This document shows, piece by piece, positions 1-64,000 of a stretch of 64,000 nt of DNA; position 1 is the stretch's first letter; the number at the start of each line of letters is the position of its first letter. The stretch is from Eledone cirrhosa. Taxonomy: Eukaryota. The stretch spans positions 409,324,001 through 409,388,000 of the forward strand of contig OZ024740.1 in the NCBI GenBank assembly GCA_964016885.1, written 5' to 3'. The notes beneath the pieces were generated by a model, which was not told the DNA's origin, ran no database searches, and was given only the letters and a program-made list of their open reading frames with translations. Position numbers and translations under genes: made by a program.

Positions 1-7
1 TGCGTTC

Positions 8-74
8 ACAGATAGATTTTTTTAGTTTCAGAGGATCCCGTGAAAGCAGAAAGGTGCTTAAACTTTAATCTGTT
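8..74 (+). ncRNA. Degenerate hammerhead ribozyme in a PLE pLTR fragment (same family as 44490-44711)
   Basis: acagat..agttt CAGAGGA tcccgt GAAA GCA-gaaagg-TGC TT aaact..atctgt. Stem II is partly deleted. The stem III loop differs from the 44529 copy but the stem is kept. Confidence 0.55.
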
Positions 75-119
75 ATTTGAATATATATATTATTTTAATA
101 TATATATATTAAGTTAAAC

Positions 120-278
120 CCCTGGTAATCTACGACGAATTTTTTTTATAAGCACAAAATGTAGACACCATCCCCAGGCCGAGGTATTCCGTACTTCTCT
201 GTACTGTTTCAGAAAGGAGGGATAAACATGCCAATCTTTGTTTAGAATCCCGAGCAACGCCGGGCCATTCTGCTAGTT
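120..278 (+). mobile_element. Helitron 3' terminus fragment
   Basis: GC-rich hairpin cccg-agcaacgc-cggg a few nt upstream of CTAG followed by T, the canonical Helitron 3' end. Confidence 0.65.
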
Positions 279-334
279 ATATCTAAAGTGGAAAACATGG
301 TTATCGCCAAACACAACAACACTATCTATACCAA

Positions 335-535
335 GTATGTCGATAATATATTTATTATGCTTTGTATCACAGAGTTATGGCCCTTTACGTTCTCAGTTCA
401 AATCCTGCCGAGGTTAGCTTTGCTTTCATCATTACGGGGTCAATAAAATAAAGCACCAGTCATGCACGGGGTCAATTTAATCAACTTTCCCTTTCCCCCA
501 AAATTGTTGTCCTTGTGCCTAAATCAGACACCAAT
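335..535 (+). mobile_element. tRNA-derived SINE, family A (first of about 20 copies)
   Basis: Shared body gagttcaaatcc..gaggttaactttgcctttcatccttacggggtcgataaaataaagtaccagt with a B box. Other copies near 12058-12900 (4), 15375, 16755, 21075, 21275, 22697, 29231, 37465, 37648, 38187, 38838, 39190, 39455, 39610 and 53597. Confidence 0.85.
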
Positions 536-737
536 ATATTCATTATGACTAACAATGACAAAAATGTCTTTAAGATGACATCGGACATAATTCCACCCTA
601 ACGATTCCAATCCATCATAACACCAGCAGAAACTTAGTTCAGAATACCACCTCACACTTAGACATAAATATGAGAATTAAAGATAACATATGTAACACAA
701 GACACACAAATAATCACCTATGCCAATACACACGAGG

Positions 738-972
738 AGTGGCGGACTAGGTCTAAAAATATTGGTTGCCAGGAGATGAAGGGGGCCCACCTACATATAG
801 AATGTTATCATTTAGTTTTTATAATGAATAAATAACATTTTCAAAAAATACATAAGTGGAAACAAAACAGTGCAATCACATTTTTGCAGGAAAATATCTT
901 ACCTTCTCCAATATTATGTACTTTGCGAAATCCAGACTTTCAATAATGACCTTTGGTCTTTCACACTCACTC
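738..972 (+). mobile_element. Non-autonomous DNA transposon, left part (terminus AGTGGCGGACT)
   Basis: Reverse copies at 51243-51471 and 52640-52816. A matching opposite end (..ccagtccgccattg) lies at about 3830-4106 and, reversed, at 41697-42000. Confidence 0.6.
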
Positions 973-973
973 A

Positions 974-1137
<164 letters not shown>

Positions 1138-1352
1138 CAACACAATTGATACAGTATATGGAAGAAATATATTAGGTTAACGCTTGAAATAGAAGAGGGT
1201 CTATACAATATATAAATATATATGGGAGTGCGTGTATATGTGTGCATGTACATGTGTATATATATATTTATATATATGTATACATAACATGTTTTCAACT
1301 TGTACAAAAATCCCTAGGGATCTAATTGAGATTGTATATGTATATATATATT

Positions 1353-1531
1353 TAACGAAGGAAGTGTGGTAAGGAACCAGGTGGACCATAACGCACCAGA
1401 GTACTTGATACTTTGGGTAGTAGAGTGGGTAATAGGAAAAAGGTTGAAGACTATAGGTTGAGGACTAAAAGGTTGAGGCTATAGCCGTCGAAACGGCTTG
1501 AGCTCTGCCGTCGGGGTCCTCAACCTTTTCC
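1353..1531. mobile_element. Fold-back PLE pLTR remnant carrying only the 3' half of an HHR
   Basis: GAAA CGGC-ttgagctct-GCCG TC ggggtc. Same family at 42217-42402, 42678-43080, 44277-44420 and 51715-51877. Confidence 0.6.
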
Positions 1532-1597
1532 TATATATATGTTTTTATATATATATATGTGTGTGTATACATATACATATATATATATGTATATGTA

Positions 1598-1645
<48 letters not shown>

Positions 1646-1722
1646 CCCCCCCCACTATCAAGAGCGTGAAATTAATAAACCCTTGTTCGTACTGCCTCTC
1701 TGTTTTGTTCCCGTTCCATTTT

Positions 1723-1754
<32 letters not shown>

Positions 1755-1757
<3 letters not shown>

Positions 1758-3127
1758 TCTTTCAAACCTGATATGGAACTTAAAATGCAAGAATATAGAC
1801 TATTCATTAGCTTGGAAAACAGTTTCAGAAGCACCCGCGTACTGAAACACAGCTTTATCTAGATTCTGTAAATTGTGTATTGATGAAATTTTTTATATAC
1901 TTAACTGTAAAAACTCTATTAATCTAAGAACGAATTTATTTAATTCTTGTAAACATCGCCAGAATTCAATATATAACTTATAATTATACTTATAATAATC
2001 CTATTAATCTCCATAACAATCTCATCTACTTGGTTTTAATATATTGATATCTCTAAATCATAATATATCTAACATTTGCTGTACTTCCACTTCTTAAAAA
2101 TTTTCATATAATATTATAAAATTCTAATTTTTAAATTTTAATTTTAATAATTTTTTATTTCTTTAAAAAATTACTTATCTCTTAAAAAAAATTATTTTTA
2201 TTTAAAAATTAAAAATAAAATTTTCTCAAAATATTTTTTCAAACATTTTATCAAAATTGAAAAAAATTTTTAAAAATATTTTTTCAATATTTTTTCAATA
2301 TTTTTTCAATAGATTAATAACCACTAACTGATTCTGGCTAAATGTATCTTAAACATCCATACTTATTTTGACTAAATAGTCTCACACTAACGAATAAATA
2401 AATAAATTCGGAGTTTTTTCCTTATCTTCCCTTTTCAATCATATAAATATAAATATTATTACTTAACTTAAATTTAATTTTAAATACATATTTATTTACA
2501 TAAAATACAAAACCAATATCTCTCATAACTCATTAGAACAACTATCTATAACATGATATACCCATTTATTTATTCATTTATTTATCTACTTAAAACAGAA
2601 GAAAAACATCACTCGTAACTCATATTATATTATAAACAAATTTTAAACAACTATTAATCGTAAAATATCCTTTTAATATAAATACACATACTATTAAAAT
2701 ATATACTTACATATATACATAGATAATTGTTTGAATATATTTCCCTCAAATTAACGTTATATGAGCTTTTCATTCATCTTCGCTTTTTTCCTTCTCTCTC
2801 TCTCTATTTTGTCCTTCTTCTCTTCTCTCTTCTCTCTCTCACTATCATATATTATATATATAAACTCTCCATAGTCGTTTAAATAAACAGTTGATTTTCA
2901 ATTATTTACATATTCATTTGCATATTCATCCATAAATTTGAAAAATCCATAATACATTTCCACTATCCAGAGAATATCCAACTGATATATTTCTGGGTAT
3001 GGCTCTATTTATAAAGCAAACTTTGTATTTTATCTGAAGAAAGCGTACCAAAGTGTTTTGGTACCCTTGAAATATATATAATAAAATAAATATGGCTTTA
3101 TAAATATAGTTTCCATTTATTTAATAT

Positions 3128-3132
<5 letters not shown>
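1755..3132 (+). mobile_element. Penelope-like element 3' remnant: GIY-YIG C-terminus, very AT-rich 3' UTR, pLTR
   Basis: LSNLIWNLKCKNIDYSLAWKTVSEAPAY*..CKLCIDE..NSCKHR aligns to the C-termini of the PLE ORFs at 46810-47094 and 49640-49850. Ends in an HHR and is flanked by (TA)n. Confidence 0.75.
3026..3088 (+). ncRNA. Type I minimal hammerhead ribozyme
   Basis: tattttat CTGAAGA aag-c-gtaccaaa-gtgt-tttggtac-c-ctt GAAA tatata TA ataaaata. 8-bp stem I and palindromic loop III. Confidence 0.85.
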
Positions 3133-3204
<72 letters not shown>

Positions 3205-3724
3205 CGTCAGGTCGCTCTCGAGTGCTACTGGTAACATATAATCCAGTACAACCTGTCTCATGGTCGGGTCGTCGGCGACTAAACCTTCAACCCCACCAAG
3301 CTTGCTTGGTGAGGAGGGTGATGTTTGGACACCCTGCGGGATGAAATACAAGACCTGGCAAAAGGCCGAGGAACTCAGCAGAGTCAACGGCCATCCAAAT
3401 AGTACTTCTTTTTTTCACCTGGGATTGAAAGGTCCCCAGTTGTTATCACGACATCTTTCTTGGAGAGGCAAAGTCTGAAAAAAGAAACTGCGGCTTCAGA
3501 AGCATCCGATGATGTTGACCAGTTCTCCTTTTTGGGTAGTGTTTTCGATGCTCAGAGAGTGGGATTGGTCGAGTGCAAGGTCTTTCCCCACTTAAAAAAA
3601 CATTCAAAGCACAGGCATTGCTTGTTCAGGATATGTTACAGCTTTGTGTGGCTGGCCGTAGCCTAAAATTGCACCAAACTCTATAATTTGACAAGTGATT
3701 GCAGTACTCTTAGCAGAGTTTGCA

Positions 3725-3813
<89 letters not shown>

Positions 3814-4104
3814 TGTGTGTCTATATATGTATGTTTGCAGGCACGAATGAATACACTAATATTTAGATTTAGTAGAATGTACAACCACTGATTCCAGCTA
3901 TTTGCACTATCATATATTTTGGTTTCTAGTAAATCCCTGGGGAATTGGTTGACCAAATGCTTTGCTTAATTGTTTTATTTATTTTAAAAAAAATTGTATT
4001 CTTTCTCTTAGATTTCAGGTATTTTTTCAAAGCTAAGTATTGGCCTCTAAACTACTACAGTGGGCCCTGCAATGCTACTGTGGGCAACCTTGCCAGTCCG
4101 CCAT

Positions 4105-4155
<51 letters not shown>

Positions 4156-4254
4156 GTATATTATTTGTTTGTTAAAATAATCGAATTAAATTAATTCAAC
4201 AGTTAAACACACATAGGAATAATAGGGTTGTTACCAAAGAGCAAGAAGATTGAC

Positions 4255-5075
4255 AAGTCGACCCTAAATATGACTAATAGCTCTTGGAAAGATATGAACG
4301 ACACCACATCTTTTTAACTTTGATTTTGAAAGTAGGTTTATAATTATTAATTTTCATTATACTTTTGTAGCTGTCTCGGCGGCCTAGTTGGAGGAATCAT
4401 AGATGGTGGTGATCCCGGTCAGAAGTTCGATTTTGATCGGGAGTAGGGTTCCCGATAAACCTTTTCAGTTTTTTTCTATGGGATTTAAAATAATAACTGA
4501 AAAAGATTGCATGTACCTTTTGACCAGGATTGAACCCATCGCCAGGATCTCCACCGTCTCTAGTACCTACCGCTAGGCTACAGAGACAACTACGAAAGTC
4601 TTGTGAAAATTCATACATATAAACCTACGTTTAACATTTTCTATACAAAATGATGTGATGTCGTTCATGCCTTTCTTATGCTATCGCTCCTACTTAATTT
4701 CGACTTCTAAATAATTTGGGTGTTCCATAAACTACATCCACGTTTGTTTCTCATCTATCTAAACTAGTAGGTTTATAATTATTAATTTTCATTATACATT
4801 TTAAACTGTCTCGGTGGCCTGGTTAGAGGAATCATAGCCGGTGGTGATTTTGGTCTGAAGTTCGTTCCAGGTCCGTAGTATGGTTACCGGTAAACCGTTT
4901 CATTTTTTTTTCTATGGGATGTAAAATAAAAACTGAAAAATATTACATTTACCTCTTGACCAGGATTGAACTCATAGCCAGTATCTCCAACGTCTCTAAT
5001 ACCTACCGCTAAGCCACAGTGACAACTACAAAAATCTTATGAAAATTCATACATATAAACCTACTTTTAAAATTT
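4255..5075. mobile_element. Palindromic element with two convergent tRNA-like heads (about 1.7 tandem copies; reverse copy at 52170-52632)
   Basis: Diverged inverted arms 4255-4480 and 4490-4706, each with A-box and B-box-like motifs followed by T-runs. Confidence 0.65.
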
Positions 5076-5711
5076 TCAAAGTTTTCCATAATGAAAGCTA
5101 TACCTATTTTCACAAGAGAAGACATCTCTCACCCACCCCAAAGTGGACAAGCCCGTCGGACAAGGAGAGTTGACAGGTCTGCAATATGATGTTTGATTAG
5201 ATTTCAGTATACCTCCCTTTATAAAAATTAGAATATATCGAATCTACATTTATGCTAATTTGCGCGAGTAGTCACTCCTATTCGTCCAGTTTACTGCTTT
5301 ACAATAAACCTAAATAAAGTTTATAAAAGAGTATAATTCATTGAACACCACATGTGTACGAGACAACCTTAGCTTCTCAATTTAAATAGAGAAAGTTATT
5401 ATGTAGGTGTTTTAAATCCGAACAAAAGATTTTTTTTTTGCTCTATTTAACAAAACTACCGGATAAATATTTTCTCCAGCTATTTTATTACTAGACCTGT
5501 AAAAGAATTTTTTCTTTCTAACTTGACCTGGAAAATAATGAAAAAAAAAACATCCAGATTTTTAGTCGGTTCAGTTCATATTGACTAAACATATTATTAA
5601 CAGAATAGTCAAGCAGAAGAAATAAAAAGGCAGCCAGTTCTTTGTTATCTGGATTTGGAATTTCAAGAAATATAAAAGCATTGATAAACACAGAGTATTT
5701 CGAGAACATGG

Positions 5712-6400
5712 GACGCCATCATTTGTAACATTACCTCTGACAGGCTGGTGCGCCAGCTCGACCAGCATCGCTCGGCCTCCCAACCCCACAGTGGTGCCTG
5801 GATCAATGCAGTTCCATCATTTGCGACTGGCACTCAGCTGGACAGCGACTGCTTGTGAATCTGTGTTTCCTTGAGGCTCAGCCTCTGGGTCTGTGAGCCT
5901 CACAAATGCTAATGTGGTACCACTGTAGATCCTTTCGGTCTCCACCCATTGTCATGCAGTTTCAGTGATGGCCATCTCCAACGTCATGCTGCACTCAACG
6001 AGATCATAAAGAATGGGCGTAGGCTTCCCTTCCCAGCTCGAGCCAGCGCGGCTCTCCCGAGATAGGTAGGCCCCTCATCTCTGATGCTACATGCTGTGAC
6101 GCCTTTTCTAGTGGCAACTTGATGCGTTCGGCTACCAACCCAAGCCCTGCTGTCTGCCAGGCCGAAGAAAGCAAACTGTCCAAGTATCGGCCGCTCTCCG
6201 ATTGGTTTGTGGTAGAGCCTGTAGCAGTGGAGACTTCCAGCGTTCTTGGCCATCGGACTACATCCCTGCTCACTGCTATAGAAGGTAGTGTGGCTATTTC
6301 AGCGCATTTTCCTCACCGTCCTCCGGGGCAATGTGTTCTTCATACTGTCGGCCGGGACCAAGAGGTGGATGGTAAATTAGTTGGAAGTGGAGGATATTCG
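5712..6400 (+). pseudogene. CRE-clade non-LTR retrotransposon C-terminus (Zn knuckle + restriction-like endonuclease), decayed
   Basis: HSGAWINAVPS..C*CGTTVDPFGLHPLSC..RHAALNEII..DATC..AEESKLSKY..PVAVETSSVLG, with stops and frameshifts. Confidence 0.75.
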
Positions 6401-6670
6401 TTCGGACGTCACACTAGAAGCTATTATATATTTTCTTATGCTGCTGGTATTCCTAGTTTAACCCCACCCATACACCTAAAAATGACCATTTCACTTTACA
6501 ATGACCTTCCTTTAAAATAGATTACAAAGGTTTACTCGTTCAAGGCCGACTTTATGCAAAACAACAACAACAAAATGAGATAGAGGGTCTTTGTATATAG
6601 ATAAGATAAAACCAATATATTCCCTTGAATTTTATGGAAAATATATTTTTTAAATTGCTTCTATAAGCTT

Positions 6671-6846
6671 CAGACCTGTCAAATCTCCTCGTCCGATTGG
6701 GGGATCTCTCACCCATTTTGGGTTGGGTAAGAAATGTCTTCTCTTGTGAAAATGGGTATAGCTTTCATTATGTAAGATCTCCCCATTTTGCCTTATTTCT
6801 CCCCGTTTGGGGGCTTTTTTCATGGTACTCCCCATTGACAGGTCTG
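6671..6846. mobile_element. MITE with TIR CAGACCTGTCAA and 6-bp TSD AAGCTT
   Basis: Perfect 12-bp TIR with aagctt on both flanks. Family copies at 5090-5181 (partial), 11682-11871, 20027-20224 and 55448-55992. Confidence 0.8.
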
Positions 6847-7210
6847 AAGCTTATTTGTGACACAAAGAATAATGTTAACAATAGTACAATATGGATTTCT
6901 AGCATTTACTATGATAAAATGTTAAATACTTTTTTAGGTCAAAGAATAACATTTTACTAGTTACATTATAATTAACCCCAACTGCATTCTTGTATACATT
7001 TTATAGAAGATAATAACGACTGGAAAAGTCAACCCCAGAGCAAATTCCCACCAGATGGATCCACAGCGCGAGAAACCACGCTTGGAACATTTTTAGTGTA
7101 ACGCGATTGATACTTTTCTTCGAATAAATAATTTTATAAGGTAGGAAACTTGCGTTTCAGGCTGAGAAAAGTTTTTTCGTGGTCAATACACATTTCCGCA
7201 CATGCCAGTA

Positions 7211-7276
<66 letters not shown>

Positions 7277-7867
7277 CTCTCTCTCTTTTTCTCTCTCTCA
7301 CACACACACACACGCTCTCTCTCTCTCCCTCTCTCTCTCACACACACACACACGCTCTCTCTCTCTCCCTCTCTCTCTCACACACACATGACATTGATGT
7401 CTTCGGTTAGATACTTAGTTCGTCTTTGAATCAATAAACTTCAAATATTTCATATAACCTCCTACAATGGACATCAATATATCTTCTCAGTTGGATTTGT
7501 TTCCATGATCCTTTACAGGCGCCAGAGCCAGTTATCCTCAGGCCAGAAACCTGCCCGAAACTTTGCGAAAGAGTTAACTCCGCTAAAATCATTTAGGAGC
7601 CAGGTGGTTGCCTTAAACTGGGAATTAGACAGAATATGGGTCTTTAAACTGCCACATTTCCAGGTAAAAGTTAGCTGTTTGAATCACCTCACAAGCACTG
7701 CACTGAGCACCACAACTTACCTTGTAGATAATTTTTACAGGGATTCAGTTCAACAAAGATAAAAAGTAGTGGTAACTGTAAAGTGGACAAAAGTTCGTTA
7801 ACCTGTTTTTGTATTCAATACCTATTGTTATAATATGAAAAGGTGAATGGCGGAGGCTTCAAAGGTG

Positions 7868-10814
7868 TTATTGCAGTGCTTCTTTGTAGACAACGTTCCT
7901 GGTATTACCCGGATTACCACAAATATAGAGATTGTGTGGACTGCTGACGCGTGAACATCCGACGTATAGTTGACCTGCTGTGTCAGATTTAGGCCAACTA
8001 CTTGCAGCGACTGTCCCTGTGCCTTGTTGATACATACTCATTGTAAAGCAGAGTTTTACGGGAAACTGCCGTCTCGTAAAATCAAATGGGACGTCAGAGG
8101 GACTAAGGCTTATGGGGGATAATAACTTTGTCCCGCCAGCAGACGGTCCGCTCAGAATTTTTGTCGTAAGAATTCGTGTCCCAATTTTTTTGATGATCAG
8201 ACGCGTCCCGTTGCATAGTTCTGGTGGTTCCACGTTTCTTAGCAGCATAACTGGAACACCAACCTTCAGTCTAAGGTCATGAAGTGGAAGTCCGGGAGGT
8301 TGTTGACTGTTGAGGAATTCAATCGGATAGTTGACGGCGTCGTCCGCGTTTTTGTTGGTGTCAATTGACTTGAAGGAGACTTCACCTCCTGGAATCTGAT
8401 CAAGCAGGTGTTGATTCATTGCGTCAATGGTGGCATTATGTGATGCTAAAATAGCTCTCCCTTGCAGCCAGTTGTGATCAAGGAATCGTGCCTCGAGGTC
8501 TGGGAAAACAGATGACATTAATTCCTCTATGCTTGATACAAAGTTTCCAAACGGCAGACGGATGTGCTGTTCATCGATTCCAGGTGTAGTTCCATTACCA
8601 ACTTCCAGTAGCTGTTTTGAGATATCCTCAGATTCTGCGTCGCCATGCACTCTCATGTTAGTAGTCAGGTTTAGTTTCTGGACATACTGCCATAGGTAGG
8701 AAGACTTGATGCATGCGTTAACTTCGTCAGCTCTAGTGCCTCTAGTGATTACAGGAAGAGTCTGCCGAAAATCGCCAGCCATCAGTACTGTCGCTCCAAC
8801 TATTACGTGTGAATTTCGACGCAAGTCCTTGAGAGTTCAGTCTAGAACCTCAAACGCTGCCTTGTGACTCATTGTAGCCTCGTCCAAAATGATTAAACAG
8901 CACTCAGAAAGAAGGTATCCTTTAGAGTCTCCACGATTTATTCTGCAGGTAGGATTCTCCTTCTTTGCAAGGTCCATAGGCATGCGGAGTGTGCCGTACG
9001 ACCGCCATGTAACAGTGTCGCCGCAATACCACTTGAGGCGACGGCTAAAGCAATCTGCCTGTCTTTCAGTAGGTTTATGAGAAAAGTTTTTCCTGTTCCG
9101 CCTGGAGCATCCAAGAAGAATAGCCGTCCCTCATTTGAAATGACACTGGCAAGAATTCTGTCATACGCCCGTCTCTGCTCAGGCAAAAGTCTGGGTTCAT
9201 CTTGAGCAACCTTATCTGTCAATTCCTCGATGTTGTAATTCAACTTAAGCATGAACTCCACATCTAAAACACCGTCTTTGTGTACAGGTTGTGGCAAACC
9301 GAATTCTAATACACCGCCAACTCCAACAGATCTTAGACGTTTATCCATGTCAATGAGGGCCTCATTGTATACATTGGCGTTGTAATGAAAGACAGCCGCT
9401 GGTGCCCTTGCTCATACTCTACGCAGGATGTCCTCTGACATGTTGTCCTTATGCGTATCCAATAGCTGAAGTGGCTCACCGACATTGCAGAACGGTAACA
9501 TATTGCAAAACAAACGACGCATTTCTTGTGGCATTTTACATTCAGAAGCTTCTTTCAATGCCATGTTCAGGTGGTCATCGTCCTCGAGTAGCCCGCGCTT
9601 CCAGTATTAGAACAGGGGGTTCGCAATGTAAGGGTTTTATTTCTTTTGTTAGAAAACAGTTACCTTTTTTGTTTTGGCATTTCGTAAAATTCTACTGCAG
9701 AATCGATTTCATAAAACAGTACTGTATGATTGTTATAGAATTATTTAAATTTAATATAGAGCAATTGTATTTTAAAAATGAAAATGAAACGTACTGTAGT
9801 AGCCAAAAGTTTATTAACAGCGAAATAACGTTGTCTTTGATATGTTATTTTAAATAAGACAATGAATTGAAAAATACTACTTACTGTTAGTGGTGGTTAA
9901 CATGTATTAGAAATAAAATGAAAATGATATCTGAAAAAACGTACTTGAGAACATAACTCCCTTCTTCGCAATTTAAGGGTTTTATATCTTTTGATGGAAA
10001 ACAGTGACCGTTTTCGGTTTGGCATTTCGTAAAATGGTACTGTATGTTAACAGCGAAAGAACGCTGCGAAAGAACGCAGCGAAATAAATTGATGAGTTTA
10101 AAAATGTGTATGAAATTGTAATTAAGACAATGAATATTGAAAGTAGTAGAACAGGGGGAAATAACTCAATTAGACGTTTATTAGAAGAGGGGGAAATAAC
10201 TAACTCCAGTATTAGAACATGGGGTTCGCAATGTAAGGGTTTTATTTACGGTACTGTATGATCGTTATAGAAGTATTTAAATTTAATATACAGTAACTCT
10301 AATTGAAAAATGAAAATGAAACGTACTGTAGAAGGCAATAGTTTATTAATCTGCATTTTCAAACTTGCATATCACCGACATTGCTATTTCGCTGTTAATA
10401 AACAACGCTTTTTCACGTCGCTCCACTTCTCATTGTATGCCGTCCAACCCCAAGTGCATATTTCTATTCTTTTCTCTGAAACTGCTTCTTTATAATAAAC
10501 TTTCAATAATATTTTTCAAATTATTGGTATTGTATGTTAACAGCGAAAGAACGTTGATGAGTTTAAAAATTTGTATGCAATTGTAAATAAGACAAAAGTA
10601 TTAGAACAGGGGGAAATAACTCACCGAACGCGATAGTTTTAGAGCCCCAGGGACCACATGTTTCAAGTTAGAGATTTGAAACCTCGTCTATTTGCTTCCT
10701 TGGTACTTTTTACATAGGTGTGTAAATTTTCATGTCAGTCCGACCACGTCTACTACCATTTAACTGTGCACATTTGAATTTCAACCACCGCCCATTTCAC
10801 AAATATATATTAGA
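7868..10814 (-). mobile_element. Helitron remnant: 5' terminus, internal subrepeats and frameshifted Pif1-family helicase (Rep domain not seen)
   Basis: FFLDAPGGTGKTFL, AVASSGIAATLL.GGRTAHS, GDFRQTLPV, LCNGTRL, RRQFPVKLCF and GQLYVGCSRV in 7868-9600. A|TCTAATATAT start at 10814. Scrambled repeats at 9600-10620. Confidence 0.88.
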
Positions 10815-13415
10815 TATCGTGTTTTTTTTAATGTATCATGGATTACGTTACTGATTACATAAGACAGTGTAACACAGTCTTCGTTCAATTTCTGTTTATA
10901 TTGTCAATTACGATGTTATTTGATGTATCATATCTACATGTATGTATACTTGCGTATAATATCAATATGCACACTACACATGCTAGTAGAAAACCACCCG
11001 AAGGATGGTTTTTCTGCTAGTGATGATAATGACAAGAACGCATTTGACCATATCGGAGCTGAAACTAAACAACAAACATCATCCCATAGCACAATGTATT
11101 TTCTACGTTACCATAAACATTTCTGGTTATCTGAACTAGCAACATATGTGTAACAACCAAATCACTCGTCTCTCATTTTCTCACGATTACTACTCTGATT
11201 CAGGTGGTGTTCTAGTGTGACCTTGACTATAATAGCTAAAACAAACTAAAGAACAGCTCCAAATTCCATACCATGTACTTCATCATTACCCATCAGAACT
11301 CCAATACTGAAACCTTTGCCCATCAGAACTCTAATTTTCTGGGGTTTCCTCTTTGTCATCGAAAGAAATTCAAGCTGACCATTTAAATCTCCTATCTCAG
11401 TCAGATAATAGTTATCTCAACACTAAAACGTTCCATCACGAAAGCTTGTCCGGAATCTTGATAAATCACAGGTCTAGAGAAGAATCGGTCGTTAAAAATA
11501 GGTTTATCTTGAAGGTCTTCTTTAAAAGATGAGATCGATATAACTAATGTTCTATTTACACCTCTGTAGGTCTTTATCTGCAAGAAAGATGTGATAGGGA
11601 AAGGAATTCTAGAGAGTTGCCTTCTAGAAGAAAGGATTAGTGAAGAATTTGCGAGACGAGATGCCGCGAAGGAATTATACAGCAGACCTGCCACCCTCTA
11701 AAAACCCAAACGAGAGTACCATGAAAAGAAGTGCCTCAAAATGGGGAGAAATGAGGCAAAATGGGGAGATTTTACATAATTAAGCTATACCCATTTTCAT
11801 AAGAGATGACATCTCTCACCCACCCCAAAGTGGGGATATCTCCCTGTCGGACGGGAGAGTCCACAGGTCTAAAGCAGTTATATATTCATAGTAACAGAAG
11901 CCGTTGTAGTACTACTAGAAAAGGCAAAATTTGGAATAAGTATGCCTGTGAACTAATTGTTGAAGCGTGAACGTAAGTGATGTCAATCAGATGAATAACC
12001 TATTGGGTGAGTTCTAGGATTGTTGAGTACTAATAGCTATTAATCTCGCTTTAATATAATTGTTTCCTCTTTTGGCACAAGGCCAGCAATTATTCCAGTG
12101 TATTACTGGTACTTTATTTTATCGACCCCGTAAGGATGAAAGGCAAAGTTAACCTCGGCGGGATTTGAATTCAGAATGGCCAGGACCGTAACTCTATGTG
12201 TCAAAGCATGGCGTCCGAGCCTCTACCAATACTGCCGATTGTACATTAGTGTATGGATGTGTATGTTCGGCGGATTGGCAGTATCGATAGAGCATCGGAC
12301 AACATGCTTTGCGGTATAGGGTTATGGTCCTTTACGTTCTGAATTCTAATCCCGCTGAGGTTAGCTTTGCTTTTCATCCTTACGGGGTCGATAAAATAAG
12401 TACCAGTAATTCACTAGAGCCGATTTAATCGACTTCTTCTTTCCCCCAAAAATGCTGGCCTTGTGCTTAAATCAGAAACCATTATGTGAAACCAAGATTA
12501 TATAGGAAAGGATTACAAGAAAAAAGAATATGATTATTAAGTAAAGGGCCGTAAGTCCATGCTGCAAAGCATGGCGCCTGACCCCCCACCGATACTGCCA
12601 TTCCACCGCCCATTAAAGCAAAAAATAATTAAAGTTAAAACAATATGTAGGGGTGACAAGACTTTCGGACCACCATGTATAGTGTACGTTCATAAATATG
12701 GGATTTCTTGTGAGGTTTTTTGTTTGTCATATATAATTATTTCTACTATAGGCACAAGACCAGCAATTTTGGGGGGAGGGGAAAGTCAATTAAATCGAGC
12801 CAGTATGTTACTGGTACTTTATTTTATTGACTCCGTAAGGATGAATGGCAAAGCTAACCTCGGCGGGATTTGAACTCAGAACCTAAAGGGTTGTAACTCT
12901 CTGTCATATGTAATGTTTTTTTAATGTAAAATAAAATTATTATTGTATTCTCCAGTTATTGTATATCAATATGAACCACTTACAATAAAATTCTGCCGGA
13001 GATAGATTAGCGGGGGTGGGTGTAAAAAAAATCTGAAAAATTAATAAGCGGGGAGGAGGAGGGGGCATATTCAAGACCCTGAGAGTATGTGTTTTAGTTT
13101 CAATGTTGAGTCGCCATATAGTCTGAATCATTTAATCTCAGTGTCACCATAATATGACACATTATTACTATAGTTATATTTGATAAAAACCCGTTTTACA
13201 ACTTTCCTACCATAAAGAAATCTAGAATGATTTTTTTTGTGTTAAATGTTGAGGTGAATTTCTTGTTTTGGCGCGAAGCTAAGGAAACAGTTAAACTAAA
13301 ATAACTGGGAAATAAAACTAAATTTAACCCAAATACAACCTAAAAATATAACAGTGAGTTGTTGAACATCTTGGCGGGAAAAGAAACTAAAATGATTAAA
13401 AGATTAAAAACAAGA

Positions 13416-13712
13416 GCCACCTTCCTATTCACCACCATATGCGCTGAGTTGGCCAGCCACAGGTGTGGAAACTTCTGGTGTCCTTGGCCCTAGGGCTACC
13501 TCCCTATTCCCCACCATAGGCGCTGAGCTGGCCAGCCGCAGGTGTGAGCCTTCTTGTGTCCTTGGCTCTAGGGCTTCCTCCCTATTCACTACCATAGGCG
13601 CTGAGCTGGCCATCTGTAGGTGTGGAGCCTTCTGGTGCCCTTGGCCCTAGGGCTACCTCCCTATTCATCACCATAGGCGTTGAGCTAGCCAGCCGCAGGT
13701 TGAAGACTTCTG
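13416..13712. repeat. GC-rich minisatellite, unit about 78 bp, about 4 copies
   Basis: Repeats of ggctacctccctattcaccaccataggcgctgagctggccagccgcaggtgtg..ccttggccctag. Confidence 0.9.
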
Positions 13713-13935
13713 CTGAAAAAATATCTTTTAACATGTTAAAATATCCCCCACACACTTACAGACACACTAACATACAAAGAGACATACACACACACACGCA
13801 CACACACACACACACATACACACACTTCTCCGTATAAGACAAGAGCTGAAAAAATATCTTTTGACATGTTAAAATATCCCCCACACACTTACAGACACAT
13901 TCCTACTGACCATCCCTCTGCCACGAATTACTCTG

Positions 13936-13990
<55 letters not shown>

Positions 13991-14413
13991 TCTTAATAGG
14001 CGTTTGAACTGTCAACAGGCTGCGGTTCGCACACACATCCCTGCTGACCATTATCACAACAACGAACCTCTTTACTGCTGCTACTACACACACACACATA
14101 CACACACATATTTGTTGTGAAAGACTTATTCCTCAGTCAGCCGACACGGACCTACATTTGGCGCAAAATCAATTTTTTACATTCACATGACCTCTACCGA
14201 CCAATCAAAATTGTTTTGACCACAATCATTTTTGCAACACGAATTGGCGCAAAACTTATTTTAATACCGCTGGAGCCACTTTTTTAACATAAAAACAGGT
14301 AGAATTCCCAAAACTAATCAGATCAGAGCAAACATCACGGACGCTCTATCTCAAAATTATTTTTGAAAAGCATTAGAAATGCGCAACCGGTAAAACTTAA
14401 AACCAAAACTATA

Positions 14414-14515
<102 letters not shown>

Positions 14516-14918
14516 GTATATATATATTCTATTATTGAAGTTTGAAACCTTAGGTATCATGCATTCGTCTTGAGATTTTATTCATATAATACATTTTGGC
14601 TGTTTTCTTGATCTATTTCTTCAGAAACTCTTGGCACTATATATATATATATATATACAATGCCAAGAGTTTTTTCTCGCATCTGTATATATATATATAT
14701 ACAGATGCGATAAAAACCACAAACCCTCCATCCCAATTCTACTTTTGAAAAGCATAAGAACTCTGAAACCGGTAAAGGAAACAAATAAATATTCTTAAAA
14801 AGACTCCAGTTGCATTTTCGATTTCATCGTTTTTCCTTATACTTTCATTCGTGTAGGACATCTCGTTTTTTTCATTACAAAACAACAACTCATTTTCTTA
14901 TATATATATATATAACAT

Positions 14919-14986
14919 CTCTGTCTGACGAACGATCCAGGCGTATATTATTATCGTCTGTGATCCAGAAACCTTTGGTAATGGAG
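14919..14986 (+). ncRNA. Type I hammerhead ribozyme with long irregular stem II
   Basis: ctctgt CTGACGA [a-cgatc-caggcg..cgtctg-t-gatc-ca] GAAA CC-ttt-GG TA atggag. Begins just after a (TA)n run. Confidence 0.7.
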
Positions 14987-15078
14987 TAGTTATATTTTGT
15001 GTTGTTCACTTTCTAACTAAATAGCTCTGTTCTATACATGGAGCACTCATTTTTCCTTTGCTTTTCCTTTGGAATTAC

Positions 15079-15150
<72 letters not shown>

Positions 15151-16662
15151 TATATATGTATATTGTTACTCCATTTTCAGTGTATTTGATTTTGGCTTCA
15201 GTTGAAATCGCACGCGTGTATTTGGTTCTAAATTTTGGGAGTTGAGGAGATATAGAATCATTATAGTAAGTGGTACCCATAGTCATTTGAGCAAGTTTTT
15301 TTCTTAATACAAACTGATCGGAGGAATGGGCTCCTTGTACTACATAGGTTTAAAGGAGTTTTCTTGTGCGTTTCGATTGGCAGTATCGGTAGAGGGTCGG
15401 ACGCCATGCTTTATAGAGTTACGGCCCTTGCCATTCTGAGTTCAAAGCCCGCCGAGATTAACTTTGCCTTTTATCCTTACGGGATCAATAAAATAAAGTA
15501 CCAGTAATGCACTGGGTAATTGCTGGCCTTGTGCTCAAAGTAGAAACAATTATCAAAATATTTAGAACCTCACAGATGCCTTAAAATCCGAAGAAAGGTT
15601 CGGAAGTGTCAAAATATAAATCATTAACTATGGAGAAGAAACCAACAACAACAAAACAGAAAAAAATACAAAGACATGAATAATCCATTAGGAATGGAAA
15701 TAATTTATTACAATTCTGAAGGCGTAATTCATTTCTTGAAAGCAGTTGGTCATTGTCTCAAATTTTAATTTGAACACAGATCGCAGAAAGTTGTAACTAA
15801 ATCTCGTAAATCATTTTATCCAACGCTCTACCGATTCTGCCAATCCACTACTCCTCAAATCTTAATATCGCTGTATTTTATTAGTAACTTTAGGTTTTAG
15901 TTATGGATATTTTCTGTGATTTTGATGATTTTAAAGTAAATTATTATAACAAATTCGAAGTTTGAAAGCCACGGCAATGTAGACAGAAAGTAAGTCGTAA
16001 GAAACGAGGGAAGATTTTTTTAACCCTAATTTATTCATGTCCTAATATTTCGAGATTAATATCTCTTCTTCCGAGGAAAATAAAGGAAATTAATATAAAT
16101 GAACAAATAGATGTGTTTCGGTTGTTTGGGGAGAAAAATATAATTATTGGGAGAGGGGTATAGGCAGCCTCCTGTGAATGTCATTCTAATCTGTATGGTG
16201 ATAAGTAATTGACCTAGTAACGAAATTACCTGGGGCCTAAATGACCGCATGCTGTCATGAACTATTGAACACGACAAGAGATGAATGTAGGTGACAATCT
16301 GGAGGATGACCAATTAACTGTAATTATTGTCGTGACTTAAAGTCATATTTCAACTGTAATTCTAGCTATCTCTCTCTCTGTATATTTAAACACACCCTTG
16401 ACTAACAGAGCGACAGGTTAGAATGGGTAATATTAACACCCCCACCTCTCAATCTGCACACATCTATATGTATGGGACAGTGTGTGTGTATATGTGTATG
16501 TGTGTATGTGTGTGTGTGTGTGTGTGTGTTTGTGTATGTATGTGTTTGCGTGCGGGCACATTGGTATATATTAAGTATTAAGGGGTATAAAATACGCACA
16601 CGAATAAACAGTAACAGAAACGTGTAAATGATACATATACGTAGTTTATGTATGGCATATAT

Positions 16663-16704
<42 letters not shown>

Positions 16705-16983
16705 AACAATAATAATAACAACAACATCAACAACAATAACAACAATAATAATAATAATTGTTTCTACTTTTGGCACAAGACCAGCAATTACCCAGTACAT
16801 TATTGGTACTTTATTTTATCGACCCCGTAAGGATGAAAGGCAAAGTTAACCTCGGCGGGATTTAAACTCAGATCGTAAAGGGACGTAACTATGCTGGAAA
16901 GCATGTCCGACCTTTCTACCAATACTGCCAATTCACCGCCATGGGAACAAAGAATCAGTATTGCATCATGTACATATTTAATT

Positions 16984-17074
16984 ACATATTGCATATGTTT
17001 CACTGTCGATCAGTCGAGGAACGATGGATTAATGTTCGATCCTGACTCTGGAGTCGGGAGCTCCTCAGATGTGT
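16984..17074 (-). ncRNA. Hammerhead ribozyme with mutated cleavage site at the end of a probable PLE remnant (to about 17310)
   Basis: Minus strand: acacat CTGAGGA gct..agt GAAA catatg CA atatgt. Loop III is palindromic and U16.1 is changed to C. Confidence 0.6.
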
Positions 17075-17451
17075 GTTCTCACGTGTAGACGCACGTTTAC
17101 ACGTGAGAATACATATCTGAGGGTGATGTGTTGGTGTAATGGTAGCACAGTGGTCTGGATAACCAAAGATGTGGGTTTGACTCCTATGTACGTCAATACT
17201 CATCTTTTCCCATTTCTTAGAGGGTTCTAAACCCCACTTAGTAAAAAAAAATAAGGCGAAAGCTTCTATTTCTAATTTCAAACGCGCTCGCTGTTTCAAA
17301 ACACACTTATTTATATATTTAAGTTTATCCCGGGTTCAATCGGGGGGTAACCACAGTAAGTAAGGTACTCAATACAAAGCAGAGTATACATATTTAATAT
17401 AGAAAAGCTTCTACAGGACTAGAACTGTTTCATTCGTGAGAAATCATCAGG

Positions 17452-17502
17452 AGCTTCCTGATGATTTCTCACGAATGAAACAGTTCTAGTCCTGTAGAAG
17501 CT
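17452..17502 (+). ncRNA. Type I hammerhead ribozyme within fold-back 17396-17512
   Basis: agcttc CTGATGA t-ttc-tcac-gaa-t GAAA CAG-ttctagtc-CTG TA gaagct. A mirror copy lies on the minus strand. Confidence 0.88.
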
Positions 17503-17524
17503 TTTCTATATTATATATATATAT

Positions 17525-18838
17525 AGTTGTCAATGTTAATGTTTGCTTCCTTCTGGACACTCTTTGAATTCTTCGGATAAATAAATATTGATCGCCCATC
17601 CGACGCCTCTCAAGACAGGTCGCAAGCTTATCGCCAGTGCTTTTGGTATTAGAGCTGGGGACTGCAATATATTTTTCTAACAAGGGCTTCTACCTGAGGC
17701 CCGAATGCGTCCCTTCTTGCCTAGTTCGAAGAAGGATGTGGTATAATCGTTTTTACTCAATCTGACCATATTGCAATTGGTCTAATTCACGCCAGGTACC
17801 AATTTAGTACCTGGTCTCAAACCCGCGAAGTCTAGCCTTTTTTAGAGGTTGTCTTTACTCACCTCGTAGTAACGACATGGCTTGTTTGTGAGAGCTTTCT
17901 TGAGAGCTAACAACGGTACCAGTTGCACCATCGTCCCTAATAGCTTACTGCTGTTAACTTCGGAGTTGCGTATTTGACCGGCAGGAGCCCCCTTATACTG
18001 CAATTAACCATCATGTCTGGGAGCTGTATCGCTATCCGCCCCCCTACGACATGTTCTCTAGCAAAACGGCTCTACCGACACCGTACTACTTAACTCGGAA
18101 GGGGATTTCCTGCACGGCAGGAATGAAAATCAATGTTGTGAAGACTGAGACTCTCGTCCTCTCGAAAAAGGCTGCGCAATGCACTGCATATGATATGAGT
18201 GAATTTACACAGAAGTGGGAGAAATTCAAGTATGTGGATGCTATTTTCATGAATGAAGCAAAGCAGGGTGCTGAAACAAAAGCAAAAATTATTGGAGCTG
18301 GTGCAATAACGCACAAGCTCCAGTATTTGCTCAGCAGATAAGTGGAGGTAGATGTAAAAACCAAACTCGTTATCTTCATTTCGGTATTCCTGCCTTCCCT
18401 TACATATGGTCATGAATTTTGAGTACTGATCGAAATAATACGATTGCCAATACAAGCGGCCGAAATGGGTTTCCTCCGAAGGGTCTTGTGTAGCTCGGAT
18501 GTCAGGGAATTGCTCCAGGTAGAACTGCTACTTCTTCGAATCGAGATATCAGAGCTTCGGTATCACAGAATCGAGATATCACAGCTACGGGGATGTGATC
18601 AGAATGAAAAGAATCGCTGGATATATTTTACGGGCAAAACCAAACGACAGGAGACCCAGAGATAAACCACGAGCAAGATAGTGGGGTAACATCCATAAAC
18701 TCGATTGGTCTCCTCGGCGATCCATCCAGGTCATTTGGAGACGGTTGCTTTTGATGGGACCCTCTGGGAGGCGTGTCTGAGCAATGTGCCCCAAAGACCC
18801 TTCCATGAATAAGTGGGCGAATAAGATGAAGAAGAAGA
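17525..18838. pseudogene. RTE-clade LINE fragments: probable 5' part on minus, RT C-terminus and 3' end on plus
   Basis: GMKINVVKTE..EKFKY..LPSLTYGHE..IQAAEMGFLRRV..LLLRIE, ending in a gaagaagaag tail. Confidence 0.75.
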
Positions 18839-21800
18839 ATATATATATATATATATATATATTTGTGTGTGTAGGTGAGGTTAAATATGTATACATCTGA
18901 TTCCCGGGGGGGGGGGGGGGGTGATGTGTATTGTGTTCTAAATTACGTTTGGGTGGCAAACTCACAAACCTGCATAAACTAGTGTTACTGCTAACCACAC
19001 AGTTTGACTAACTAGACGACTGTATCTATCGAGGAATGTCACCATGGTGTGACATATATGCTCTACCCCAGGGCATTCGAAATTGAATTGATTTATTAGG
19101 TGAATGAAACCGCTTAGCAGGGTTAGGTACCTTTGCTCTATAACAAAATGTTAAATAAACATTTACCTCTCTGAATAATACCTTCACCCACTGGATGTTC
19201 TCTCGCCACCTCTCCACACAAAATTGAGTGCTATTTTCAAATAATCTCATATTTCAGGACAATAAAGGCAACTCACTCCCACCAAAAAGAAAAAAGAAGC
19301 AGAAATAATAAACGCTGATAACAACAATGCATGTAGAGGTCGGAGAAACTGGTAAATAGATTTCAGAAAATATCACAGGGTTGAGTAACATAGTGGCTGG
19401 CGGGAGTTTACTTGCTTAAATCTAAATGTCACGTTGTTGGTAAGGTGACATGATAATTTCTGTGCTTTCATAGAACGACACACATACACATGCGCACACG
19501 CACACTCATTTACTTAGATGCGAATGTTAGTATGTAACCACACAAATACACTCACATATACTGACACACATATACAACTTACATACTGAACCGTATGCGA
19601 CATGGCTCTACGCACCCTAATTATTTATATGTGAAATGTCAATTCAGTAGCTCACTTAGTGATATAAAAACAGCTAGCATTTGTTTTCTTGCTATTTTAT
19701 TCATTCTTTTAACTTTTAGTGATTTATATACCAGTTAAATCACAATGTCCAAGTGGATGGCAAAGTTTGCAACTTATGAGATTTAAGTTCGTATTCTATG
19801 AGCAATACTGCAATTGTAGCTCTGTTGCATTAAGTATTTGTCATATATTTCAAATTAGTTGACTGACCCCCCCCCCCCCTCCCAATAAAGCAGCACTGGA
19901 CATTTGATATATAATTCTAAGATGTTTGTATAATCTTGGAGTTGAAAGTTTGGTATTTTATTGCCGTTTCTGGTGATTAAAGTTTGGAATTTGCGCTCTT
20001 TTCCATCTGTGGTTTTATCCATACTGCGGACTTGCCAACCTATAAAAACACAAACCAAGAGTACCTTAAAAAAAGTGCCCTAAAACGGGGAGAAAAAGAC
20101 GAAATGGGGAAATTTTAAATAATAAAAGCTATACCCATTTTCTCAAGAGAAGACATCTCTCACCCACTCCGAAGTGAAGTGGGTAGAAGATCTCCCTGTC
20201 GGACGGGGAGAATTGACAGGTCTGTTACTACACTAACCGAACTACCCCCACTCTATCCGCGATTTCATAACACAAGTAACCAATCCTAAAATCTGAAAAA
20301 AAAATATATATATATATATCTACGTCGTTGTTTGACCCACTAGAAATAGCAACCATCTTTAAACCCACGCAGGCGCCTTAAAAGGAAGGGCATATTGAAT
20401 AACGTAGGATAAACTATATTGTAAGTGGCACTATACCTCTAGAAATATATGGTATCGTCACACTTGGTGGTAGATATTCGCAATTAACGCTGGCCTCTCT
20501 GTCAAACAACAATAAACCTACAAATGATATACATTCACTATGTACAGACATTTAGAAACTATCAAACTCCCTTTCATGTGTTCTTGAGCAAAACATTTCA
20601 TTTCATGTTGCTCCAGTACACTCAGTTGAACATGAATACCAGCAGTAGCTGATGGTTTAGCCTGCAATGAACGTGCTTCCCTGTCCAGGTGGAGAGGGAG
20701 TCTCGTACTCTCAGTCGCTAAACGCTAGGGAAACCAGAATAAGCACCGTCTAATGAGCTCCCGGGCTTGAGACAGACTTAGACATGATAACCATAGCATT
20801 TTCCATCACTAATATTTCATTAAACCAGCCATGTTTCGTTTGTAGTGCCAGATGTTACATCATTTTAAAAATGTTACGCATACTCTCCCAAAGTTACCAC
20901 TATACCCTTACACACTTCTGGAGGTGCACTCCGAACGAATGACGAAGCTACTATGCGGTTACACGAATATCAGCCGACATCATCGTGTCTTAAACAAGGA
21001 GGAATTCGTTAGATGATGTAGTCATGAATGGTCTTAAAAAGGCGGGTGGCAATGAATGTTGGTCAGAAATACTTTAGGGAGGTAGAGCATCGGACAATAT
21101 ACTTTGTGATATATAGCTACCACCCTTTACATTCTAAGTTCAAATCCCGCCGAGGTTAGCTTTGCCTTTCATCCTTACGGGGATCGATAAAATAACGTAC
21201 CAGTAATACACAGGGGTCGATTTGATCAACTTTCCCCTTTACCGAAATCAAACACCATTATTTTTATCGATGTTGGATTGGCAGTATCGGTAGAGGATCG
21301 GACGCCATGCTTTGACGCATAGAGTTACGGCCCTTGCCATTCTGAGTTCAAATCCCGCCGAGGTTAACTTTGCCTTTCAGCCTTACGGGGTCGATAAAAT
21401 AAAGTACCAGTTATGCACTGTGTATTTGCTGGCCTTGTGCCTAAATCAAACACCATTATTATTATCGATGTTGTTTTGAGGACATCGTTTAGACATATCT
21501 CAATAAAACAGGTGATAATGTTTGGTGGACAGAGGGGATTATTACCTTTCGGAACATTTGAGTATGTACCTGTCTTTCCTAGGAGAGGAAAAGTATGTTT
21601 TGTCGTTGAATATTTTTTTGTTTTGTTTTACTTGTAAATACTAGCTTACTTGTACAACAATATATCACACTTCCCATGAATTTTGAATAGGCTTCCGTAC
21701 ATTTTGTACATACAATCCGGAATCTAAACAACAAGTTTGACAAACAAAGAAAATATTAAAACACTTAAACAATCAAACACAAAAATTTACATTACACACA

Positions 21801-22929
21801 CAAAAAGTTACAACTTAAAAAATTGTTTATGAAGGCAGTAACAGCTGCAACAAATGTTAACTAGTAATTCTGAATGTGGGTCAATTCTAGAAAACAACAA
21901 AATAAAAAAATGAATGTGTGACAGGTCTGCTATAAAATCTTCTGCTTCTTGACCTAGTGAATCTATTGGAGAAAGGGTATGGAAATAGTGACATATCTCT
22001 ACCTATGAAAAACTGGAGAGATTTTCAGTGTCATCATATGAAGTTCTGGTCAATGAATACAACGGCCAATTCGGAACTGTACCTCGTTGTGGGTGCAGAA
22101 AAAAGCAAAATCGTTCAGGACATAAAATCTAGCCGTTAAATGTGTCAATAAGATCCACTTCAGAGTATTCTGTCCTGAGAAGGCTGGAAGGAAAGGGGAT
22201 TCAGAAAGAACAGCGGTCGATAGTAGAGCTAACAGCAACAAGAGAACGACTCAGAATTTATTTTTTCACAAAGCGGAGGAAATCCTTTCCCCCTCTAGGA
22301 ATTCATTTATGTTCATACCACAGACAAATTTCAGGTGGATCTGCTGAGTAATCTGGAAGAAAACCACATGAACCACGTACTGGCTGGGTAAAACCAGAAG
22401 CAGAGGGTGATCTGAGTTGTGGGGTACTTTGTCCCAACAGCTTCTCGTCTGTGGATGAATTGCTCAAATTATTTTCATGTATTTTTAACATTAACGTTTT
22501 TACACATATTGGGTGTCTATATAATATCAATTTAATTATTTTCTATCTTTGCTCCTTTCACCCTCTTAATATAAATATGTTTGTACAAGCCCACATATCA
22601 TGGAAATCATCTTTGTAAATGCTGCTATATGTAGAAGACATTGAAGCTGATAAATGATTGTTTCATTGTTATTGTTATTATTTTATTATTGGGCAATGGA
22701 TTGGCAGTATCGGTAGGGGGTCGGACACCATGCTTTGCAGCATAGAGTTACGGCACTTTATGATCTGAGTTCAAATCCCACCGAAGTTAACTTTGCCTTT
22801 TATCCTTATGGGGTCGATAAAATAAAGTACCAGTCACGCACTGTGATCGATTTAATCGACTTTCCCCTACCCCCAAATTGCTGGCTTTGTGCCTATATAA
22901 GAAACCATTATTTTATTATTGGCTTTTAG

Positions 22930-23376
22930 TTTGTAAAGGCGTGTTATTGTAGGCTCCCGTAAGTTTGTCGTGTTCACATATTTAAGTCATTGTATTTTTT
23001 AATATTCTTTGTTACAAAGGGAGAATAAGGTATCATCATTTCCCCTTAAGAAGGAAGACCCCATAATATTCGGGCATTTGAACCAAATATTTAAAGTTTA
23101 CAGCTTGAATTTACGCACACAGTTTTTTTAATGTGGGTAACATCGTCCTCCACATCCAGAATAATGTCACATGACAGCATCTCAGACTTGAGTTCAAAGG
23201 TTGATAACAGTGTAACCCCCATCACCATCGTAACCAACGTCACCACCACCACCACCATAGACATCACCAACAAGGCCATCGGCACCAACAATAACAACTG
23301 CAACAACAACAGCAGGAACAACGATAACGACAACAGAAGGAGTAACAACGGCAACGACAACAAAAATAACACCATC

Positions 23377-23408
<32 letters not shown>

Positions 23409-24044
23409 CGATAACAGCGGCATCAATTACAGCAGCAACCACAGCGACAGTAGCAGCAGCAACAACGGCAATGACAACAACAGCTACAGCAACAATGGCA
23501 AAAACAACTACAAAAGTACGTTCGCAGCAAGGACTGCGAAAAATATGGAATTGCTCCATAAATATGGAATAGATTTGATTAGGAGTGAAGAATGTCTGGG
23601 CCGACATAAGTGTTCCGCCTGCGGTGTTGGTAAACTCTTGACATACAGATGTATCGATATCAAGTCCAAAAAGCTGGAGCTGGCCCCACAATCTTACATA
23701 GAGGCAGCTCTAACAGGCTTGATTCCAGACGTACAACATGCTACAAGGTCCAAGCATCAGTGCTCTTCAAAAGCAAGGTCCTTGCAAAGAAGTACTCTGT
23801 GGTCCTCTATAAAACAGACCAATTCATAATATTCCCCTCTTACACGGGAAGAAGGACACTGAAGATCCGAATCATTGGGATCCCACCAGAATTAAACATC
23901 TGGTGGATCCTAACATGCGTCGTCCTGGATGGAAGCGAAACGTTCTTAAAAGTAAAGAGGACCCTGAGGGAAAACTGGTCTGAGATCAAACTAGAGATAC
24001 TTTTCCAGATCAAACCAGAGAAGATTAACAAATCCCAAACCTAA
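22930..24044 (+). pseudogene. L1/Tx1-type LINE 5' UTR and ORF1 fragment with Asn-rich N-terminus
   Basis: KSTFAARTAKN and FPSYTGRRTLKIRIIGIPPELNIWWIL match ORF1 at 34979-36070 (KTTFAQTVKKN; FPTYRGKRTQRIKIMSITPNVNIWWIL). Confidence 0.8.
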
Positions 24045-24249
24045 TTCACATAGGTTAAGATCAGGGTTTCCTCACCTGGGTGATATCGTCCACCGATGGG
24101 CAATTTCACCGATGAGCAGCTGAACAGAAAATGCTGGGTGATTGGAAATTTTGGTAGGCGATATAGGATTTTGAGTGTTAATGTGTTTCAACAAATGCTA
24201 CTCTGCAAAAAAAAAAATCTTTAAATGGGGGTGGTGTGTGGGGGTGGGG

Positions 24250-27200
24250 GCTGCATCGGACCATACTTCTTGTATTTCGATTAATTTGACTGTTTGGGCC
24301 AAATATGTGTCTTCAACTAAAACGTTTTGTTGCTTTTGCAGCTATTGCTGCAAATGTATTGTTATTGTTGTTGCTATTGTTGTTGCTATTGTTGTTGCTA
24401 TTGTTGTTGCTATTGTTGTTGCTATTGTTGGTGCTATTGTTGTTGCTATTGTTGGTGCTATTGTTGTTGCTATTGTTGGTGCTATTGTTGTTGCTATTGT
24501 TGGTGCTATTGTTGGTGCTATTGTTGTTGCTATTGTTGGTGCTATTGTTGTTGCTATTGTTGGTGCTATTGTTGTTGCTATTGTTGGTGCTATTGTTGGT
24601 GCTATTGTTGGTGCTATTGTTGTTGCTATTGTTGTTGCTATTGTTGGTGCTATTGTTGTTGCTATTGTTGGTGCTATTGTTGTTGCTATTGTTGGTGCTA
24701 TTGTTGTTGCTATTGTTGGTGCTATTGTTGTTGCTATTGTTGGTGCTATTGTTGTTACTATTGTTGGTGCTATTATTGTTGCTATTGTTGGTGCTATTGT
24801 TGGTGCTATTGTTGGTGCTATTGTTGTTGCTATTGTTGGTGCTATTGTTGTTGCTATTGTTGTTGCTTTTGTTGGTGCTATTGTTGTTGCTATTGTTGGT
24901 GCTTTTGTTGGTGCTATTGTTGTTGCTATTGTTGGTGCTATTGTTGTTGCTATTGTTGGTGCTATTGTTGGTGCTATTGTTGTTGCTATTGTTGGTGCTA
25001 TTGTTGTTGCTATTGTTGTTGCTATTGTTGTTGCTATTGTTGTTGCTATTGTTGGTGCTATTGTTGTTGCTATTGTTGTTGCTATTGTTGGTGCTATTGT
25101 TGTTGCTATTGTTGGTGCTATTATTGTTGCTATTGTTGGTGCTATTGTTGTTACTATTGTTGGTGCTATTGTTGTTACTATTGTTGTTACTATTGTTGTT
25201 ACTATTGTTGGTGCTATTGTTGTTGCTATTGTTGGTGCTATTGTTGTTGCTATTGTTGTTGCTATTGTTGTTAGTATTGTTGGTGCTATTATTGTTGCTA
25301 TTGTTGGTGCTATTGTTGTTACTATTGTTGGTGCTATTGTTGTTACTATTGTTGGTGCTATTGTTGTTGCTATTGTTGGTGCTATTGTTGTTGCTATTGT
25401 TGGTGCTATTGTTGTTGCTATTGTTGGTGCTATTGTTGTTGCTATTGTTGGTGCTATTGTTGTTGCTATTGTTGTTGCTATTGTTGGTGCTATTGTTGGT
25501 GCTATTGTTGGTGCTATTGTTGGTGCTATTGTTGGTGCTATTGTTGTTGCTATTGTTGTTACTATTGTTGGTGCTATTGTTGGTGCTATTGTTGTTGCTA
25601 TTGTTGGTGCTATTGTTGTTACTATTGTTGTTGCTATTGTTGTTACTATTGTTGGTGCTATTGTTGGTGCTATTGTTGTTGCTATTGTTGGTGCTATTGT
25701 TGGTGCTATTGTTGGTGCTATTGTTGTTACTATTGTTGGTGCTATTGTTGTTACTATTGTTGGTGCTATTGTTGGTGCTATTGTTGGTGCTATTGTTGTT
25801 GCTATTGTTGTTACTATTGTTGGTGCTATTGTTGGTGCTATTGTTGTTGCTATTGTTGGTGCTATTGTTGGTGCTATTGTTGTTGCTATTGTTGTTGCTA
25901 TTGTTGTTGCTATTGTTGTTGCTATTGTTGGTGCTATTGTTGTTGCTATTGTTGGTGCTATTGTTGTTGCTATTGTTGGTGCTATTGTTGGTGCTATTGT
26001 TGGTGCTATTGTTGTTACTATTGTTGGTGCTATTGTTGTTACTATTGTTGGTGCTATTGTTGTTGCTTTTGTTGGTGCTATTGTTGTTGCTATTGTTGGT
26101 GCTATTGTTGTTGCTATTGTTGGTGCTATTGTTGTTGCTATTGTTGGTGCTATTGTTGGTGCTATTGTTGATGCTATTGTTGGTGCTATTGTTGTTGCTA
26201 TTGTTGTTGCTATTGTTGTTGCTATTGTTGTTGCTATTGTTGTTGCTATTGTTGGTGCTATTGTTGTTGCTATTGTTGTTGCTATTGTTGGTGCTATTGT
26301 TGTTGCTATTGTTGGTGCTATTATTGTTGCTATTGTTGGTGCTATTGTTGTTACTATTGTTGGTGCTATTGTTGTTACTATTGTTGTTACTATTGTTGTT
26401 ACTATTGTTGGTGCTATTGTTGTTACTATTGTTGGTGCTATTGTTGTTGCTATTGTTGTTGCTATTGTTGTTACTATTGTTGGTGCTATTATTGTTGCTA
26501 TTGTTGGTGGTATTGTTGTTACTATTGTTGGTGCTATTGTTGTTACTATTGTTGGTGCTATTGTTGTTGCTATTGTTGGTGCTATTGTTGTTGCTATTGT
26601 TGGTGCTATTGTTGTTACTATTGTTGGTGCTATTGTTGTTGCTATTGTTGGTGCTATTGTTGTTGCTATTGTTGGTCCTATTGTTGTTACTATTGTTGGT
26701 GCTATTGTTGGTGCTATTGTTGGTGCTATTGTTGGTGCTATTGTTGTTGCTATTGTTGTTACTATTGTTGGTGCTATTGTTGGTGCTATTGTTGTTGCTA
26801 TTGTTGGTGCTATTGTTGTTACTATTGTTGTTGCTATTGTTGTTACTATTGTTGGTGCTATTGTTGGTGCTATTGTTGTCGCTATTGTTGGTGCTATTGT
26901 TGGTGCTATTGTTGGTGCTATTGTTGTTACTATTGTTGGTGCTATTGTTGTTACTATTGTTGGTGCTATTGTTGGTGCTATTGTTGGTGCTATTGTTGTT
27001 GCTATTGTTGTTACTATTGTTGGTGCTATTGTTGGTGCTATTGTTGTTGCTATTGTTGGTGCTATTGTTGGTGCTATCGTTGGTGCTATTGTTGTTGCTA
27101 TTGTTGGTGCTATTGTTGTTACTATTGTTGTTGCTATTGTTGTTACTATTGTTGGTGCTATTGTTGGTGCTATTGTTGTTGCTATTGTTGGTGCTATTGT

Positions 27201-29225
27201 TGGTGCTATTGTTGGTGCTATTGTTGTTGCTATTGTTGGTGCTATTGTTGTTGCTATTGTTGGTGCTATTGTTGGTGCTATTGTTGTTGCTATTGTTGGT
27301 GCTATTGTTGTTGCTATTGTTGTTGCTATTGTTGGTGCTATTGTTGTTGCTATTGTTGATGCTATTGTTGTTGCTATTGTTGGTGCTATTGTTATTGCTA
27401 TTGTTGTTGCTATTGTTGTTGCTATTGTTGGTGCTATTGTTGTTGCTATTGTTGATGCTATTGTTGTTGCTATTGTTGTTGCTATTGTTGGTGCTATTGT
27501 TGTTGCTGTTGTTGGTGCTATTGTTGTTGCTATTGTTGGTGCTATTGTTGGTGCTATTGTTGTTGCTATTGTTGGTGCTATTGTTGGTGCTATTGTTGTT
27601 GCTATTATTGGTGCTATTGTTGTTACTATTGTTGGTGCTATTGTTGGTGCTATTGTTGATGCTATTGTTGGTGCTATTGTTGTTGCTATTGTTGGTGCTA
27701 TTGTTGGTGCTATTGTTGTTGCTATTGTTGGTGCTATTGTTGGTGCTATTGTTGGTGCTATTGTTGTTGCTATTGTTCGTGCTATTGTTGTTGCTATTGT
27801 TGGTGCTATTGTTGTTGCTATTGTTGTTGCTATTGTTGGTGCTATTGTTGTTGCTATTGTTGATGCTATTGTTGATGCTATTGTTGTTGCTATTGTTGTT
27901 GCTATTGTTGGTGCTACTGTTGGTGCTATTGTTGTTGTTATTGTTGGTGCTATTGTTGGTGCTATTGTTGTTGCTATTGTTGATGCTATTGTTGTTGCTA
28001 TTGTTGTTGCTATTGTTGGTGCTATTGTTGTTGCTATTGTTGGTGCTATTGTTGTTGCTATTGTTGGTGCTATTGTTGTTGCTATTGTTGGTGCTATTGT
28101 TGCTGCTATTGTTGGTGCTATTGTTGTTGCTATTGTTGTTGCTATTGTTGGTGCTATTGTTGGTGCTATTGTTGTTGCTATTGTTGTTGCTATTGTTGGT
28201 GCTATTGTTGTTGCTATTGTTGGTGCTATTGTTGTTGCTATTGTTAGTGCTATTGTTGGTGCTATTGTTGTTGCTATTGTTGTTGCTATTGTTGGTGCTA
28301 TTGTTGTTGCTATTGTTGGTGCTATTGTTGGTGCTATTGTTGTTGCTGTTGTTGTTGCTATTGTTGTTGCTATTGTTGTTGCTATTGTTGTTGCTATTGT
28401 TGTTACTATTGTTGTTACTATTGTTGGTGCTATTGTTGTTGCTATTGTTGATGCTATTGTTGGTGCTATTGTTGTTGCTATTGTTGGTGCTATTGTTGAT
28501 GCTATTGTTGGTGCTATTGTTGTTGCTATTGTTGTTACTATTGTTGTTACTATTGTTGTTGCTATTGTTGTTACTATTGTTCTGCTATTGTTGTTGCTAT
28601 TGTTGTTACTATTGTTGTTACTATTGTTCTGCTATTGTTGTTACTATTCTTGTTCATGCTGTTGTTGTTGCCATTTATGCAGTTCGTGCTTGTGTTGCAG
28701 TTATTTTTGTTGTTTGTTTCTGTTATATTTGTTGTTGTTGTCGGGGTAATGGAGGTAGTGGTGCTGTTAGTGTTTCCACTAGTCTCCTTCTTTTTGTTCA
28801 TTTTATTAATTTGTAGTTTTTGTCATGGTGCTGACGGTATTAAATATTTTTCTCTATCATATATTGTTGTTGTTGTTGCTGTTGGCGATGGTGACAGTGT
28901 TGCTGATGTATGTAGTGGTGTGAGTTACAGTGCTGCAGGTGGTGGTGTGGCTCACGCTATTGTCAACCTTTGTTTGACATGACTTTTTCGCTGTTTTGGT
29001 TGGATATGGAGGGGAGGTGCCGCTCATATAATTAAAAATTTTTAAAATGTTGTGGGTGTATTATGCAAATATAATAGCAATATTTGGGCACAAGGTCAAA
29101 ACATTATGGAGTTAACTTTTCTGGGAGCAATGCACGGCACCCTATTTACATTTTGTAACTAAACAAAATCCGTTTTAAAAACAGGTGAAAATGACAAACC
29201 TACAGGAGCCGACTCGATGTTTGAA
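24250..29225 (-). pseudogene. Second LINE 5' UTR and ORF1 N-terminus, hosting the giant minisatellite
   Basis: KVDNSVSHTTT matches KVDNSVTPITI at about 23197. The 5' motif ggctcc.gta.gtttgtc is shared. The repeat runs into NNTFAAIAAKA. Confidence 0.7.
24358..28645. repeat. 12-bp minisatellite (gctattgttgKt)n, about 350 units, with higher-order duplication
   Basis: Direct inspection. Lines 25081-25860 recur nearly identically 1200 bp later. Confidence 0.98.
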
Positions 29226-29599
29226 TCAAATAATTGTTTCTATTTTAGGCACAAGGCCGCAATTACTGGTACTTTATTTTATCGACCCCCGTAAGGATGA
29301 AAGGCAAAGTTAACCTCGGCAGGATTTGAACTCAGATCGTAAGGGACGTAAATATGCTGCAAAGCATGTCCGACCCTCTACCGATACTGCCAATTCACTG
29401 CCTATAAATAATAATAATGATTTCTTTATTGACCACAAAGAGTTTAAATCAATAAAAAACATTATGACAGTACATGGCGAAACCATAGAGTGTGTGTGTA
29501 TGTGTGTATGTGTGTATGTGTGTATGTGTGAGTGAGTTTTATGTGTAAACAAATTTCAACAATATTAAAAAATAGACAATAAAATTAAAACAAAGAAGG

Positions 29600-29785
29600 T
29601 TCCTCAATAAGGAGGAGACGTTCGAGGGTCATTCGCAGACAAGCCCCCCTCCCACACAAACGACTAATTTTCCTCCTCAATTGCAACTTGAAGAAGTTAA
29701 TCAGGGCCAAAGAGAAAAGTGCTCAACTTGAAACCTTTCAAGCGTGTCCACCATACAACCTCTTTCGCCATGACCACAAATGGCC
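29600..29785 (-). pseudogene. Tx1-type LINE ORF2 3' end fragment
   Basis: Minus strand encodes MAKEVVWWTRLKG, as at 31551. Confidence 0.75.
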
Positions 29786-30040
29786 TGCCCTACTACATAT
29801 ATACACGTATACACACATATATACATATACATACATATATATATACACATATATACACACATATACGTGCAGGTACACGCACATACAGGGGGCGGTGGAA
29901 CCGGGAGGGGGGGGGGGGCCTCCCCATAATTATATTTCTCTCCCAAAACTACCAAAACACATCTATTTGTATATGTGCTACAATTTATGTACATGTTATG
30001 TAGAGACAGATGGGATATATCTATCTATCTATCTATCTAG

Positions 30041-31840
30041 AGATGGTAGGGTGTAAACCTGGCTTCGATGGGGCCCTGCTCAGCTTGGATCAGTCTAAGG
30101 CTTTCGATAGGGTTGACCATCGTTACCTGGATGCGGTGCTCGAGGCGGCAGGCTTCGGACCCGTGTTCAGGGGCTGGATTGCTGCAATGCACAACAGCAA
30201 CATCTGCTCAAGGGTCCAGGTGAACGGCTACCTCTCGGAGCCGTTCCATTTCACGCGATCCATTCGACAGGGATGCCCTCTCTCCTCCCTCCTGTACGTA
30301 CTGACTCTCGAACCACTACTGCGGAAGTTGGAACTATTGCAGGGCATCCCTCTGAAACCGGGACTGTGGAAAGCGGCGTCGCCTACGCCAACGACATGAC
30401 AGTAATGGTGTCGAGCGCCTCGAAAATCGAGGAAGTCGGCACCTTACTAAAGGAATACGAAAGGTTTACAGGAGCGAAGCTGAACCGGGACAAGTCCATC
30501 GGTTTGCAACTCAGATCGTGGAGAGGCAAACCGATGCCTTTCGATGGCGTCGTCGGACGCTGGACGGAAGGACCGGTAAAGCTGCTCGGGGTCTGGTTTG
30601 GTCCGGACCTCCAGGTGGAGAAGAACTCGAACGAGGTGACGGCCAAGGTGTTTGCACTCACCCAGAAGTGGGCTGAGTGCAAACTATCCTTGAAAGGTCG
30701 AGCGGGGGTGGCGAACACTTTTATAGCGTCCTTCATCTACTACCGCTTGACCATCGTGCCTTGTCCAGCCAAAACGCTCACCAAAATGGAGCGCGCGCTC
30801 TTCCAATTCCTTTGGAAGAGGCAGGCTCCTTTGGTAAGAAGATCCATCTGCTGCCAACACCTTTCCAACGGAGGGCTGGGGATGCCATGGCTGATGATGC
30901 GCAAACACGCGCTCAAGCTGCGGCATCTCTACGTATTTCTCACCGGACAACCGGTGTGGGCCCCGTTCGTGAGGCGAGCCTTCCCATGATTCGTCTCACT
31001 GACCGAGCTGCAGTCCTGGGTCAAGCAAAGGCCGAGGAAAATGGGCGACTGGCACATCGAATGTGATCAGGCGCTCACAGCCCTCTGGCAGGCGGACCCG
31101 GCGATCAGTGGAGACTCCACTTCGTCATTCTACAGAGGGTTGGTCCACAGCAAGTGCGACGACGCGCTCGGTGAAACTCTAGGCGTAGAGGAAGACAAAC
31201 TGGCCAGTCTGTTCGGTAGGACCTTCCGCCCGGGACCGATAGACAACTTCCAAAAGTCCCTGGCCTGGCAGTGCTACCGAGGACCTCTACCAGTTCGAGA
31301 CAAGCTCTACAGACATGGGCGCCCGGGCATGGACCCTGCAAAAAAGATCTGTCCAAGGTGCGTGGGAGACGAAGAAACCCTCGCGCACGCATTCATATAC
31401 TGCCCGGGCGTTACCGACCTGTGGGGCTATGTAGAACGACTATTATCGCGGGTGCGACCTATCCGGTTGACCAGCGAGTCCATTGTGATGATCAAACCGC
31501 CACCCTCCTTCAAAAATGAAGGAAAGGTGGTTTTCCTTTGTGTGATAGCTATGGCGAAAGAGGTTGTATGGTGGACAAGGTTGAAAGGGCTGAGGTCAGA
31601 CATCTTTCTCTCCGACCAACAACTGATTCTTCTTTTCAAATACCACTTTGGAAGAAGAATCAGGATAGAGAGAGAGGTGCTGCACCCCATCAAGTTTTAT
31701 GAAAGGTGGGTGAAAGTGGCGAGAATGGCCCGAGTGAATGAGCCTTCTCTCTATATCAGCCTGTAGGTTGAGGAAAAAGAGGAGGAGAGGAAAGGGGTAC
31801 AAACTCTTTGTACTCCTGGAGATGAGGATTGCACATTTTT
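30041..31840 (+). pseudogene. 5'-truncated L1/Tx1-type LINE ORF2 (RT + C-terminal CCHC finger), frameshifted
   Basis: LDQSKAFDRVDH, IRQGCPLS, AYAND, GGLGMP and CPRC..EETLAHAFIYC. ORF ends at 31766. Confidence 0.92.
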
Positions 31841-31849
31841 TTCGGGGGC

Positions 31850-34265
31850 TGCTGACCGGTGAGGAATACCTGGAGGTGCCGTAGCCTTAATGCCTGTTTA
31901 CGCATCGTCATCCACGGCATCCCCAGCCCTCCGTTCGAAGGGTGTTGACCCTGGGCGAGTGCAAACACCTTGCCCGTTACCTCGTCCCAGTTTTTTCCGG
32001 TCCGAACCAGACCCCTAGCAGCTTCACCGGTCCCTCCGTCCAGCATTCGACGATGCCGTCGGAGGGCATCGTTTTGCCCCTCCACGTCCCGAGTCGCAAA
32101 CCGACGGACTTGTCCCGGTTCAGCTTGGCTCCTGTGAACCTTTCATATTCCTCCAGTAAGGTGCCGATCTGCCCGATTTCCGAGGCGCACGACACCATTA
32201 CTGTCACGTCATCGGCGTAGGCCGACACCGCTTTCCGCAATCCCGGTTCCAAGGGGATGCCCTGCAACAGCTCCAGCTTCCGCAGTAGTGGCTCGAGAGC
32301 CAGCACATACAGGAGGGAGGAGAGAGGGCATCCCTGTCGGATGGATCGCGTGATTTGGAACGGCTCCGAGAGGTAGGCGTTCACCTTGACCCTCGAGCAG
32401 GTGTTGCTGCTGTGCATTGCAGCAATCCAGCCCCTGAAAACGGGTCCGAAGCCTGCCGCCGCGAGCACCGCATCCAGGTACCGATGGTCAACCCTATCGA
32501 ACGCCTTAGATTGATCCAAGTTGATCAGGGCCCCACCAAAGCCGGGTTCGTTCCCTACCCTCTCTACGATGTATCACATGAGGTGGAGGTTGTCGTGTAT
32601 GGACCTGGACGGGATTGCGCATGTCTGCGCTTGTCCCACCAGGTTCCCGACGAAAAGCGCCAACCTCTTCGCTAACACCTTGGCCAAAATCTTTAACTCT
32701 GTGTTTAGCAGAGTTATGGGCCTGAAGTTATCTCTGTCATCCCCCTTGTTCTCGTCCTTCCTCACCAGCGTGACTACGCCCTTGGTCACAGAACTGGGAA
32801 TTCTCCCGTTCTGTTGCCAGTTGCAGTAGACCGCCTCGAGGAGACCCGAGAACAAGCCCGGCATCGCTACATAAAGTTCGTATAGTAGACCCGGAGATTT
32901 GCGTTTGCCGCAATGGCTCAGCGCTTCCCCTATTTCAGCGGCTGAAATCGGCCTCTCGCAGGTCTTCGCCTCCCCGTCCGAGAGCCGCGCCAGACCGTCG
33001 AGGTATGGACCGAAATCCATGGCCCCACCCGGCCCGCCGCCCCTCCCGAACAGTCGTGCAAAGCGCCGTTGAAAGGCCGCGCTCATCCGCTCAGGTTCAA
33101 GGATCACGCGTCCATCCTGGTCCTTCAAAGACCGAATCGTGGACTTGTTTCCACTTTTTGCCTCTGTCACTCGGGCCCAGCTAACAGCTTTGGCTCCCTC
33201 GTTACCCAGAGCACGTATTTTACTCCTGACAACGCAGCCGTCGTGCTCCGCATCAAAGAACTGGTCTAGGGCCGTTCTTGACGCCAGCACGCCGGCCACG
33301 TTGCCACTCCTAATCGCCTCGTCTACTTTATTTATTAATTCCTTTTCAGTTCTATTCCTATCTGATGCTAATTCCCGACTAAAACCTATCGATTCTATTC
33401 TAATTTCTCTCTTAAGAGAGCCCCACCACCTGCTGTTGACAATTGACCCGTCAAACGCTGCTTAACTAGTGTGCTAATCCGCTTACTGTAAGCTTTGTTT
33501 GTCGGTAAAGACAAGTTTAGCTTCCTGTAACCGGGTCCCTGTCTATGAATTCTATCAAGGTTGACCACTCCGGTCACCAACTTGTGATCCGAATAGTCAA
33601 CCATGAACATTCGTGGACAGCTTAATATGTCCCTATCCTTATTTCTAACTAGGAACCTCTCTAGGTACGACCTAGATGTTCCGCTGCGATTAGTCCACGT
33701 CCGACAGTGGCACAGTCGGAAAATCTAGTCGATATCTATCGGCCAGATCAAATCGGCCGATTAATCGTTTGAGGCTGTTACACCCCCATCTATCGGGACA
33801 TGCTCCTACATAGTCCCAACGTGCATCCAGGATACCATTCCAGTCCCCCACTAAAAGCAAGGAGCGAGACGTTCCCAGGAAATTCTCCAGGCGTCGGAAG
33901 AAGTCCGGTCGCGGTGTCCCAAATGGGGCATACGCTGCCACCAGCCTGAAAGCTCCACCTTCACCACTGCCGACCTCTAAAACCACCAGTCGACCCTCCG
34001 GGTCCAGGTGTACCTTCTGTGTGGCAAGACCCAGGTATTTTCGCAGCAGAACGATAACCCCACCCCCACCCCTCGGCTGACAGAGAGATGCGTAGATCTC
34101 AAAGTCGTCGAAGATGGGGGCCAGTTGGCGCTCGCTGCTGATCCTGGACTCGCAAATAACCATTACATCCACTCTGTGCGACCTGAGGTCATTTAAGAGT
34201 TTGCCCTGTTTCCAGGACATCCCCAGGCCGCGTGCATTCACACATCCAACTCTTATATTGGCCAT
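31850..34265 (-). pseudogene. L1/Tx1-type LINE ORF2: APE endonuclease + RT, 3'-truncated, frameshifted
   Basis: MANIRVGCVNARGL, GDWN, SDHKLV, FRPITLLNTELKILAK, DQSKAFDRV, QGCPLS, YADD. Confidence 0.93.
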
Positions 34266-34289
34266 GTTGGTGCTGAAGAGTTAAAAAGG

Positions 34290-36345
34290 AAGAGGAAAGG
34301 AAATTACTTACCTCTTCGTCTCCTGGGAACCAGGCTACACAATTTCCATGGGGGTGTTGGAAGGGTTGTTTAGTGGGGTGGTGGTTTGTGGAGGGAGGAC
34401 ATCAGTGTGTGGTGGGATTAGGGTGTTTGGTGGGGTGTGGTTGTCTGGTGTGGGGTGGGGAATCATCTCAATAGGACGTGGTTAAATGGTTTGGTGCAGT
34501 TGGTCCCCACATGCATTGGATGGTTCTTTTCCAAAGTTACATAGGTTTCCGTTGGGACCCTAATCATCATTAGGTGCGGTTTGTTCGCTGCGTAGGTGAA
34601 AGTGATCCCTTCGGTTTCCACCGAAGGGTTATTTTCTATTGCTTTCATCAAAGTTTTATTGTTCTTGTTAATGTATGTATAGAGTTTTTGTTGTGTTGTG
34701 TTTGTTTTTGTTTGTTGTTCTTGTGCGTGTTTGCGTTTTGTAGTATGTGTTATGTTTTGGGGAGGGGTGGGTTTTTTTGTTTGTGATGTTTGTTCTGTTT
34801 GTGCTGGTGGTTGTGTGTTTGTAGCATTTTTGTTAATGTGGTGCCTTTTTTTTTCCTTTTCACCTGTTGAAAGGGTTCTCCCCCGTCGTCACTGGGTGAC
34901 GTTGATACGGAGTCCTCTTCCGTATTGTTGGGCAGGGGTATATTTTGGGGTTTTGTTGTGGTTGCTTTTGTATTTGTTTTAGGTGAGGAGGGGTTGGGTG
35001 GAACAGTGTTTTGTGTTGTTATTTTTCCGTGTTGTTGTTGTTGTTGTTGTTGTTGTTATTGTTGTTGTTGTTGTTGTTGTGGTGGTGGTGGTGGTGGTGG
35101 TGGTTGTGTTGTTGTGTTCGGGGTTGGCAGAAGAGCCTTTTTTTTTACTCGTTAATTGAGGACAGGCAGCCCTCAGGTGACCCCTGCTTAAGCAGTGGTA
35201 ACATGACGGCCGCCTTCCTTCCACTGAAATGTTTATATAAGTTAGCCCGTCCAGAGGCACGCGTTGTGGGATATTCGCTATTCGTTCTGGGCTCATTTGC
35301 ACCAGAACTTCTACGCTGGTCCCACCAAATACACCCCCGGAGGACTTTCCTATTGAAATTATCTTGTCTTCATCAAAGTCAATGATTCCACATAGTATCC
35401 ACCAAATATTTACATTTGGTGTGATACTCATTATTTTTATTCTTTGTGTCCTTTTTCCCCTGTATGTGGGGAAAAAGGTGAAGCGGGGGGACACAATGGG
35501 TGATGCCGAGTATTTTTGTGCTGTTGACTGGTTGTTAATTAGCACCGAAATGCTACCAAACAGTTTACCTTTTTGTATGAAGGTTATGCCCTTCATTGCA
35601 TCTTTTAGAACCAGCTCAATTTCATTTTGTGATAATTGAGCTGGTTTTCTTGTTTCGTTCGATATTGTCCTGAAAACGACAGTTTTCAGGACAGCCTCTC
35701 TACGTAATTCCTGTGGAGAATTGATGCTAAAAGCACCGTTTTCGCCAAAAGCCACGAATTGTTTTGCGTCTTGTAATAGTTATTTAGCATTTGTTATGTT
35801 TATTGGCGTGTATAGTTCGTTTTTTTTTACAGTCTGTGCGAATGTTGTTTTGGTGTTGTTGTCTTTTTTATTGCTGCTGTTGTTGTCACTGTTGGTAATA
35901 TTGTTCATGTTTTCCTTGGTGTTGCTATTGTTGCAATTGTTGGTTGTGGTGTTATTGTCATTGTTCTTGTTGTTGGTGGTGGTATTATTTACCGGGTTTG
36001 GTTTCGTGGTTTCAATATTTTCAACGTTTTTCGATAATGCGAGGGGGAAGGCTGCAAGCTTTGTACTCATACCTTCCCTCCACCACTTTTCTTAGTGTGC
36101 GTGGCACTCACGACAGAGTGCGAAGTGGAAATGGCATCCATTGCTGAATACCAAGTCTACACAGTTTTGAGATGAAAATGAAAATTTCGCCCCAGAAAGG
36201 GGCGAAAATTAGTTGACTGAACGTCTGACGGCCCAGGCAAGGGGTTAACTAAACAATGCTATTAAATTGAGCAATGAACTCACAGTTTTTTTTGACAATA
36301 ATCCATAAAAATCCGGAGCGAAGTAATTCACGTCTATATCAAGTG
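34290..36345 (-). pseudogene. LINE 5' UTR and ORF1 with Asn/Thr-rich regions and a gag-type zinc knuckle
   Basis: CYHCLSRGHLRAAC (CX2CX4HX4C) in ORF 34979-35755, directly upstream of ORF2. Confidence 0.85.
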
Positions 36346-36715
36346 GTAATTGATATAGAGAGGAATATTGGAAGAGAATTCCGTGTAATAGATATATAGA
36401 GCGGGAGAATTTGGTGTTAATTGATATAGAGAGGGGGATTGGAAGAGAGTTCCGTGTAGTCGATATAGAGAGAGTGCCGCGTAGTCGATATAGAGAGGGT
36501 GAGAGTTTTGGGTGATTGATATACAGAGGGAAATTAGGAGAGATAAGTGTAGATATGTATAGAGAGTGAGAGAATGTAATAGTCGTAGATATAGAGAGTG
36601 GGATAAGAGAGGTGGTGTCGTTGTAAATATAGAGAGGGGTAGAGTTTGGTTTTAGTAGATACAGAGAAGGGGATTAAAAGAGAGTTTTGTGTGATAGAGA
36701 GGAGGAGAGTTTGGT
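36345..36715. repeat. Degenerate tandem repeat of gatatagagag-containing units (about 30 bp)
   Basis: Recurrent (a/t)gatatagagag..gagagtt motif abutting the LINE 5' end. Confidence 0.7.
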
Positions 36716-37239
36716 GGCACTCTCGGGTCCCAAATAACAGGAGAGGTAGCATTAATAAGGGGTCTTGGGACATCAGTAGTTGTATAGTATACGTTCGTAA
36801 ATATGGGATTTCTTGTAATGTTTTTCCTTTGTCATATATAATGTTTTTTTAATGTAAAATAAATTTATTATTAGATTCTCCAGCTGCTGTATCAATATGA
36901 ATCACTTACAATAAAATTTCGCTGGAGATAGATTAGCAAAGTTTAATAAGCGGGTTAGGAGTGGGGTGGAATAAAAACCGAGCGAGTGTGTAGAAAAATC
37001 TGACAAATTAATAAGTGGGGGCGGGGACGATTATTCAAGACATGAGAGTACGTGAATTATTGACGGACGTAAGAATGGAAACTCAATACTGAAGTAGAGT
37101 TTACATATTCATTTATTATAGCTAAGCTTGTTACTCTGGAGTCTCACCTGCGTACTCACCAGAGAGGACTGGTGATCCTGTGAGTGCGCAGGTGAAATTT
37201 TAGAGTAACAAAGCTCACCAATAGCCATAATAAATGAAA

Positions 37240-37282
<43 letters not shown>

Positions 37283-37862
37283 GTTATACTTGAGGGTCAT
37301 ATTGTTGTAATAATGGTTTCTTATATAGGCACAAGGACAGTAATTTGGGGGGAGGGGAAAGTCGATTAAATAATTGATTGACTAACGGTTATATATATAT
37401 ATATATATATATATAGAATAAGGAAAAGCGAAGTAGTTTCAGATGTTCAAGTTCTTTAATAATAATTGTTTCTACTTTAGGCACAAGGCCAGCAATTTCA
37501 TTACTGGTACTTTATTTTATCGACCCCGTAAGGATGAAAGGCAAAGTCAACCTCGGCGGGATTTGAACTCAGATCATAAAGGGACGTAACTATGCTGGAA
37601 AGTATGGCGTCCGACCCTCTACCGATACTGCCAATCCACCGCCCTTTAATAATTGTTTCTATTTTTGGCACAAGGCCAGCGATTACCCAGTGCATTACTG
37701 GTACTTTATTTTATCGACCTCGTAAGGATGAAAGGCAAAGTTAACCTCGGCGAGAATTGAACTCAGAATGGCAAGGGCCGTAACTCTATGCGTCAAAGCA
37801 TGGCGTCCGACCCTCTACCGATACTGCCAATCCACCGCCATCCACCGCCCTTTAATAATAAT

Positions 37863-37936
37863 GCTGTGATATATATTTCAGTGACGACACTGGCCACACT
37901 GTTCTGTGTGCGAGTGTCGTGTCATCATCAGACAGC
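37863..37936 (-). ncRNA. Type I minimal hammerhead ribozyme
   Basis: Minus strand: gctgt CTGATGA tgac-[long hairpin]-gtca-ct GAAA tatata TC acagc. Confidence 0.8.
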
Positions 37937-37991
37937 TTGTTACATAATAAGGTTATGTTTCCGAGGCAATCCAAATTGGATCGAAATGGGA

Positions 37992-38069
<78 letters not shown>

Positions 38070-38352
38070 CCGTTAGTCAATCAATGATAAACGTTGATTG
38101 CCAAATAAATTAGATACAGAAGAGAAAACCAACCAAACAGTGAGTGTGTTCTATTATTATTTCTGGCAATATTATTACAATATGGAGGGCGGTGTATTGG
38201 CAGTATCGGTAGAGGGTCGGACGCCATCTTTGCAGCATAGAGTTACGGTCTTTATGATCTGAGCTCAAATCCCGCCGAGGTTAATATATATATATATATA
38301 TGAATGTACGTGTTGTATATTTAAAAATATACTGTATGTTTATTTTAAAACA

Positions 38353-38417
38353 TTTTGAAAGCTTTTCGCTATGAATTTAAGGTAGTGACTATAGTCACAT
38401 ATCTAGCTTCAGCAAAA
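38353..38417 (-). ncRNA. Hammerhead-like motif with shortened core
   Basis: Minus strand: ttttg CTGAA gcta..tagc GAAA agct TT caaaa. All stems are present but the GA of CUGANGA is missing. Confidence 0.45.
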
Positions 38418-38518
38418 ACAAAGGGAAATAACCGACGAACGTTTCTCGCTGTTAAGCGGTTATCAAAGTTATATATCAATCTGCTTCTATAGCTCAGATA
38501 GCAAACATTATATATATA

Positions 38519-38746
38519 CAGTGGTGGTGGAACTAGGGAGGGGGCTGTCCCCCCCCCCCATAGTTATATTTTCTCTCCAAACTACCAAAACACACATCTA
38601 TTTGGATATGCGCTACAATTTATGTACATATGTTTATCGCCTATCGAAGTTTTCTGACCCTTTTAGATTGCTAAGAGCTTAACTAATCACTACAACTAGA
38701 GTGTCCAAATTTGCCTTAAGATTCAGAAATGCTTCCAACACCCCTG
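38519..38746. mobile_element. MITE with imperfect CAG(G/T)GG(C/T)GGTGGAA TIRs in TA-rich sites
   Basis: Reverse copy at 60852-61084, partial copies at 29886-30000 and about 16080-16170. Confidence 0.7.
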
Positions 38747-39858
38747 CATGTACATACATATACATGCATACAAGGATAAAAACATATATACATACATACG
38801 GATAAGATATACATACATATACATATATAAATGTGTCTACTTTTGGCACAAGGACAGCAAATACCCCAATGTATTATTGGTGCTTTATTTTATTAATCCC
38901 ATAAGGATGAAAGGCAAAGTTAACTTTGACGGGATTTGAACTCAGGTCATAAAGGGCCGTAACTCTATGCTGCAAAGCATGGCGTCCGACGTTCTGTCGA
39001 TACTGCCAATGGTATAAAGATAGAATGTTCTTAGCTAGCACATCATAACGTATATTATCAGCATATTGTCTGTACTACCCGTTAGGATGTCGGGCTGTAA
39101 TGCAAGAAAGTTCTATACAATTTGTGCTTATAATTTCGGCTTGAAAGCACAAAACTTTCTTGTATAAACCTTTCTTGTATTACAGCCCGATTGGCAGTAT
39201 CGGTAGAGAGTCGGATGCTATGCTTTGCAGCACAGAGTTACGACCCTTTACAGTCTCAGTTCAAATCCCACCGAGGTTAACTTTGCCTTTCATCCTTACG
39301 GAGTCAATAAAATAAAGCACCAGTAATACATTGGGGATGGTGCTGGCCTTGTGCCCCAAAAAGTAGAAACAATTATATCCCAACGGATAGTACGGACAAT
39401 AACGTATCATATACGTTATGATGTGGTAGCTAAACACATTCTATCTTTATACCGCGGTGGATTGGCAGTATCGGTGGAGAGTCAGACACCATGCTTTCCA
39501 GCATAGTTACGTCCCTTTACGGGGTCGATAAAATAAAGTACCAGTAATGCACTGGGTAATTTGCTGGCCTTGTGCCTAAAGTAGAAACAATTATTTATAT
39601 CAGCAGTGGGCGGTGGATTGGCAGTACCGGTAGAGGGTCGGACGCTATGCTTTGACGCATATTGTTACATCCCTTGCCATTCTGAGTTCAAATCCCGCCG
39701 AGGTTAACTTTGCCTTTCATCCTTACGCGGTCGATAAAATAAAGTACCAGTAATGCACTGGGACGTGGTATGACTTTATCTTACATCGTATACACACAAT
39801 ATATATATATATACATACACATATATACATATATACATATATATACACATATACACAT

Positions 39859-39901
<43 letters not shown>

Positions 39902-39931
39902 CGTGTGTGTGTGTGTGTTTGGACGTATATG

Positions 39932-39976
<45 letters not shown>

Positions 39977-40329
39977 ATGTGTATATGTGTATATATATGT
40001 ATATATGTATATATGTGTATGTATATATATATATATATTGTGTGTATACGATGTAAGATAAAGTCATACCACGTCCCTAACAACTTTGTACTAGCCACAG
40101 TCTGTAAAATAGATTCTCTGAATCTGTCTGTAAATATCGCTGTTAGTCTAGCTATGAGAATCTTTTCTGTGATTCAACTCCAGCAGTTAATGGAATATTG
40201 CTGTGGTCTCTACCACAAGTCTATGGTTGGGTATAATCATCCCCATATCTCTTCTTTAATTAACACAGTATTCAATTTAAACCATTTAGGTCAATAAATA
40301 GCTCTATAAGTTTACCATTGTGAAGACAG

Positions 40330-40845
40330 GTGCGTCGTTGAATCTCCTTAAGAATTACGTTACGGGTAAGCACATTGTGGAATGCTCAGCTACTGAGATG
40401 CCTGGAGTCCCTGGATGCCGGTTCTGGTGGGCAGCTGTTGAAGAACTGCCTGGTTGCATGTGCGGCCCCCTCACAGCCACCGGACACGCCGACACCCAGT
40501 TGCACCGGACTAAGCTCCTCACCCAGTTCAGGTGTGATGAACCTGCAGACCACCTTAGCAGCCAACCTCCGGAAGACATTGCCCACAGCAATGGGACGTA
40601 TGCCACCCTCTTCCTTCCTGAGGGCGGTCAGGCTAGCCGAAAAAAAGAGGCCTCGGGTGTGAGGGTCCAGGACGCCATGGATGAGCCTATTGGTGAGTGC
40701 CACAATTGCATTCAGAAGGCAGCGCCTGGCCTCAGCGGAGAGGTGGCCAGGTCGGAGACCATCAGCACCTCCGCTGCTACTAGCTGGGAAAGACTTGATG
40801 GCAGACATGATGTCTGCGTCGGAAGCCACAAGAAGCAGCTACTTG
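40330..40845 (-). pseudogene. CRE-clade non-LTR retrotransposon RT N-terminal fragment
   Basis: SSGGADGLRPGHL..LTALRKEEGGIRPIAVGNVFRRLAAK..PVQLGVGVSGGCE. Confidence 0.85.
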
Positions 40846-41631
40846 AACGTTAATTTCACAAGTAGGTTAATCCATTGAATGAACAACTAGAACACTCGTT
40901 GTTGGAGCTAACCAAGTAATAACAAAAGTTTTTCATTACTAGTTACACCCTCTTATTTTTCAAGATCAAATCACATCAAGAATGACTTTAATTTTCATTT
41001 ATCTAAGGTCAATTAAATAAGAGCCAATGAAGTTGTGGGATGGAAGAGATATGTGGCTTAGTATATTACAAGTCACCTTTATCGATTGTATAATAATTGC
41101 TGTTGTGTACATATTTAGTGTCACGTGAAGCATTCCGGCTGATGCCAAACATCTTTCTATATATTGCATAACTATAAAACTTACCTAACTATAAGAATGA
41201 CGGATATTTCGAATTTTTCTGGAAAATAATTTGATCTTTTTTTATTGTTTAACGGGAGAGGGAAGCAAATAACCACCGAAATTGGTTGAGGGAAAGAGAG
41301 AAGAACGGAGGGAGAAGAGAAGCTATCATGAAACCTGTCTCGAATGCTTGCAACAGACAACCAGGTGATGTTAAACTGTCGACGGATTAAGTCTACTATC
41401 CAAGTATGTTGTAGCGGGATTTGAACTCAAAACGCAGAGAGCCGGATTAAATATCACAAATAGTTTCGTCATACGTTCTAGTGTTTCTACTAGTTCCCCA
41501 CTCTGATGTTTAAAGAATATAGTCGTGCTGAGTAATTTTTAAAATCTGCTCATATAACATTACGTATAATATTTATTATTCTTGTATATACAACATGTTG
41601 CACACACACACACACGCGCGCACGCACACGC

Positions 41632-41700
<69 letters not shown>

Positions 41701-42137
41701 GGCCTACTGGCCAGGTGGCCAGGCTGCCCAATGGCAAGTGAGCCCCAGGGGATCCACAGTAGCATTGCAGAGCCCACTGTAGTATTTTAGGGGCCAATGC
41801 TTTGCTTTCAAAAAATACCTGAAATCTAAGAGAAAGAACAAAATGTTTAAAAAAATAAATAAAACAATTAAGCAAAGCATTTGGTCAACCAATTCCCCAG
41901 GGATTTACTAGAAACCAAAATATACGATACTGCAAATAGCTGGAATCAGTGGTTGTACATTCTACTAAATCTAAAGCTTAGTGTATTCATTCATGCATGC
42001 CTCGTACATATATAGACACACACACAAGCATATGTATATATATATATATTTATATACTTACACAAGAACTATTGACCACATAATATTTGGTATCAATGGG
42101 TTAAAGACATCAGTCAAATCAATTAGTGGTGAAGCTG

Positions 42138-42218
<81 letters not shown>

Positions 42219-42399
42219 AAACAGTATGACCCCGACGGCAGGGCTCAAGCCGTTTCGACGGCTATTTCTGGACTCCAGAAATAGCCGTCGAAACGGCTTG
42301 AGCTCTGCCGTCTGGGTCATACTTTTTCCTGTCCTACCCAAAGTATTGAGTACTCTGGTGCGTTATGGTATATCTGGTTCCTTACCACAATTCCTTCGT

Positions 42400-42430
<31 letters not shown>

Positions 42431-42537
42431 ATAATAATAAATTTGAAGACTAAAATCCAAAGAGGGCTCGATAAGGATAAATATATATCAAATATATAAG
42501 AACCGTAGAGCAAATATTTATTAAAATAACAGATTAA

Positions 42538-42588
42538 AGTTTAAGCAAAGAATCGCTGCTTTCACCCTTAACGGGATCTTCTGAAACT
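42538..42588 (-). ncRNA. Hammerhead ribozyme (CAGAAGA core) in fold-back pLTR 42425-42664
   Basis: Minus strand: agttt CAGAAGA tccc-gttaa-gggt GAAA GCA..TGC TT aaact. The mirror copy on plus has a truncated stem I. Confidence 0.7.
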
Positions 42589-42726
42589 GAGGTTCAGAAG
42601 ATCCCGTTAAGGGTGAAAGCAGCGATTCTTTGCTTAAACTTTAATCTGTTATTTTAATAAATATATATATATATATAGGAACCAGTAAGACCCCGACATC
42701 TGAGCTCAAGCCGTTTCGACGGCTAA

Positions 42727-42813
<87 letters not shown>

Positions 42814-43020
42814 CGCGCGTGTGTGTGTGTGTGTGTGTGTGTGCAACATGTTGTATATACAAGAATAATAAATATTATACGTAATTCCAGAATTAGCCGT
42901 CGAAACGGCTTGAGCTCAGCTGTCGGGGTCTTACTGGTTCCTATTACCCACTCTACTACCTCAAGTATTGAGTACTTTGGTGCGTTATGGTCTACCTGGT
43001 TCCTTACCACATTTCCTTCG

Positions 43021-43052
<32 letters not shown>

Positions 43053-43107
43053 CGAAGGAATTGTGGTAAGGAACCAGATAGACCATATACGTATATATAT
43101 ATATATA

Positions 43108-44010
43108 TGAGGTGTGTCAGAAAAGTTCCAGGACTGATGTCCCAAAAGATTTATTTCAAACCCAAACTTCACACTAAGAGTTTTCTCCTTCAAAGTAATC
43201 CCCCTAGAGTCTTTTCCAATGTACTTTTCCATCCTTTTCTGTCACGCTTGCATGCACTCCTGGAAGGATTCTTCCTGGATCCTCCGCAGTTCCGTCGTCA
43301 CGGCCATTTTGATGTCGTCCACGTCTTCAAAACGGGTCCCCTCCGGGTCGTACTCGAAGATCCATGACTCATCACCGGTGATGACTGTCCCTAGCAAGTC
43401 TGGTTCGGTTTCAAGACGCTCGAGGATGTCCTGGCACACTTGCATGCGTCGACCCTTCTCGTCATTGTTCAGCAATTTTGGCACCATCTTCGCGCAGACT
43501 TTCCGCATGTCCAAATCTTCGGTGAGAATCTTCCAGACATTGTCTCGATTCATTCCCAGCTCATTTGCCATCAGTCGAACAGTCAGCCGACGATCGCTAC
43601 GCACCATCTGCCTGACGCGCTCAACGTTGACCTCAGTCCTGGTTGTTGAGGGCCTTCCGCTCCTGGGGTCATCTTCCACGTCCTCGCGTCCTTCTTTAAA
43701 CCTCTTGCACCATTCAAAAACACGTGAGCGTAACATCGTCTCATCTCCATACACTTGCTGCAGCGGAGTTTTCCCCAACCGTACCAGAAACTTCAAGTTT
43801 GTTCGTTGCTCTGTGCTCATTGCTTGACGACCTGAATCAGAGGACATGTATATAAAATTATGAAGAAAAAAGTTTGTTCGCTGCAGAGAGCTAATATTAC
43901 AGTTACATACGCCAAGGGGATTACTTTGAAGGAGAAAACTGTTAGTGTGAAGTTTGGGTTTGAAATAAATCTTTTGTGACATCTATCCTGGAACTTTTCT
44001 GACACACCTC

Positions 44011-44011
<1 letters not shown>
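43108..44011 (-). mobile_element. Mariner transposon, internally deleted, with about 97-bp TIRs and TA TSD
   Basis: EQRTNLKF, WCKRFKEGREDVEDDPRSGRPST, KMVPKLL, and ITGDESWIFEYDPE joined directly to GTRFEDV. A stray TIR piece lies at 44249-44268. Confidence 0.95.
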
Positions 44012-44088
<77 letters not shown>

Positions 44089-44185
44089 TATATATATATA
44101 TATATATTATATATATATATATTATATATATATATATATTATATATATATATATATATTATATATATATATATATATTATATATA

Positions 44186-44249
<64 letters not shown>

Positions 44250-44528
44250 GAGGTGTGTCAGAAAAGTTATATATATAACGAAGGAAGTGTGGTAAGGAAC
44301 CAGGTGGACCATAACGCACCAGAGTACTCAATACTTTGGGTAGTAGAATGGGTAATAGGAAAATGTTCAAGACCCCGACGGCAGCGCTCAAGCTGTTTCA
44401 ACGGCTATTTCTGGACTAAATTAGATTTTCAGCGTGGTAGTAAAGAGCCGAACTTTTCAAGGGGTAGTTCCTATTAATTCATCATCGCATCGGTGGCAAC
44501 GTTTTTCGAAATATTTACTTCTGCGTTC

Positions 44529-44605
44529 ACAGATTGATTTTTTTTAGTTTCAGAAGATCCCGTTAAGGGTGAAAGCAGCGATTCTTTGCTTAAACTTTAA
44601 TCTGT
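44529..44605 (+). ncRNA. Type I hammerhead ribozyme variant in the 5' pLTR (3' pLTR copy at 47719-47794 has CAAAAGA)
   Basis: acagatt..agttt CAGAAGA t-ccc-gttaa-ggg-t GAAA GCA-gcgattctt-TGC TT aaact-tt-aatctgt. Confidence 0.75.
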
Positions 44606-45371
44606 TATTTTAATAAATATTTGCTCTAAGGTTCTTATATATTTGATATATATATTTATCCTTATCGAGCCCTCTTTGGATTTTAGTCTTGAAATTTATT
44701 ATTATTACTATTTGGCTCCCTCGGTTGAGCACTCTATTGACTTATATTCATCATGCAGAAACAACATCTGAATATTTCTACAAAGAACATACCCGTACCA
44801 AGCAGGAATGCATACCTAAAACTCCTGATACAGAAAACACACTCGTTCCTTAAAAGGTTGCGTTGGCGTGCCTTTTATTTCGATAATCAGGAAAAAGCGG
44901 ACAATAAATAGGATAAATTTGGGTTTAAAACTTATAATAACCCTCTGAATAACTCAGCATTGCTACCCTTCGAAAACGGTGTCTTGGAACTCATACAGAG
45001 TTTCAAATTTCGGAATAGGAGCAATTCCTTCCAGCAGGACCTGAAGAATAGAATTCGTTCTATTAAGGATTCTAATGCCGTGCACGTCCACTCCGACAAA
45101 ACTGGCAATCTATATCAAGTGGAGCGCAGTACTTACCATCAACTACTACATAATACTATAACTAAGGATTACCGGAAAAGTAATCGGAGTGTCATTAATG
45201 ACATCAGCGATGCTGGGTTTAAAATCACCTCTGAACTCAACATCCAGGACCGGACTGAACCACTGGACCCTATTTCTCCCCACTTTACCCTGAAGGATCA
45301 CAAACCCAATTTCGCCAACAACCCTTCTATTCGGCTTATTAACCCCACGAAGTCCAATTTAGGTAGACTTA

Positions 45372-45591
45372 AGGAACGATCGACTTTCGTCAAATCGGAC
45401 CGAGGGAACAATGTTTCCGTTGGTCTTTCCAATTGCTAATACTATCTATCGGTCGCAACTCCAGGTAGAAGGAGCAACGTGAAATAAAGTGTCTTGCTCA
45501 AGGACATAACGCATCGCCTGGTCCAGGAATCGAACTCACAACCTTACGATTGCGAATCCAATTCCCTAACCACTCAGCCACACACCTTCAC
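45372..45591 (-). mobile_element. tRNA-derived SINE family B (CORE-like) inserted in the PLE ORF, 11-bp TSD AGGTAGACTTA
   Basis: A box tggctgagtgg, B box gagttcgattcc, then tgtccttgagcaagacact. TSD at 45361-45371 and 45592-45602. Relatives at 53848-53990 and about 20575-20780. Confidence 0.9.
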
Positions 45592-47892
45592 AGGTAGACT
45601 TAGTAAAAGGATTTTAGATACAATTATACCTGAAATTAGAAGCTTGGCCCCTCTTATGGAACAATTCTTTCGCGGTGATTGATTGGTTCAACGGCATATG
45701 CAACAAAGAATATTGCCGTTTTATCCAATTCGACATCAATAATTACTACTACTCCATCACTTTAGCACTTCTTAAAGCTATCAATTTCGCTAAAACGCTC
45801 ATAGTGGTTAAGGATTTCGAAGTTAATGTCATCCTCAATGCCCGTAAGTCGGTTATTAATTTCGACGACTCTATTTGGATTAAAAAATATAATAGTACCC
45901 CATTCGATGTGAGTATGGGCGCCAGCGATTCTGCGGAGGTTACTGATCTTATTGGCCTTTTCCTTCTTTTCTCTATCAAGGAAGAATTCCCCAATGTGGC
46001 CGGTGGTTTGCACCGTGATGACGGTCTTTTGACCATGACAAAGTGCGGTCCACGCCCTTGTGACAGGTTCAGAAAAGAACTCACAGCCTTCTATAAAGGC
46101 TTCAACCTCTCTTCAACATGTTGAGGCCAACGTCTCGGTCGTTAATTACCTCGACGTTACCCTCAATTTGTCGAATGGCTTGCACTACCCGTATAGAAAG
46201 CCGAATAATACGCTTAATTACATAAGTAAGCATTCTAACCATACTGCCATCATAACCAAGAACCCGGTAAGAAACGTTTCTTTGAGGCTTTCTCGTCTAT
46301 CTACAAACGAGTATATTTTCACCGATCATTCCACATATTTCGATGAAGCTCTTGCTCGGAGTGGATTTGTTGATAAGGTAGCATATACTAAGTATAGGCA
46401 TAGACCAAGGAAAAATAGATCCCGACGCATTATATGGTATAATCCACCATATAATATGGAGGTGGTCACACCATTAGCTAAGATCTTTCTCTCTCTTATT
46501 AAGAAGCATTTCCCCTCAGCACATAAATATAATATTTTTTAAAATAGAAATACCATTAAAATATCTTACTCTACAACTCCTAACCTTGCACATAACATCA
46601 CTGCTTCAAATTTAGCTAAATTACCTAGCCGTAGGAACACGTGCAACCCTGTAGCTGGTACTAACTGTAATTGTAGGAATCGGGTTGACTGCCCTCTATC
46701 CTGGAAATGCCTCTCCAGTAACATTGTCTACAAATGTAAAGTCGAAACACCCACGTCCCGTAGCGCCTACATAGGGTTAACCGCCAATAGATTCAAGCAT
46801 CGTCTTTACATGCACACCCATTCTTTTCTTAACCCTTTAAGAAGGAATATGACGTCACTTTCAGCTTATATCTGGAGTCTAAAAGACAACCACACCCAAT
46901 ATAGGTTACACTGGGAGATCCTAGCTGAGGCTAGATCGTATAACGGAAATAAAAGAACATGTGACCTCTGCGCCGCTGAGGCCATGGAAATACTCTACGC
47001 CAAAGACCACATCTTAAACAAAAAATCTGAGGCAATTTCGGCTTGTAAACATAAATTGTACAAATCTTTCCTGTATTACAGCCCCACATTATAACCTAAC
47101 GGATAGTACGATCTATACGCGGATATTTTACGTCTTGATGTGGTAGCTAAGTATATGTTATGTTTATACCATTACTTATTTGTTTGGTAAGTATATATTA
47201 CCTGTATGTTTTGTGACGGTACGTATACTTTCTCGTACGTATATTTGCTTGCATATGTTATAGGTGTATATATTATATTATATATACTGGTACTTGTGTA
47301 TATGGTTTTGTGTATATGTGTATTTTATGTTTGTGTGTATGCGTGTTTGCACATATATAAGGTGTGTATACGTGTACTTTGTGTTTTTGTTGACGTACGT
47401 TTAGTAAACATATGTGTATTTACCTGTAGTTATGTGTGTGCGTACGTTATATACGTATTTATGTGTGTATATTTATATACGTTTATATAATTATATGTAT
47501 ATTCACATGCGTGGATGCGTCTATGTATATATTTAATTATTGTTGATTTCAATAAGCTCTGTCATTTTAGTTCTACTAATTTATTTACATTATTCTTAAC
47601 TCTGAAGCCGAGAATCATTCGGTTTTCCTAAATTGAATATTAGTCTGCGACTTCATTTATACGATAATCATTTTTTCTTTCGGTTGCAACGTTTTTCGAA
47701 ATATTTACTTCTGCGTTCACAGATTGATTTTTTTAGTTTCAAAAGATCCCGTTAAGGGTGAAAGCAGCGATTCTTTGCTTAAACTCTAATCTGTTATTTT
47801 AATAAATATTTGCTCTAGGGTTCATATATATTTGATATATATTTATCCTTATCGAGCCCTCTTTGGATTTTAGTCTTGAAATTTATTATTAT

Positions 47893-47949
<57 letters not shown>

Positions 47950-47954
<5 letters not shown>

Positions 47955-50890
47955 GTTATATAGTAAGGTGCATTATTGGTTGTGTAAAATGGTCCAATAA
48001 CTTTATGTTACCAATATTAAGTTCTCCACGCTTTTGTATATCTCCAATTCCATTCAAGGGAACAGCTAGATGATGTAAAACGGAGTATAAGTATCAAAAT
48101 GAAAACCTGGTGGGCTTTTACCTCCTTGACTTTCACTGTCTCGGAGTGGAAATGCCCCACTTGGGAGGCGGCGCTTACCGTGACGACGTTTTGTTTACTG
48201 TGTCGTTCCATAGTAATAGTATGGTAGAGAGGGCGAGGAAAAAATTAGCAAATTCTTCAACAACATAGACCCAAGTATAGTATTTGAAGAGAACTTAAAG
48301 ATAGTTAATTTTCTAGATGTTACACTTAACCTCAATTCAGGACTCTTCCAACCTTACCACAAACCTAACGAGAATCTAAACTATGTCAACGCAAAATCGA
48401 ACCACCCTAGAATAGTCACTAACGGTATTACCAAAAGCGTCTCTAGTAGAATTTCAGGACTATCTTCCAATGAATATACCTTTAATAAGATCTCGAATTA
48501 CTATAATAGCGCCCTTGAACGCGCAGCACATAGCGAGGGAATCTCATTCAAACGTCCATTAAATAGTAGAAGCAACATTGCCTGAGATAGCTTAGGCCTA
48601 AATAGTGACACTCTAGTTAACAGCAGGCGTGATACGAGGGAGGATTTATATAGACTTCATGTTGTATTGACGCCTAGTCCCAATGCTGTGGTACCAATAG
48701 AAACAACCACCCAGGTACTAACACGGGGTCTGAGCAACGTAACGCCAGCGGAACTCTAATGGTAACCTTAATTGTGGAACCGATAAAACTACCGTTGAAC
48801 GCAGTATGGAACGAGGGTCGAGTAAGGGGAATAGGGACAGGTGTAGCAGACGCATAGTGGATACAACCCCGGCTATCGAGGGTGGTCCCAATGGCCACAC
48901 GGGGGGTACACCGCCCTGGATACATGGGACGATTCCGAACACAATCGTGACACCCCGGGACACCATCGACCCGGAGGCAATTTCCAGTTACAATAGACCA
49001 GTAACTACTAGGGAGAGAGGTAATTCTAATATAGTTAGTAAGAACAAGAGGCATCGGACCAGAAAAGTCCTGTGGTATAATCCCCCTTACTCCACTGGCC
49101 TGACCACTAGTATAGCTAAGCTTTTCTTTAGGGCCTTAGACAAATGCTTCCCTAGATCGCACAGATATTATAAAATATTCAATAGAAATACCATCAAGCT
49201 GTCCTACTCCACAACTAGTAACATAGCTCAGAATATAGCTAAGATGAATTATAGTAGACTTAGGACAGCCCATGAGGGAATTAGGCATGGCAGGAACAAT
49301 GGCAGCTCTATTGAGGAACTGGCTCATACACGTGAGGTGAGTCGGGTCTCCCCAACTCCAGGGAATTTACCCATAGAGCAGACACGAACTGAGACCCGAC
49401 CCCAAAGGTACCATGGTCCATCTGGAATTACCCAGGTCGATAGCAAAAAATGTAACTGCAGAAGCACCGCCACATACCCCATGGCTGGGAAATGCCTTAT
49501 CAAAGACATAGTCTCCGACTGTAAGGTCTCCACTCCTGATAAAACCTTTAGGTATGTTGGAGCAACTGCCACGGAATTTAAGGATATATGGTATAATCAC
49601 CGCCATACCTTTAATAGATTAGATAAAAAATATAGCACGGCACTTTCTGAATTAGTCTGGAAGCTTAAACATCAGAATATAGAGCACTCCTTATCCTGGT
49701 CCATAGTTTGCTCAGCCTAATCTTATAACGGCAGCACTGGTGTCTGCAATTTATGTATAGCTGAAACTTTTAATATTATTAGAGGCGGCCCCCTATTAAT
49801 TAATAGGAGAGCAGATTTTCTCAGCAACTGCCAACATAGAACCTCGAAAACCTTCCGCAGGATCTTTGGAAGGTAACCTACCACTAACTCCTCCCTCTCT
49901 ACTTTAGCCATAGAGTTCCCTCAATAAACAGACAGTCACACACTCAGGTAGTTAGACGGCTAAGATTGTTTGAACTCTTACAAACGATACTCGGCCTGTT
50001 TCCACGGAGTTCTCACAGCTGAGTGCACTTTTTTAGAATACCTAGCTAGTAAATAGTTAGATTGATTACACACTTAGTATACCTAGTTAGTAATTGATTG
50101 CACACTCGGACATGACCGATTACGCGCACCTACCTTTACTTTAAGATACCCTAACCATTGAGTTCTCTCAGTTGATATAGCTAGTCGTATTACACACTTA
50201 GTTAGGACCGATTACGCTCTCTATACATAACTCTACACACAGTACCCGTTTCCTTTAGACATTGAGCTCCCACAATTGCGACTGTCACGTTCCTACCGAC
50301 TGAACACTACACTAGGTTTTGATCCGTGATCATCTAACCATGGAGGACTCACTGTTACGGATTGAACAATAATACTGACACACCATTAATGGGCCTACAC
50401 ACATCCTTTGGATTTTACTATCCTGTGTTTTTTTTTTTACCTCACCTTCTGTGTTGGATAACACACCTCCACCACCCAAACAACTATCTTAAAAGCTCAT
50501 TGGCCCATATGACGGGAAATCGCACTTACGGACGCATTTACCCAATACCCAACCCTACACAGAGCCCTTTGCTGGCCTACATTACGGTTGCTTGCACGCA
50601 CGGATTTGGTGACTCGGATTTTCAATGGGACAGCGGTACATACTGCACCGATAGAAATCTGAAAACTTTTATGACCTCAACTGAAGTTAATAGCAGTCGC
50701 TGTGTCTATGACTGGTGTGTCTTCATATGAGGGAATGAATTCTGTGAGAGAACATCGTTATTTTTCTCCCTCATATCAAGAATTTGAAGACAATTCATTT
50801 TCACCTGATGAGATCAGTAATAATCGATCATGGCTTCACAATCGATCTATCTCTTATTGAAACATGTGTCGTGATTAAATGATTGGAATT
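47950..50890 (+). mobile_element. Second, 5'-truncated Penelope-like element with long 3' UTR
   Basis: GGAYRDD, NFLDVTLNL, KSNHP, RKVLWYNPPY, CNCR, IVS..YVG, LSELVWKLK, CNLC, terminal HHR, then (TA)n. Confidence 0.9.
50796..50881 (+). ncRNA. Type I minimal hammerhead ribozyme
   Basis: cattt-tcac CTGATGA [47 nt] GAAA C-atgt-G TC gtga-tt-aaatg, with a GUC cleavage site. Confidence 0.85.
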
Positions 50891-50915
50891 TTACCTTGCC
50901 TTCGGATTTTCATTT

Positions 50916-50980
<65 letters not shown>

Positions 50981-51061
50981 CAAAGAATAAAACAAAAACA
51001 AGGAGTGCAGTACGAACTGTGTTATTATTAGGTTCACGCTATAGATATAGATATATAGATA

Positions 51062-51236
<175 letters not shown>

Positions 51237-51471
51237 GAGAGAGAGTGAGTGTGAAAGACCAAAGGTCATTATTGAAAGTCGCAAAATACATATTTTTTAT
51301 TGGAGAAGGTAAGATATTTTCCCGCAAACAATTGATTGCACTGGTTTGTTTCCACTTATGTATTTTTTGAAAATGTTATTTATTCATTATAAAAATTAAA
51401 TGATAGCATTCTATATGTAGGTGGGCCCCCTTCATCTGGCAACCAATATTTTTAGACCTAGTCCGCCACTG

Positions 51472-51503
<32 letters not shown>

Positions 51504-52001
51504 GAGAAGAAAGAAGAATACTGCGTGGTTGCACATGGGTTACATATGATAAAATTAGTCCTTCGTCAGTAATTTGCCAACCATCATTGATATTTCATCG
51601 CATTAATAATCATATACCTCAGGTTGGTACGAGCAATAACTAAAAAAAGCTATTGGGACAAGTAAATCGCGTAAAGCGAGTGAGACAAGTAAACAACATA
51701 GAAGGATGAAAGCAACGAGTAGGACCCCGACGGCTGAGCTCAAGCCGTTTCCAGAATTAGCCGTCGAAACGGCTTGAGCTCAGCCGTCGGGGTCCTACTC
51801 GTTCCTATTACCCACTCTACTATCCTAAGTATTGAGTACTTTGATGCGTTATGGTCCTTACCACATTTCCTTCGTTATATATATATATATATATAATGTC
51901 AATCATTGTAAGTTTGAATCTGACATGCAAAAACATATACATAGGAATGAGGTAAGCTCAAATCATAGTAGATTCAAATATCACAAAGAGAAAGAGAGAG
52001 A

Positions 52002-52072
<71 letters not shown>

Positions 52073-52816
52073 GGGGCATGAGGTGCAACAGAAATGAAAC
52101 ATGGATTACAGGTTAAAATTTAGTCTAGATAGATGTGAAACAAAACGCGGATGTAGTTTATGGAACACCCAAATGATTTAGAAGTCTATCTTAAGTAGGA
52201 GCATTAACATTAAGAAAGACATGAAAGAGAACACAACACTTTGTTTTGAAAATTTTCAAAGTAGGTTTATAAGTATGAATTTTCATGAGATTTTCATAGT
52301 TGTCTCTGTGGCCTAGCGGTAGGTACTAGAGACGTTGGAGATCCTGATGGGTTCAATCCTGGTCAAGAGATACATGTAACCTTTTTCAGTTTTTATTTTA
52401 CAACCAATAGAAAACAAACTGAAAAGGTTTACCGGGAACCCTATTCTCAACCAGGATCGAACTTTAGACCAGGATCACCACCATCTATGATTCCTCCAAC
52501 TAGGCCACTGAGACAGCTACAAAAGTATAGTGAAAATTGATAATTATAAACCTACATTCAAAATCAAAGTTAAAAAGATGTGGTGTCGTTCATGGCTTTC
52601 CTAGAGCTATTCGTAATATTTAGGGTCGACTTCTGGTCATCATTGAAAGTCTCTGGATTTCACAAAATACATAATATTTTTTATTGGAGAAGGTAAGATA
52701 TTTTACCGTAAAATTTGATTGCACTGTTTTGTTTCCACTCATAAATGATAGCATTCTATATGTAGGTGGGACCCCGTCATCTGGCAACCAATATTTTTAG
52801 ACCCAGTCTGCCACTG

Positions 52817-52885
<69 letters not shown>

Positions 52886-53083
52886 ACACACACATAATTG
52901 GTACTACAGTTATGAAGGCTTTGAAAATTTCTCAAATTACATTTTGTCTTCGTCGGGAATGCCGACACGTCTTGAAACAAAAGGATGGTATGGTTATTAT
53001 GATATTGTGCAATCTTGCCTAATGTCAGTGAGTGCCATGTGTGTGTGTCTCTCTTTCTCTCTCTCTCTCTGTACGCTTGTGTT

Positions 53084-53171
<88 letters not shown>

Positions 53172-55249
53172 TGTGTGTGTGTGTCTGTGTGTGTGTGTCT
53201 CTGTGTGTGTGTGTTTATGTTTACCAGTTATCCTGGCTTTTACATTGCCATAACAAACCGCACATGTTTTCACTTTATTTTATTTTAACTGTTTTCAATT
53301 TATTTAATCACAGGGAATTTGCAGAGTCATTAGAATGTCAGAGAGAATACTTTGTGGTATTTCTACCGGCTTGCTGTGTCTTGAGTTCAAAACCCGCCGA
53401 TAAAAAGTAACAGTTCAGCACAGGGATCGATTCTTCCTCGTTATCTTTTCCTCTCTCTCTCGGAAAGAAACTGGCTGTGTTCAGACCTGGAGAGGACATG
53501 GGCTCTGTCAGTTTTTAAAAGTGCCCAAGACACACTTTATGTCACTACAACACCCTTACAATTCCATTTAATACAGATAAGTGTAGTGCACTAAATATAA
53601 TGGTTTCTTATTAAGGCACAAGGCCAACAATATTGGCGGCGGGAAAGTCAATTAAACCGACCCCAGTGCATTACTGGTACTTTATTTTATCGACTCTGTA
53701 AGGATGAAAAGCAAAGATAATCTCGGCGGGTTTTGAACTCAGAACATAAGCGTAGGTAAAGGACCCTTAATTACCAATGGAGTTGTGGAAGCGCTGTCAT
53801 GATGCAAGCGTGTCTTAGGCATTTCAAACCTGGTCTCAACACAACCAATTGGCTTAGTGGTTAGAGCATTGGGCTTGCAATCGAAAGGTTGTGAGTTCAA
53901 TTCTCGGACCGGGTAATGTGTTGTTTCCTTGAGCAAGACACTTTATTTCACGTTGCTCCAGTTTACTCAGCTGTAGAAATGAGATGATAGGACTGGGGTC
54001 CCTATCATTAAATCACCCAAGATACCTCCAACGAGATATACCTTGGAGGAGGCCAGCTAAACCTGCATAGATGTGAGCTATAACAACAACAACAAAGTAC
54101 TGGACTGGTACATTATTTATCGATCTCGAAAGGATTAAGGGCAAAGATGACCTTGTCCAGATCTGAACCCAGAGCACAGTGAACCGGAACAATATCCAGG
54201 TATTTTAAATCTGATACTCCAACGACTCAGTCAATTCGCCACCTTTCAGACTGTTAGGAGTTGTAGCTAGACAGTTTGTCTGTCATTCTACCTTCTCTGC
54301 CACTCACTTCATCCCAACTAACCTTATGCAGTCATAAATTTGGGTGGATGGCATTATAGTCAAATAAATTGACAGAATTTAAACTCAGAACATATAAGGC
54401 CGTAATTAAATACCACAAGGCATTTTAGTACTGCACTGGTACTTTTTTATAGATCCCAAAAGGATAAAAGGTAAAGTTGACCTTGGCGAGTGACTATAGT
54501 GATCGTGAAGGAAAACGATGTTTTGTTATTGAAACAGTAAGCGATCTTACTATATTCGATATCACCTTTGTCACGCAAACATTGCAAAACACAATAACAT
54601 ATAACGATGGAAAGATCTAAAAATGAATGGCATTCTTGTTTTAATTTAGAACTAAGCTGTAATTTACAGGTGAACATTCTGTAATTTTCCTTTGACTGAC
54701 TCACGCTGACCTCGCTGTTTAACATAATAAAGAAAAATCTCAACAAGTATGTAGGTAGACAGACCTTCCCACCTGTTGAATGTGATTTTTTGCTTTATTT
54801 TTGTTGTTTTTAATGTTGGTTTTATTATTTATAGACAAAATCCCAGGCATGTTTGTTTGACAAAGATTTCAATGCAGTCGCTGCAATAGTTTTCGTTGCT
54901 TTAGTTGCTGTTACTGTTATTGTCAACATGAACTTTATTGCTTTTCCCTCGTCTTTTTTAGATATGATTTTATGCATTTCTGATGTTGCACATGTTGATA
55001 ATAATGGTGTCTTTATTTTAATGCCGCCGACGATTTTATCTTCATAACTATTGTCATTTTTCTGCTGCATTGTTAGTGTTTTGTTCGCTAGAGTTGGTGC
55101 TGTTGCAGCTGTCGTATTAGTTACCTATCATACCAACGAATGATTTTGTTATTGTTGATGTAGTTATGGTTGTTGTTGTTGATACTGCTGCATTAGGGCC
55201 AACTGCAAATATTTCAAGACATATTGATGATGATGCTGGTAATGTTGTT

Positions 55250-55280
<31 letters not shown>

Positions 55281-55476
55281 ATGAACACTATTTCTTATAG
55301 TATGATCAGAGGAGGTAGGACAGCGCTTGTGATCTTTTAGAAGGGTTGCCCCAAACTAGTGAGCTTCTGCATGGGATGAGGAGTAGGAAACCGAAAATGA
55401 AGCCTCAATACAGGAGGGATTCAGTAAAAGTATTCAAGTGTCAGGTGTAGATCTGTCAACTCTCCCCCGTCGGACG

Positions 55477-55860
55477 GGGAGATCTCTCACCCACTTTGGG
55501 GTGGGTGAACCGATGGGGAGATCTCTCACCCACTTTGGGGTGGGTGAACCGATGGGGAGATCGTTCACCCACTTTGGGGTGGGTGAACCGACGGGGAGAT
55601 CGTTCACCCACTTTGGGGTGGGTGAACCGATGGGGAGATCTCTCACCCACTTTGGGGTGGGTGAACCGATGGGGAGATCGTTCACCCACATTGGGGTGGG
55701 TGAACCGACGGGGAGATCGTTCACCCACTTTGGGGTGGGTGAACCGATGGGGAGATCTCTCACCCACTTTGGGGTGGGTGAACCGACGGGAAGATCTCTC
55801 ACCCACTTTGGGGTGGGTGAACCGACGGGGAGATCACTCACCCACTTTGAGGTGGGCGAA
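55477..55860. repeat. 39-bp tandem repeat (about 10 copies) inside MITE 55448-55992
   Basis: Unit ggggagatctctcacccactttggggtgggtgaaccgat with internal hairpin tcacccac/gtgggtga. Confidence 0.95.
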
Positions 55861-57226
55861 AGATGTCTTCTCTCGTGAAAATGGATATAACTTTAATTAT
55901 TTAAAATCTCCCCATTTTGCCTCATTTCTCCCCGTTTTGGGGCACTTTTTTTCATGCTACCCCGTTTGGGTTTTTAGAGTTTGGCAGGTCTGCAGGTGGT
56001 AGTGTTGAACCGATCGACGGATTATGTCTACCACACAAAAATAGGTACAATCCATCAGATGGACTTCCACACAAATTTTGTCTATCCTGTTTAACGCTGA
56101 GTCTTAGCACTGTGACGCTGCCGCAATCCGTGTTTTGACATAGCTGGTAATACATAACTCCTAATGATATTTGTTAGTTAACCTCCCCTGGGTTTTAGGG
56201 TAAAAAAAAATTAGTTTTTCCTCTCAAAATGAACAGATATTACAAAAGAGATGTGTTGTTTCAATTTACTCTAATATTTTTACTTGGTTTGAGAGATTAC
56301 CAAATAGCAGAGGATTCGAAGTTGATGTCTCTGAGTTAATCGTGTAATAATTTACACATTCTCCAATTTTGTGTCTCTTCGTAGAAATGTATTTTTATGA
56401 GTTAGTGGATAAAACCCTTTTAAAGGGACTCCGAGACTGTTAAGAGAGAGGGGGGGGAGAAAGTGATGAGAGAGGGGGGAGTGATGAGAGAGAGGCTGAA
56501 AAAGATAGAGAGAAAGAAGGAAGAAAGTGCAGAGAGAAAGGGAGAGAGTGCGAGAGAGAGAGAATTTTGAAAACTTGTTTTTGAACAGGTTAAATATTTT
56601 TCGTTGAATAAGATTTAACCTGTTCAAAAACAAGTTTTCAAAATCTGATAAGTTTTAATCTAAGCACAAACGTTCTGTTATTTTAACGGAAAGGGACGGT
56701 TATTGTGATTTGACGCACTTCTCAAGGATATTTGTTCAGTCTAACACTGGCACCTGGGTTCTTGGGTGCGATTAGCGGAGTCAACTCTAATGCAAATGTA
56801 AGGACAAGGACTCCGGTGAGAGAAACACTTCGTCTTTTTCCTACCAATCTCAAAGGTCTTAAAAAAGGTCCCGAACACTGCTCTTCTTATTCTGACTAAG
56901 CCATGAAATATTCGTGGAGTAAGGTAAGTGAACAGGTTGGACGGAAAAATCAAAATTCTTACATGGACTCGACTTACGTGTGTCTTACTTATTTTTTATT
57001 TCATCCTTACTACCACACGGAATAAATTATTGTTATATTCTTGACTACACATAATGACTGTCCTTATATTGGAAATAGGTTCGGGACGAACTGAATCTGT
57101 GAGAATCTTGACGTTTATGTTGAAGTAAGTTTACTTTACTTACGCTGCAAATGCTCTTGGAAGATGAATAAATATACACATGACTCATTACCTCTTGTTA
57201 TATAACTATCCAATCCCTGAGACATT

Positions 57227-57975
57227 GTCTTCTTCTTCTTCTTCTTCTTCTTCTTCTTCTTCTTCTTCTTCTTCTTCTTCTTCGCCCACTTATTCCTGAG
57301 AGGATCGTGGGGTCAGATTCCCCCGAATACTGATTGCAGCGGGTCCTGTCAGAAGCAATCGTCTCCATCTGGTGCGGCTGAATCTCCAAGAGAGACCAGC
57401 CAAGCTCATGGATGTTATCATACTGCACCAGCTTCTGCAAATCTTACACTTAATTCAGCCTCCTACCTTCCATCACTAGTGAACATGGTCCCGAGATACT
57501 TGAACATCTCCACCTGCTTCAGTGGAGGCAAAGAACGAGGTCTACAAAGCTTGGCTTGGAAATAAGTCTTCTTTCTTTCACTCCCGGTACAAGCCAGCAC
57601 GAAGAATTGTAGCAGAGATAGTAAAGGCGTTCAAAGTTAAGATATGGGAGGACTTTAGGATTAAGCTGGAACCCGACTCCAGATCAGGAAATAAAGTGTT
57701 CTGGCAGTCCTTCTATCAGGAACGCATTTAGGGATTCTCCTCACTTCAGAGTGGTGCATCCTCGCAACATGGAGAGAATACTTTGCTGATCTCCTTAACC
57801 CGATCTCAACAACATCTTCTGATGTACACAAGGGGCATCAGGGAGCGGTTACTAATCTCTCAGAGGCTGAGGTCACAAGAGCAATAAAAGAGCTCAAATG
57901 TAGCAAGGCCCTGGGGAGGAAATTCAGCCAGCGATGTTAAAAGCTTTAAATAAGAAGGTATTCTCTGGCTGAGAC
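57227..57975. pseudogene. RTE-clade LINE fragments in opposite orientations
   Basis: (GAA)n tail and 3' end on minus. EAKNEVYKAWL..KIWEDF..NKVFWQ..ISEAEVTRAIKELKCSKA on plus. Confidence 0.7.
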
Positions 57976-58006
57976 ATTGTCACATCTTAAAATTTCACTT
58001 TTGTTT

Positions 58007-59123
58007 CTAGATTAAATTAGGACAAGATGATCTAACAGAGCTTATTATGTAACTTATATAAGTAATGAAGAGAAGTGGGCCCAATAGAGTGCCTTGTGGA
58101 ACTCCACTACTGACTTTGGTCGAGTTTGATCCTATTACTTTGACCACAATATGCTGGGATCTGTTTGTTAGGAAACATTTAATGCACTGCAGTAACTTTC
58201 CAGACTCCAATTTGTTGTGATCGATCCTGTCAAAAGCTTTGCTGAAATCAAGGTAAATAATATCCGTATTGGAACCATCTCCCAAAGCCCCACATAACGC
58301 GTACCGGTTGTAGTTCAGCAGATTTTTCCTTTCAAGGAAGTGAGTTATTTGTGATCTCACCACCCTCTCAAATACCTCGATGATATGAGAAGAGAGTGAG
58401 TTTGAACGGTAATTAGGACGACGGACTGCGGCAGGAATGTTCAGGGGTACAGGCAGCATCCTGTGAGATTCTCGAAGGATTAGCAAAAGGAGATGCAAGT
58501 TAATATTGGCAATTCGTCAGGACACTAGCAGGGAACATATCGGGGCCAACTGTTGAGTTATGCTTGATTTTGTCTATTGCCGCTAATATATCAGCGGCAC
58601 CAAATATCATGTCAGATGTAATGAGTTGGTGGTTTACATCACTGATACTATCCAGATCAACCATATAAGGATTTCTGAAAGCAGAACAATATTGTTTCTG
58701 CAGTATCTCAGTCATGGAATTAGTATCATCACGGAGGATGTTATTTTCTTCAGCCAGAGGTCCATCAGTAGAAACAGTGATGAAAAGAACACTTTTGGAT
58801 TGAGTTTGATTTTCTCAATGGTCCAGTCCTCCTTAGCTGGTCTTTGATTATTGATGATGATCTTCATGCTGCTTTGAAAGTTATGTTGTTGTTTTTATTC
58901 AAGCAATGCAATAGCAATCGAATGGGTGTGTTGCTTCTGGTAGTATTTTAGTTGGTTGAATTTCTTTGTTAATTCTTATATTTCTAATGTTATTTCTTCT
59001 ATTCCTGGGAATTCTGCACTTAATTTTCTTCACAGATCTTGTTGGGATATGTTTTGTACATATATTTGTAACGGTGTCTGCAAAAATCTTGGTAGATATT
59101 TGCAGACACCTTTTTGTTGGGGG

Positions 59124-59196
<73 letters not shown>

Positions 59197-59370
59197 TGTG
59201 TGTGTGTGTGTGTGTGTGAAAGACCAGTCAACATGGGTAAGATCGTTAATGATTGCAACCCAGTTTGCATTAGGAAGATCTATGTTGTTAAATGGGTGGG
59301 CTAGGGAGAGGTCATTGTGTTTAACTAGTGGCTGGTGGAATCACAGATTAGAGACAACCATGTCATTGTC
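58007..59370 (-). pseudogene. CR1-clade LINE ORF2 remnant
   Basis: NYR..SLSSHIIEVFERVV, IYLDFSKAFDRIDH, SGVPQGTLLGPLLF. Confidence 0.85.
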
Positions 59371-59432
59371 TGAGAGAGTAAGAGATAGATAAATAGATAG
59401 ATAGAGAGAGAGAGAGAGAGTGAGAGAGGAGG

Positions 59433-59517
<85 letters not shown>

Positions 59518-60728
59518 AACGAATTAAAATTTATTTTCTTCCTCCGAAAAAATCTTTAATATCTGGTATGGTCTCTTGCCACCCTCATTGCTGAGGGTTA
59601 AGGACCATGGACAATGGTACCAAGGCTAACCTATGTGATGTAGTAGTCCATAACTCTCATCGGGCAAAAAGTGACGTCGATGGATCTCAAATCCTCATCC
59701 GACTATTCCTCGAAACCTGACAACCGAGCTGCAACTCATCCCCCTTGGATGAAGACATTAGCCACTTGAAAGGTTGTCACCAAGGTGACTGACGAGTCCC
59801 GTCTACCGCTGTTTTGATCGTTCTCCTTGACCGACTGCCAAACAAAGCTAACTAGCTCTGTTTCCTCGCTTTTGTGTGTGTGTTTTTACACACCAATTCT
59901 TTTTGTTTGGAAAATAAAATAGAATAACAATAAAAAAAAGACCAAAACAAAAACCATGGAAAATATATCATCACTTTCAAAGAAATTTCCAGTTAAAATC
60001 TGAGGTGATATTAAGAAAAGACGCCTCGCTCCACATATTAAGACAAGACGTCTCGCTCCACATTAGCGAAAAAAAAACAGGTTTCATAGATATTTTCTTT
60101 TGTATTTAATTTCATATATGTTAACGTGCTTATAAAGTAATTTATTACGTATGTGTGTGTATGTGTGTATGTGTGTATGTGTGTGTGTGGGAGTGTGTAT
60201 GTGTGTGTGGGAGTGTGTGTGTGGCCGGAAGTGTGGGTGTGTTTATGTGTGGATGGGTGTAGATGCAGAAATTTGAAATATAATATCGTAGTTGTTTCCA
60301 ATTCAATTAATTTAGTTCATATTTCACGCTTAGTCATAAGACACAGAGATAGAGAGAGAGGGAGAGAGAGAGAGACAGAGACAGAGAAAGAGAGAGAGAC
60401 CCCCCACACACATATATATAAGTATATATATATATAAGTATATATATATATATAAGTATATATATATACACACACACATACACACACACACATATATATG
60501 TATGTATATATATATATATATATGTATGTATATATATATATGTGTATATATATGCAGAGGTTATATTTAATTTGTTGGGATACAACAAGCTTAACAATAT
60601 TTTTATAACTGATATAAAGCACTCAACAAATTATTGGAGTAAATATACAATATATTAACAAATGGAAACTATATTTATAAAACCATATTTATTTTATTAT
60701 TCATATTTCAAGGGCCACCATTGTATTG

Positions 60729-60794
60729 TATTTTATCTGATGAAAGCGCACCATAATTTGCCTTGGTGGCCCTTGAAATATGTATAATAAAATA
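60729..60794 (+). ncRNA. Type I minimal hammerhead ribozyme in fold-back pLTR 60643-60842 (family of 3026)
   Basis: tattttat CTGATGA aag-c-gcacca..tggtggc-c-ctt GAAA tatgta TA ataaaata. Confidence 0.85.
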
Positions 60795-61084
60795 AATATG
60801 GTTTTTATAAATATAGTTTCCATTTGTTAATATATTGTATATGTATATATACAGGGGCGGGGGAAGTATTTCTAAATGGGGAGGGGGGCAAATTTGGACA
60901 ATTTAGTTGTAGTGATTAGTTTCGTTCTTAGCAATCTAAAATGGTCAGAAAACTTGGATATGCGATAAACATCATATGTACATAAATTGTAGCGTATATC
61001 CAAATAGATGTGTGTTTTGGTAGTTTGGGGAGAAAATATAATTATTGGAGGGTGGCAGCCCCCTCCCCCAGTTCCACCGCCACA

Positions 61085-61146
<62 letters not shown>

Positions 61147-61402
61147 GAAAAAATTATGCTCTGTGCCCTTTCCTAAGGGGTTAATGTATCGAGCTTTTCC
61201 GCATTTGGTAAGAAACTGGTATTATACCCACTTTATTCATCTCATATATACACACACACACATATATATATATATGTTATTCCGGGTTGAATCAGAGGTA
61301 ACGACAGTAAGTAAGGTACTCAATACATAGCAGAGTATAACAGTTTTAATATAGATGATATTCTACAGGACTAGAACTGTTTCATTCTTTAGAAATCCTT
61401 GG

Positions 61403-61451
61403 GATTCCTGATGATTTCTAAAGAATGAAACAGTTCTAGTCCTGTAGAATC
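61403..61451 (+). ncRNA. Type I hammerhead ribozyme in fold-back 61352-61459 (family of 17452)
   Basis: gattc CTGATGA t-ttc-taaa-gaa-t GAAA CAG..CTG TA gaatc. Stem I is compensatory relative to 17452. Confidence 0.88.
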
Positions 61452-61472
61452 TCATCTATCTATCTATCTCTA

Positions 61473-61516
<44 letters not shown>

Positions 61517-61631
61517 CAAAATTAAATTAAGGGTGTCATGTCGGAGAGACATGCGCCATATCCACTGTAGAATATGCTCCAAGATTCCAATGAATAGATC
61601 CGAGCATTTTATATTAACTAGAAATTGCTTG

Positions 61632-61681
<50 letters not shown>

Positions 61682-62459
61682 AAAGTTTGTCCTTCATCAG
61701 TGATCTTCCAACCATCATAGGCATTTCATCGCTTTAAAGACCATATACCTCCGGTTGGTGCGAGCAACGGCTAAAAAAAGTTGTTGGGACACGTAAATAA
61801 AGGGGACGCGAGGGTAAACAAACAACATGGTGAAGCAACAGAAAGTGAGGAAGAAAGAGACAAGTCCCAGATTTCTATGAATTTAAATTCGGTGAAATCG
61901 TGAACGAGAGAATAAAGACCATCAAACCTGGTTGAAATGTGAGCAAGGAAGGAATTTCGCACAGGTCTAACGGGAGGAAGAAGGGGTCTGGTCTGCGAAT
62001 TCGGTAAACATAAGTTCTGTGAAATCGTAGACGAGAGAGAGAAAAAATTCATACCAGCTTGGCCAGCGTGCGAGAGAAAAGAATTACACACAGGTCAAAC
62101 GGGAAGAAAGAGGAGGAGGAGAGGTAGTGACAGAGAATGAGTGAGTGAAGGGTGAGGAAGAGGCTAACAGAGAGAGAGACTGCTAGAAAGGGTAAAGATA
62201 CATAGAACGAAAAATGCCTATGATGGTTGGAAGATCACTGATGAAGGACAAACTGTTTTCATATGTAACCCATTTGCAACTCTGCAGCGCCCTTATTATC
62301 ATATTTACACATATTTTTTCCTCTGCTGCTACTCGTCTTTTTCGTTCTATGTATCTTTACCCTCATATGCAAATGAGATTAATCACCTCATTTATACAGA
62401 CGAGAAAACTATATATTCTCGACTGTTTTCTAGTCCAGCAGTTGCAGGTGTGGGAGGGA

Positions 62460-62501
62460 CCGTCCTGATGAAGACCAGTCAAGTCTGAAATGCATAGACG
62501 G
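62460..62501 (+). ncRNA. Type I minimal hammerhead ribozyme
   Basis: ccgtc CTGATGA agac-cagtcaa-gtct GAAA tgca TA gacgg, with palindromic ATGCAT. Confidence 0.88.
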
Positions 62502-62526
62502 GTGTCCCCCTTGCTTCTGCTGGACA

Positions 62527-62542
62527 CCACCAGAGGGCGCTA
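62527..62542 (+). promoter_or_regulatory. CTCF consensus-like site
   Basis: CCACCAGAGGGCGCTA matches the metazoan CTCF core motif. Binding is not shown. Confidence 0.4.
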
Positions 62543-62607
62543 GCCCCGGTGTTTGCATAGCTACGGCTTCCTAAACACCGTGTTTCTTTAGAAATACGGA
62601 ATCTCAA

Positions 62608-62672
<65 letters not shown>

Positions 62673-62789
62673 AAGTGTGGGTTTATCTAATAATAATACT
62701 CGATTCGTTTACAAGCAAACGACCTTATTATGCTATGCTGTGTTTTGATGACTACCGTCATCCGTTTGTTCAACAGTAGCATCGAGGAA

Positions 62790-62830
62790 CAACCAACATG
62801 TTTCTGGGTTATTTCCCTTCATCAGAACTG
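62790..62830 (-). ncRNA. Minimal hammerhead ribozyme with weak stem I
   Basis: Minus strand: cagtt CTGATGA a-ggg-aaataa-ccc-a GAAA catg TT ggttg. Confidence 0.6.
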
Positions 62831-63260
62831 TTTACCACTCAACTACTCGTTTGAACTGTTGAAAATATACATCTTTTTCTAAAGTATACACCACTCGGTA
62901 TGCAAATGAAGCTATAAAAAAACAAAGAACTCAGATACATACACACACATACACACACCAGTGTGCACACACCAACAATATAAGACTCTAAGACACACAC
63001 TCACACAGACTGAAGCAACGCTCACCTACCAATTTCATCCCTTCGCCATACACATAACCGCACCCATGACACTACCCCAAAATGCCGGACCTCTAACCTA
63101 CCACTCCAACCTATCAATCTCCCCCTAACACCCTTTCCTAACTTTTCTGATGAAGGGGTTCCGTCTGAAACATAGAACCCTCCTCCATTTCTTCCAAGAG
63201 TGAACCTAATATGACTTTGTATTTTTGTATCCTTATGTTTGCTTTGTTTCTTTTATCGAC

Positions 63261-63355
<95 letters not shown>

Positions 63356-63805
63356 TACATACATATATATATATTTTTATCATTTGTTTTGTTTTGAGCT
63401 GTTTAGCTTGATTTGGCTTTTGGCCTGGGTGGTTAATGCTTCTTTGACCACTTTTTCAGTTTTGTATGGCTTCTTAACACATTGTTTAGCTCTGGTTTTT
63501 AACTATTGAGCACTTTGCCAGTATCATTTCTGATTTTTGCGTTTCGCTTCGCTTTTCCTGCACGTCGAAAATGCAATTCTCACTGAATCTTTATTTGTGT
63601 GCGATGAAATACCCATGATCGTTTGGTAAATCACTGATGAGGGACTCATTTTATAACATGTTATCCATGTGCAACCAGCAGTATTCTTCTCACCGATATT
63701 TCCATATATATATATATATATATAAAATAATAATAATAATAAAGTATATGTCCCTAAACGCACAAAGTGCTTATTTTGAAACTTTTTCTTATTTGCTAAA
63801 CGTTG

Positions 63806-64000
<195 letters not shown>

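Follow-up and report, generated by a model that had tools for sequence, protein, structure and literature searches.

How does a retroelement come to leave behind two copies of its own front end, joined head to head and devoid of any reading frame? The question is raised by a 64,000-nucleotide stretch of the genome of Eledone cirrhosa (contig OZ024740.1; hereafter the window, whose numbering is used throughout except for sampled loci), in which several palindromic inserts occur. A first-pass annotation had attributed them to the pLTRs of Penelope-like elements (PLEs), and rightly so: to judge from their sequence, they are ORF-less, head-to-head pLTR remnants of Hydra-type PLEs. They are real and abundant, and belong to a known kind of PLE insertion; indeed, the inverted 5' pLTR, which the same annotation had called an established feature, is borne out by published PLE insertions, in which an inverted pLTR truncated at its 5' end occurs together with a tail on one side (PMC8557442, PMC3846280), and a promoter within the pLTR is likewise known (in the literature compared, which includes PMC2377424). 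As to the origin of the inverted pLTRs and one-sided tails, a paper of 2013 proposed self-priming on an antisense RNA, and a paper of 2024 left the later steps unresolved.

The palindromes of the window

Inverted repeats are present at all six places where they had been reported, and the six insertion sites are TA-rich, as claimed; the palindromes are real, but they are not the short symmetric units described, being larger and asymmetric, with a tail of 70-100 nt on one arm. Folding, which covered four of the six, gave for 17396-17512 a perfect stem of 57 bp closed by 3 nt of loop (z -22.9 against shuffles) and z values of -15.7, -25.6 and -19.0, likewise against shuffles, for 61352-61459, 42514-42663 and 42216-42330; 198 pairs of complex inverted 14-mers lie no more than 120 nt apart in the window, and none in any of 10 shuffles. 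The grouping into four families also holds, with the palindromes at 17396 and 61352 in family A, that at 42512 in family B, that at 60643 in family C and those at 42228 and 51722 in family D.

The family A insert at 17320-17523 has a long arm on the minus strand (17320-17451), which covers the pLTR from about +5 through the hammerhead core and the tail to the distal end, and a short arm on the plus strand (17452-17513), whose proximal end lies in a TA run; at the junction, read on the plus strand, a G at 17451, likely cap-derived and matching the other arm too, stands directly before the inferred +1 A (17452), a geometry which is that of the commonest family A junction (reference locus L011). 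The second family A insert (61269-61477) is composed of a minus-strand long arm from 61269 to about 61397, a 5-nt filler and a plus-strand short arm reaching +2. Both arms of the family B pair (42426-42664; long arm minus, 42426-42588; short arm plus, 42590-42664) reach the inferred +1, with a single extra G at 42589 between them, while in the family C pair (60547-60845) the long arm (minus, 60547-60720) starts inside stem II and the short arm (plus, 60721-60845) carries a complete hammerhead motif with its core at 60737. At 42214-42401 a family D short arm (minus, 42214-42274) reaches +1 and adjoins a long arm (plus, 42274-42401); at 51711-51877 the short arm (minus, 51711-51751) and the long arm (plus, 51749-51877) share a microhomology of 3 nt; a seventh pair, also of family D and missed by the first-pass annotation, spans 1353-1534 and contains a 38-nt filler. 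Among the short-read records listed, none bridges a window junction with 31 nt on both sides; other head-to-head joints, formed by elements of families A and B, are numerous in short-read contigs and raw reads, some of the latter from a second study, so that the palindrome class exists outside the assembly.

Between 42214 and 43087, four PLE-end insertions of families D and B lie within 900 nt, each in a TA run left by another. There, at 42675-43023, some 150 nt of (TG)n and filler interrupt the centre of a head-to-head pair of family D; on the other side of a TA run from the long end of this pair lies a D tail fragment of 38 nt (43050-43087), with which it forms a tail-to-tail palindrome (42986-43087). 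The window also holds a 4.5-kb array of a 12-nt unit (24195-28700), open in several frames on both strands; two tRNA-like matches above the Rfam gathering score (17125-17195 and 53843-53915), possibly SINE heads, the former adjoined by a 25-bp inverted repeat (17063-17122); and a perfect 32-bp inverted repeat with a 17-nt loop (56564-56644), without a second copy in the window. Three further stretches we take, by resemblance, to be a PIF1-like helicase fragment as in Helitrons (7868-9411, minus strand), a decayed L1/Tx1-like LINE (30004-34280) and a mariner-like transposase fragment (43242-43982, minus strand).

The parent elements

Exact motif matches in the 3.0-Gb genome number 31,535 for family A, 33,569 for family B and 45,105 for family D, and 78 for family C, for which one narrow pattern was used. 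Family B is represented in the window by a decayed full-length element (44490-47889, plus strand), with an interrupted RT and GIY-YIG ORF and a 3' pLTR that ends in (TA)n; the inferred +1 of its 5' pLTR lies at 44546 and the ATG at 44753. Of family C the window contains the 3' end of an element (1756-3140, plus strand), made up of an endonuclease remnant, the 3' UTR and a pLTR with an initiator-like site near 2963 and a hammerhead core at 3034. As in EN+ PLEs, the pLTR of family B flanks the RT and GIY-YIG ORF as a direct repeat, at 44490-47889 and in the sampled loci L219, L216, L198 and L230, and the family A pLTR lies upstream, preceding a 758-codon open frame in locus L178. The pLTRs of families C and D are found 0.75-1.3 kb downstream of related ORF ends. 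The statement that the four families are unrelated does not survive these comparisons: the ORFs of A and B are 51% identical, the ORF ends that precede the pLTRs of C and D share 38-47% identity with the ORF of A or B, and on these identities families A-D are related PLEs.

The A and B proteins carry RWR, DKT, YRDD, CxCx5C, YIG, CxxC and CxH. According to PMC8557442, motifs of this kind are diagnostic of the (TA)n-targeting Hydra clade, of which its supplement includes a cephalopod member, Hydra-1_Obim; RW[KR], DKT, the CxCx5C linker, CxxC, CxH and the C-terminal GIY-YIG are shared with the clade, as are (TA)n targets and hammerhead motifs. Despite this likeness, which is one of motifs, RWR stands here in place of RWK, full elements measure about 3.4 kb against generally less than 3 kb in that paper, and families B and D differ by their non-canonical ribozyme cores. 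The Pfam GIY-YIG model gave a weak match to the family A ORF (E=0.019, below the cut-off) and none to the family B ORF, and nothing was found by Pfam in six ORF fragments of the window. The tetranucleotide TATA lies within 6 nt after the long ends in 61 of 81 cases in family A, 57 of 70 in B, 84 of 96 in C and 115 of 121 in D; target duplications are unreadable in (TA)n.

An apparently intact family A copy (L178:4465-6784, minus strand) starts 5 nt before the inferred +1 and has its likely start codon about 180 nt after it, which would make it useful for in vitro work. Within the window, a second decayed Hydra-like PLE ORF fragment (48220-49880; RT end, linker and GIY-YIG) is distinct from A and B, and the family B ORF is interrupted by an insertion of about 150 nt (45440-45593), whose left part recurs beside other PLE ends at several loci.

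Hammerhead motifs

The presence of hammerhead ribozymes (HHRs) in the palindromes, as proposed by the first-pass annotation, holds in part: families A and C have the core CUGANGA...GAAA, three stems and an NUH site, and are predicted type I ribozymes, whereas in families B and D the canonical CUGANGA core with stem II is not found. The family A motif, whose stem I starts at the inferred +1 and whose predicted cut falls after +45, lies at 17452-17502 (plus strand) in the window, with stem I at 17452-17457/17497-17502, CUGAUGA at 17458-17464, GAAA at 17477-17480 and the predicted cut after 17496; the exact core is present in 85 of 116 arms. The three-stem form is its minimum-energy fold, and a weak one (z 0.0); in an alignment of the motif 91% of cells are paired, with 15 two-sided changes, all in stem I and between subfamilies, a number matched by 0 of 500 shuffles, which is not a probability since the copies are related. 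The family C core was recognized by motif inspection only. In family B the family form is CAGAAGA where CUGANGA would stand, and stems I-III can be made out by eye; it may be a natural variant of the core, a candidate for assay. Family D keeps GAAA, stem III and GUC, but neither the CUGANGA core nor stem II. Instead of the expected CUGA, both families have the non-canonical start CAGAA, for instance at 44551 (family B) and 42276 (family D).

The Rfam hammerhead models gave no match at E<=1 in the window and none at E<=10 in two short stretches, and only microRNA-like matches were returned by Rfam on hairpins and microsatellites. In a transcript of the whole palindrome, the long hairpin is predicted to outcompete or hide the ribozyme fold (predicted energies of -97.6 and -7.7 kcal/mol, respectively). 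Further CUGANGA...GAAA motifs occur in other repeat families at 62465, 63147 and 14925 (plus strand) and at 62825, 37931 and 14624 (minus strand). Hammerhead pairs on opposite strands have been described before in PLE remnants, 100-700 bp apart, and were put down to truncated PLEs (PMC4209133); in comparison with those, family A has a 4-bp stem III of the monomeric type and a stem I that begins at the inferred +1, and the passages of that paper considered here give no mechanism for the formation of such pairs.

Long and short arms

The arms were analysed in 260 loci (1.5 Mb) fetched around pattern matches; for families A, B and D they come mainly from one contig (C1), within its first 22 Mb, and for family C from many contigs. 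Arms were aligned to real reference copies, junctions could be split in a refined way for 186 of the 238 pairs, and a few pairs are segmental duplicates. The outer ends of the arms are bimodal in all four families, and 206 of the 238 head-to-head pairs combine a long with a short arm, the others being long and long (4), short and short (3) or with an unclassed arm (25). The two alternative ends bound a tail of 70-100 nt, against 30-40 nt in published EN+ PLE units (PMC8557442, PMC3846280), and the pairing matches the two known RT start sites: purified PLE protein has been reported to cut and extend both strands of AT-rich DNA, and reverse transcription to begin at two internal sites bounding the tail, on an RNA that was uncleaved (PMC11167929). 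A non-LTR retrozyme, made of head-to-tail hammerhead units (10.64898/2026.07.22.740005), was rejected as an identity for the inserts, all seven pairs of the window and the 238 sampled ones being head-to-head.

The first-pass annotation had ascribed the inversion to a reverse transcriptase that stalls, or reaches the end of its template, at the folded ribozyme and then switches strand; in other words, one cDNA would fold back and copy itself. Such a process allows the long arm to be the farther-reaching one, as is the case in 38 of the 135 long/short pairs with 5' ends 5 nt or more apart. The short arm is the farther one in the other 97, and in these the arm that stops earlier carries tail sequence which is absent from its partner; moreover, 38 of all 238 pairs have arms sharing no more than 8 nt. 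Since in a fold-back the farther arm must be the template and contain all of the other arm, the process is ruled out for the pairs in which the short arm is the farther one, where the tail is present only on the would-be copy-back arm; together with the barely overlapping pairs, this excludes a strand switch by a single RT for most pairs, and two priming events are therefore needed.

Whether the two primers use one RNA or two is a separate matter. Two separate RNAs, one per target strand, each copied to its 5' end and then joined, would account equally well for the long and short arms and for the extra G described below, and the PLE protein is predicted to be a dimer (PMC11167929); the arms themselves speak for a single template. 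At 30 of 30 loci with the commonest family A junction the same loop-II variant is found in both arms, despite the presence of six variants, and arms are more alike within than between loci in every family (0.956 within against 0.879 between in A, 0.947 against 0.911 in B, 0.973 against 0.923 in C and 0.964 against 0.891 in D), so that one RNA template is favoured; the bias towards a farther-reaching short arm also fits a shared template, and two RNAs appear unlikely. The likeness within loci could alternatively reflect one dominant master at a time, or gene conversion.

The inner boundary

The 5' ends of the arms stop at an initiator-like A. Single arms end within a 20-nt window around the inferred +1 in 104 of 185 cases (A), 42 of 160 (B) and 153 of 250 (D), against 4, 18 and 10 ends in the 90 nt upstream and 2, 1 and 7 no more than 5 nt from the cleavage site, while a further 38, 51 and 13 arms read through beyond -120; in these counts arms cut further 3' are under-sampled, because the search patterns are located towards the 5' end of the pLTR, a position which causes no under-sampling of ends upstream of +1. 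In the refined family A pairs the farther arm ends within -9 to +1 of the core C in 37 of 44, ends of A2 type being unscorable further up because references of that type end 8 nt short of the core; in the A1-only subset the farther-arm ends lie at -11 to -4 in 18 of 22. Family C has its boundary at ACTATCC, about 80 nt before the core, and the farther arms of 60 pairs end at -92 to -65 in 31, beyond in 1, at -64 to -21 in 17 and at or after -20 in 11; the ends are spread over about 70 nt, in part because some of the references were short. Ends far upstream of +1, which need longer, read-through templates, occur in 7 of the 33 pairs of family B and in 2 of the 52 of family A. Two apparent clusters were discarded: a family D peak at -11, produced by an inverted repeat that naturally surrounds +1, and 33 family C arms ending near the cleavage site, for which most of the 42 rows inspected were false matches to TA repeats or the family A promoter; about 30 false matches are included in the 256 single family C arms.

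The breakpoints, once mapped along the pLTR, are thus non-uniform, as the first-pass annotation had supposed, and its placement of the junctions in or just 5' of the HHR describes the six copies of the window, where they fall in the motif or no more than 16 nt from it. Three families (A, B and D) have their boundary at the 5' strand of stem I, and a few junctions use stem-I complementarity as microhomology, all of which would suit a stall at the folded ribozyme or a run-off at a cleaved end. A stall is, however, expected on the 3' side of the fold and not at its 5' tip; family D keeps the same boundary without a canonical core; few junction ends come as close as 3 nt to the cleavage site (A, 1 of 88 arms; B, 0 of 54; D, 4 of 164); and family C breaks some 80 nt upstream of the ribozyme, with only the 11 of 60 farther arms at or after -20, which argues that the boundary tracks the likely RNA start and not the ribozyme. 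Of the two stops originally envisaged, the end of the template is thus retained and the stall at the ribozyme is not, and a single stalled, self-copying cDNA is a quite improbable source of the palindromes.

The initiator-like A is accompanied by a TATA box 30-33 nt upstream in two of three family A references and by a TATA-like box at -29 in one family D reference; no clear TATA box was found in the family B or C references. Where an arm ends exactly at +1, the base before it is usually G, the element itself having C or T there. Genome-wide, 1,841 family A matches have a base other than C before +1 and 380 of these have A or T, so that 1,461 (79%) have G; by hand count, a control end at +5 has 3 G among the first 100 of 423 matches listed, family B has 58 G, 29 A and 13 C among the first 100 of 1,893 matches listed, and among the first 100 of 514 matches listed for family C, 27 copies are truncated and 17 of these have G. 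In the local sample the extra G is present in 23 of 32 cases against 66 of 324 (p=5e-9); for family D the extra base could be scored only as G or A, because C and T both match the reference at -1. Several rows show the G between (TA)n and +1, or a lone G between two arms which both reach +1, as at 42589. Some of the extra Gs may have been templated by the other arm, and 4 of 75 G rows in family A fit stem-I microhomology.

An extra G at the 5' junction is known to mark capped, full-length L1 inserts (PMC11702581), and by analogy we infer that the G is here the mark of a copied cap and that the pLTR RNA would start, and be capped, at the initiator-like A; the commonest family A junction can then be read as one in which the cap-derived C supplies a microhomology of 2 nt. 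Alternatively, the boundary could be a splice acceptor, with the G plus AG derived from the end of an upstream exon: in families A, B and D a pyrimidine-rich tract is followed by AG at +1 and +2, and the D. virilis Penelope has an intron that extends to the 5' end of helix I (PMC4209133). The G is nevertheless preceded by the other arm or by (TA)n instead of a constant exon sequence, and the family C boundary shows the same G without AG, so a splice acceptor is hardly credible. As little weight can be given to self-priming on an antisense transcript, the model by which similar palindromic junctions of rotifer Penelope elements were interpreted (PMC3846280); it is opposed by the extra G, which precedes a sense-strand initiator-like A in four families, and by the outer ends, which match two fixed start sites of the sense strand.

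Mobility of the hairpins

That the hairpins are MITE-like and mobile in their own right, amplified as non-autonomous units, was the last suggestion of the first-pass annotation, which had named identical junctions at many loci as its sign. Such a junction was indeed found, at 197 places for family A, and the families count 30,000-45,000 exact motif matches. In the 30 of these 197 loci that were fetched (two of them probably a local duplicate), the arm reaching +1 is the long one in 17, the short one in 12 and unclear in 1, and six variants are represented; because of both arm orders and the six variants, the commonest junction appears to have formed recurrently and not to have spread as a mobile unit. 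Elsewhere the refined junctions are mostly distinct (41 of 44 in A, 23 of 27 in B, 33 of 33 in C and 71 of 82 in D), and the ends of the inserts are not inverted repeats. A MITE or foldback DNA transposon was accordingly rejected on the asymmetric ends and heterogeneous junctions of the inserts and the occurrence of one junction in both orders; mobility of the hairpins as units is not supported and is extremely improbable.

A proposed mechanism

What the inserts show, namely arms paired as long with short, a 5' boundary that is sharp, an added G, short microhomologies or fillers and variants that agree between the arms, points to a sense-strand run-off by two primers. Probably, each palindrome is a single insertion made of two head-to-head copies of the front end, for which the two strands of a (TA)n break primed on one sense RNA. 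This RNA would be started by the promoter of the pLTR at the initiator-like A, a base that would also open hammerhead stem I in families A, B and D, and the RNA would serve as template uncleaved at the ribozyme. The RT would bind the copy of its own start region near the 5' end of the RNA, so that only 60-200 nt would be copied, and both strands of the break would prime on the same molecule, one at each internal start site. The upstream (short) primer would usually reach the cap and add a C opposite it, the downstream (long) primer would follow and often stop earlier, and the two cDNA 3' ends would be joined through 0-5 nt of microhomology or a filler. The palindromes would thus be by-products of insertion, made anew each time.

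Parts of this scheme have precedents. PAc, a Poseidon element of Anolis, has in common with it two internal RT start sites bounding the tail, the extension of both strands, an uncleaved RNA and AT-rich cleavage (PMC11167929); it belongs to the Poseidon clade and is not Hydra-type, and the parts of that paper considered here contain neither head-to-head products nor a map of 5' junctions. LINE-1 twin priming also has both break ends priming cDNA, joining by microhomology and a cap-marking extra G (PMC11702581), but L1 copies adjacent, mostly non-overlapping RNA segments from the poly(A) end, whereas here primers at fixed internal sites 70-100 nt apart would copy overlapping sequence, and for this reason the product would be a palindrome. 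With the EN+ PLE insertion units of PMC8557442 and PMC3846280 the inserts share the head-to-head inverted pLTR, a tail on one end, the palindromic junction, AT-rich targets and TATA and initiator-like pLTR motifs; unlike those units, the whole insert consists here of two pLTR fronts without an ORF, in thousands of copies, and junctions at one initiator-like base with an extra G are absent from the parts of the two papers that were compared. The present data point to sense-strand double priming, as opposed to the antisense self-priming of PMC3846280. No paper was found that maps PLE inversion junctions to a capped start or derives them from two primers, in a search of openly readable papers and preprints.

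A broader proposal, for which the chances seem to us evenly balanced, is that double priming is obligatory in PLE integration: a dimeric protein would use both strands of a (TA)n break, at two fixed sites, on one capped sense RNA, a single reaction would yield both the tail and the inverted pLTR that characterize PLEs as a class, the palindromes would be its strong-stop products and the extra G would map the transcription start. If this is true, the start of transcription of each family can be located from genomic DNA by its extra G, and in three of the four families it would be the first base of the hammerhead.

The value of the scheme lies in offering a testable mechanism for a step of PLE transposition, thousands of natural products providing base-level predictions of the RNA starts, the two RT start sites, the primer that reaches the end and the uncleaved state of the ribozyme. 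Extrapolation from 20 tight pairs among the first 100 of the 31,535 matches listed gives about 6,000 family A hairpins; for the annotation of such genomes, these abundant hairpins would have to be regarded as by-products of insertion and not as MITEs, microRNA genes or new ribozyme devices.
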